Shown here in pieces: positions 1 through 64,000 of a stretch of DNA of 64,000 nucleotides (its first letter is position 1; the number at the start of each line of letters is the position of its first letter). This DNA comes from Macrostomum lignano (Eukaryota), in the NCBI GenBank assembly GCA_002269645.1, contig NIVC01003664.1:20263-84262 (forward strand), read 5' to 3'. The position numbers and the translations under genes are program-made. The notes below the pieces were generated by a model that was given only the letters and a program-made list of their open reading frames with translations, was not told where the DNA came from and ran no database searches.

Positions 1-423
1 TTTTTTTCTTGTCCCACTCCCTCGCGAGAGTCTCTACAAGCTAAAGCAAAGACAGGCTTTAGGCACCGGATTTTGAAGAATCACCGGAGACTCTTTGAAA
101 TCCTCTCAGCCGATCTTAGGTTTACCTACTTCCAGCAACAGTTAGAAACAACCGCCAGTTGAAATCAAAGCACTAGCTAGGTAAACAGCGCACAGGTGCA
201 TTTGGTACCCAAGCATCGGTGCACTGTATGAAAGTCTGGGCTGTGTGACGATGCCCTCACATCCAACGACCCCGAGTCATAGCCGAACATAGTACCGATT
301 AGTGACACCCGAAACTGATGGAGCCGGGCATTTGGCTTCATTGCGAGGGAGGCGCCCGCAATTCGGTATATTGTCGAAATAAGACCTGACCGCTCCTAGT
401 AAAACAAAATCTTGCTCAATTTT

Positions 424-3400
424 TCATGCTAAAAATCCGCTCACCGCAGCTGGCGACCCGGATGGCCGGCCGAGCGACCAGCCGGCCACGGAGAAGTCGC
501 CCGCCACGCCGACGGTGTCAGCGTCCGCGTCAGCGCCGCAGTCGTCTCCGTTGCCGTCTCCGCCGTCCACAACGCCGCCGCCGCCGCCGCCGCTGCCGTG
601 TGTCTTGGACCTCGCCAGCCTGTCGCCGGTTGCTAAGCGTGCGTCGCTAACGACGCCGCCAGTCGAGGCGACATCGGCAGACTTAGCCCGCACGTAGAAG
701 ATGGCCGCCACCAGGCCAGCCGCGATCAGCACGGTGGCCGCGATGATGACGATCAGGATGGCGACGCCGCCAGCGCCAGCAGCGCCGAACCGGTGCATCG
801 ACCCGGGCGGCGCGGTCAGCCGGACGTAGAAGGTGACGCTGCCGGAGAGGCGCCGGGGCAGGCCGCCATCGGTGGCCACCAGGGTCAGAGCGTAGACGCC
901 AGGTTGCGGCGGTCCTAACGGGTCGTCCGGCTTCCAGAGAGTGTGCAGCTCGCCTTTGACAGGATCCACGCCGAACAGCCGGCTGCCGTTGGTTCCCGGA
1001 CGCAGGCCGAAGCTCACCGTGCCGTTGTCGCCAGCGTCAAGGTCGGCGGCCACCGCCTCAATCACCAGGGACCGTTCGGGCAGGTTCGTGTAGAGCAGCC
1101 GAGTGGCGACAGCAGACTGCGCCTCGCTGCCAGTTGCTCCGTCGCGGACACCGCTTCCAATGATCTGGCCGGGCAGCGGCGCGGTGAACACGGGGGCATT
1201 GTCGTTTACGTCCAGCACCTCGATCTGCAAGCTGGCGGTGGCCGAGCGAGGCGGCTTGCCGAGATCCGAGGCCCCCAGCAGCACCAGCAACCGCGGCTGC
1301 TGCTCCCGGTCCAGTTTAGCTTTCAGCAGCAGAGCTCCAGTTGAAGCGTTCAGGCGCAGGTACTCATTGTGCACGTACCGGCCTGGCAACAGGTTGAATC
1401 GAACTGTGCCGTTCTCGTCCTTGTCCGGGTCTTGAAACGCAACGCGGCCGATCTGGGCACCCACCGAGCTGTCCTCGGACACGCTCATGACCGGCGGGCC
1501 CACGTAGGCCGGCGCGTTGTCGTTTTCGTCCAACAAGATGACAATGACGGAGGCGGAGGCGCTTTGCGACGGATGTCCGGAGTCCTCAGCGATCACTTGG
1601 AACGTCAGGCTTGGCTGGAGCTCGCGATCGAGTCTGGCGCCGGGAAGCAGCTCGATATTGCCTGAGCGCTGACCGATGCGGAAAAATTGCTTCCCAGCCG
1701 CGTCCAGGCGGTAGGACAGCAGGCCGCTCTCGCCCTTGTCCTTGTCAACCGCCTGCACGGTCAGCACGGAGAGGCCAGAGGCCAGGCCCTCGGACACCTG
1801 GGCAAAGTAGCTTCTCTGGGGGAAGGCCGGCGCGAAGTCGTTGGTCTCCCGGATCGGAATTACAAACCGCCGGATGGCCGGCTGCACTGGCTGGGCCGAG
1901 TCCATGCAGCTGATCTCGACGGAGACGTTCTGCAACACTTCGAAGTCGAATCGAGTAGCGCTGTATAAGTTGTAGGTGGTCGCCTCTGACGACTGTCGCT
2001 CGGCGTTGTTGTTGTCAGATATTTTCAGACTGAACATTGGGTTAGACTGTAGCTTGCAGGTCACCTTGCCACGGGACACCGAGTCCACGTCAGTCACCTA
2101 CGAGTTGGATGGAGAGTTCGAAAATTTTAGTGAGCAACATTTTTTATTAAGACTTGGCAAAGCCGCTACGGCCTACCCGTGTCTTGGCCTTGCCCGAGGA
2201 CTATCGGGGCCCCCCTCGAAGTGTACAATATGTTCTACATAGACTGTCCAGACCTCTCAAAGGGTACAATATGTTCTACATAGACTGTCCGGACCTCTCA
2301 AAGGGTACAAGATATCTTACAAAGACTGTCAGGGTCTCTCGAAGGGTACAGGAGGGTTACAGTCTTACAAAGACTTCATGACCTCTCTAAGAATACAGGA
2401 TGTCTTACAAAGACTCAGAACCTCTCGAAGCGTACAGGATGTCTTACAAAAACTGTCAGGGTCTCTCGAAGGGTACAGAAAGTAGCAGGACTGAGCTCTA
2501 TCTGCTATGTCTCGCCCCCCCCCCATACTCATGTCGACCCATGTCAAAGTTGAGCAACCACCTTCAGCGTCATGATGAGCTCGCCTTCGCTCCTGTGCTC
2601 GTACAGGTCGTACACAGCCAACTGCTCGATTATCGGCGGATTGTCGTTGACGTCTTTGACGTTGACGGTGACGGTGGCGCTGGCCGAACGTACCGGGGTA
2701 CCGGAGTCCCGAGCCTCGATCAGCACCACGGCGCTGCGCTGCTCCGGCCGCTCAAAGTCCAGCTGGCGGCGCAGGTGGAGGTCCCAGGTGGAGGCCCCTT
2801 TTTTTAGCACCTCGAAATGGCCAGCGAGTTCCGACGGTGTTACGGCGACAATCTTCAGGTGGAGCTCGGCGTTGGCGCCGTCGTCCTGATCGTCTACCGA
2901 GAGCGTCGTGAGCCTATCGCCGACTGGCCAGTTTTCCGGGATCTCCAGCGTCTGCGTCGGCGTATTGAAGACTGGTGCGTTGTCGTTGACGTCGCCGACT
3001 CGGACGGTGATGACCACGGCGCCAGTTCGGAGGCCGTCGGTGGCGCGCAGGGTGATCTGGTACTGCGGCTGCCGCTCGCGGTCCAGCGGTTTCGTCAGGC
3101 GCAGACGCGGCTGCCCGGCCCCGGACGTGTCCACCAGCGCGAAGGTGCCGCTGGGGTCCTCCAGGCTGTAGTTGGCCACGCCGAACGCGGGCGAGTCGCG
3201 GTCCTCCGCCGCGGGCAGGTCGATCACCGTCCCGTTGGCGTCCTCGGGCACGTCGATTGGCTGCATGCTGCGGAACGCAGGCGGCTGGTCGTTCTCGTCG
3301 TTCAGGACAATGCGCAGCAGGCGAAGGATCGGCCGGGAGCCCGGCGCCGCCCGCAGCTCGAGTTGATAGTCCAGGACGCAGTCGGACTTCTCGCAGCAGT

Positions 3401-3698
3401 CCAGGAGGCCGCAGAGCTCGTCTCGGTCCACGTCGCGGTTGGCGGAGATGGCGCCCTGCCGGTCCACGGTGAATAGGTTGTCCGGGCTCTTTGATTGCGG
3501 CTCCAGGCGGGCGGACTGGTAGGGCGGCGGCGGCAGGCGGCTGTCGAGGGTGTACAGCTGGCCGACCAGCGTTTTGAAGTTCACGTTGTCACCCAGGCTG
3601 ATGCTGATGCCGACGTCCGCCTGAGCGGAGGCCGGCGTGGCTAGCAGCACCAGGAGCAGGTGGACGCTGGCGAGGCGGCTCTGCTGCTTGGCGGCCAT
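424..3698 (-). CDS. Protocadherin, 7 extracellular cadherin repeats (delta1-like), signal peptide plus one TM helix
   Basis: Exons 3698-2562 and 2097-424 are joined by AAG|GTGGTT...TAG|GTG, giving MTLK|VTDVDS in frame. The protein has an N-terminal hydrophobic signal (VHLLLVLLATPASA), six DxNDNxP-type linkers, LDRE/DxD motifs, a Cys-rich EC1 (CGLLDCCEKSDC) and a TM segment (VAILIVIIAATVLIAAGLVAAIFYV). The 3' end may splice further at the donor at 444. Confidence 0.93.
2200..2500. repeat. Degenerate ~41-bp tandem repeat in the protocadherin intron
   Basis: Recurrent AAGGGTACAATATGTTCTACATAGACTGTCCAGACCTCTCA-like units. Confidence 0.8.
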
Positions 3699-4102
3699 TT
3701 CTTCTTTCGGTTAAATAATCCTAATTTAATAGGCCGAGCTGTGGCGTTGCCATTGGTATGTTATCTGCTTTTTTCTTATGCCCTGCTGGCCTGGCTCTCA
3801 GCTAATTCACCTCTCACCGCGTTGCAAGCTCCTTCTTCTAAAAGAAACATGTCTACGCCGCTGATTGGCTGACAGATTGGCCAATAGGAGCTGCTCGACT
3901 TGCCGCGATTCATTTCTTATTTTTCTGGCTGCCTTCTTTGCTTGGCCTCTGGTTTTGTATTCAATCCGGAATCAAACAAATCCCCTGTGGATCTCCTTTG
4001 TTAGAGTTTCAAAATTGTCTGAGGGCTTCGCATTTGACAAGTGGGTTGAAAATAAACTAATGGGGAAGCGAGATGACGAAGTGATAAAAGGAGAGAAAAA
4101 TT

Positions 4103-5198
4103 GAGTGAATTGGTGAGAGAGTGAGTGAATTGGTGAGAGAGTGAGTGAATTGGTGAGAGAGTGAGTGAATTGGTGAGAGAGTGAGTGAATTGGTAAGAGA
4201 GTGAGTGAATTGGTGAGAGAGTGGGTGAATTGGTAAGAGAGTGAGTGAATTGGTGAGAGAGTGGGTGAATTGGTAAGAGAGTGAGTGAATTGGTGAGAGA
4301 GTGAGTGAATTGGTGAGAGAGTGAGTGAATTGGTGAGAGAGTGAGTGAATTGGTAAGAGAGTGAGTGAATTGGTAAGAGAGTGAGTGAATTGGTAAGAGA
4401 GTGAGTGAATTGGTGAGATAGTGGGTGAATTGGTGAGAGAGTGAGTGAATTGGTGAGAGAGTGAGTGAATTGGTGAGAGAGTGAGTGAATTGGTAAGAGA
4501 GTGAGTGAATTGGTGAGAGAGTGGGTGAATTGGTAAGAGAGTGAGTGAATTGGTGAGAGAGTGAGTGAATTGGTGAGAGAGTGAGTGAATTGGTGAGACA
4601 GTGGGTGAATTGGTGAGAGAGTGAGTGAATTGGTGAGAGAGTGAGTGAATTGGTGAGAGAGTGAGTGAATTGGTGAGAGAGTGAGTGAATTGGTGAGAGA
4701 GTGAGTGAATTGGTGAGACAGTGGGTGAATTGGTGAGAGAGTGAGTGAATTGGTGAGAGAGTGAGTGAATTGGTGAGAGAGAGAGAGTGAATTGGTGAGA
4801 GAGTGGGTGAATTTGTGAGACAGTGGGTGAATTGGTGAGAGAGTGAGTGAATTGGTGAGACAGTGGGTGAATTGGTGAGAGAGTGAGTGAATTGGTGAGA
4901 GAGTGAGTGAATTGGTGAGAGAGTGAGTGAATTGGTGAGAGAGTGAGTGAATTGGTGAGACAGTGGGTGAATTGGTGAGAGAGTGAGTGAATTGGTGAGA
5001 GAGTGAGTGAATTGGTGAGACAGTGGGTGAATTGGTGAGAGAGTGAGTGAATTGGTGAGAGAGTGAGTGAATTGGTGAGACAGTGGGTGAATTGGTTAGA
5101 GAGTGAGTGAATTGGTGAGAGAGTGAGTGAATTGGTTAGAGAGTGAGTGAATTGGTGAGACAGTGGGTGAATTGGTGAGAGAGTGAGTGAATTGGTGA
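4103..5198. repeat. 20-bp minisatellite (GTGAGTGAATTGGTGAGAGA)n
   Basis: About 55 near-perfect copies seen directly. Confidence 0.98.
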
Positions 5199-5239
5199 TA
5201 ATATAAAAAAGTTTCTGGGGAATAAGAGATAAGTGAATA

Positions 5240-5356
5240 GGTCGCCATCATAAACCCGAAAGATCATAACCCCCGAAAACCAGAATAGCGTTGGACATTG
5301 CTAGCACTTTTGGAGTTATATTTCGGGTTTGTGATATTTAGGGTTTGTGATGCCCC
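5240..5356. mobile_element. Short inverted-repeat (MITE-like) element
   Basis: CATCATAAACCCGAAAGATCATAACCCCCGAAA (from 5246) is an imperfect inverted repeat of TTTCGGGTTTGTGATATTTAGGGTTTGTGATG (ending 5352). Confidence 0.5.
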
Positions 5357-6810
5357 CACAAGTGAATGAGTGAGAGATTCATGAATGCTGGAGAAAGTGA
5401 GTGAAAGTGAGCTGAGAGTGAGTGAGCAACTACTAGCACTTTGCCGGCAAGAAATGAAGCTGGACTGAAGCCGAGAGCCAGGTCACCCAGAATCCACATG
5501 CCATCTCTTACTTGCTGCAACTTGATGCAGCTAGCTGAGCACGAGAGGCGGGACCAGCCAACTCTTTCTTGATCTCAAAGCGGCCAGCCTGTCCTGTTCC
5601 AAATTTCTCAGTTTGCACCCTCATCTGCTGCCGTCCTCACTCCTTCCTCATCTAAGAGGCTGGATCAGGAGCCCCGACAGGCCCTCGCGAAGTGACCCTC
5701 AGGCGGGCGGCAGCTGGTAGCCCGGGCTTGGACTTTTTACCTCTCCTCCTCCTCTTTCTTCTCATCCTCACTTTTTTCTAACTGAGCAGAACCGATTGGC
5801 AAATAAATTATTTTTGGCGAAGAAATGGCGGATCGATCGGCTTGGCGTTTTCCCTGCCCCAGCTTCCCCAGGTGCGCGAGACCCTCCGCTGAGGGTGGGG
5901 GAAGCCATTTTTTAAGTCCCCCTTCTCCGATTTTTTCAAGATGACGATGATTCAGGAAATTCTTGAGATGGCAGAGGGTCCGGGCGGGCAACTGGGGATT
6001 TTTTAGCTGAGGATTAAAGATCGCCCGCTTGCAAAAAAATTGATGATGAAGCTGAGACTGTCTGGGGAAGCAGGCTAATAATATTTTTGGCCCAGCGCGG
6101 GACTAAATCAAAGGAAACCTGCGCTCAGGCTATGGGGCCTTTGCTGCCTTTGAGATGAGCAGTGCTCAAAGCAGAAGCACTCCAGCCGAGCAGTTTGGAG
6201 ACGTGTGTTGATGAAGCGTGAGGCATCTGGGAGAATCTGTTTGTTTTACTTGTCCAAGTTCATAGAAAAATGACTCACACACACATTCGTGAACTCACCT
6301 GCGATCAAACTGTAATATTTATTTTTTTAATTCTTTAATTTATGACCTCACTCATGAACTAATGAAACTCAGTCTAATTAATCAGCTCTCCCGTAAACTG
6401 ATAAACTCACTAATTGACTCGGTTTCAGTCATGTACTCATGATTTTAGAAACTTATTAATGAGATTATGATAAATTTATTAAGCCATAAATTCTTCAGCA
6501 TATGAGAATTGAATCGCAGGGGTCACAAAGCATTCGAGGTCAAAAATCGAGTAACCTGAGGCGAGCAATGAAGCGGTGAGCCCCTGCACCTGCACCCGAG
6601 CAATGCGACCTCTCAAATTTTGCTAGGGGAGTATGGAGGCACCTGGAGACGAGGATGTATATTACGAGCTAAAGCGACAGAAACGCCCTTGACGACCTTC
6701 TCAAAAGAAATCATTGAATATCTTGACGGCCTGAAATGCTGGTCACTTGCTGCCAGTGTGCCCAGAAATATCTAGAACGAATTCTGGGAAAGTAGTCTAG
6801 TAATTGAATT

Positions 6811-7057
6811 AGTCACTCACTAAATGAGGCAGTCACTCACTAAATGAGGCAGTCACTCACTAAATGAGGCAGTCACTCACTAAATGAGGCAGTCACTCAC
6901 TAAATGAGGCAGTCACTCACTAAATGAGGCAGTCACTCACTAAATGAGGCAGTCACTCACTAAATGAGGCAGTCACTCACTAAATGAGGCAGTCACTCAC
7001 TAAATGAGGCAGTCACTCACTAAATGAGGCAGTCACTCACCAAATTAGGCAGTCACT
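6811..7057. repeat. 20-bp minisatellite (AGTCACTCACTAAATGAGGC)n
   Basis: About 12 perfect copies. Confidence 0.97.
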
Positions 7058-7444
7058 GGCTAAAAGCCGGGTCTCAGTTTTACAATCTCACTTCAATTTA
7101 TATCTCACGCCACTCACTCCTCTGACCTGTCAATCTCCCATTTTCACTTCAACCCCTCTTCAATTCGCAAACGCTTCACTTCCTGTATGCCTCCTTAAAA
7201 ACTCCTTAAAATTCTGAGCTATTCATCACTTTAGTGTAAATTTCTGTAGAAGAAGCGATAGGACAGGAAAATGCTGTTTTTGTGACCGATGGAACAGAAG
7301 CTTAGTCTCAATAACTGTTCTCTTAAGTCTTGAAAATATAAAGTGTGACTGTTGAAAATCCTTTCCATACCGGTAAATAAAACCAAATTTCAATTGGTCG
7401 TCAACCCACGTACCCTGCGAAATGAATTTTATATTCTTTAGACT

Positions 7445-8010
7445 AGCCAAATTAGCAATCCATTCTATTCCTGCATCCGTGATATTGGCTAGAATAGCAA
7501 TCCATTTAATTCCTGCACCCGTGATGTCGGTTAGATTAGCAATCCATTCCATTCCTGCATCCGTGATGTCGGCTAGATTAGCAATCCATTCCATTCCTGC
7601 ATCCGTGATATTGGCTAGATTAGCAATCCATTCTATTCCTGCATCCGTGATATTGGCTAGATTAGCAATCCATTCTATTCCTGCATCCGTGATATTGGCT
7701 AGATTAGCAATCCATTCTATTCCTGCATCCGTGATATTGGCTAGATTAGCAATCCATTCTATTCCTGCTTCCGTGATGTTGGCTAGATTAGCAATCCATT
7801 CTATTCCTGCATCCGTGATATTGGCTAGATTAGCAATCCATTCTATTCCTGCATCCGTGATGTTGGCTAGATTAGCAATCCATTCTATTCCTGCATCCGT
7901 GATATTGGCTAGATTAGCAATCCATTCTATTCCTGCATCCGTGATATTGGCTAGATTAGCAATCCATTCTATTCCTGCATCCGTGATGTTGGCTAGATTA
8001 GCAATCCATT
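7445..8010. repeat. 42-bp minisatellite (TTAGCAATCCATTCTATTCCTGCATCCGTGATATTGGCTAGA)n
   Basis: About 13 copies. Accounts for the LAIHSIPASVILAR repeat ORF. Confidence 0.97.
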
Positions 8011-8609
8011 ATTTTTACTAGAGACAGAATGCAGATCTGAGGACGGCAAGCAGAGTAATGATAGCTGGCTTCGCCTGCTCCGAGAAGCCTTCTAAAAGCG
8101 GCAATCCGATCACTCTCTCTTCCCTTTTTCGCGAGCCAGAGCACAGCAGCTGATGACTCATGCTGCGGAGATCGGAGATGCGCAGGCTGGCAGGTGCGGA
8201 ACCCGTGGGATAAATGAGCATTATCGAAAAGACAATGCTCGCTCGTGTTCCGCATCAGAGTCAGCTGCTCTCACCCAAGCCTTTCATCAAACTTTCTTTT
8301 TTCTTTTTGAGACTTTTTTGAGATGAAAAAAGCTGACTGGAGAAATTCCTGCCAGCGGAAATCGCGGTAGACCCACCCCGATGCCTTTAGAGCGCCGCGC
8401 CTGCCGTGACCCGAGTAGAACTCGGACAATTCCGTGCTAACTTTTAATTACATTTTCCACGAATTCGAAGCTGCTTCAGTTTTAATTCTATTATGGAGAC
8501 TCGGCGCTACTCAAGCGCATCATTTTGTGCCTTGAATTTGCTTTGAATCTGACCGGTCACTGATTATGGGTCTGGGGCGGCTGCAGATCCGGGAATTGTG
8601 CATTGGCTG

Positions 8610-11315
8610 AGGGAGTGACATTGAGGATCTGGGTGAGGGAGTGGCATTGAGGATCTGGGTGAGGGAGTGACATTGAGGATCTGGGTGAGGGAGTGACATT
8701 GAGGATCTGGGCGAGGGAGTGAAATTGAGTGAGGGAGTGACATTGAGGATCTGGGTGAGGGAGTGGCATTGAGGATCTGGGTGAGGGAGTGGCATTGAGG
8801 ATCTGGGTGAGGGAGTGACATTGAGGATCTGGGTGAGGGAGTGACATTGAGGATCTGGGCGAGGGAGTGAAATTGAGTGAGGGAGTGACATTGAGGATCT
8901 GGGTGAGGGAGTGGCATTGAGGATCTGGGTGAGGGAGTGGCATTGAGGATCTGGGTGAGGGAGTGACATTGAGGATCTGGGTGAGGGAGTGACATTGAGG
9001 ATCTGGGCGAGGGAGTGAAATTGAGTGAGGGAGTGACATTGAGGATCTGGGTGAGGGAGTGGCATTGAGGATCTGGGTGAGGGAGTGGCATTGAGGATCT
9101 GGGTGAGGGAGTGACATTGAGGATCTGGGTGAGGGAGTGGCATTGAGGATCTGAGTGAGGGAGTGACATTGATGATCTGGGTGAGGGAGTGACATTGAGG
9201 ATCTGGGTGAGGGAGTGGCATTGAGGATCTGGGTGAGGGAGTGGCATTGAGGATCTGGGTGAGGGAGTGACATTGAGGATCTGGGTGAGGGAGTGACATT
9301 GAGGATCTGGGCGAGGGAGTGAAATTGAGTGAGGGAGTGACATTGAGGATCTGGGTGAGGGAGTGGCATTGAGGATCTGGGTGAGGGAGTGGCATTGAGG
9401 ATCTGGGTGAGGGAGTGACATTGAGGATCTGGGTGAGGGAGTGACATTGAGGATCTGGGCGAGGGAGTGAAATTGAGTGAGGGAGTGACATTGAGGATCT
9501 GGGTGAGGGAGTGGCATTGAGGATCTGGGTGAGGGAGTGGCATTGAGGATCTGGGTGAGGGAGTGACATTGAGGATCTGGGTGAGGGAGTGACATTGAGG
9601 ATCTGGGCGAGGGAGTGAAATTGAGTGAGGGAGTGACATTGAGGATCTGGGTGAGGGAGTGGCATTGAGGATCTGGGTGAGGGAGTGGCATTGAGGATCT
9701 GGGTGAGGGAGTGACATTGAGGATCTGGGTGAGGGAGTGGCATTGAGGATCTGAGTGAGGGAGTGACATTGATGATCTGGGTGAGGGAGTGACATTGAGG
9801 ATCTGGGTGAGGGAGTGGCATTGAGGATCTGGGTGAGGGAGTGGCATTGAGGATCTGGGTGAGGGAGTGACATTGAGGATCTGGGTGAGGGAGTGACATT
9901 GAGGATCTGGGCGAGGGAGTGAAATTGAGTGAGGGAGTGACATTGAGGATCTGGGTGAGGGAGTGGCATTGAGGATCTGGGTGAGGGAGTGGCATTGAGG
10001 ATCTGGGTGAGGGAGTGACATTGAGGATCTGGGTGAGGGAGTGACATTGAGGATCTGGGCGAGGGAGTGAAATTGAGTGAGGGAGTGACATTGAGGATCT
10101 GGGTGAGGGAGTGGCATTGAGGATCTGGGTGAGGGAGTGGCATTGAGGATCTGGGTGAGGGAGTGACATTGAGGATCTGGGTGAGGGAGTGGCATTGAGG
10201 ATCTGAGTGAGGGAGTGACATTGATGATCTGGGTGAGGGAGTGACATTGAGAATCTGGGTGAGGGAGTGACATTGATGATCTGGGTGAGGGAGTGGCATT
10301 GATGATCTGGCTGAGGGAGTGACATTGAGGATCTGAGTGAGGGAGTGGCATTGAGGATCTGAGTGAGGGAGTGACATTGATGATCTGGGTGAGGGAGTGG
10401 CATTGAGGATCTGGGTGAGGGAGTGACATTGAGGATCTGGGTGAGGGAGTGGCATTGAGGATCTGAGTGAGGGAGTGACATTGATGATCTGGGTGAGGGA
10501 GTGACATTGAGAATCTGGGTGAGGGAGTGACATTGAGGATCTGGGTGAGGGAGTGGCATTGATGATCTGGGTGAGGGAGTGACATTGAGGATCTGAGTGA
10601 GGGAGTGGCATTGAGGATCTGAGTGAGGGAGTGACATTGATGATCTGGGTGAGGGAGTGACATTGAGAATCTGGGTGAGGGAGTGACATTGAGGATCTGG
10701 GTGTGGGAGTGACATTGAGGATCTGGGTGAGGGAGTGGCATTGAGGATCTGGGTGAGGGAGTGACATTGAGAATCTGGGTGAGGGAGTGGCATTGAGGAT
10801 CTGGGTGAGGGAGTGACATTGAGGATCTGGGTGAGGGAGTGACATTAAGGATCTGGGTGAGGGAGTGACATTGAGGATCTGGGTGAGGGAGTGACATTGA
10901 GGATCTGGGTGAGGGAGTGACATTGAGGATCTGGGTGAGGGAGTGACATTGAGAATCTGGGTGAGGGAGTGACATTGAGAATCTGGGTGAGGGAGTGACA
11001 TTGAGGATCTGGGTGAGGGAGTGACATTAAGGATCTGGGTGAGGGAGTGACATTGAGAATCTGGGTGAGGGAGTGACATTGAGGATCTGGGTGAGGGAGT
11101 GACATTGAGGATCTGGGTGAGGGAGTGACATTGAGAATCTGGGTGAGGGAGTGACATTGAGAATCTGGGTGAGGGAGTGACATTGAGGATCCGAGTGAGG
11201 GAGTGAAATTGAGGATCCGAGTGAGGGAGTGACATTGAGGATCCGAGTGAGGGAGTGAAATTGAGGATCCGAGTGAGGGAGTGACATTGGTGATTTTGGT
11301 GAAGGAGTGACATTG
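8610..11315. repeat. 26-bp minisatellite (GAGGGAGTGACATTGAGGATCTGGGT)n with a 600-bp higher-order repeat
   Basis: About 100 units. A marker variant with an 18-bp truncated unit recurs at 8711, 8859, 9007, 9311, 9459, 9607, 9911 and 10059. Confidence 0.97.
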
Positions 11316-11811
11316 AGAAAACGTTTATACCTTTAAGTCTAGGCGAGCACCTTTATTTTGCAAGCAAGCAAGATGCACAAGTAATGTCCGAGAGGGCATA
11401 AACAGGGTCAACAAACCGGCCATGATCATCAGCAGAGTTGGGGAATGTATTGCCTGTGTGAGTCGAATTGAATTGAGGAGGTTGTGTCACATCAGAGAGC
11501 ATTTGACAACAATTGAGTCTCTGATTGCCTCCGCGGCTCGCAGCTCCTAAGACCCAATTGGGCAAGAAATCCCAGACAGTAAATTAATTTGCATCGATTC
11601 GACATGGCCATTTATCCAAGAGCATCCAATGCATTCTGTTCACTTGTATACCAGTTCCAAGTATGAAGTGGGCTACCGGTCATGCAGTTTACCTAATCGG
11701 AATAACAAGTATGCACTGAGACCTGCTCAAGGAAGTGACGATACCGAGAAAAATGGACAAATAGGCTTTGTAATAGTTGCCCTACTCTTCAATAAACAGG
11801 AGTCTTCACTT

Positions 11812-12552
11812 AACAGCCACCTCACTCCACAGCCACCTCACTTCACATCCACCTCACTCCACAGCCACCTCGCTCCATATCCACATCATTCCATATCTAC
11901 CTCACTCCACAGCCACCTCACTCCACAGCCACCTCACTCCACAGCCACCTCGCTCCACAGCCACCTCACTCCACAGCCACCTCACTCCACAGCCACCTCG
12001 CTCCATATCCACATCATTCCATATCTACCTCACTCCACAGCCACCTCACTCCACAGCCACCTCGCTCCACAGCCACCTCACTCCACAGCCACCTCACTCC
12101 ACAGCCACCTCGCTCCACAGCCACCTCACTCCACAGCCACCTCACTCCACAGCCACCTCGCTCCACAGCCACCTCACTCCACAGCCACCTCACTCCACAG
12201 CCACCTCACTCCACAGCCACCTCACTCCACAGCCACCTTGCTCCACAGCCACCTCACTCCACAGCCACCTCGCTCCACAGCCACCTCACTCTACAGCCAC
12301 CTCATTTCCACACCCACCTCACTTTACAGCCACCTCACTCCACAGCCACCTCACTCCACAGCCACCTTACACCACAGCCACCTCACTCCACAGCCACCTC
12401 ACTCTACAGCCACCTCATTTCCACACCACATCACTACACAGCCACCTCACTCTACAGCCACCTCATTTCCACACCACATCACTACACAGCCACCTCACTC
12501 TACAGCCACCTCATTTCCACACCACATCACTCCACAGCCACCTCACTCACCA
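11812..12552. repeat. 16-bp minisatellite (CCACAGCCACCTCACT)n
   Basis: Tandem copies with degenerate edges. Confidence 0.95.
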
Positions 12553-13474
12553 CACCGGGAGCAGTCGTCACAACTTTGTCATCTTTGTCATCATAGCTAC
12601 TAGAAATAAAATATAAAACAGAATCAGTCATCGCGCCGATATTGCTAAAAGCCAGACTGCCAGTTGCAATCAGAGCTACAGCTCATTCAGACGCTGCCCA
12701 CTCGATGGCCGGTCAAGTTCAGGTCAGAATTAGCAGCGCCTTCGCTGCAGTTTGTTGCTGACTAAGGCTGCAGCTGCCGCTGCTTCTGCTTGAGCTGTCT
12801 CGAAGGAACGAGCAGAGATCTCTAGAGAAAGAGACGATTCGGGCACTAATGGCGGCTAGAAGATGGGGGAGAAGAGAGAGAGCGAGGCTGCGCAGCAACG
12901 CCCCAAATTGAGCCACTCGAGTTTGCGGCGGCCCATACCCCGGGCCTCGATCCCCTTCCTCACAAATACTTCCCCCCCCCCCAGAGGATCGCGAGCTCTC
13001 GAGTGTCGGGTAGCCGGGAGCCGGAGCCGCCGCGCTCTCTGGTTAAAGGATCCGAGAGAAGGCTTCACCAAGGTTGGCCAATTGCTCCCAGCGGGTGCTG
13101 TGCGCGCGAGTGCTTGAAGAAGCAAAGTCGGTGGACTGTCTAGCCAGCTAGTATGGTCGAGATTTTTTGAGCTGGCAAAAATAAAAGCGATCATTGTGCC
13201 GACTTGTTTTGACTGCCAGCTTGGCTCCACAGGGCAGACTTGTGTACGAGCACAGTTCCTATGTACACTTGAGACCTTCAAGACTTTCAACAATTCATCT
13301 AAACATTTTGGATTCCTCTGGAAAAGCAATAGCCTAACTTGATATTTCAACGTACTTTAATGTACACTAAAAGTGTTTATTCAATAGAACCGGTGAAAAA
13401 GAAGCTGGTTGAAATGCTTGATTGATGAATGTGCTTCGAGAGTGAGTAAGAGTGCAGTAAAGAGGAGGCTGCAG

Positions 13475-14405
13475 AGTGAGGTGGGTGCAGGAGTGAGGTG
13501 GGTGCAGGAATGAGGTGGGTGCAGGAGTGAGGTGGGTGCAGGAGTGAGGTGGGTGCAGGAATGAGGTGGGTGCAGGAATGAGGTGGGTGCAGGAATGAGG
13601 TGGGTGCAGGAGTGAGGTGGGTGCAGGAGTGAGGTGGGTGCAGGAGTGAGGTGGGTGCAGGAGTGAGGTGGGTGCAGGAGTGAGGTGGGTGCAGGAATGA
13701 GGTGGGTGCAGGAATGAGGTGGGTGCAGGAGTGAGGTGGGTGCAGGAGTGAGGTGGGTGCAGGAGTGAGGTGGGTGCAGGAGTGAGGTGGGTGCAGGAGT
13801 GAGATGGGTGCAGGAGTGAGATGGGTGCAGGAGTGAGATGGGTGCAGGAGTGAGGTGGGTGCAGGAGTGAGGTGGGTGCAGGAGTGAGATGGGTGCAGGA
13901 GTGAGGTGGGTGCAGGAGTGAGGTGGGTGCAGGAGTGAGGTGGGTGCAGGAGTGAGATGGGTGCAGGAGTGAGGTGGGTGCAGGAGTGAGGTGGGTGCAG
14001 GAGTGAGGTGGGTGCAGGAGTGAGGTGGGTGCAGGAGTGAGGTGGGTGCAGGAGTGAGGTGGGTGCAGGAGTGAGATGGGTGCAGGAGTGAGGTGGGTGC
14101 AGGAGTGAGGTGGGTGCAGGAGTGAGGTGGGTGCAGGAGTGAGATGGGTGCAGGAGTGAGGTGGGTGCAGGAGTGAGGTGGGTGCAGGAGTGAGATGGGT
14201 GCAGGAGTGAGATGGGTGCAGGAGTGAGGTGGGTGCAGGAGTGAGGTGGGTACAGGAGTGAGGTGGGTGCAGGAGTGAGGTGGGTGCAGGAATGAGGTGG
14301 GTGCAGGAGTGATATGGGTGCAGGAGTGAGGTGGGTGCAGGAGTGAGGTGGGTGCAGGAGTGAGGTGGGTGCAGGAGTGAGATGGGTATTGCAGTGAGGT
14401 GGAAG
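13475..14405. repeat. 17-bp minisatellite (GGAGTGAGGTGGGTGCA)n
   Basis: About 54 copies. Confidence 0.97.
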
Positions 14406-14687
14406 TGAGAATGGTTTTAGTTCGACACAAAAATTTCTGTCAAATTTCTGCCAAAATTTGGCAAAAGAAGAATTGAATTTGCACTTTAAAGTCAAATTTT
14501 AATCAGCAAAAGCTCGCAGAGCATTGAGAAAAAAAGCAAAAAAAAACTTGGACCATGAACAGTCCACTTCCCGTAGTCGTGTATTTGCGGTTGCAAAATT
14601 ACCAGTGAAAAAAATTTGTTCAAACCCAACTGATCAAAAAACGCATTTTTATACGAGATGTAAAAAACGGACGGACGCCTGCGCGGG

Positions 14688-15137
14688 TCACCAGGTCGAT
14701 GCGAATGGCTGCCGCAGCTCGACACAGTGCCTCTGCCGCGCCTGGCTCAGCTGAGCAATCTGCTGATCGTCCTTCTGCTCCAGCAGGTCGCAGCACTGCC
14801 GCTTCCAGGCTCTGGCCATCTCGCGCCACCTGACCGCTTCGCATTTCCACTGCCTGGCCGCCTCTCTGCAGCGCTGCGTCTCCCGGTGCCAGTCAGTCAG
14901 CTGCTCCCGCGCTTTGCGCAGCTCCGCCTGCGTCAGGCCGCTCCGCTCCCGCCAGTGGCTGGCGCTGCGCGCCGCCTCAAAAGTCTGCTGCTGAAGACTG
15001 AGCGCCTCCCTGCGCCACTTCTCCCGGCTTCGCTTCCACCGGTGGATGCAGTCCTTCCAGTTGACGCTGTCCGACTGCAGCTGCTGCCGATGCTCCTGGA
15101 GGTCGTCGACAGGGCCGCAGTAGTCCGGCTCGAACAT
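14688..15137 (-). CDS. Orphan 149-aa Trp-heptad coiled-coil protein
   Basis: ATG-initiated, GC-rich ORF like the exons of the neighbouring genes, with no tandem DNA repeat. It is rich in R/E/Q/A/W, with W at 27, 34, 41, 62, 83, 97, 104 and 111. A possible 5' UTR donor (ACG|GTAAG) lies at about 15320. Confidence 0.65.
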   Translation of the reverse strand: MFEPDYCGPVDDLQEHRQQLQSDSVNWKDCIHRWKRSREKWRREALSLQQQTFEAARSASHWRERSGLTQAELRKAREQLTDWHRETQRCREAARQWKCEAVRWREMARAWKRQCCDLLEQKDDQQIAQLSQARQRHCVELRQPFASTW

Positions 15138-15464
15138 TGCTGCGATGGCACTTCAGCTGTTTCAGTCTAATGAAAATGGCTGCACAGTGAGGGAGTTCCT
15201 GTCGGCCGTTTTGCGCTGCCTATCGCTGATTAATTCACATCTGGCTGCAGATTGACAGCTCTGGCTTCTCAGGGAAACACTTTTAGCCATAGACTAAAAT
15301 AGAGGGCTGCAAAAACTTACCGTGCCTTTGGTATTTATTCTTCTGGAATCTCTTTGGCCGATTTTCTTATCAAGTATCCATGTTAATTAGCCGTCCATGG
15401 CTGAGCCAGCGAGTTGCGTCTTAATATATATTTGAGATTCTGAGTTTAAATTTTAGCTCTGGGT

Positions 15465-15695
15465 TTGGGATGCTAGGTTGGGATTCTGGATTGGGATTCT
15501 GAATTGGGATTGTAGATTGGGATTCTGGATTGGGATTCTGGATTAGGATTCTGGATTGGGATTCTGGATTGGGATTCTTGATGGGGATTCTGGATGGGGA
15601 TTCTGGATTGGGATTCTGGATGGGGATTCTGGATGGGGATTCTGGATGGGGATTCTGGATGGGGATTCTGGATTGGGATTCTGGATTGGGATTTA
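15465..15695. repeat. 12-13-bp minisatellite (GGGATTCTGGAT[T/G])n
   Basis: Seen directly. Confidence 0.92.
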
Positions 15696-16288
15696 GAACC
15701 GTAGGTTAGTGTTTTTGATTTAAACATATTGTTCGCATTTCACAGCATTTGGGATGCACGAAAAACCATTGAGATAAAATCAAAGCCATTATTTAATGTG
15801 ATTCAAATTGATTAAGGAAAAGCATAATCTTAAAATAATATTATTATTTTATTTAAATATAATTTCGAACTTTGAAAATGATTCAAAATATAAATAAATG
15901 GATTAAGAAGGGCGCTTTATTGCGAATGGTGGCTGTCTGGGGAATCAACAAAAGGCGGAACACGACAGAATCAAACTTATTACGTAATAAAGAAAATTCA
16001 ACGATTCAACTAAGTAAGGAGCGGTGAAAATGAAGTTGTCCGCAACAAAACAACCAAGTACTACAGTTGGACAGAAATATTACATAAAAAGCTAATATGT
16101 CTACTAACAGCAGTCTGTAGCGATTTTTTATCAACAAAGTGCAATAACAGTTGAAATCAACCCGCTGCATCCATTGCCAGCCAATAGGAAATTAAAATGC
16201 GCGAAAGTTTGCTAAAGTTCGAAAGTTCGATTCCTAGTGCAGTCACATTAATTTTGGGGCTAAATTGGAATCTCGGCTTGGCTCTGCT

Positions 16289-16562
16289 CGTGCAATTAAC
16301 GGTCTTGAGGGTCAACTCCCAAGGCACAGTGAAGTGTACATGCTTAGCCGATGTACACCCTGAGTGAGCGTGTGTACAAGTGCGTGCCTGCGAACAGTCC
16401 TTCGGCGACATCGTCACACAACCAGCGCTGTAGACAAGCGCGCCAATACTGAACGCAGGCGCGCACTCATACACACGATCACTCAGGGTGTACATCGGCC
16501 AAGCATGTACACTCTCTGTGCCCTGGGGGGGGGGGTTGACCCTCATGACCGTGAATTGCACG
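16289..16562. mobile_element. Palindromic MITE-like element with ~115-bp arms, dispersed family
   Basis: The left arm GGCACAGTGAAGTGTACATGCTTAGCCGATGTACACCCTGAGTGAGCGTGTGT is the imperfect reverse complement of the right arm. Homologous pieces lie at about 45400-45459 (+) and 50130-50330 (-). Confidence 0.7.
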
Positions 16563-16635
16563 ACAACCCAACAGCCAATTTGCACACAAGCCCCAAAATA
16601 ACCCAACAGTGACGCTCTGGAGTTGCTGCTCCTGG

Positions 16636-19600
16636 TTAAGCCAAGTTCAGCACGACAGTCTTGAGGTTGAGGTACTCCTCGATGCCGTAGCCCACGCCGG
16701 ACTCGCTGCCCAGCCCCGACTCGTTCCAGCCTCCGAACGGGGCGATGCAGGAGCTCACCATGGACTCGTTGACCCCGACCATGCCAACATTGAGCTGCTC
16801 CGCCACTCGCCAGCACTGTCCGACATCGGCCGAGTAGAAATAACCGGCCAGCCCCACTCGACAGTCGTTCGCCAGTTCGACAACATCCGCCTCGCTGTCG
16901 AACTCGAACGCGGCAACAAGCGGGCCGAAAATCTCCTCGCGAAAGCAGGCGGAGTCGCGGCCCAGGCCCGACACCACCGTCGGTTGGAAAAAGTGGCCGG
17001 CGCCGCTGCCGACCTTGACCGACTGGCCGCCGGCGAGCACCCGGCCGCCGCGCTGCTTGGCGTCAGCCAGGAGCCGCTCCAGCTTCGACTCGGCGGCCGC
17101 GTTGATCAGCGGGCCCAGTTGAGTGCCCGCCTGCACGGTTGGGGGAGGGGTTGGTGCAATTCCCCCCTCTGACCGCTTGTGCAATTCCCCCTCTGACCGC
17201 TTGTGCGATTCCCCCTCTGACCGCTTGTGCAATTCCCCTCTGACCCCTTATCAAATTCTCCTTGATTGCTTGTGCTAAATTGCTTCCTCATGAGGCCGTG
17301 AGCACTTGAGGCAATTCCCCAGCAACCCAACAGCCAACAAACCTCGAAGCCATCGCCAACTTTCATTTCGGCAACCCGTTCGCACAGCTTAGCCAGAAAC
17401 TTTTGGCTAACGCGGCGCTGCAAGAAAATCCGGTTGGGACAAACGCAAGTCTGGCCCGTGTTGCGAAATTTGGCCTGAATGAGGCCAGCCACCTGCGGTG
17501 AATAGGGGGAAATGTTTTGCTAGAAATAAATTTGTTCAGACAGTGATAACTTGAAATTTGATACGAGGTAAACAAAAAATTATAGTTTTTTTCCGTCTTT
17601 GACAAGTTATACATACTTGAAAACAGTGTAAACATTGCAGAGATGGTGGAAGTTTCGAGCCTATGTGAAGATTTTAGATTGTGTGAAGATTTGAGTTTCT
17701 GAAGATTTGAGTTTGTGTGAAGATTTGAGTTTCTGAAGATTTGAGTTTGTGTGAAGATTTGAGTTTGTGTGAAGATTTGAGTTTTGTGAAGATTTGAGTT
17801 TTGTGAAGATTTAAGTTTGTGTGAAGATTTTAATTTTTGTGAAAATTAGAGTTTGTGTGAAAATTTGAGCTTGTGTGAAGATTTTTGTGTGAAGATTAGA
17901 ATTTGTGTGAAGATTTGAGTTTGTGTGAAGATTTGAGTTTGTGTGAAGATTCGAGCTTGTGTGAAGATTTGAGTTTGTGTGAAGATTTGAGTTTGTGTGA
18001 AGATTTGAGTTTGTGTGAAGATTTAAGTTTGTGTGAAAATTTGAATTTATGTGAAGATTCGAGCTTGTGTGAAGATTTGAGCTTGTGTGAAGATTAGAGC
18101 TTGTGTGAAGATTTGAGTTTGTGTGAAGATTTGAGCTTGTGTGAAGATTTGAGCTTGTGTGAAGATTTGAGTTTGTGTGAAGATTAGAGCTTGTGTGAAG
18201 ATTTTGGGCTTGTGTGGAGATTTGAGCTTTTTGTGAAGATTTGAGCTTGTGTGAAGATTCGAGCTTGTGTGAAGATTATAGCTTGTGTGAAGATTTGAGT
18301 TTGTGTAAAGATTTGAGTTTGTGTGAAGATTTGAGTTTGTGTAAAGAAAAACATCCCTCCCCCCCAAAAAATCTCACAGCCTTGTCAACATCGGCCGAAT
18401 CGAACACAATAAACGGAGCATTGCCGCCGAGCTCCATAGTGACTCGCTTCACCGTACTGGAGGCCTGTGCCAGCAGCAGCTTGCCCGTGTCCGTGCTGCC
18501 GGTGAAGCTCACGTGCTTCACGGCCGGGTCGGTGGTCAGAACTCGGCCAACTTCGGCAGCTCGGCTTCGCGAGCACGTGACCACATTGAGGGCACCTGGC
18601 GGCAGCAGGGCGTCGGCGGCCAGTTGGCACAGGGCCAGGGCCGTCAGCGGTGTGTCCTCGGCCGGCTTGATCACCACCGTGCAGCCGGCGGCGAGGGCGG
18701 CGCCAGCCTTCCGGGTGATCATGGCGGCGGGGAAATTCCACGGGGTGATCATGCCGCACACGCCTGCGGTTGGGGTTCAGGGGAGGTCAAGCTCTAGGTA
18801 AGGCGCCAGTGACCCAGTGACAGGTCAGGCACACCAGTAACCCAATGACAGGTCAGGCACACCAGTGACCCAATGACAGGTCAGGCACACCAGTAACCCA
18901 ATGACAGGTCAGGCACATCAGTGACCCAATGACAGGTCAGGCACATCAGTGACCCAATGACAGGTCAGGCACATCAGTGACCCAATGACAGGTCAGGCAC
19001 ATCAGTGACCCAATGACAGGTCAGGCACACCAGTAACCCAATGACAGGTCAGGCACACCAGTGACCCAATGACAGGTCAGGCACACCAGTGACCCAATGA
19101 CAGGTCAGGCACACCAGTAACCCAATGACAGGTCAGGCACACCAGTGACCCAATGACAGGTCAGGCACATCAGTGACCCAATGACAGGTCAGGCACACCA
19201 GTAACCCAATGACAGGTCAGGCACACCAGTGACCCAATGACAGGTCAGGCACACCAGTGACCCAATGACAGGTCAGGCACACCACTGACCCAATGACAGG
19301 TCAGGCACACCAGTGACCCAATGACAGGTCAGGCACACCACTGACCCAATGACAGGTCAGGCACACCAGTGACCCAATGACAGGTCAGGCACACCAGTGA
19401 CCCAATGACAGGTCAGGCACACCAGTGACCCAATGACAGGTCAGGCACACCAGTGACCCAATGACAGGTCAGGCACACCAGTGACCCAATGACAGGTCAG
19501 GCACACCACTGACCCAATGACAGGTCAGGCACACCAGTGACCCAATGACAGGTCAGGCACACTGACCCAATCAAGTCAAGGAAGGCGCTGCACAAAGCAA

Positions 19601-21126
19601 TGCCTGATTTGACTCACCCTGCGGCTGCTTGAGCGTGAAAATTCGCTTGTCAGGCGTCGGGCCCTGCAGAGTCTGGCCGGTGACCCGAATGCCCTCTTCG
19701 GCGAACCAGCGAATAAAGGAGGCACCGTAGGCGACCTCGCCGCGAGATTCGGCGAGCGGCTTGCCGTTCTCCAGGGTCATGAGAGCGGCCAGGTCCTCGC
19801 AGCGGTCCTGGATCAGGCGCTCCCAGCTGTGCAGAAGAGCAGCTCGCTGAGATGGCGTCTTGCCGCGCCAGGCTTCAAATGCAACCTGCGGGGAGCCGAG
19901 TGACAGATGCGAGCTGCGGGTGGAGCTGCAGACTTTTCTTGTACATTAATTTATTAACTGATGGTTTTCACTTTGAGTTCACTTTGACTCCTAACTTGAC
20001 CATCTGTCACTCCTAATTGGACCATCTGTCCCTCCTAATTTGACAAGCTGTCACTCTTAATTTCAGAATCTGTCACTCCTGATTAGAACATCTGTTACTC
20101 CTGATTTGACAAGCTACTCTTAATTTAAGAGTCTGTCACTTCTAATTAGACAAGCTGTCACTCCTAATTAGACAAGATGTCACTCCTAATTTGACAAGCT
20201 GTCACTCCTAATTAGACAAGATGTCACTCCTAATTAGACAAGCTGTCACTCCTAATTAGACAAGCTGTCACTCCTAATTAGACAAGATGTCACTCCTAAT
20301 TTGACAAGCTGTCACTCTTAATTTCAGAATCTGTCACTCCTGATTTGACCAGCTGTCACTTTTTATTTCAGAATCTGTCACTTCTAATTAGACAAGCTGT
20401 CACTCTTCATTTCAGAGTCTGTGACTCCTAATTACACAAGCTGTCACTCCTAATTTGACAAGCTGTCACTCCTAATTTCAGAATCTGTCCCTCCTGATTA
20501 GACCACCTGCCACTCCTAATTTCAGAGTCTGTCACTCCTAATTGAAACCCTCTGTCACTCCTAATTTGACAATCGGTCACTTCTAATTTGAAAAGCTGTC
20601 ACACCTAATTTAGGAGTCTTTCACTCCTAATAAGACAAGCTGTCACTCTTTATTTCAGAATCTGTAACTCCTAATTAGACAAGCTGTCACTCCTGATTTG
20701 ACAAGCTGTCACTCTTAATTTAAGAGTCTGTCACTCCTAATTAGACAAGCTGTCTCTCCTAATTTGAAAATCTCTCACTCCTAATTGAACAATCCGTCAC
20801 TCCTAATTTGACAATCTGTCACTTAATACTTTATCGCAAAAGGGCTACTCAAGTACAAGATAGAAGTAATATTAACACCAAATAATCACCTGAGCATGCG
20901 CAATGGCGGCTGTTGCATCAGCAGCTCCCATGTCTGGCACCTTGCAGACAAGTTCCCCATTTGCCGGATTGTAGACTGGGAAGCTCTCTCCATTGGCTGC
21001 ATTCACCCATTGGCCATTGACAAAGGCTTTCTCACGCAGCAGGCTTTTGTAAGATGATGACGACATTGCGCGACTAGATAGGCTTAGAAGAGTTCTAGCA
21101 ATCTGTGAACTTAGAAGCAAGCGCAT
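16636..21126 (-). CDS. ALDH5A1: Succinate-semialdehyde dehydrogenase, mitochondrial (ALDH5A1-like), 511 aa
   Basis: Exons 21126-20890, 19885-19618, 18763-18378, 17492-17343 and 17130-16636 are all GT-AG and phase-compatible. The protein has an R/S/L-rich presequence, ITPWNFP, MITRK, KPAEDTP, FTGST, catalytic ELGGNAP and [11 protein letters not shown], and EEIFGP. Confidence 0.95.
17155..17243. repeat. 24-bp repeat in SSADH intron 4
   Basis: (GACCGCTTGTGCAATTCCCCCTCT) about 3.5 copies. Confidence 0.85.
17660..18345. repeat. 18-bp minisatellite (GTGTGAAGATTTGAGTTT)n in SSADH intron 3
   Basis: Seen directly. Accounts for the LCEDLS ORFs. Confidence 0.95.
18810..19570. repeat. 28-bp minisatellite (GACCCAATGACAGGTCAGGCACACCAGT)n in SSADH intron 2
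   Basis: About 27 copies. Confidence 0.97.
20000..20825. repeat. Degenerate ~20-21-bp minisatellite (GACAAGCTGTCACTCCTAATT)n in SSADH intron 1
   Basis: Recurrent TGTCACTCCTAATT core. Confidence 0.9.
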
Positions 21127-23324
21127 AGCTACAAAAAAGGAAGAAATCAGGGAGGACACTAAAGCTCAGAAACAATTTTGATAACATTTTTTAATTTAAA
21201 TCTTTGATATCCTGCATAAAAGCAAGTATACTTCCTTATTGGTGTCAAGAATATTTGATACAATTCAATCTTCATTAAAAAAATAGTTTACAAGTCATTT
21301 TGATCATGATAAAAGCTATTATAGTTTTCCAAAAGCACAAAAAATAGTATTTAATAGATCAGCTTTGTTCAATACTTAGTTCTATGCCAATTTTCCAAAA
21401 CCTCATTTAGGATTCACATTACTATTAAATATCTAAATTCCTAATGAATTTGATTACACTAAATTTTATTATATTATAAGTCTATTGAATCAGTATTATA
21501 ATATTACTTGAAATGGTTAAAATTAAAAAAGATAAAATTTGATTGATAAAAAAATCAACAATTATCTATAAGTTATGAAAAGAAATAGCTAGCAAAAATA
21601 GTTTGTCTAAAATATCTTTGCATTCATATTTTCATATTTTTAGATATGAAAATATATTCCTTTAAAGAGAAAAATTGAATGGCTAAGCCTAAAAACTCTG
21701 GATAGCAGGAAGGACTAAAACAAATTAAAAAAATCAAAGTAATTAAAATTTCTTAAATGTATTTAGACTTCTAAGACATCAGTTAAATTAAAATAGAACA
21801 TAAAATATTTATGCAGAAATATTGACACAACTATCCAGAAGTCTAGGGAAAATGCAGATGTACAAAGAAAATAAAAATTAAATAAGAATTTATACTTAAC
21901 TAATTGAATTCAAATATAATTTAATTAAACTAGTAGATTTGTATCTTAATAATAAGCTCACCTGTTCGAGTTTTCCAAATTAAGGCTAAACTGTCTTTGA
22001 TATGGTTGATTGAATTTACGATTTTTTGCCTAAACAAATTAGCAAAGCAGTCAAAAAATTACAAACTAAATAAATTATAGTTTTATTTTAATCTTAAGTC
22101 ACTATAGGAAAAGTTTTCAGGTCCGCATTTGTAAACCATGATAGAAATTTCTGCTTTGTGTAGTTAACTATAAGTCGCGGTTCATGGAAAATTTATTGTT
22201 CGTGCGACAATCCGAACTCGAGCCAAATCATATACTATAATAAATTTTATTGCAACCTATACATATTGCAACATTCCAAGCTGCTGAATATTATTTTTCT
22301 TTTGCGTTAGCTATAACTTTTGTGGATCAATGGGGCAGGAACTACTGGAAGTCAAAATGTTGTTACAATGGTCTTAGCCTAGCCAACGGTCTCTACTGGT
22401 ACGACACCAGGATGTAATTTTCATTGATAATGACTTTTGATGCTGGCAGGAGGCCCTAAAATTAAATTTTCTGTCACAAAGATAAAATCATGTATAATAT
22501 AGCCGAAAGTTAAAGATTCAAAATCGCTTGGAATTTTCATGCAAGAAGACGATTATAAAATCATTGATCGAATAGATAAAGCAATAAAGTAATAGTTAAG
22601 TAGCAAAATTTAGATAAAAACAAACCGTTTAATCAAATTTTAGTAAGCAAAACTGATTTTTAAACCAACGTCTATAGTTACCAATGAAGATAGACTGAAT
22701 GACTGAATAGACTGATAGGTTGAATGTATGAATACTATATACAACAAATTAAATCGATCAAGAGCTTGTACACGATAAAATGCAACTTTAAAGTAAACTC
22801 TAAAATGATAATAGTTATACACTTCAGCTTACCATAATTGAAGAGTTCGTAAGCGGCTGCTCGGTAGGGGGCCCAAATCAAGCAAAATTTCTTTTGGAGC
22901 TACCATTATATATAACTGCACTTGTAGAAGGCCAAATAAAAAACAAAGCATTCACACAGCGGCTCAACACACGTCCATTATCTTATCTACACTCATGTAC
23001 ATCTACGAGTAATTTCGCTATGCGAACCGAAAATGTACTGTTCCTCATTTTGATAAAGTATGCATTTTATGCGCACATTGCATTATCTTTAGAAGCTTCT
23101 TTCAGGGACAGCTAGGAGTTACTAGATTCGATTGGACGCAACATGCCCCACGATTCATTCGAAAATTGCAAAACTGCTTTGACTTTAGAGGTATTTTGCT
23201 CTACAGTTCTAAACGACATAGCATGCATAATGTACATGTAGCTGCACGTACTGGAACAAAACCTTGAGTTATTAACTGCGCGGGTTTAAATTTTTTGAGA
23301 GGTGGGCAGACAACAAACTGACAG

Positions 23325-23562
<238 letters not shown>

Positions 23563-25682
23563 CTAGTTCATTCCAGTTACAGTATATAGACCGACATGTA
23601 GATCATTTCGGCCATGACAGAACCACATCCTACATAGAGCTATCCAGTTTATTCCCGTCATCATAAAGACCTACTAAATAATTTCCCGAGTTTATTTTAG
23701 ACTCGATCATAGAAACCATAGAAATAGAAACAGTCACAAGAAGCTACTTTGGATGCGACATGTTTGCGTGGGTATAAAAAAAAATAACCCTTTTTATAAG
23801 CTTTAAAATAATTTCGAAACTATATATTTCATTACAGTTTAGTTTCGAGCTTTGTGAAGCGACCAAACTTGAATATATAATATGAGATGCAGTTGAGACG
23901 TACGAACGTCGTTTTCTGTCGATGTAATGTAAAAGTACATATTGGTCAGCAACGTCGATAGCTAGAGACAATCCGACGTCGAATTGCTGTACAGGTTTAA
24001 AAAGTTTGACAGCTATAAAATGTACTTTCATCAAGCCTAAAAGTTTCACAAAGTATATCTTGTAGAACATTCTTGAGTCGTTATTTGCAACATTAGTTAG
24101 GGAAGTATTCTAAATAGAACTGAACTAATGCATACATGTAGCTCGTACATTATATCGTCCCGCTCAAGGCGATCGATCGTTTGTCGATTAAGGACTACTC
24201 AAGTAACATATATACTTAAGTTGTCCTTGTTGTCGAATTGAATAAAGAATTTATTGTGGTTGGCAGTCAAGCACATGAGACACAAGCCTCACTCTCAGGA
24301 AGTGAAGTTTGCCATTTCTTTAATTTAGCATGTACATGTACAACATGTTACTCTGAATTGCAATTTGTATACATGTAGTTGTGTAGTGAAAGTTGTTTTT
24401 CATATTACTTTCTTTTTATTTCATAAGCCCAAGCCAAAGTTGCAAATGCTCACAAATGAAATTTTTGTTTTGCTCCTTACTTCTTTAAGTGCAAGTACGA
24501 GTATACTAGAATTAAATTTGTTGCATACTCCAGATCAAATGCAATCAAAAGATTTTGTGATGAAAAAATCATTATTCCGATCTTTACGTGTACCTTTTTT
24601 CCAGAAAATTGTTGGCCTCCTATAAATTACATGCATTGTACACGATATTTTAGTTTTACGTCCTCTTATACTAGTGGTCCAGCTTGATTTGAAACTTGTG
24701 ACTAGCATGTACGCGTTGTACAAACGAGTATTTGTATGTAAATGTACTAAAGCGACATGCATGAATTAATAGCCTACCGCGATGCATACCCCTTGCATGT
24801 ATACACATGTAGAACTGATCAGGAATATTATACCAACCTTGTACAAGAAAAATATAAATTTGATATGCATGCATTTTACTATCAAAACGTTTTGATCGGG
24901 TAAATCTCTTTATTAAGACTCACTGAGCATTGCAGGGCAGGCAATGAAGACAAAATCTGCCTCGCGTAGCTAAATGCGCTGCAGGAAATTAAAAAAGCAT
25001 TGTGGGCCCCCACAAGGCTTTGCCCGGGCAAACCTCGGCGGGAAAAAACTTGGTGTGCAGCTCTGCGGGCAAATCTCGACGCGACGGGCAATTCGTCTGC
25101 GTGGGCAATTCTCATGGACCAAGTTGCAGCTTTGTGTCAATCACATATGCAAAATGAACTTATATAACTATTCGATGCAACACCAGATCAATGGCCATAT
25201 ATATAATACGTGTTTTGACTACATGTACATGTACTGTAAGCTCTGCATACTGCATATACATCAATAGAAGGTTTAATTAGGTAGAGACCAAGCATATATG
25301 CTCCGAAACAAAGTTAATCCAAAGGATCAAAATGAAAACGTCTTTATTTCGCATTCCTTAGTCTTTTTGGAGTTACGATTTATCCTGTACAATTCGTAAA
25401 AGTTAACCTATTATCTCTAAAAAGCCAAGCCGAAAGTTTTAAATTTAAACAAATAAAAAGACCTACTTATTTTGGATCAAAAAAGCCCAGCCAATAAATT
25501 ATTACTTATGTACTAAAAGCGCTTTTTGATTGTGTAAAATAAATAAATAAAAACACTTTTTGACATTTAGTGAGTATGTTGTTATCTTCAACTTCTAATA
25601 ATCAAATAGTTTTTTACAGGTTTGTTGTTTGAGTCTCGAGATCGTCTTTCAAAATAGAATTTTGACCAACTGAAACTGCAGC

Positions 25683-27441
25683 ATGAAGTCAGTTAAAAGT
25701 ACAATAAAGAGCACATGGACTCCGCTTTCAAAGGACGAGACAAATGCGGCTGTATGTTATACAGAATTATCTGTGAAATTTTTTACAGATTGGTGGATTT
25801 AGTCAATAATAATTAAACTTAATACAGCTTTCTCGTATATTAGGATCCATTGGTTTCGCGCAAAATGGCGTCGTATTTTTTTCATTTTTAAAAATTTCAT
25901 AGCACAAAATTATTATGCAGGCTTGAAAATACAATGACTTTTACTGCAACATGTACGAGCATTGTCTATACTTTAAACTGCTCTAAATGTAATCTATCAT
26001 ATGTTAATTTCATAATTTTGTTTGAAGTACCTAAAAAACACAAAAATAAACAATTAATAATTAAATAAATGAATGTTTAAAACTTTTCATAAATTATAAC
26101 TAACAGTTTGTTTTGAAAAGCAAATTGTAAAATTGTACTCTAAAAGTTTGGGCTACTATTTTGTTCTTTACCTCAAGATTATTTTCTTGGCCAAAAGTTA
26201 TACAGTACTCCAGTATGTACTTTGTTAATCATTTTAAAGCTTAGCTGAACCTTGATGAAAGACAACTCTTAAATTAAATATTTGACATAATATAAATGTT
26301 TAAAGCATCACTTTAATTAAATATAACTGGCTAGATTTGTAAAGATTTTTTCGTTTCATTAAATTTATGAAAAGCAAACCACCTCGTATTTATTTTATGC
26401 CTTTAGTTTTTACAGTAATGTCAATACTTGATGTAATTAAGCTAATTTCCTCTCCTGACTCATTTTAGATTTTTGAGGAACGACGTAACCTTTTAAACAA
26501 ATGGGTAAGCTCATTGGAGAAACATTCGTTATTGTTTATCATATAAAAAATCAGGAATTTTGAATTATGACTTGGTTTCAGTTCGCGAAATGGACCGACG
26601 AGCAGCGAAAGACGGCACTGAACGACCTGGTGCGAGCGTGCAACCAGTCCCAGATCGAACATCTGCACGAAGTCACGAAGCCCAGAGTGGTTCTGCACAA
26701 GGTGGACTTCACCCGCCAGCTGCCAAGGAGCCTCAGCTTGCTGCTGCTGTCCTACTTGGATCCGCGCAGCCTCTGTCGGGCGGCTCAGGTGACTCAAACT
26801 GCCGCCATGACTGGCCCCACCCACTTGCCACGCGACAACCTAGCGCACCTATACAGAACACCACACCCGATTACCACAACAAAGCTCACACTGGATTCCC
26901 TATCCCATCCGCTGACAGGTAAGCTGGTACTGGAACTGGCTGTGCGACTCTGACGAAGTCTGGCTGCCCAAGTGCGCCCGCCTTGGCTGGTTCCTGCCCG
27001 CCCAGGCGCATCGGGACGTTGAAAGCTTCACCTTCTGGACTGGCAAAGCCGTCACGCCCGGAGTCTACAAGCGGCTGTACTTGGAGAACCTCACCAGCCT
27101 GCAGGTATGAGAGGGAGAGTACGGAGGGAGAAGGAGAGAGGGTCCAGGTTCGACCCTGGGCTGTGGCACTCCGTCGACCTCAAGGAATAGTACAACAAAG
27201 CGTGCCTGGGGGGCATCGAATTCACTGCATTATTTAGTTAGTTAGTTGGTTAGTTAGCTCAGTTAGTTAGTAGTGAGTTAGTTAGTTTGTTTGTTTGTTT
27301 GTGAGTTAGTTAGTTAGTTATTTAGTTTGTTTGTTTGTTTGTTTGTTTGTTTGTTAGTTAGTTAGTGAGTTAGTTAGTTAGCTCAGTTAGTTAGTAGTGA
27401 GTTAGTTAGTTTGTTTGCTTGTGAGTTAGTTAGTTAGTTAT

Positions 27442-27510
<69 letters not shown>

Positions 27511-27559
27511 CAGTTAGTTAGTTCGTTAGTTAGTTAGTTAGTTAGTTACTTAGTCAGTG

Positions 27560-27625
<66 letters not shown>

Positions 27626-27716
27626 CTCAGTTAGTTAGTAGTGAGTTAGTTAGTTTGTTAGTTTGTTTGTTAGTTAGTTAGTTAGTTATTTAGTTTGTTA
27701 GTTTGTTTGTTAGTTT

Positions 27717-27772
<56 letters not shown>

Positions 27773-27807
27773 GTTAGTTAGTTAGTTAGTTAGTTAGTTT
27801 GTTAGTG

Positions 27808-27838
<31 letters not shown>

Positions 27839-27891
27839 GAGTTAGTTAGTTAGTTAGTCAGTGAGTTAGTTAGTTAGTTAGTTAGTTAGTC

Positions 27892-27954
<63 letters not shown>

Positions 27955-27955
27955 C

Positions 27956-28036
<81 letters not shown>

Positions 28037-29025
28037 TGTAACAGGGGTTTTACCTCCTACTTTATCAATTTTAATCCCAACCGCTGATACCAAGTTGTTA
28101 CAGGCGTGATTCTCCCTTCTTAATAATATCTCACTGCTGACACCAAGTTGTTACAGGGTTTTTGGCTCTCTATAAAATTCCACTGTTATGCCACCAGAGT
28201 TGTACCAGGGCTAATTTACTATTCTCTTAAGTGTTCTTGTTAGGTTGGTAGCTGCCACCAAGATTATTCTATTAATAAATTATGAGTTTATCAATATTTG
28301 AATAATCTGAAAAATGTTTCTTAGAATAGGTCTGAGTATTTAGTCTGAGTATTTAGTCTGAGTATTAGTCTGAGTATTATTCTTAGAAAAACTGTTAGCC
28401 CTGAGAGGTGTACTCTTCTGATTATTCTGGTAGCGTTCTATTATTCTGGTAGCGTTATACTTAATAATGGCCTGAGCGGTATTTTGGCTTACTGGTATAT
28501 ATATTTCATGTACTTTGCAAGTCCTTGGGCGTTACCGAGATCAGAGGGTCACAGCCTCCGTTATTCTTACACGTCTTACTTCAGATCTACTTCGCAACTT
28601 ATCACTACTCAACACTTTCCTTCTTAGTAGTATATACGGTACACACCTCCGTCTACTTCACTCTTACTTCTTAAAGGAATGAATACAGAAACACTTCTTC
28701 AATTCTTATTTTCTCGGAACTCTTATTAATTGCTATCAACTGTTTTATTGAACCGCGATGCGCGAGGTTGCTTCTCCCTCCGCCAAATTTGCCTGTATTT
28801 ATAATAATTTTTCTCGTAGATTAAAACAAAAATTAACTCGCGTAAAATATTATCAAAAATACGAGTAGTAAAACAAAAATGCGTCGTAGTTTTTTGGCGT
28901 GAATTTAAAATGTAATAAATGATAGCTATTTTTTTGAAAGCAATCGGGAGGGGCCCTTTACAGTTAGTTAGTCAGTTAGTTACTTAGTTACTTAGTTAGT
29001 TAGTTAGTCAGTTAGTTAGTTAGTC

Positions 29026-29078
<53 letters not shown>

Positions 29079-29399
29079 CTTAGTTAGTTACTTAGTTAGT
29101 CAGTCAGTTAGTTCGTTAGTTAGTTAGCTGACCCGAATCTCCACCCACAGGTGGAGGGCCCGACCCTAAAGGAGATGCAGCGCCTGCAGGAGACGGCACG
29201 CAGGCAGGACGAGGCCAAGGCCCGAAAAGCCAAGGCCAAGCGCGAGGCCGAGCTGGCCAAGAAGCGCACCCTGTCTGGCGCAGTCTGGCGCGCACCGGAC
29301 AAGCACCCGGTGGACACCATGCGCTACAACTACTTGGATCGTCGGGACATTCAACAGATGGAGAGCCGGCGCAAAGAGCCGCAGCCGCACAACACGTAG
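25683..29399 (+). CDS. FBXO16: F-box only protein 16, 248 aa
   Basis: Exons 25683-25751 (MKSVKSTIKSTWTPL...), 26469-26504 (IFEERRNLLNKW), 26582-26788 (FAKWTDEQR...DFTRQLPRSLSLLLLSYLDPRSLCRAAQ), 26919-27104 (VSWYWNWLCDSDEVWLPKC...) and 29151-29399 (...WRAPDKHPVDTMRYNYLD...). All are phase 0 and GT-AG. The motifs match vertebrate FBXO16 as I recall it (STWTPL, FEERR, KWTD, LDPRSLCR, DKHP..RFNYLD). Confidence 0.9.
27235..29127. repeat. (TTAG)n/(TTTG)n microsatellite interrupted by a 926-bp insertion
   Basis: Arrays at about 27235-28036 and 28963-29127. Confidence 0.97.
28037..28962. mobile_element. Solo-LTR-like element (TG...CA)
   Basis: Starts TGTAACAGGGG and ends CCCTTTACA, an imperfect short inverted repeat. 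GTTA flanks both sides. It contains small internal direct repeats, TATAAAA at about 28171 and AATAAA at about 28274. Confidence 0.6.
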
Positions 29400-29463
29400 G
29401 AAGCCGCTTTGTTGATCCTTATAAAATCGACCATTAAACCTCATTGAACCGAAGCCTAATTAG

Positions 29464-29987
29464 ACATCTTTGGATGAGCAATCTACCGAATCACCTGCCA
29501 CTGGGCCGCCCGCTCCCCCTGGATCCCGCAGGATGCGCAGCGTCGTGCTGACGGGCACAGGCAAGCTGCCGGCCGGGGCCGCCTCAGTCGCAGCTGGCGA
29601 CGCAGCTTCAAAGAAGCGACACGCCGTCAACATCCGAGCTCTGCATCAGGTGTGGCAAACATAAAGTCATGATAATAAGAGCAATAAAAATTCAGTGTCT
29701 ACTTTCGCACTTTTCTACTAACAAGTAGTCAAGTTTGAATGTGCAGCCGAATAAAATAAGAAAAAATCTCCGCGCAGAGACTGCAATCGGACACGACGGT
29801 GACTCGCGGCAACCCCGAGCTTCCGCCTAGCGCTGGCAAAAATTTCAAGACCGTCGATTTAGCGGAACCCTCCGGGGGCGGCGGCGGTGGCGGCGGCGGT
29901 GGCGGCGGCTACCTGGTGGAGACTCTGCTGGACGGTCAGCTGATGGAGTCGCGGCCTTGGACGCTGAACGAAGGCGAGCTGGAGTAG
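29464..29987 (+). CDS. Two additional in-frame exons downstream of FBXO16 (possible alternative 3' end or separate small gene)
   Basis: GC-rich blocks 29464-29649 and 29778-29987 join in frame via CAG|GTGTGG...CGCAG|AGA (..RALHQ|RLQSDTT..). Confidence 0.45.
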
Positions 29988-30404
29988 GGTTAATTCCGCT
30001 ATTTGAATTCGCGTCCTGGCCTCCAAATCTACTGTCTAGTAGTATTCTGTGCATGTTAATTTCATTCATACGCTCGAGAACTGCTTCGCTGTTGAAGTAG
30101 AAGCAGAACGTTATTTCTGCAGAACATTGATATGCTTTAGCTAGCCTGTTTAAGTTTAGCTACAATATGCTCGCACTATCACTATAATTCGTGACCCAAT
30201 AAAAGGCACAAAATTTTCTGCTACTGCTTCAACGTATGGTACTCATAGCTCAATAAAACGCCCCCAGCCCGTGCTCAGTGAGAGACAGGATTAGGAAAAA
30301 AAGTTTATTGAAATTTTACCAGGAGTGACTCCATTTTCCATAGATTAACTACCGCGAATCAAAAAGTAAAGAAGCTCCTTTACGATCGTTAATGATTTCA
30401 TCAG

Positions 30405-31395
30405 CCGGGAATGATTTGCAATTGTCCATGGCTTTAATCCGGGAATGAATAGCAATTCTCTATGGCTTTAAGCCTAGAATGAGTTGCAATTGTCTATGGC
30501 TTTAAGCCTAGAATGAGTTGCAATTGTCTATGGCTTTAAGCCTAGAATGAGTTGCAATTGTCTATGGCTTTAAGCCTAGAATGAGTTGCAATTGTCTATG
30601 GCTTTAAGCCTAGAATGAGTTGCAATTGTCTATGGCTTTAAGCCTAGAATGAGTTGCAATTGTCTATGGCTTTAAGCCTAGAATGAGTTGCAATTGTCTA
30701 TGGCTTTAAGTCAAGAATGAGTTGCAATTGTCTATGGCTTTAAGCCTAGAATGAGTTGCAATTGTCTATGGCTTTAAGTCAAGAATGAGTTGCAATTGTC
30801 TATGGCTTTAAGCCTAGAATGAGTTGCAATTGTCTATGGCTTTAAGCCTAGAATGAGTTGCAATTGTCTATGGCTTTAAGCCTAGAATGAGTTGCAATTG
30901 TCTATGGCTTTAAGCCTAGAATGAGTTGCAATTGTCTATGGCTTTAAGTCAAGAATGAGTTGCAATTGTCTATGGCTTTAAGCCTAGAATGAGTTGCAAT
31001 TGTCTATGGCTTTAAGCCTAGAATGAGTTGCAATTGTCTATGGCTTTAAGCCTAGAATGAGTTGCAATTGTCTATGGCTTTAAGTCAAGAATGAGTTGCA
31101 ATTGTCTATGGCTTTAAGTCAAGAATGAGTTGCAATTGTCTATGGCTTTAAGCCTAGAATGAGTTGCAATTGTCTATGGCTTTAAGCCTAGAATGAGTTG
31201 CAATTGTCTATGGCTTTAAGTCAAGAATGAGTTGCAATTGTCTATGGCTTTAAGTCAAGAATGAGTTGCAATTGTCTATGGCTTTAAGCCTAGAATGAGT
31301 TGCAATTGTCTATGGCTTTAAGCCTAGAATGAGTTGCAATTGTCTATGGCTTTAAGTCAAGAATGAGTTGCAATTGTCTATGGCTTTAAGTCAAG
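30405..31395. repeat. 34-bp minisatellite (GCCTAGAATGAGTTGCAATTGTCTATGGCTTTAA)n
   Basis: About 28 copies in two variants (GCCT/GTCA). Two more diverged units sit at the left edge. Confidence 0.97.
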
Positions 31396-31922
31396 AAATA
31401 TTTGTTGCCATTCAAATAGTACGAAGCTGAGAGCGCTGTATAAACGTTGGAGCAGTAACAGGAAAAAATTACCTTTTTATAAGATCACCTCACCCACTAA
31501 AGGGTCCTTCTGAGGCATACTGTAAAGCATCGCAGATTGATAGGAAACTATACTCGTATTATTTTTGTTGCTGACACAGCAGAAATAAAACCAATTTATT
31601 GTCAATCACTGCAAATTGGCCGACAAGTTTTTCTGGCTTTCGAATTCAGTGAGAATTTTGAATAAAATCTAGGATTTTTTCATTTCCGTCGTAATTCTCA
31701 GTCACCAGCAGCAGCATACAAAAACCTCTGAATATTAGTCATAGATCAGACCATATATGGAAAGTCTGCAATCAAAACGCATGTTAAGCATGTCCGCTTT
31801 TCTCACCAGAAAATTTATTACAATCGTTAAATAAAACAAAACTGATGCTTTTCCACTGTCCGGAAATGAAAAATTTCTGAAAATTATTAAATTTCTGCAG
31901 CTTTGAACCAATTCTAATGAAC

Positions 31923-32960
<1,038 letters not shown>

Positions 32961-34499
32961 ATTGTCTGTGTGTTTACTTGGACCTTTCGTCAGTATTTTT
33001 CCATGGACGACCCGTTTTAACTGGACCCCTTACGTGGACCACCATATATATTTCTACATGAAAGGTTAAAGATGTTTTACATAGACCTATGATGGAGTCT
33101 ACCAGAAAACGATCGTGGTCCCTAAAGTTGCTCACTCGAAGTTCTTTTGGTTCCAAGTTACAACGGTTTCAGTTTACCTGGACCTTTTACTCGGTCCACC
33201 TAAACCGATTTTCGAGGTCCACGTAAATCGAAATTTCACATGACCCATTTTCAAAAACTGTCTGTTTGGTGTTTGTTTTGTGTCTGTTAGGTAAATTGGT
33301 AGCTGAGGCGGAAGGCCTTTTAGTTTCAATAGATGGAATGGCAGCGAAGATCTTGCGCTGCTTTGCGCGTATATTTATATTACAAACAGCGCGAGATTAT
33401 TGAGGGGCCTAGGGAGGTGCGCACATGTGGCGTGGCGTGATTGGCTACGCAAACCCTCCTTCCTGGCTTAGCGAGCCGGCTGGCGCGGTGCGCCACCACC
33501 CCACCTCAGCTAGACAGAGGTTGGCGGGGGGGGGGGTTTCCAGTGCGGCTGCACTGGTGCTGCCGGTCGCGTAGTCTGGCCGCCACATAGCTAAATTTGT
33601 CGATTTGCTGTAATCGTGAAAGCGTTGTTTTGCGAAAAAATAACAAATTTTGTAAGCAACAATATGTATAATGGATTTGGGGCTTGGACGACAGACGGAA
33701 CTATTATATGCTATTAATTTCGAAACAATTTTTATAAAAAATCACGATATTGCATCACAGCATTGAGTCTCCTCTCCACCTTGAGCTACTAAAAATTCTT
33801 CTAAGATCGCAATTGTAAGTGATGCAACTGGCCACCTGTGCTGCAGGGAATGATGTATTTACACAATCACACACTATGAAGTAATGATTGATAACAGGCT
33901 GTTTCGTACGAGCTATATACCTGTATCTTATTATGTCAAAGCCAAAACGAAAGCCATATTTGTATCGCTATCTTTGAAAGTCGTAGCTTATCCGAACATT
34001 TAAGTGCCTTTAACCAAATTCATTGGACGGAAAATCCAGAGTACATCGTGTGATTGGACTAAGTGAGCCGCTCTTATGCTTAAAGGAGCCTCACACTCCT
34101 TGAAAGATAGCGGCCTCCAGTGGTTCCCCTAAAACGATGTCCTGTAGCACAGACTAATCTCTACCCCCTTATTTTAGCATGACTGCTTGTCTCATTGTAC
34201 ACAGCAATGTACACTAGTTGTTTGCTTTTTATTAAGACAGCTGATGTCGGGAGATAAGAATTCTAGAATTTTCTGTTTCAAGACTGTGCAGTGTGAATAG
34301 ACACTGGCCAACCAGTGGGGTATCTCAATGGGCACTGTACATTTGCCAGCCACAGAATCTCGCTAACCAATGTCTAATGAAATTGGCGTGGTGTTGCTTG
34401 CCTATAGAAGCCTCGCAATCAGGTCCATTGAAACCCAGACCCGTTGCAATATTAGGCCCCGTTGCAATTGCAACTGCAAGTATAGGAAGAATATCCTGT

Positions 34500-34757
34500 A
34501 GAAAACGGCCGAAAATATTTTACGTCGAAAGGATTGAGAAGTGCTGCAAAAAGAAGTTTTTTATAAAGTGGACTGACTATCCCAGGTAAGAAAATTTTCA
34601 AAAAAGAATTACCTCTAAATAATAATTTTCCTTAACTTGTAAAAAATTTAAGGCTTTACTGCTTTTCATTTTTAACATGCTTTGTAGGAGTGAAAACACA
34701 TGGGAGCCGAAAAAAATATCCCCGAGAACATCGTCAAGGCTCTGCACTCTGAGTGCG
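34500..34757 (+). pseudogene. Spliced chromodomain fragment (one apparent 1-nt frameshift)
   Basis: IFYVERIEKCCKKKFFIKWTDYP(R)|SENTWEP joined across intron 34586-34687 (AG|GTAAG...TTGTAG|G). Adding one A to the 7-A run gives KKNIPENIVKALHSEC before the donor at 34758. Confidence 0.75.
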
Positions 34758-35331
34758 GTAAGCTATACTGTACAGTCAATATCAATAGCAAACAATAGCA
34801 CATTTGCATCAACAACTTATACAGTATTACATTATTTTATACATTTCAGGCAAGTGCTTTCCATCAAGTCAGTAAGTTTTGTTGTAACGTGTTATTAAAA
34901 TTTTTGATTTTGCGCTTTACTTAAACTATGAACAAATATTGTGGACACAATTCTCCTTTATGTTTTTCTTTGATTCGAAATTCCTATAAAGTACAAAATG
35001 ATTAGCTTTAGATGAACTAAACAGCTGAACTACTACAACCACTTTCTTCTACGCTTCATACTTCAAAGTAAACAGTCAGTAATTGATTAGGGTCCAGCTA
35101 ACACACCGTGACACCAACAGACAGACGCAGTCAGTTTAAGATGGTGCCCCGATCTGGGGTCCAGCTAACACACCGTGACACCAACAGACAGACGCAGTCA
35201 GTTTAAGATGGTGCCCCGATCTGGGGTCCAGCTAACACACCGTGACACCAACAGACAGACGAGTCTAGCAAGCTTAGAAAGGTGTCCGTTTTCGATTGGA
35301 GCTTTTGTTCTGTCAGTGATGTACTTTCCTT

Positions 35332-35822
35332 ATGCGCACCCAACAGCAGGACTCGGGCAGTATGCCAAAGCAACGTTGCTTGGCCAGTCCTACGTCCAGT
35401 TTTCAAGAGAACAACTCTGTTTTTATCGGTGACGATTTTGCTGAAGCTTTTGACCCAGATGCATTGTCTTTGGACGTCGACTCAGTGGAAATGAGCGAGC
35501 TTGATAGTGATCTGCACCCGGCAATGCAAAGTATTGCTGATACTTATGATGAATACTTTCATGCAGCAAAAGGAAAAGTTGAAGCATCGTGGTGAAGAAG
35601 GTTCGAATGATGTGGATGAAGATGATGATTCTGAAGTCATTTGGGAAGAATGTGAGGAATACGATCTTCTTCGGCGTCACGCTCGAGTATCTCCTGATAA
35701 AAAGAAGCACAGCTGTTTATTTTGTGGCGAACTTTTTTCGAAGCTGCCTCGCCATCTGATTAGTAGGCATTTAAATGAACTGGAAGTCCAGGAAGCTAAA
35801 TCGCATCCTAAGAACTCTAAAG
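35332..35822 (+). pseudogene. Acidic region plus CxxC...H...H finger-like fragment (frameshifted)
   Basis: D/E-rich reading followed, after one frameshift near 35570-35595, by KKKHSCLFCGELFSKLPRHLISRHLNELEVQEAKSHPKNSK. It ends at AAG|GCAAG, a GC-type donor consensus. Confidence 0.6.
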
Positions 35823-36344
35823 GCAAGCAGTTTTTTACCATTTTTGTGAGACATTAACAATGTTTTTTCAAGATTTTTGAGAAAGAAAATGATACATTGG
35901 TGACGACATCGTGAACGTTTTTCGCTATTATATTTGCTAAATTTTTATTTGCTATTTATGTCTGTTGCTAGTGTGCGTTCCCAGTGTGTTTTTTTCTATT
36001 TGTGCCATTGTTAAAGTCCTCGGCAAATGATTTTATTCGCTAGGCTGCAGATTTGGATTATCTAGTCCCACAACTCCAAATTCGAATTAAAACTTAGTGC
36101 CGCTACTTTGTAGGGATCAGTTAGACAAATAGTTGTGTGGTTAAACCGTGTCTGTTGCAAGTGTGCGTTCCCAGTGTGTTTTTAGCAGTTTTTTGTATCA
36201 ACTATTTAAATGGCTTATACAAAATTGTATTAATTGAAAAAATGAAAAACGGCAGAAATAAATTGCAACGTTTTGCGTTTCTTTAAAATTTTTCCCTTAT
36301 GTTAAATCGATTATTTACAATCGCGTCCGTCTGTCTTTAACCTT

Positions 36345-36735
36345 AGCTGTCAGTGTTAGTAGTAGAGAAAACTCAAAATCAACATTTTTGTTTCTTAGAC
36401 TTTTGCCAATGCATTTCGACCACAATCGGTCATCTTCAGGGCAGACACGTCAATTAATCACACAGAACCATGTTATAAAAATACTTTATTTTAAGAAATG
36501 AAAACTGTAAAATGTCATGTGCAAATCAATTTCAGTCCAGTCTCGTTAACAAGAGAAAGAAAACCTGAATAAAGTTCAACGAGACTGCCAACCTAGCTAA
36601 AACACATTTGAGCTGGCGGCTTGCACCCCCATGGCTAACTGGCTGTTCAAATTTGGTTTCTGAGCCTTGATGTACATCGCCTCCAGAATGTTCAATTTGT
36701 TTTCTCTGCTACAGGAATCGATAACTTTATCGAAA
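36345..36735 (-). mobile_element. 5'-truncated Penelope-like retroelement fragment
   Basis: 36728-36597 encodes KVIDSCSRENKLNILEAMYIKAQKPNLNSQ...*, the typical C-terminus of a PLE GIY-YIG endonuclease (L.I.EA.YI...P.LN.Q). The hammerhead motif follows downstream. Confidence 0.75.
36404..36443 (-). ncRNA. Minimal type I hammerhead ribozyme-like motif
   Basis: The minus strand reads UGCC-CUGAAGA-U-GACC(GAUUGU)GGUC-GAAA-UGCA-UU-GGCA. This gives both core boxes, a 4-bp stem II, a palindromic stem III (AUGCAU) and a 4-bp stem I. Confidence 0.65.
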
Positions 36736-36943
36736 GCATACAAAAGACCCCAGAATATTAGTCATAGATCAGACCATATATGGAAAGTCTGCAATCAAAA
36801 CGCATGTTAAGCATGTCCGCTTTTCTCACCAGAAAATTTATTACAATCGTTAAATAAAACAAAATTGATGCTTTTCCACTGTCCGGAAATGAAAAATTTC
36901 TGAAAATTATTAAATTTCTGCAGCTTTGAACCAATTCTAATGA

Positions 36944-37852
<909 letters not shown>

Positions 37853-37860
<8 letters not shown>

Positions 37861-40800
37861 GTGTTTACGTGGACTTTTTGGAAGTTCAGTAGCCTCGTTA
37901 GCTGGACCAACCGGTGTAGGTAGACCACTTAGGTGGACCACCAAATAATTTTGTCTCTGGTGGGGTTAAGACGTTGATGAGGATCTCACATTAATGTCAG
38001 GCGGGTCAAGAAAGGCTTAAGCAATTTTGGGATGTCTAGCATGGATTTTTCCAAAGTTATTTGCATTTCAGTTTAGCTGGACCTCCAGCCTGGTCTACCT
38101 AAACCGAGCGAGTCTGGTCCACGTAAACCGAAAAATTTTAGAAAATTTTTCGAAAATCGTCTGTTTGTGTCTGTTTGTGTCTGTTTGTGTATAGCAGTTA
38201 TTAAGCATAGATTAAATGCAAAACTGAATTTTTTACAGATCATTACCTTACGAACAAAGGGCTATGTTGGCATCATATTATGACCGCTACTGGCTTTAAA
38301 ACAATATGCGTTCAGTTCTTTGACATTCAAGTAGGTACGCAGGTTAATTAAAAATTCTGAAACCTCGTATGCGAAATGAATTTGATACAGTAAACTTTAA
38401 ACTCCATTTAATTAGCTCAGTTCCAGCAATTCCGGTATCGTACTCTGAGCACAGACTCACAGAGTAAGACACCAACGTAAAGAAATCCAATTCGCTAACC
38501 AGATCAAACGATAAAGACTCCGAGACAAGAAAGATATTTAAGTGAAGCTTAAATAGTATTCTTCAATGACTTCTCAAGAACTCCCAGTGGTCCTTGATAG
38601 CCACACTGTGTAAATGCGAATTTCTGAGGCTCTACCATTACACAAGAAGAAAATAGCAACTTCATGAATTAAGTGCTTGCCAATTCTATCCTAAACACTA
38701 TGGGATATCCTGTTCTATCCTCCTCCAATTTTGGAAGAAGAAGATCCTAAGCTGCAGCCTTTCAAGTGCAAAGTTGAAGATGCAATTTACCTAATTGAAA
38801 AGGACAATTCATACATGTACATGCAAAAGATTTGATCAAGAGGACGCAATTAAGAAGGGCCTTTTAACTAGCGATCGGGTCTCTGACTCTCTAGCAAAAG
38901 GTCGACTTGATTGCGGTCCCAGTAAAACTAAGAACGCATTAACAGTCAGCCTAACACTCACTGTCTGTTTGGTCCACGTAAACACATTTGCAGGAGTATA
39001 GGGTTGGAACAGACAGACAGACAGACCTCCCTTTCTATAATTGGCTGGTTAACACTTAGGAGGATAGATCCACCCCAACAATGGGACCGACCGCAGCCAA
39101 TAGGAAACCCGCAAGCGTTCTGAAGGTAAGACAGTGGAGAGAGGGATATATAATGTCTAAGCGGCTGGTCCACGTAAACCATGGCGTAGTGAGACCAGAC
39201 ACAGACAGTTTAAAAGAAAGTACTTATAATCCATACTATACAACTCTAAAGGATTGCAATTGTATAGATTAGAACGGTTTTTTATACTTAATAGGTCTAA
39301 TGTTAATCCTTACTCCAAGTTTCATCCATATATAAATTTATTGTGCCAAAAACTGTAATCTACAACCAAGATATGATGACCCGCAAAAAAGGACGCCAAG
39401 CCTAAAATAAAAACTAAAAAAACACCGTCGCAAAAAGCCACTGCGAAATCGAAGAAGCCGCATCGCCTGGTGAAAATCATCAGTCTGCTCGCAAATCCGT
39501 CGACACCGAGTCCAGAAAAGTGAGTTTCGTTTGATGATCTCAAAGTAGCTAGCTGCAAGGCCTGCAACTCAATTGCTGTAGAGAAGCTGGTCCACCTAAC
39601 CTACAGACACAACTGAATCAGCTCTCTCAGTCTGTTTGAGGCTTTGGCTCTCAGAAGGTGGTCCACCTAACCTACAGACACAACTCGAGCAGATTTCTCT
39701 GTCTGTTTGAGGCTCTGGCTCTCAGAGCCGCCGAGAAAGTTTAGTGCCGAGAATGCTTCAGTATGTTAGAATGCAATCAGAACAGATTCCTAGAAAGTGA
39801 GCTAGTCCAGCATCAAGGCAGAACATCTGGATGTGTAACGAGAGGCTCTCGGAGATTCCTGGCTCAGATTATCGCCTAGAAGTGCTGTAGAATAGCTGGT
39901 CCACCTAACCTACAGACACAACTCGAACAGATTTCTCTGTCTGTTTGAGGCTGTGGCTCTCAGAGCCGCCGAGAAAGTTTAGTGCCGAGAATGCTTCAGT
40001 TTTTTAGAATGCAATCAGAACAGATTCCTAGAAAGTGAGCTAGTCCAGCATCAAGGTAGAACATCTGGATGTGTAACGAGAGGCTCTCGGAGATTCCTGG
40101 CTCGGATTATCGCCTAGAAGTGCTTTGGAGTAGCTGGTCCACCTAACCTACAGACACAACTCGAACAGATTTCTCTGTCTGTTTGAGGCTCTGGCTCTCA
40201 GAGCCGCCGAGAAAGTTTAGTGCCGAGAATGCTTCAGTTTGTTAGAATGCAATCAGAACAGATTCCTAGAAAGTGAGCTAGTCCAGCATCAAGGCAGAAC
40301 ATCTGGATGTGTAACGAAAGTCTCTCGGAGACTCCTGGCTCAGATTATCGCCTAGAAGTGCTTTGGAGTAGCTGGTCCACCTAACCTACAGACACAACTC
40401 GAACAGATTTCTCTGTCTGTTTGAGGCTCTGGCTCTTAGAGCCGCCGAGAAAGTTTAGTGCCGAGAATGCTTCAGTTTGTTAGAATGCAATCAGAACAGA
40501 TTCCTAGAAAGTGAGCTAGTCCAGCATCAAGGCAGAACATCTGGATGTGTAACGAAAGTCTCTCGGAGACTCCTGGCTCAGATTATCGCCTAGAAGTGCT
40601 GTGGAGTAGCTGGTCCACCTAACCTACAGACACAACTCGAACAGATTTCTCTGACTGTTTAAGGCTCTGGCTCTTAGAGCCGCCGAGAAAGTTTAGTGCA
40701 GAAAATGTTTCAGTTTGTTAGAATGCAATCAGAACAGATTCCTAGAAAGTGAGCTAGTCCAGCATCAAGGTAGAACATCTGGATGTGTAACGAGAGGCTC

Positions 40801-43779
40801 TCGGAGATTCCTGGCTCAGATTATCGCCTAGAAGTGCTGTGGAGTAGCTGGTCCACCTAACCTACAGACACAACTCGAACAGATTTCTCTGTCTGTTTGA
40901 GGCTCTGGCTCTCAGAGCCGCCGAGAAAGTTTAGTGCCGAGAATGCTTCAGTTTGTTAGAATGCAATCAGAACAGATTCCTAGAAAGTGAGCTAGTCCAG
41001 CATCAAGGCAGAACATCTGGATGTGTAACGAGAGGCTCTCGGAGATTCCTGGCTCAGATTATCGCCAAGAAGTGCTGTAGAATAGCTGGTCCACCTAACC
41101 TACAGACACAACTCGAACAGATTTCTCTGTCTGTTTGAGGCTCTGGCTCTTAGGTGGTCCACATAACCTACAGACACAACTGAAGCAGCTCTCTCAGTCT
41201 GTTTGAGGCTTTGGCTCTCAGAAGGTGGTCCACCTAACCTACAGACACAACTCGAACAGATTTCTCTGTCTGTTTGAGGCTCTGGCTCTCAGAGCCGCCG
41301 AGAAAGTTTAGTGCAGAAAATGCTTCAGTTTGTTAGAATGCAATCAGAACAGATTCCTAGAAAGTGAGCTAGTCCAGCATCAAGGCAGAACATCTGGATG
41401 TGTAACGAAAGTCTCTCGGAGACTCCTGGCTCAGATTATCGCCTAGAAGTGCTTTGGAGTAGCTGGTCCACCTAACCTACAGACACAACTCGAACAGATT
41501 TCTCTGTCTGTTTGAGGCTCTGGCTCTCAGAGCCGCCGAGAAAGTTTAGTGCCGAGAATGCTTCAGTTTGTTAGAATGCAATCAGAACAGATTCCTAGAA
41601 AGTGAGCTAGTCCAGCATCAAGGCAGAACATCTGGATGTGTAACGAGAGGCTCTCGGAGATTCCTGGCTCAGATTATCGCCTAGAAGTGCTTTGGAGTAG
41701 CTGGTCCACCTAACCTACAGACACAACTCGAACAGATTTCTCTGTCTGTTTGAGGCTCTGGCTCTCAGAGCCGCCGAGAAAGTTTAGTGCCGAGAATGCT
41801 TCAGTTTGTTAGAATGCAATCAGAACAGATTCCTAGAAAGTGAGCTAGTCCAGCATCAAGGCAGAACATCTGGATGTGTAACGAGAGGCTCTCGGAGATT
41901 CCTGGCTCAGATTATCGCCTAGAAGTGCTGTGGAGTAGCTGGTCCACCTAACCTACAGACACAACTCGAACAGATTTCTCTGTCTGTTTGAGGCTCTGGC
42001 TCTTAGGTGGTCCACATAACCTACAGACACAACTGAAGCAGCTCTCTCAGTCTGTTTGAGGCTTTGGCTCTCAGAAGGTGGTCCACCTAACCTACAGACA
42101 CAACTCGAACAGATTTCTCTGTCTGTTTAGGCTCTGGCTCTTAGAGCCGCCGAGAAAGTTTAGTGCAGAAAATGCTTCAGTTTGTTAGAATGCAATCAGA
42201 ACAGATTCCTAGAAAGTGAGCTAGTCCAGCATCAAGGCAGAACATCTGGATGTGTAACGAGAGGCTCTCGGAGATTCCTGGCTCAGATTATCGCCTAGAA
42301 GTGCTGTGGAGTAGCTGGTCCACCTAACCTACAGACACAACTCGAACAGATTTCTCTGTCTGTTTGAGGCTCTGGCTCTTAGGTGGTCCACATAACCTAC
42401 AGACACAACTGAAGCAGCTCTCTCAGTCTGTTTGAGGCTTTGGCTCTCAGAAGGTGGTCCATCTAACCTACAGACACAACTCGAACAGATTTCTCTGTCT
42501 GTTTGAGGCTCTGGCTCTTAGGTGGTCCACATAACCTATAGACACAACTGAAGCAGCTCTCTCAGTCTGTTTGAGGCTTTGGCTCTCAGAAGGTGGTTCA
42601 CCTAACCTACAGACACAACTCGAACAGATTTCTCTGTCTGTTTGAGGCTCTGGCTCTCAGGTGGTCCACATAACCTACAGTCACAACTGGAACAGATTTC
42701 TGTGTCTGTTTGATTGTCAGTTAATTTTATTTTCTACCTTTGTAGGAGCCTGTGGTTGATTTTGTTCGCCTGAGCTCGACGAGACTGACTGCGTTTCACC
42801 GAGATGAAGGTTAAAACGAACTGTAAAAGAAGATTCAAACCACTAATTGACGAGAAATATAGAAAGGTTCATCATAGAGCTGAGCTGACGAAAGCGGATT
42901 CGATGGCTGAGTAAGCTGAAATTCGTGAGAGAGGCAATGACAGATCAATAACAGAAGCGGTCCCGGACCACGGAGGCAGGGAAGGTCCAGGAGAATATTT
43001 CGTAGAAAAATAAGAAGATTAAGCCATCATCTGCGTGAACGAAAAGATGAAAGTCGGTAAAATGATTGGCTTATCATATGATTGCTCACCAACTCATTCA
43101 GTATAATAGGACTGATGTAGTCAAATCAATTTAATTTCAGTTTTAGTAACTTTTGTCGTTATTAAAAATGCCCTTCAACTTCTTGTAGGCTCGTACTCGG
43201 ATGACCTTTTTTAACTAATGGAATCTTACGTTTGTTAACATGTATTTGAAGCATACATTTTGACCTAAATTAGTTTTAATGAGTTTACAGTTAGTATTTG
43301 ATATGATTCTGTATTTATTTTCAAAATGCTTTATTTTCATTCACCTTCTTGTATTCACGCGACGCAACTAACTAATGCGATCGTACATTTGTTTAACCCG
43401 ATTAACCCGATTAATAATGCTAAATAAATTGGTTTGAACTTGGGATATTTTCATTAAATGACGTCGTAACCCTTTTATCTGTTCTTTTTGAGAATTTCTG
43501 TTTTAATTAGTTCAAAAGAACAGTTTAAAGCAATAAATTTTCTACAACGAAAGAGGTCTAACTAAACCAACTGTTTTTTTGCGGTCCACCTAACCCGGTC
43601 CCCAAAACGTAGTTAGTGAACCACCACAGTTTCCCCGAACTGGCTATTCCGTCAAGTTAACAAAAAGATAACCCTAGCTAGCCTTTCGCGTTGTCAAAAC
43701 AGACTCTATTTTTTAACCGGAATTGCGTGGTCCACGTAACGCATTAACAAAACTCAGGTCCCGCTAAACACACAGACAG
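37853..43779. mobile_element. Putative TIR-bounded element body B (~5.9 kb) between (TCTG)n tracts
   Basis: The left end CTGTCTGTGTGTTTACGTGGAC and right end GGTCCCGCTAAACACACAGACAG are imperfect inverted repeats with 15 identical nt. It has many internal GGTCCAC[C/G/A]TAA motifs and no intact ORF. Confidence 0.55.
39588..42710. repeat. Composite satellite: 238-bp unit interleaved with ~68-71-bp short units
   Basis: GGTCCACCTAACC recurs at 39898, 40136, 40374, 40612, 40850 and 41088, a period of 238. The short unit corresponds to the first part of the long unit. Confidence 0.95.
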
Positions 43780-43789
43780 TCGTAAGAGT

Positions 43790-44318
<529 letters not shown>

Positions 44319-44587
44319 CCCCTGTAAGTATGGATATATCAATGAGCAAACATTGTAAAGAAACCCAAAACAGCTGAATATCAACAGCCTTTATCTGCTG
44401 GAATCGCTGGCAATGGCCAGTCAGTCATGGAGGTGACATCAATTTGGTTTTATTTATTAGGCCTGACAGATCGAGTTGATGATTGGCAAATTATTATTTG
44501 TTCGAATTAAGCCATTGGTTTTATTAAGGATAGTAAAAAACAATCCTCCAGCAGCTTTAAAGTTCGAACGGCAGCCTTCATCATCGC

Positions 44588-46298
44588 TCAAGCGGAACCG
44601 TCTGTAGACCTGCCCCAGCGGAATTCGTTGCACTCCTTGGCTGCGCGACACGAGTCTGCAATTGTTTAACCAACGTAGACTATTCAGAGGACTTCGGGCT
44701 GTGTATAAACTACTGAGCGAATGTGCAATGACAGTTTGCGAAATGGACTAAGACTAATCACGAACAAAACCAAAGCCAGTGCACACGGCACTCAGCCCCG
44801 GTTATCAACGCACCAAGGTCGCAGCAGACGCCAGGAGCGGAGCAGCGGCCGCCGCGCTCCAAAGTGCACCGCGGCAGACTGCGCCGACAAGTCAGCCGGC
44901 CGAGAAAGGCGCGCATCTCGTCGGCTCCCGCGCAGTCCTTCCTGGCCGCATTTCCCACGATGCAGCCGAAGTTGCCGCAGCAGAGGCTGCGACCGAGGCA
45001 GACGCCTTTGCCGGATCCGCAGGATGGTTTGCAGGCGCTCAACTGCTTGCCTGTCGTGCGAGTGAAATTCGTGCGTGTACAGTTGTTTGTCTACCAATGT
45101 GTGAACTCCACAGCATTAAAAAGTCGCCACCTTAGAGAGTGCGCAGTAGATTCTAGCTCAGTATTGACTTTTGAGTGACGAGGGATTGGGAAGAGCGGAG
45201 GACGAAGATTGGATGGATTGAAGCTTCCACCCGGTTTTCATTGTTTTTTCAAGCATTAATATCAGAATGGTTGGCCAGGTGATAGACGCAAAGGGGCAAA
45301 GGGTGGCGCGACTTTTTTTAATGTTGTTGAGTTTATTTGGGGGCCATGGTTCACCGTCCCATCCTCCCACATTCTGCCCATTCCGCTGACTCCTGAACGC
45401 GTCAATACTGTACGCAGGCACGCACTCATACACACGCTCACACAGAGTGTACAGCGGCCGCGTCGGACCAGGTGTCATGGCGCAAAAATCGGACGCGTCT
45501 AGCACTGAACTTCTCTGCCCGCGAAATTGTAAGCATTCGTCAGCGCCTATCTTTTGTCATCAAGTTTGATCATTGCTCTGTAGTTACACGAGCTATCGGA
45601 AAAATTTTCACCTGCCACACGAGGTCACGACACTTTCAACTCTTGCGGAGAGAAAGAAACCCGATCAAATTAATAGCTGCTAAGGCTTGAATGAGGCAAC
45701 CGTGATTTCCACCTGATGTGGATTCAAGCAGACTGGGATTGAGGGCGAGAATGTCTAGGATATTCACTGGCTAATTAATTTCATTTTCAATCTTCTGTAT
45801 CACGGAGGGCGAGAAAGGCAAAGCACCAGAACTTCAACGCTTTTGTTTAGCTTGACAGTTTGTACAAATTAGCTCTTACTAGTTCACTCACTAGTTTCAC
45901 TCACTCACTAGTTTCACTCACTAGTTTCACTCACTAGTTTCATTTACTAGATTCACTCACTAGATTCACTCACTAGATTCACTAGTTTCACTCACTAGTT
46001 TCACTCACTCACTAGTTTCACTCACTAGATTCACTCACTAGTTTCACTCACTCACTAGTTTCACTCACTCACTAGTTTCACTCACTAGTTTCACTCACTA
46101 GTTTCACTCACTCACTAGTTTCACTCACTCACTAGTTTCATTCACTAGTTTCACTCCCTAGTTTCACTCACCGGGAAAGCTTCGCTTCTTGCCACCAGGT
46201 GGGCAGTTGGCAACAAAGCAGAGCTCGCACAGGTGGCAAGCGGCCAGCAGCAGGGCGAGCAGCCTCACCCAGGACTTGGCATTCAGCAGTGCAGCCAT
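44588..46298 (-). CDS. Vasopressin/oxytocin-type neuropeptide-neurophysin precursor, 143 aa
   Basis: Exons 46298-46172 (signal peptide, CFVANCPPG, GKKR), 45050-44814 and 44655-44588 have GT-AG junctions in phase 1/1. The neurophysin domain has 14 Cys (CKPSCGSGKGVCLGRSLCCGNFGC...GGRCSAPGVCCDLDSCRAAKEC). Confidence 0.95.
45880..46170. repeat. Variable 11-15-bp repeat (CACT)1-2-AGTTTCA in intron 1 of the neuropeptide gene
   Basis: Seen directly. It abuts the donor site. Confidence 0.9.
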
Positions 46299-46590
46299 CA
46301 AGAGAACAAAGGTGGATCGAGTGACAAACAGTGACAATCGGATGGTTTCTGAAGAGGAGCTTCCCTAAAATTTGATAGATGAGCAGCAACTGACTCAATT
46401 TTCTGCCTCAGCAACAGGTTTGCAGTAGAAGGAACAGTGGGGTCTGCGCTCTCAGCCCCGCGCCCGTTGCCGTCGTATTTATTCACGGCCGGTGGGCCAA
46501 TGAGATTCGTCTGAAATAGAAATTTTAATAACCCTCTTCTAAGCATTTAGTCTTAAAAATGACGATATTATGGCCTTCCGAAATCGTGAA

Positions 46591-47400
46591 TCAGTGACAC
46601 TGCATTCTTATCAGTGACACTGAATCCTTATCAGTGACACCGCATTCTTATCAGTGACACTGAATCCTTATCAGTGACACCGCATCCTTATCAGTGACAC
46701 CGCATCCTTATCAGTGACACCGCATCCTTATCAGTGACACTGCATCCTTATCAGTGACACCGCATCCTTATCAGTGACACCGCATCCTTATCAGTGACAC
46801 TGCATCCTTATCAGTGACACCGCATCCTTATCAGTGACACCGCATCCTTATCAGTGACACTGCATCCTTATCAGTGACACTGCATCCTTATCAGTGACAC
46901 TGCATCCTTATCAGTGACACTGAATCCTTATCAGTGACACCGCATCCTTATCAGTGACACTGCATCCTTATCAGTGACACTGAATCCTTATCAGTGACAC
47001 CGCATCCTTATCAGTGACACCGCATCCTTATCAGTGACACTGCATCCTTATCAGTGACACTGAATCCTTATCAGTGACACCGCATCCTTATCAGTGACAC
47101 TGCATCCTTATCAGTGACACTGCATCCTTATCAGTGACACCGCATCCTTATCAGTGACACTGCATCCTTATCAGTGACACTGAATCCTTATCAGTGACAC
47201 CGCATCCTTATCAGTGACACTGCATCCTTATCAGTGACACTGCATCCTTATCAGGGGCATTTAATGATTATCAGTGACACTTCATCCTTATCAGTGACAC
47301 TGCATCCTTATCAGTGACACTTCATCCTTATCAGTGACGCTGCATCCTTATCAGTGACACCGCATCCTTATCAGGGGCATTTAATCATTATCAGTGACAC
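46591..47400. repeat. 20-bp minisatellite (TCAGTGACACTGCATCCTTA)n
   Basis: About 40 copies. Confidence 0.97.
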
Positions 47401-50400
47401 CACACCCTATCTGTACCAAGCCCCCACATGAAATGGCAACTCTTGAAATGAATTTTTGCCCCTCAAATGAAATGCGCCACTGGCAGTAATCATGCAGCAG
47501 CGAGCTACGAAACTTGCCCGCCGGAACTTTGCCCGCCGAAGTTTGCCCGCCGACGTTTGCCCGCCGAAGTTTGCCCGCCTAAGTTTGCCCTGCTGCAGCA
47601 ATTCAACAGTAACGTTGTTGAATTATTTGATAAACATTCGTCGAGTGCAGTTTTCAATTTCGAAGGAATTTGTCAGCAAGTTCACACATGCGCGGCCAAC
47701 ATTTTTGGAAATTCGGATTCGCCTAATTAGAGACCTGTCTTACGAGTACATTTGTACATTTGAAAGTATGGCGAGAAAGCTTATTTATATCATCAATTAT
47801 CAATACTTTATCAATATGGTACGTTAGGCTGACCTATAAAACGACGGTTTGTTAATTATGGAGATCAATAGTGTCATATGTACATGTAATCAGTGCATCG
47901 ATGCATGCAAGGATGGCCTCAGGACTTCCTTCTGACGTCTCAAAAGCTTGGGTGCGAACACGCCTGCATGACAACTGAATCCAAGACGCCAGGCGTCCCG
48001 TACAGCAAACCAACGTTGGCGACGTCGGACGAATTTCACGACGTCTAATCGAAATCGCGGAAAAATATGTATTTTACATTACACCTACATCCAGCTGACG
48101 ACGTCGGATTATTGTACGGGCGGTACAGGGAACTAGACGAAACACGCCCCTGTGTCGGTTGACTCGGCGCTGATGATTTGGCCTGCCGGTTGAAGCCGCC
48201 GACGGCGCAAGAAGATTGCTTGGTCGGACGAAACCGACGATCTCGAAGGCGGCTTGCTGAGCTCACAGCAAAATCACTTTAGAATTGTTAAAAGTGGGTT
48301 TTTACGACTCAAAGCCACATGTAACGACAACTTAAAGTAATGTGATAAGATAGTTGGCATGAGAGGCTTTCAGGACAATTTTACTGCCTCCATAATCACA
48401 TATTAATTCTATCTGTATTAACCCGCCATGAAATCAGCAAAGGGAAAATTATCCTGTTAAAAGATTTTTGAAATAAGACGTCGACCCACTTTTTACCGAA
48501 AAATCGACCCCAAAGTAACCTCCGATACTTAAAGTGCCGGAAGTTTGCATAACACTGTTTATAATAAAAGCGGTAATACCGAATTTAGTGTAATCATTAC
48601 TATATAATAAGAGTATTAAAAATACAGCAAAAAATTGAAGTAAAATAATAGGTAAAACTTAGAGTAGCATCTTTTTAAGTGATGTTTATTTAATTTCTAA
48701 TTCGAAAAGTAAAAAAAGCGTGCTTTAGGCCAATCAGCTCACTCACTCGACCAAGACCTGATCAATTTAAGTAAATGCCATCAGTGTCAATGTTACCTGG
48801 TAAAGGTGCAGGACTCAGGAGCTTGTGGTGTTCGTTTCTGTACGTCGTATTTACAAGATTTTTTACTTGTTTATGCATTATTACTAGATATTTTCTTTTT
48901 GTTTGTATGCTTTTTGTGTAATATTTTCTGCACACACAAGTTTGCTTGCTAGTTTCGCATTCATACTTTGGTCTCAAAACATTAATATTATTAGTTTTCA
49001 TTGATTCAATTACTTCAAACAATTTATGACTGAATGTCTCTTAGCATTTAATTTATTGTATTGACCATTTTTGTAACAAGTTAGAAACTAATGCTCTAAA
49101 GAGGGCAATATAATATTCTACATTCAATATATGCATAAATTAAATGCAAAAACCTCAATAGATTTTTTTCACATTCTATAAATATAAGATTTAGTTTTCC
49201 TAGTATAAGCTTAATTTTAAAATAAGACATTGCTAATATCTGGGATAGATATTAGATAACTTATAAATTTTATTTTATGCTTTCAAATTTTAAATATCTG
49301 GAATTGTTTTATTTAAGACAGAACTTATAGCCTAATATTTAACTTTCATATTGCCTAGTATAAACAATACAGAATTTTTTCTTTAAAATCATTAAAAAAA
49401 TAGGTATAGCTATAGTTTGCTAACTTCTATTTACAAAGACAGATCACTTAATGTATCTATATCTAAGCTCCTTATTAGCTTTTGCATTTAAAACTCTACC
49501 TTGGCATATATAAAATAGTTCTAAATTGACAAGAATTTGTAAAGGCATATTAATCTAAACCAGTTTAAAAAAACAAAATAAAATGTTTTATTTAGCAAGA
49601 TAGATTAGTTTTAAGATGGAGTAAGAAAGCAATTTTTAATAAATAAACTAAGTATTTTCGTAATTATTATACTTTGGAATCTTTTATCCATAGTGCCTAT
49701 AAGCTTTATATCAAATTAGTTTCCTTTCTATTATGCTGCTTAACATTCTTATCCTGTATAATATTTTATCCCCTTAGGCAATGCCACACCATGTCATATC
49801 ACCATCCTGCGTAAGTTCATTTTCATTTTCTAGAGATGTTATTATTCAGAAATTCCAGGGTTCAAGAAGGACAAATTGAGCAAACAAACATAGCAGTAGA
49901 GGGGATAAGAAATTTACTTGCTCCCCCTGGATTTCTGCTTGCTCAGTCTGGAGTTTCAACAATTGGCTTTATTTTGGCAAGATTTTTGTGTTTTTATCTT
50001 TCTGTTTTTTTTTATTTTGTCTCACTGGCCCGCTCAATATCTGTAAAGAGAGGCTTAGTGAAGCACAGTAACTCAATGCAACTGACTCTTGCGCCACAAC
50101 CCCTACTTTGATTGCGTGTGTGGCCACATTCATCTGGGGCTTGTGCACCAAAAATTGACCATGACAAATGTGCTGCTATTCACATCCATGAGAGCCGATT
50201 CCTGTACATTTGCCTGAAGATTCATGTCAGGGCGGCTGTACACCCTGTGTGAGCGTGTGTATGAGTGCGTGCCTGCATAGAACAGGCAGAATTTCCGTTG
50301 GCGCTGGTTGTAAGACGATGTTGCCTAAGGCATGTCGCCAGGGTGCCCACAGCCCTGCCAATATTTATTTGTCTATAAAGTCTAAATTTGTCTGATGCTC

Positions 50401-53134
50401 TAAAATTTGTGACGAATTTTACACACGCATTATTAAAGTACGCGGCTCGACTATTATAAGTGTATTTTAGGGGACTTTTGTAAAAAGCGAGAGAATTAAC
50501 GCTCCCTCAAATCGCAGCGTCCAACTTTGCTTCCCCTTCTTTCTCGCTCTCTGGGGGATTCCCATCGAATTTTCTTCTGCACTCGCTCTCTCCCTCCTGT
50601 CTAGTTTTTTGGTTTCTCCCACCAGACTGTGTAGGTTGCATTTATAAGGGAGGCCAGAGCTAGGAATTGCTGGCACACTTTTATAGTAAGATTTATTGCT
50701 GACCGCACGCTGGTGTTAGCTGGATGGCAGGAGGGAGGGAGGAGAGAGAGAGAGCGAAGGCGGAGCGGATTATTTGGAATGGGCTACTGCTGTCTTGCCT
50801 GCTTATTCCTGGCTAGATTCCTGGCTAGATAGCTAGGCCTGGCTAGATAACTAGGGGCTGTTTTAATTGCCTGTTTTTTGTTCGGTTTCAGTTACGAGCG
50901 TTGACGCAGGAAGCGTGCCGTCGCCGTTATTTTCTGGTACGAGTATCGTTCGAATCTTAGTCTCCCGGGATCTCCCTAGCGTGATCAATCCATTCCGTGG
51001 ATATTCGTTTTTTTCTAGATAGCTACTCAACCTGTCGAACGCCTCTCTTTCTGGCCTCTCTGCCCTTAGACCCTCCACGGGTTGTATGTAAATATTTTAA
51101 ACGCCTGCAGCTTTAATCTATGTCGGTTTGAGTGGTGGCTGCAGTTGCAGTTTAAAGCTGATCATGGAAGGGAAGCGCCTTGCATTTTCGTTTACTGTAA
51201 ACTGCGTACTGCGTACGCTCGTACTGTCATGTCCATGCACAATTTCTCGTCCAAGCACACACACTGCAAGAGTTGGCGTTAGTGCTGCATCAGATGGCTG
51301 CATTGGATGTCCTTAGTGCTGCATCAGCTAATCCCATTGCAGAATCAATCGAGCCCAGAGCTCTGCACCAAACATGCACTCAGTTACCTGTCTAAAAACA
51401 GTGTAAAAATAAAGCTCCTAAGAGAGACATTTAACAGGTTTACTGAATTATTTATTGTTACGAAATTTTTGCAAATTGTATCGAGTACGACGTTCTTTAA
51501 CTTTTTTACTTTGTTTTAATTTAGCGGATGGTTAAATATAATCGGAGGATTTTGTCTGAACTGCATACGATTGATCTGCGCAATAAAAATTTGCCGAGTC
51601 TATTTACTCGTATAATGCACAGAATTTGCGCTTCTTATCTTATGCCAAATACCACTTATGCGTCGGCTAAAGGCAGCTGAGCCCTTTTGAGCTACGGGCA
51701 TCGTGCTTCATAAAAAACTGTTGCCGAAAGCTCAGATGTAGCAGCACTGGTTGCCAACCCAGACGGGGGGCGGGGCGATTTGGGAGGATTTTTTGTACAG
51801 TAATCCCGTCACCCTGTTGGCCGGCAGAGCTGCCTATACTCTTTTTCTCGGTCTCCGGTTCTGCCTCCGAACCGCCCCCGCAGTATCTATGCTCTTTTTT
51901 GAGCGATTTTCTTACTGTTCACCCTCCAATTGGTTTCTCTTCTCCCTGCTTTCCTATGTGCACTTATTTCTTATCTATCTCTCCTCGCCGCCTCAGCACT
52001 CCGGACGCGTCAATAGCTGGTCTTGCCTTCGACAGTCTCTCTCTCTCTCCCTACCCTCAACTGGAATAGAAGCGCTCGGCTTTTTCCTACTTTTCTGGGC
52101 AAAAAAAATCCTATCAGATTCGTAGATGTAGCTCGCTGTCTGCAATGTATATCTACGAGTATATATCTATCTAATGAGGGGAGGTATTAGCAGCGAGAAA
52201 GAATGGAGTCTGAGTTAGGGAATTAAGGTTAGCCTGTTTAGTTGAGTTCATTCAAATCTATGCAAAGTTTACAGTCAAAAAATGAGCCAACCCGATGGAC
52301 CGATTCAGACGGTAGATTCGACTTCCCGCGCCGCCTCTCCCCGTGTCTTCCCACGCATCTATTCCCAAATTTTCCATTCGCACCTTTATAGACGCATTGC
52401 CTGTCAGATGCAGACTCGGAGCCGAGCTATTTGCGTGACGTATGACGCTGACGGATTTCTATTCTATGAGGAGTGGGCACTCGATGGCATGGAAGTCTCC
52501 GATAAGCTATATGCTGATGCTCTCTCTCTCTGCCCATTCAGCTCAGCTCACCTCAGTTTTCTCGCCTTGCCATCAGTATGTGCCAGATAGCATTGCCCGG
52601 GTATTGAATAGACGGGCGTACGGAGGGATCTAGGAAAGGAAGCTGGAAGCCAGTATAGAATTATAAGTGGTGCTCTGAATTGACGTTAGGAAATGAAATG
52701 CTCTCCACATCTCCCCTTGTCTTTCTCTCAGACTCAGTCCATTCGTGAGCGACTCGATTGCGCGACTGCTGCGCAGTTTCATATCTGCGCGTCACCCTAT
52801 TAGTTAATAGAAAACACCATTGCTTTCCTATTTTTCTGTCCCTAGAACTGGCCCGCATCACGCTTGCTTCTAATACGAGCTATTGGAATCGGGGGCCAGC
52901 CAGTCCGTTAGTCTGAGGGCTTCCGTCCCTAATAGCGCATTTAATCCATGCTATTTTCTCCCGTTGCTGAGTCTGCAACCCGTTCAACATTCCAGGCGCC
53001 GTGATAGAAAAGTGGCCGCCTAAAGCGGGGCGCCGTCTTTTTGGACAGCACACAGCGCGAATCAATTGTGACATATAGACAGCAGTAGCAAACTCAACTC
53101 TCTTCAATCTCAGTCAGTCACGCCAGCCCGTTTC

Positions 53135-56100
53135 ATGGCTGCTCAGCAGCAACATGCGGCTTCCGCGGAGCCAATGCAGCCGCAGCCGCCAGCTGAGATG
53201 GTCGACCTAGCAACCAGCTTGAGCGACCGTGAGTTGGTTAGGCGGATGTCAATCAAATGGCGCGACGCCGGCCGGCTAAAGGTGCGTGAGAAGCGGACTG
53301 GGCCAACCGCGCCCAACTCGGCAGTTTGCAGCCCAACGCCGGGGCAGAGGTTGCCTAGGCAACAACAGGCACTGGCGCAGCACCAAGAACATCAGTCCAC
53401 ATCGCACAGACGGCGTTCGTTGATGCGCCAGCTGTCTGACATTGCTGACGGTGGCAATGGCAGCAGCGGCGGTGGCACTGGTGAAAGTGGAGTCGTCTTC
53501 GAACTCGGGCGGCGTGGGCCTCCGGCGCGGCACAGGCGCCAAATGTCGGTACCATCGACTGCTCAGGCGGCTGCTGCGGCTGCCGCAATAGCAGCTTCTG
53601 CCGCCGCAACAGCCGACGATGCCGAGGCCAGTGGAAGATTGACATCCGTCGGTGACGACTCCGTTGAAGGCATTAAGGACAGCGCGGCGCCGGGACCGGA
53701 GTCACAGACACAGACGGAGGTGGCTGAGCCATCAACAGCGTCGGCTACCAAGGACGACAACGCCAACGACAACAAGGACATCTTTGAAAACGACGACTCT
53801 TCTTCGGTTGTGTCATCATCCAGGTCGCAGGCACCGGTGACGACCGGCGCCGATGGGTCCCAGGGCTCGCCATCGGCTCGGCACTTGCACACGCCGTCCT
53901 GTCTGAACCGGCCTGGCTCGTTCAGCTCAACCATCGACCCCGTAGACATTGATCGGCTTAGCCAGTACTCGCTATACATGGTGCACGATGCTAGGTTCTA
54001 CTTTCAGCATCCCTACCTGCGCATGATCTGCACTTTACTAGTCGTTTTTCTTAACTTCCTAATCTACGCCGAGGATCCCATAGCCGACTCGTCGCAGGTG
54101 TGCAGCATCCCCGTGTTAGGCAACGTGTTCGCATTCGTTTTCAGCCGGTATCCGCCCAACGCATGGAGCCTGCTCAAAGTGATCATGTGGCTGCTGGGAA
54201 TCCTGGTTGGCATCATCGCTGGAAAACTGTGTCACGTATTTGTGTTCAGTGAGACTGTCTTAAGTCAAACTCTTTGCTTATTTGTTTAAATTGTTTAGGT
54301 GAAGTGGCAGAATCATCGGCAAATTCGCTGGGTGGCTAAAAATATCCAAGATGTATTAAACAAGAATTGTACAAACCTACAACTTTCAGACCGTTGGTTT
54401 CGGCTGAAAATGTTTGCTAACGACGAAGGCTCCTGGATGACAATGTGGTTCTCAACCATCATATCCGTGTACATTTTCTCCAACATTTACAACGCTTTCC
54501 TGCTGACCCTCGGCGGCACGTCCAACATCCCCTATCTCATCAGTATGCAGATGGGCATCAAGAACTCCACGTTCATGAAGATGGCAGCCACAGGCACCTG
54601 GCTTGGCGACTTCATGACCGCCTGGATGGTGAGCGACATGATGCTACAGGAGCGTCTTTATCCAAGCTGGAACCGCTTCATCCGGCAGTGGTGGCGCTCT
54701 GGCTACACTCGGATCGTCATGTTCTGGCTGCTGCTAATCAGCTTGTGCACCACCGTTATCACAGTGATCTGCACCGACATCATCCGCTGGGACTACCTCA
54801 ACAGGGGCTTTGCTCCGTCAAACGAACTGTCGCGGGCTTTCTTAGCTGCATCAATTCTGAGCCTTGACCTGCTGATTGTCATGCAGGATTGGGACTTTCC
54901 TAACTTCACTAACAGCCTTGACGTTCGGCTGCCCGGCGTAGCCAAAGCTATCTACGCGTTCGATATCCGCATACCGGACTGGTTTAAACGGATTGTCGAC
55001 GACGACGTTTGGACGGTGCACATCACCGGGAAATGGTTCAACTATGGAGTACTGTTCGTAGTTATGTGTCTGGATTTGAACATGTGGAAGAATCAGGTTA
55101 GTCAGGTTTTGGGGTTTAGAAGAAGAATTAGATTAAGGGGTTGGAAATGCGTAGCCGAAATCTCCACTTTCTACATGCACAAGCTTGACAAGCCCTATAC
55201 TTCACAAACACCAAGCTTGACAAGCCCTAAACTTCACAAACACCAAGCTTGACAAGCCCTATACTTCACAAACACCAAGCTTGACAAGCCCTAAACTTCA
55301 CAAACACCAAGCTTGACAAGCCCTATACTTCACAAACACCAAGCTTGACAAGCCCTATACTTCACAAACACCAAGCTTGACAAGCCCTAAACTTCACAAA
55401 CACCAAGCTTGACAAGCCCTAAACTTCACAAACACCAAGCTTGACAAGCCCTAAACTTCACAAACACCAAGCTTGACAAGCCCTATACTTCACAAACACC
55501 AAGCTTGACAAGCCCTAAACTTCACAAACACCAAGCTTGACAAGCCCTAAACTTCACAAACACCAAGCTTGACAAGCCCTATACTTCACAAACACCAAGC
55601 TTGACAAGCCCTATACTTCACAAACACCAAGCTTGACAAGCCCTAAACTTCACAAACACCAAGCTTGACAAGCCCTATACTTCACAAACACCAAGCTTGA
55701 CAAGCCCTAAACTTCACAAACACCAAGCTTGACAAGCCCTAAACTTCACAAACACCAAGCTTGACAAGCCCTATACTTCACAAACACCAAGCTTGACAAG
55801 CCCTAAACTTCACAAACACCAAGCTTGACAAGCCCTATACTTCACAAACACCAAGCTTGACAAGCCCTAAACTTCACAAACACCAAGCTTGACAAGCCCT
55901 AAACTTCACAAACACCAAGCTTGACAAGCCCTAAACTTCACAAACACCAAGCTTGACAAGCCCTAAACTTCACAAACACCAAGCTTGACAAGCCCTAAAC
56001 TTCACAAACACCAAGCTTGACAAGCCCTAAACTTCACAAACACCAAGCTTGACAAGCCCTAAACTTCACAAACACCAAGCTTGACAAGCCCTAAACTTCA

Positions 56101-59100
56101 CAAACACCAAGCTTGACAAGCCCTAAACTTCACAAACACCAAGCTTGACAAGCCCTAAACTTCACAAACACCAAGCTTGACAAGCCCTATACTTCACAAA
56201 CACCAAGCTTGACAAGCCCTAAACTTCACAAACACCAAGCTTGACAAGCCCTAAACTTCACAAACACCAAGCTTGACAAGCCCTATACTTCACAAACACC
56301 AAGCTTGACAAGCCCTATACTTCACAAACACCAAGCTTGACAAGCCCTAAACTTCACAAACACCAAGCTTGACAAGCCCTATACTTCACAAACACCAAGC
56401 TTGACAAGCCCTATACTTCACAAACACCAAGCTTGACAAGCCCTAAACTTCACAAAAACCAAGCTTGACAAGCCCTATACTTCACAAACACCAAGCTTGA
56501 CAAGCCCTAAACTTCACAAACACCAAGCTTGACAAGCCCTAAACTTCACAAACACCAAGCTTGACAAGCCCTATACTTCACAAACACCAAGCTTGACAAG
56601 CCCTAAACTTCACAAACACCAAGCTTGACAAGCCCTATACTTCACAAACACCAAGCTTGACAAGCCCTAAACTTCACAAACACCAAGCTTGACAAGCCCT
56701 AAACTTCACAAACACCAAGCTTGACAAGCCCTAAACTTCACAAACACCAAGCTTGACAAGCCCTAAACTTCACAAACACCAAGCTTGACAAGCCCTAAAC
56801 TTCACAAACACCAAGCTTGACAAGCCCTAAACTTCACAAACACCAAGCTTGACAAGCCCTATACTTCACAAACACCAAGCTTGACAAGCCCTAAACTTCA
56901 CAAACACCAAGCTTGACAAGCCCTAAACTTCACAAACACCAAGCTTGACAAGCCCTATACTTCACAAACACCAAGCTTGACAAGCCCTAAACTTCACAAA
57001 CACCAAGCTTGACAAGCCCTAAACTTCACAAACACCAAGCTTGACAAGCCCTATACTTCACAAACACCAAGCTTGACAAGCCCTATACTTCACAAACACC
57101 AAGCTTGACAAGCCCTAAACTTCACAAACACCAAGCTTGACAAGCCCTATACTTCACAAACACCAAGCTTGACAAGCCCTATACTTCACAAACACCAAGC
57201 TTGACAAGCCCTAAACTTCACAAAAACCAAGCTTGACAAGCCCTATACTTCACAAACACCAAGCTTGACAAGCCCTAAACTTCACAAACACCAAGCTTGA
57301 CAAGCCCTAAACTTCACAAACACCAAGCTTGACAAGCCCTATACTTCACAAACACCAAGCTTGACAAGCCCTAAACTTCACAAACACCAAGCTTGACAAG
57401 CCCTATACTTCACAAACACCAAGCTTGACAAGCCCTAAACTTCACAAACACCAAGCTTGACAAGCCCTAAACTTCACAAACACCAAGCTTGACAAGCCCT
57501 AAACTTCACAAACACCAAGCTTGACAAGCCCTAAACTTCACAAACACCAAGCTTGACAAGCCCTAAACTTCACAAACACCAAGCTTGACAAGCCCTAAAC
57601 TTCACAAACACCAAGCTTGACAAGCCCTAAACTTCACAAACACCAAGCTTGACAAGCCCTAAACTTCACAAACACCAAGCTTGACAAGCCCTATACTTCA
57701 CAAACACCAAGCTTGACAAGCCCTAAACTTCACAAACACCAAGCTTGACAAGCCCTAAACTTCACAAACACCAAGCTTGACAAGCCCTATACTTCACAAA
57801 CACCAAGCTTGACAAGCCCTATACTTCACAAACACCAAGCTTGACAAGCCCTAAACTTCACAAACACCAAGCTTGACAAGCCCTATACTTCACAAACACC
57901 AAGCTTGACAAGCCCTATACTTCACAAACACCAAGCTTGACAAGCCCTAAACTTCACAAAAACCAAGCTTGACAAGCCCTATACTTCACAAACACCAAGC
58001 TTGACAAGCCCTAAACTTCACAAACACCAAGCTTGACAAGCCCTAAACTTCACAAACACCAAGCTTGACAAGCCCTATACTTCACAAACACCAAGCTTGA
58101 CAAGCCCTATACTTCACAAACACCAAGCTTGACAAGCCCTAAACTTCACAAAAACCAAGCTTGACAAGCCCTAAACTTCACAAACACCAAGCTTGACAAG
58201 CCCTAAACTTCACAAACACCAAGCTTGACAAGCCCTAAACTTCACAAACACCAAGCTTGACAAGCCCTATACTTCACAAACACCAAGCTTGACAAGCCCT
58301 ATACTTCACAAACACCAAGCTTGACAAGCCCTAAACTTCACAAAAACCAAGCTTGACAAGCCCTATACTTCACAAACACCAAGCTTGACAAGCCCTAAAC
58401 TTCACAAACACCAAGCTTGACAAGCCCCAAAGCTTTTGCCAGCAAGCTATTTTTAATTTTTGCAAGCATGCTCTTCTTTACTCTGCTAATCATACCAATA
58501 CTCAACCCGTTTATCAGATGATCTACTCGCCCTGCGAATACGGCCAATACGTCGGACCTTACGGCTCCATCTACACCGTGCACAACGAGACCGAACTCGC
58601 ACTAGTAGATTGCAGCAGCGACAATCACACGCTTAACTATGAGTACAGAAATCAAACTTTTGCGCCAGACGGCGAGACCCTTCTGTCTAAGGACATCTGG
58701 ACCCATTCGCGCTACACCGGCTACCCGCTGTACGTGAAGCTCAGCTCGTTCCTGCTCAGCCTTACCGCTTTCGCCGTATTCGGAGCTTTAGTTGTGATAT
58801 TCGGCCGCTATAGTGAAGAGCACAGAGACGTCTACCAGGGCCGGATGAAGAAAAATCGCACACTGAACAATCTGCTGGTTAGACACAGCGTGCACAGTCT
58901 CGACAACATTGTCGAAGTTGAGGGCGAAGCCAACGCAGCAGCAGCAGCAGATGCGGTCGCAGCTTTTAAGCCGTCAACGCCGCTGAAGTCAACTGTGTCA
59001 GACCCCGGCGTGCAGCGATTGAAGCGGCTCAAGAAGATGAAACTGTCAGATCGGCAACATCAGCGTCAGGAGCATCGCCAGAAGCTGATGAAACGGGCAG

Positions 59101-59219
59101 CTCAATACTGCTCTTGCTGCGTCTGCTCGTCTCGTTGCTGCTGCTGCGAGTCGAGGCCCACCGATGGGGCGGCATCGGGCCAAGGCCCAGCTGCTGGCGG
59201 CCAGACAATGGACGTGTGA
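53135..59219 (+). CDS. TMEM117: Transmembrane protein 117 homologue with long N-terminal extension, 840 aa
   Basis: Exons 53135-54248, 54390-55096 and 58518-59219 (phase 1, 0). Recognised motifs include RFYFQHP, NFLIYAEDP, RLKMF..DEGSWMTM, GTWLGDFMTAWMVSDMMLQ, SRAFLA, DLLIVMQDWDFP, HITGKWFNYG, DLNMWKNQ and EYGQYVGP. Confidence 0.93.
55175..58428. repeat. 32-bp minisatellite (AAGCTTGACAAGCCCTA[A/T]ACTTCACAAACACC)n filling TMEM117 intron 2
   Basis: About 100 copies in two main variants. Confidence 0.98.
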
Positions 59220-61661
59220 TCCATCAATTCTGCTAGATATTTTTCTTCAAAATGTTCAAACTACTCAATCACTGGCCTATACAGGAAGTTGTCAATGTCT
59301 CCATTGAACGATCCGGGTGAGGGATAGCCGCGCTTCCAGAGCAGGGGGTTTTGGGTGGTATGACCGTTGCTATCGTTATTGTTGTTATGATTGTTTGAAT
59401 TTTTGTGTCAGTTGCCTTCTAATAAATTCAACTAAGATCTCAAAGAGACTATACTTCTTAATTCTGTCGTCATAATCGCCTCGTCTTTTTCTCGCCATTT
59501 ATCATTTTCTCTCTTTCACAGTGCAGCTTAAGATAAATACTCATTTAATCTGTCTTGCCTTAGTTCGATCGGTGTATCAAGTTTTTTAGTATTGATACTC
59601 CGTATTAGTACGTATTAGTTTACGGACAAAGCACTAGGCTATATTCTATTCTAGACAGAATATCTTGTTGTCTACGTCTTCCTATATTATAAAGTTTTGG
59701 TAAAAAATTGTTCTTATAAAATTACATAGCTTTCACTATTTTCACCCTGTATGTATTTGCTACTTTCAGTAGGCAAGTCAAGTGTGTAGTATTTTGGCGC
59801 AATTCAATATTACCTCGTCATTTACTGTATTATTTTGTTTTATTATGCAAGCAGACTGGTCCATTGTATGAGAAGTTTCTGTTTTCAGTTTTAATCAAAA
59901 GCTGAACTAGTATTGACTTCTAAAAACGATTTTGTGCGATCTCGCACTGTTGTAATTACAATTTTATTATCTTACTTTTACCTGCTTCGTCGCGAATTAA
60001 CTCAAGAAAACTCTTCGCTGTCAAGTAGTGCATTGTGCTTTTGTCTTTGATAAATTCAAATCAATTATGCTTATTGCTTGCTCATTAAAGTAAAATATGC
60101 CATGTCCTCGTATCATTTACTTCACTGTTTTTGGGGCACTCAATACTTTAAGTTTTTTCAGGATTGTCTTGCTCGTTATTTGCTTTTTTACAAAGTATTT
60201 AATTGCTACCGTGGCTTGAACAGTCAAAAGACCATGCTTATACTACTGCTTGCTAAGTAGTCGTGACTTTGGATAGCTTATTGCACCTTAGGAAAATCAG
60301 TGACTCAAATTTTACTCATGGTTAACACAGTTGTTTTAATTACCATTGTGGTCTTTCGACTGTATTACTTCTTAGTTTTACATGTACTTTTTCCTTTATT
60401 TAAGATTTAAATTTTGTTAAAGAAACCCGCCGATCAGCAACTCATTCCGTTGTTGTGACGCCATAGTGTCTTAACTATATAAATGTATCATTCTTAAACA
60501 GTAAATGGAGAACTTAGCAAAGACCTACTGCAGGTCTTAAATGGATGAACAACACTGCTGGTTGCATGCTTGTCAGTTGGTTGGCGAGTTCGTTAACTAT
60601 ATAAACATTAGTACCATACTTCATGTACAAGAAGTGCATGTACTATTGACGCTGATTGTTTTAATACTCGTATTTACTCGTATTTCGCGCTAATTGCAGC
60701 AACTTTTTTGTTGTTTTTCTCTGGTAAATCCAGACTCAAAAATACGCACCGTAATCGCTATGTATGACGTCCGCTATCTTATCAGTGCAAAACAGCTCGC
60801 TGTTTACAACGCTAACAATCAGTACAGCTCGGTTTAAAAAGCTGAAAAATTGTCTCAATAAAAATATAAAGTGCATTGTTGTCGAACGTTTTTTATAACC
60901 AGTCTGTGTCAAGCAAAATAAACTCGAAAAAATCTTTAGTCTGAATTGTTTTTTGTTTCCTTAGTGAATAATCCCCTTTTTACTTTCTGGCTTGCATTGG
61001 AACAATTGGAACAATTGGAACAATAATTGGAACAATTTTATAACGCTGTCATTCGATCCGTTAAATATTACATGGTACGATGCGTATGTGTTGAAGGTAT
61101 TACAAATTCATTTACTCATTGCCGCGCGTCTCGTAAAGTCGTAATCTAGCCTTATACGAGCGTACGCTTGTAAAACTGTGTGAAGGGAAAAAGAGATCCG
61201 TGCGTTCGTTCAGTGTGTACGAGTCGCGACGAGTGTACATTTGATCCAATGTACACTAGAAATTTAAATTAGAACCAATGTACATTGATTTGCGGAGAGA
61301 AAGGGGCGGCCGGTTTGCTTATCTGAAAACGGGTCGCAGGTCCTAGTAGAAGTGGCGGGGCTGGCACTGGAGCGGGAGGAGGGCTTGTGTTCGAGGCCTT
61401 GAAGCCTGACGCTAAAATTTGTGTGCAGAAATACAGACACACCAACCAGAGCTGGTGCAGGGAGTTGGGGACGAGAAGACCAAGCTCTGTGCGCACCGCG
61501 CACAAGCTTAATAATTAGAATACAGAGCGGACCTCCTCACGCCACCACCTCAAATCTCGGCCCCCCTTGTATGTTTTTATCTTTTCGCTTTCTCTAATTA
61601 TTTTTTACCCGGCTAAAAAGCACAGTTATTTGCTAATTTGATTGAAAAAACTGTTGCAGTA

Positions 61662-62452
61662 ATGTCCAACAGAGAATTTAAAATTGTCCTCTTGGGCGAG
61701 GGCTGTGTCGGCAAAACTTCTTTGGCGCTGCGCTACGTCGAGGATAAGTTCAATGACAAACACTTAACCACAGTGCAGGCCTCGTTCCTTTCTAAGAAAC
61801 TTAACGTCTCCGGCCGACGGGTGACGCTGAACATCTGGGACACGGCCGGGCAGGAGCGCTTTCACGCCCTCGGTCCAATCTACTATCGGGATAGTGACGG
61901 CGCTATTCTAGTTTACGACATCACTGACGAGGATTCGTTCGAGAAGGCGCGCAACTGGGTCAAGGAGCTGCGCAAGATTCGCGGCAACGATGTCACACTG
62001 TACCTAGTTGGCAATAAGGTGCGAACACTGCGGGGAGGGCATATTATCCCACGATAGATAATTTGTACCGGTCTTTGTTTGGTAGCAGTTTGCAGTTCGT
62101 ATTGCTATTTGGTAAAACTGTCTCCCTACAGATTGACCTCGAACGCGATCGTCATGTACCGCTAGCGAATGCCGAGGAATTCGCCAGCTCGGTCGGCGCC
62201 AAGCACTGCGGCACATCCGCTAAGCTGAACCGCGGCGTAGAAGAGGCGTTCGCTCGCCTGACAGCCGACATGCTGGCTCGTCGCGACGCCGAGGAGGCGT
62301 CCAACCCAGGCTCCTCGTCTAGGTCGTCCACGTCAAGGTCTGAGGGCGCAACGTCAGCTGGTCGACGTTCCTCTGGCCGAAACGCCGGCATCATTGTTGG
62401 CGAGGATGACGTAGACGGAGCTTCAGGCGCCGGCGGTGGCAAATGCTGCTAG
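61662..62452 (+). CDS. RAB21: Rab21 small GTPase, 225 aa
   Basis: Exons 61662-62018 and 62132-62452. Motifs: GEGCVGKTS, TTVQASF, WDTAGQERFHALGPIYYR, GNK|ID, TSAK, and a C-terminal CC prenylation site. Confidence 0.95.
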
Positions 62453-63396
62453 CATGCAAAGCGGCCAACAAGGGCAAGATTCCACCCTAAGATCTAGTTG
62501 CATGGCTGTCGGCACTTTTCTATAACCTTTCCAACTTTTTTCCATTTTTTCTTTACCGTGATTGATTGTAGGATTTTCCAAGCTTGCTATTTATAGATAT
62601 GCTACGAGCGTATCTATTCAGAATTTTAGAAGCCATATATAATGCATGATCATGATGGAACTAGTCTTTCGTGTATTTTGTCTGATCATCATTACGGCTC
62701 TGCTTAATGGAGACGCATGGAAGCATGGAAGCAGTAGAGCTTGCCCAGCTCTTGTGGTTCCTCTTTGATGTGCTTGTGCAATGCTGTTTGAAATCCATTT
62801 TGTCTAATATTCGTACAGCGAAAGTTCAGCAGCATGATATGTGTAGACTGGATGTTGTGTTGCACTTCATTTGCTTTTGCCCCTGTCTAGCGTACCTGTA
62901 ACCCTGCAAGTGTACTAAAAGCATAGTGTACTAAGAGCTAACTTCGCTGCCATCTGTCTAATGCGACTTTAAACTTCGACGGTCCTTGTTTGTGGCTGAT
63001 TCTACGAGGTTTTACAACTTATCTCTTGCTTTTACCCTTATATGCCCATAGTTGCATTAGTGTATCATTGTTCGTTTACTGCCTCCTCATTGACCCAACC
63101 AATGAGCAGATATTAACGGATCTGTATGCTAATCTTATTGAGTAAACTTATAGTTATACACTAATGTAAAAATAGAAAGTGTTTGAAAGCTATAGCAAAA
63201 TCAACGGAGTAGATTATTCCGTTCAGCCGATTATTTTAAACCGTCTATTTTAAAGTTCGATTTTGCTACTGTTCTAGTTCTCAATCAAGATAAAGCATTT
63301 ACCACCACCAAGTTATGTCCTGTCAATAGCAAAATTTCTCAACCTCATTGATTGAGTGAGTGCATCAGCTGTCAATTCTTGATTTCAGCTTTAACC

Positions 63397-64000
63397 TCAC
63401 CGGCCTCCCCTGCCGCTACGCTTTCTCCAGCTGCCTCTAAGCTTTCTCCAGCCGCCTCTACGCTTTTGCCAGCCACCTCTACGCTTTCTCCAGCCGCCTC
63501 TACGCTTTTGCCAGCCGCCTCTACGCTTTCTCAGCCGCCTCTACGCTTTTGCCAGCCGCCTCTACGCTTTTGCCAGCCGCCTCTACGCTTTTGCCAGCCG
63601 CCTCTACGCTTTCTCCAGCCGCCTCTACGCTTTCTCCAGCCGCCTCTACGCTTTTGCCAGTCGCCTCTGTCACTGTCATCATCAACCCAACTTCTGTCGT
63701 ATCCTCTTCTTTTACCCCTGTTCTTATCATCTCTGTCCTTGCCTGCTTTGCCTTACTTCCCTTGCCTTTGTCTCCTTTACCCTTGCCTCCTTTGTCCTTG
63801 TCATCTTCGTCATTATCATCGCCATGACTGTGACCGTGTCCATGACCATGACCATGTCCATGACCATGACCGTGTCCATGACCGTGACCGTTTCCATGAC
63901 CGTGACCATGACCGTGTCCATGGCAATGTCCATGACCATGTCCACGACAATGTCCTGGACGCTTTGTTGTCGTCGCTTCAGTAGTAGTTGTGGGAGCTTC
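63397..64000 (-). CDS. 3' end of a low-complexity protein (Thr-rich, (GH)n, D-rich, K/G-rich, [KRRGGW(Q/R)]x~12) with two apparent 1-nt deletions
   Basis: Minus frame from 64000 reads EAPTTTEATTTKRPGHCRGHGHGH...SHGDDNDEDDKDKGGKGKGDKGKGSK. After a 1-nt shift it reads GKAGKDRDDKNRGKRRGYDRSWVDDDSDRGDWQKRRGGW.... The 21-bp unit spacing drops to 20 once (63512 to 63532). TGA at 63399-63397. Confidence 0.65.

Follow-up and report, generated by a model that had tools for sequence, protein, structure and literature searches.

A vasopressin/oxytocin-type neurophysin precursor gene of the flatworm Macrostomum lignano and its predicted nonapeptide CFVANCPPG-amide

The window, a 64,000-nucleotide stretch of genomic DNA, is identical to L002 (NIVC01003664.1) of Macrostomum lignano and carries on its minus strand a complete gene for a vasopressin/oxytocin (VP/OT)-type neurophysin precursor (Table 1). 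The original prediction had placed such a gene here, and its location proved exact to the base. Splicing yields an in-frame coding sequence of 432 nucleotides that specifies a precursor of 143 amino acids; both introns are of the GT-AG type and phase 1. An exhaustive search of exon combinations found a single one that gives the deposited protein described below, and read-through of the first donor would run immediately into an in-frame TGA. Exon 1 lies within an open reading frame (ORF) of 57 amino acids, under the 60-amino-acid threshold, and exon 2 within one of 94 amino acids, in line with the earlier observation that the hormone exon was missing from the ORF track and the neurophysin appeared as a fragment.

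Table 1. Features of the VP/OT-type gene (window coordinates)
Feature	Position	Strand	Length	Remarks
Whole CDS span of the VP/OT-type neurophysin precursor gene, ATG to TGA	44588..46298	-	1711 nt	gene range
Exon 1	46298-46172	-	127 nt	
Predicted signal peptide, codons 1-26	46221..46298	-		MAALLNAKSWVRLLALLLAACHLCEL; from translation, cleavage site predicted
Nonapeptide CFVANCPPG, Cys27-Gly35	46194..46220	-		from translation; predicted Cys1-Cys6 disulfide ring
GKKR	46182..46193	-		from translation; Gly36, amide donor; Lys-Lys-Arg, prohormone convertase site
End of exon 1, start of neurophysin	46172..46181	-		S40, F41, P42 and first base of G43
Intron 1	45051..46171	-	1121 nt	phase 1; GTGAGT...ACAG
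Tandem array of 13/17-nt units, 5' end of intron 1	45878..46171	-		GTGAGTGAAACTAGTGA-like; begins at donor
Exon 2, neurophysin core	45050-44814	-	237 nt	G43-L121 and first base of D122; 12 of 14 Cys
Intron 2	44656..44813	-	158 nt	phase 1; GTGCGT...GCAG
Exon 3, neurophysin C-terminus	44655-44588	-	68 nt including TGA	D122-A143; Cys124 and Cys130
Candidate poly(A) signal AATAAA	44520..44525	-		63 nt past stop; predicted

Six-frame translation of the window contains the motif C-x4-CP-x-GG-basic-basic once, and the motif was absent from all 300 first-order Markov simulations. This uniqueness, together with the sole exon solution, rules out a chance ORF or spurious splicing. The window holds no second copy of the gene, as tblastn matched the three exons only. 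The second-best match of an exhaustive search for similar sequences, a 1035-amino-acid repeat protein (P0005; E=3e-18, 15 stretches), involves residues 92-116 only and was rejected as a repeat-driven artefact. A scan for bacterial promoters and terminators was of no use for a eukaryotic gene.

In GenBank, the gene corresponds to Mlig003431 g1 or g3, and its protein is 100% identical, residue for residue, to PAA50340.1/PAA63765.1. Annotation of this assembly was built solely from RNA-seq and transcript assemblies (PMC5730564). The deposited transcript-derived coding sequence has exactly the exons of Table 1, which supports transcription and splicing as modelled, if indirectly. A copy with 99% identity bears the name "Oxytocin" in UniRef/UniProt, and Kobayashi et al. 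(2022), who described platytocin, list PAA50340.1 among vasopressin/vasotocin precursors (PMC8896804). The original prediction had allowed that flatworm VP/OT-type peptides were on record and that this one might be known; with M. lignano identified as the organism, that proviso was justified. The gene is already known from GenBank and from a citation in 2022, and the present result is a correct rediscovery. Neither the string CFVANCPPG nor the identifier Mlig003431 was found in the searchable literature. The abbreviation "M.lig" in Thiel et al. (2018) denotes achatin, not vasotocin.

The precursor has the layout MAALLNAKSWVRLLALLLAACHLCEL-CFVANCPPG-GKKR-SFPGKQLSAC...GSA and contains 18 cysteines, of which the neurophysin holds 14 and the signal region and the nonapeptide two each. 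Within the predicted signal peptide, an n-region with K8 and R12 is followed by a hydrophobic h-region (L13-A20) and the c-region CHLCEL. The nonapeptide conforms to the family pattern C-x-x-x-[ND]-C-P-x-G, with Phe2 and Val3 inside the family range, and a Gly followed by basic residues (GKKR) lies directly behind it as an amidation and cleavage signal. Alignment of the family shows that C27, C32, P33 and G35 are invariant and that N31 occurs in at least 90% of sequences. Ala4 is the sole unusual residue of the nonapeptide and is found in none of 55 representative homologues. The original prediction had singled out neutral Ala4 and Pro8 and the complete lack of charge as distinctive. This is true of Ala4 but not of the rest: Pro8 is the commonest residue at position 8 (15 of the 55), and uncharged peptides are common, as exemplified by arthropod CFITNCPPG and oxytocin itself. 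The calculated [M+H]+ of CFVANCPPG-NH2 with one disulfide bond is 904.380.

The remainder of the precursor is recognizably a neurophysin. Pfam assigns it to Hormone_5 (PF00184) with 54.8 bits against a cutoff of 27.2 (E=1.8e-14), and its 14 cysteines (C49, 53, 60, 66, 67, 72, 82, 97, 104, 112, 118, 119, 124 and 130) align with those of bovine neurophysin II and 55 homologues. The arrangement of predicted signal peptide, CFVANCPPG, GKKR and 14-Cys neurophysin that had been proposed is supported. Sequence matches to bovine neurophysins I and II in the PDB (1NPO, 2BN2, 1JK4, 1JK6 and 2HNU) gave E values of 2.6e-7, for neurophysin II, to 4.8e-5. An AlphaFold2 model of the full precursor (pLDDT 74.6) has a predicted fold that matches bovine neurophysin structures only; these account for the top nine Foldseek matches in the PDB (probability 1.00, target-normalised TM 0.42-0.50). 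The model merges signal peptide and hormone into one helix (H7-30) and therefore says nothing about hormone docking.

Comparison with the bovine domain revealed several differences. One residue is inserted between the first two cysteines (C-KPS-C, as opposed to C-LP-C in the bovine protein), and the loop between Cys7 and Cys8 comprises 14 residues, modelled with low confidence, rather than nine. Four residues are replaced in both M. lignano paralogs, the changes here being Arg8 to Ser, Glu47 to Ala, Pro24 to Arg and Pro53 to Thr in bovine numbering. In bovine crystal structures, Arg8 and Glu47 hold the free alpha-amino group of the hormone. The aligned columns contain Ser47 and Ala85 in this precursor, so these hormone-binding residues are absent from their usual places; Arg is found in 42 and Glu in 50 of the 55 other homologues, and the Glu47 column is at least 90% conserved among 38 named homologues. 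The pair is a conserved functional feature of neurophysins and no criterion that defines the family. Asp86-Glu87, which lies in the longer loop one or two residues past the aligned Glu47, might substitute for it.

Annetocin (CFVRNCPTG) and Lys-conopressin G (CFIRNCPKG), the two peptides named in the original prediction as near relatives, are spiralian VP/OT-type amidated nonapeptides built on the same CF[VI]xNCPxG frame. They are indeed similar, with seven and six of nine residues identical, but they carry Arg4 and lack Pro8. The closest peptide found is instead CFVRNCPPG, from the vasotocin-neurophysin of Platynereis dumerilii (A6YIC5), which matches at eight of nine positions and has the same precursor layout. 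It differs in carrying Arg4 where the M. lignano peptide has Ala4, Ala at position -1 relative to Cys1, and a neurophysin with the canonical Arg8 and Glu47. From the same phylum, the platytocin precursors of the polyclads Stylochoplana pusilla (BCO16375.1) and Notocomplana humilis (Kobayashi et al., 2022; PMC8896804) likewise consist of a signal peptide, nonapeptide, GKKR and 14-Cys neurophysin, with about 38% precursor identity. Platytocin (CFIRNCPPG) agrees at seven of nine residues, Pro8 included, and has Ile3 and Arg4 in place of Val3 and Ala4. In the polyclad precursors, Cys1 follows Ser or Ala, and the neurophysin loop is canonical, C-A-[IL]-E-N-E-N-P-H-P-C, with the conserved Glu. For platytocin, a receptor (LC597867), the expression pattern, with a few brain neurons as its site, and the physiology are known.

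M. lignano also has a second, more distant paralog, Mlig001406g1 (PAA87831.1), which is 48% identical and specifies CFINNCPPG-GKR. It shares the three exons, phase 1 introns at matching positions, 14 cysteines and the residues EL before Cys1. It differs in Ile3, Asn4, its GKR site, a neurophysin whose N-terminal arm is shorter, and a Cys7-Cys8 loop devoid of acidic residues. For CFINNCPPG-NH2 the calculated [M+H]+ is 961.402. In both paralog families the core of the peptide, its amidation and cleavage signal and the full set of 14 cysteines have been retained, which points to long-term purifying selection.

The gene has three exons, as in the classic layout that had been claimed for it, and intron 2 (CC-x-x-/x, phase 1) coincides in position and phase with that of the tree shrew OXT gene and of chiton and nemertean genes. 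Intron 1 departs from that layout. In the same tree shrew, chiton and nemertean genes it is phase 0 and directly precedes the first neurophysin cysteine; in this gene it is phase 1, 14 nucleotides upstream of the canonical phase-0 site, and in the second paralog it lies 5 nucleotides upstream. This shifted, phase-changed intron 1, observed in both M. lignano paralog families, is a new, if small, point, as are the Leu before Cys1 and the missing Arg8 and Glu47 of the neurophysin in the two families. Each unit of the tandem array at the 5' end of intron 1 contains a GTGAGT donor-like motif, and the array has a different copy number at the paralogous locus L001.

Four copies of the gene share at least 95% identity, so RNA-seq reads cannot be assigned to any one of them. 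Three of the four, including the copy in the window, are intact. The remaining copy, g4 (L003), has two 1-nucleotide indels, which garble 21 residues and cost the protein two cysteines. Other copy-specific differences are T or C at position 60 of the coding sequence and, in g2, changes at codons 73, 83, 86, 105 and 106. Comparison of the window with paralogous copy L004 gave mismatches at 5 of 429 exon positions and 65 of 1173 intron positions (Fisher p=4e-5); for L001 the corresponding values were 1 of 432 and 53 of 1267 (p=4e-6). Between copies, intron 1 diverges by 4.8-5.6% and exons by 0.2-1.2%, exon divergence thus being 4-20 times below that of introns. The window and L001 are almost perfectly alike in intron 2 and in 600 nucleotides of 3' flank, perhaps as a result of recent duplication, or of gene conversion, across the 3' half; the argument for selection therefore rests mainly on L004.

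These results are best explained if the gene is one of several near-identical copies of a functional VP/OT-type (vasotocin-related) preprohormone gene of M. lignano, a reading to which we assign a probability of roughly 0.85. By the established route of neuropeptide biosynthesis, the signal peptide would be removed, most likely after Leu26, and Cys27 and Cys32 would join to close a six-residue ring. A prohormone convertase would cut after Arg39, carboxypeptidase would trim Lys-Lys-Arg, and peptidylglycine alpha-amidating monooxygenase would convert Gly36 into the amide of Gly35, producing CFVANCPPG-NH2. The 104-residue neurophysin would be packaged together with it in the dense-core vesicles of a small number of neurons. 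By analogy with polyclad platytocin, the released peptide may act through a rhodopsin-type G protein-coupled receptor on water balance, egg laying and chemosensory behaviour. For M. lignano, Kobayashi et al. (2022) report that a clear orthologue of the VP/OT receptors was not found (PMC8896804).

Cleavage directly before Cys1 is the least secure step in this scheme, given Leu at -1 and the two extra cysteines upstream. In 85 homologues, residue -1 is Ala (52), Gly (17), Ser (10), Thr (3) or Cys (3) and never Leu, which occupies the position in both M. lignano families; the mature N-terminus is therefore less certain. Signal peptidase might instead cut the product of the same gene upstream, after Leu23, Cys21 or Cys24, to release CELCFVANCPPG-NH2, HLCELCFVANCPPG-NH2 or ELCFVANCPPG-NH2, in which the ring cysteine would have no free alpha-amino group (calculated [M+H]+ of N-terminally extended forms: 1146.507, 1249.516, 1499.659 and 1600.653). 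We regard such an extension as unlikely, even though the replacement of Arg8, Glu47, Pro24 and Pro53 in both paralogs speaks for it, as does the motif C-x-L-[C/A]-E-L, which is kept before Cys1 between paralogs of such low overall identity. The hydrophobic N-terminus was scored with the weight matrix of von Heijne (1986), which is old. It places Leu26-Cys27, directly before Cys1, first with 8.0, just ahead of Leu23-Cys24 with 7.9 (mean of the 85 homologues, 8.6). In the second paralog, SLA/EL forms a textbook (-3,-1) site with a score of 9.7, as compared with 10.2 for the canonical site, which is numbered Leu23-Cys24 in that protein. The canonical site nevertheless ranks highest in both paralogs, and in 15 of the 85 ordinary homologues the margin is just as small. 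Moreover, two of the extended forms would contain an awkward odd number of cysteines, and the lost Glu47 might be replaced by nearby Asp86-Glu87.

A functional gene is also to be weighed against a redundant ligand copy in a recently polyploid genome, decaying or already functionless after loss of the receptor and transcribed without selection on the hormone. The reported lack of a clear receptor orthologue, the absence of the VP/OT system from freshwater planarians and parasitic flatworms, the frameshifting indels of g4 and the replaced hormone-pocket residues of the neurophysin all speak for decay. We nonetheless consider it highly improbable in view of the three intact copies, the low divergence of exons relative to introns and the features preserved across two families. 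The g4 indels, in a locus otherwise near-identical to the window, have the appearance of errors in long-read assembly or of one defective allele.

The existence of this gene is nothing new; the 2022 paper cites it to show that free-living marine flatworms have kept VP/OT-type signalling. For M. lignano, a flatworm model that regenerates and is used for transgenesis, the analysis supplies a verified gene structure and the precise sequence and mass of the predicted peptide. Three oddities of the gene are testable: the Leu that precedes Cys1, the missing Arg8/Glu47 clamp for the hormone in the neurophysin, and the displaced first intron. Combined with the lack of a receptor orthologue stated in the literature, they would decide whether this lineage has a classical or a remodelled system. 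It is tempting to speculate, though we think it rather improbable, that VP/OT-type ligand and carrier were remodelled together in the Macrostomum lineage, with Glu-Leu placed before Cys1 and the Arg8/Glu47 pair lost in both families. If so, the secreted peptide would be extended or otherwise non-classical, or the neurophysin would operate without classical hormone binding. A peptide acting through a receptor no longer recognizable as VP/OT-type would, if real, explain why no receptor orthologue has been recognized.

Splicing of the vasopressin/oxytocin (VP/OT)-type gene was examined on the minus strand across window positions 44300–46600. The three exons assigned by the original prediction are separated by GT-AG introns of 1121 and 158 nt, each in phase 1, and join in frame into a coding sequence of 432 nt that specifies 143 residues: MAALLNAKSWVRLLALLLAACHLCEL, CFVANCPPG, GKKR, and SFPGKQLSACKPSCGSGKGVCLGRSLCCGNFGCIVGNAARKDCAGADEMRAFLGRLTCRRSLPRCTLERGGRCSAPGVCCDLDSCRAAKECNEFRWGRSTDGSA. 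The first in-frame ATG of the exon 1 ORF lies at 46298. An exhaustive search found a single exon combination that reproduces the deposited protein, and it consists of the same three exons; the predicted splicing, nonapeptide, and GKKR site are borne out. The first reading of the DNA was correct and careful, and the gene is real. A tandem array of 13/17-nt units (about 18–21) begins exactly at the donor of intron 1, and each unit carries a donor-like GTGAGT. Because reading through intron 1 meets an in-frame TGA directly past the first donor, only that donor is productive for mRNA and the repeated motifs provide no productive alternative. The number of units differs in L001, a locus carrying another copy, where the gene spans 2065 nt versus 1711 nt in the window.

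Location of the VP/OT-type gene and other features in the window
Feature	Window position	Strand	Basis
Exon 1	46298–46172	minus	manual splicing
Exon 2	45050–44814	minus	manual splicing
Exon 3	44655–44588	minus	manual splicing
CFVANCPPG codons	46220–46194	minus	
AATAAA	63 nt after stop	minus	
Intron 1 array	45878–46171	minus	
Arrays bracketing the gene	43789–44318, 46590–47400		
Other tandem repeats	4102–5198, 8604–11317, 27230–28036, 31922–32957, 36945–37864, 39659–42713, 55180–58431		
Low-divergence tract	about 43988–45099		
TMEM117-family exons	53135–54289, 54299–55252, 58518–59219	plus	Pfam PF15113, up to 329 bits
Two long cadherin-repeat ORFs	424–3698	minus	Pfam PF00028, 145 and 98 bits

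The spliced protein matches the Pfam neurophysin family Hormone_5 at 54.8 bits (cutoff 27.2; E = 1.8e-14) and aligns at every cysteine with bovine neurophysin II from the PDB (E = 2.6e-7). An AlphaFold2 model of the precursor, built from 38 homologues, has a mean pLDDT of 74.6, and its sole significant PDB matches are nine bovine neurophysin entries (probability 1.00, target-normalized TM 0.42–0.50). A permissive pattern for the hormone and its processing site has a single match when the window is translated in six frames and none in 300 Markov simulations. The gene is therefore more than a chance arrangement; gene, domain, motifs, conservation, and a transcript-derived model are all in evidence.

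The gene is already deposited. Its protein shows 100% full-length identity to PAA50340.1 and PAA63765.1 (“hypothetical protein BOX15_Mlig003431g1/g3”, Macrostomum lignano), whose locus on NIVC01003664.1 (GCA_002269645.1) is identical to the window with a gene range of likewise 1711 nt. The GenBank annotation of this assembly derives from transcript assemblies alone, both RNA-seq-guided and de novo, with ORFs called by TransDecoder (Wudarski et al. 2017, PMC5730564), so both junctions are transcript-supported, though not for the window copy specifically. A 2020 review (PMC7181382) called the VP/OT system lost in Platyhelminthes; it predates the description of platytocin in polyclads by Kobayashi et al. 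(2022, PMC8896804). According to these authors, M. lignano is the only flatworm outside polyclads with VP/vasotocin precursor genes, listed as PAA85176.1, PAA50340.1, PAA46766.1, and PAA87831.1. The proteins recovered here are exactly these four, and a 99%-identical copy is named “Oxytocin” in UniRef. The suspicion of prior knowledge was justified, since published work already recognizes the gene's product as a VP/vasotocin precursor (PMC8896804). The string CFVANCPPG and the gene identifier were absent from all searchable full text, and a literature search found no functional work on the gene or peptide.

Four copies of the gene family are present in the assembly. The window copy, L001, and L003 (the locus of copy g4) share a TMEM117 neighbor. 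The flanks of L004, the locus of copy g2 (PAA85176.1), differ from those of the other copies and contain no TMEM117 annotation within 10 kb. Mismatches between the window and L004 amount to 5/429 aligned sites in exons and 65/1173 in introns (Fisher p = 4e-5); the corresponding counts for L001 are 1/432 and 53/1267. Only three changes, each in a loop, separate the g2 protein from that of the window: the absence of Asp86 and the substitutions Thr105Ala and Leu106Ser. Selection alone is not the reading suggested by the distribution of differences from L001. Intron 1 diverges by about 5% and the upstream sequence by 3–8%, with next to no differences over gene positions 1200–2311, a tract that runs from the last part of intron 1 across exons 2 and 3 and the intron between them into 600 nt of 3′ flank; beyond it, homology collapses. 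This pattern points to gene conversion or to a mosaic history. Copy g4 (L003 10001–11710, NIVC01004709.1, PAA46766.1) is nearly identical to the window except that it carries, 61 nt apart in exon 2, +1 G and −1 G indels, together with a TC>CG change, leaving 21 residues of the deposited protein out of frame and two neurophysin cysteines missing. The indels stem from an error in the long-read assembly or mark a defective allele. The stronger argument for function comes from the second paralog, Mlig001406g1 (L005 3001–5406, NIVC01000215.1, PAA87831.1), which is much older than the four near-identical copies and encodes CFINNCPPG-GKR followed by a 14-Cys neurophysin. At 48% identity to the window protein, it has kept the core of the peptide, the processing site, and all cysteines.

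The two arrays bracketing the gene are (TGTC)x132, about 270 nt beyond the stop codon on the 3′ side, and a 20-mer (ATCAGTGACACTGCATCCTT) x40, about 290 nt ahead of the ATG on the 5′ side. Tandem repeats are unusually abundant in the window, in agreement with the 15% of simple/tandem repeats reported in this genome (PMC5730564). One example is a 26-mer x107 in which a single strand carries three stop-free ORFs of 757–918 amino acids; others are (TTAG)x202, two (CTGT)n arrays, a satellite of 238 nt, and a 32-mer x102 within an intron of the TMEM117-family gene. The cadherin-repeat ORFs probably belong, as exons, to a large cadherin gene that extends beyond the window.

We solved exon structures from the genomic loci of four other genes: the second paralog, chiton Liolophura, nemertean Tubulanus, and tree shrew OXT. 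In all of these and the window gene, intron 2 is phase 1 and falls in the third codon past the Cys-Cys pair; this intron is ancestral and shared. In Liolophura, Tubulanus, and tree shrew, intron 1 is phase 0 and directly precedes the first neurophysin cysteine, whereas in M. lignano it is phase 1, is displaced upstream by 14 nt in the window gene and by 5 nt in the paralog, and is three codons past the basic site in both paralogs. The predicted classic three-exon layout therefore holds, exactly for intron 2 and with a lineage-specific shift for intron 1.

Among 55 representative homologues, tabulated from an exhaustive search with HMMER across 1.84 billion proteins, residue 8 is most commonly Pro (15; Arg 12, Ile 10), and residue 4 is Thr (25), Gln (13), Arg (10), Ser (5), Ile (1), or Asn (1), with Ala in 0/55. 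Platytocin (CFIRNCPPG in S. pusilla and N. humilis) is followed by the same GKKR, Platynereis vasotocin (CFVRNCPPG) is identical at 8/9 positions, and CFITNCPPG, common in arthropods, is likewise uncharged. Thus, Pro8 and the lack of charge, both emphasized at the outset, are ordinary, and Ala4 stands as the one distinctive residue.

The N-terminus is the least secure step in reading the precursor. Cys1 directly follows Ala, Gly, Ser, Thr, or Cys in 85/85 non-redundant homologue signal peptides; both M. lignano families have Leu at that position, preceded by Glu (CHLCEL|CF, window gene; CSLAEL|CF, paralog). Cleavage was scored with the eukaryotic matrix of von Heijne (1986; columns sum to 161 in 14/15 cases), which is valid for this purpose because it ranks the accepted site first in 75/85 homologues. 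The site before Cys1 ranks first (8.0 and 10.2, respectively), with L23|C24 (7.9) and A21|E22 (9.7) almost level. These margins of 0.1 and 0.6 compare with a median of 4.7, and 15/85 ordinary precursors are equally ambiguous. CFVANCPPG-NH2 is accordingly retained as the best prediction.

The neurophysin is complete but, when aligned to bovine NP-II and 55 homologues, is atypical at the hormone pocket. All 14 cysteines are present, yet four conserved positions (bovine numbering) are replaced in the window gene and the paralog: Arg8 (42/55 homologues) by Ser47 and Asp; Glu47 (50/55, and at least 90% in 38 named homologues) by Ala85 and Val; Pro24 (45/55) by Arg63 and Glu; and Pro53 (40/55) by Thr96 and Ala. 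In bovine crystal structures, Glu47 binds the α-amino group of hormone Cys1 with Arg8 in support. Asp86-Glu87, just after the aligned Glu47 position in the window gene, might substitute; the Cys7–Cys8 loop of the second paralog contains no acidic residue. That loop has 14 residues in the window gene, compared with 9 in bovine neurophysin, and is the low-confidence part of the AlphaFold2 model. A receptor orthologue is reported absent in M. lignano (PMC8896804). Together, the divergent pocket, Leu at −1, and this absence motivate a reading in which ligand and carrier were remodelled jointly in the Macrostomum lineage, with an extended peptide or non-classical binding; we assign it a low probability.

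By standard neuropeptide processing, the signal peptide would be removed, a disulfide would form between Cys27 and Cys32, a convertase would cleave after Arg39, carboxypeptidase would trim the basic residues, and Gly36 would be used for amidation. Peptide and neurophysin would be co-packaged and released from neurons, and by analogy with platytocin (PMC8896804) the peptide may signal via a GPCR to affect water balance, egg laying, and chemosensory behavior. The gene's remaining value lies in an uncharacterized peptide in a tractable model and in three oddities: Leu at −1, the neurophysin pocket, and the shifted intron 1.
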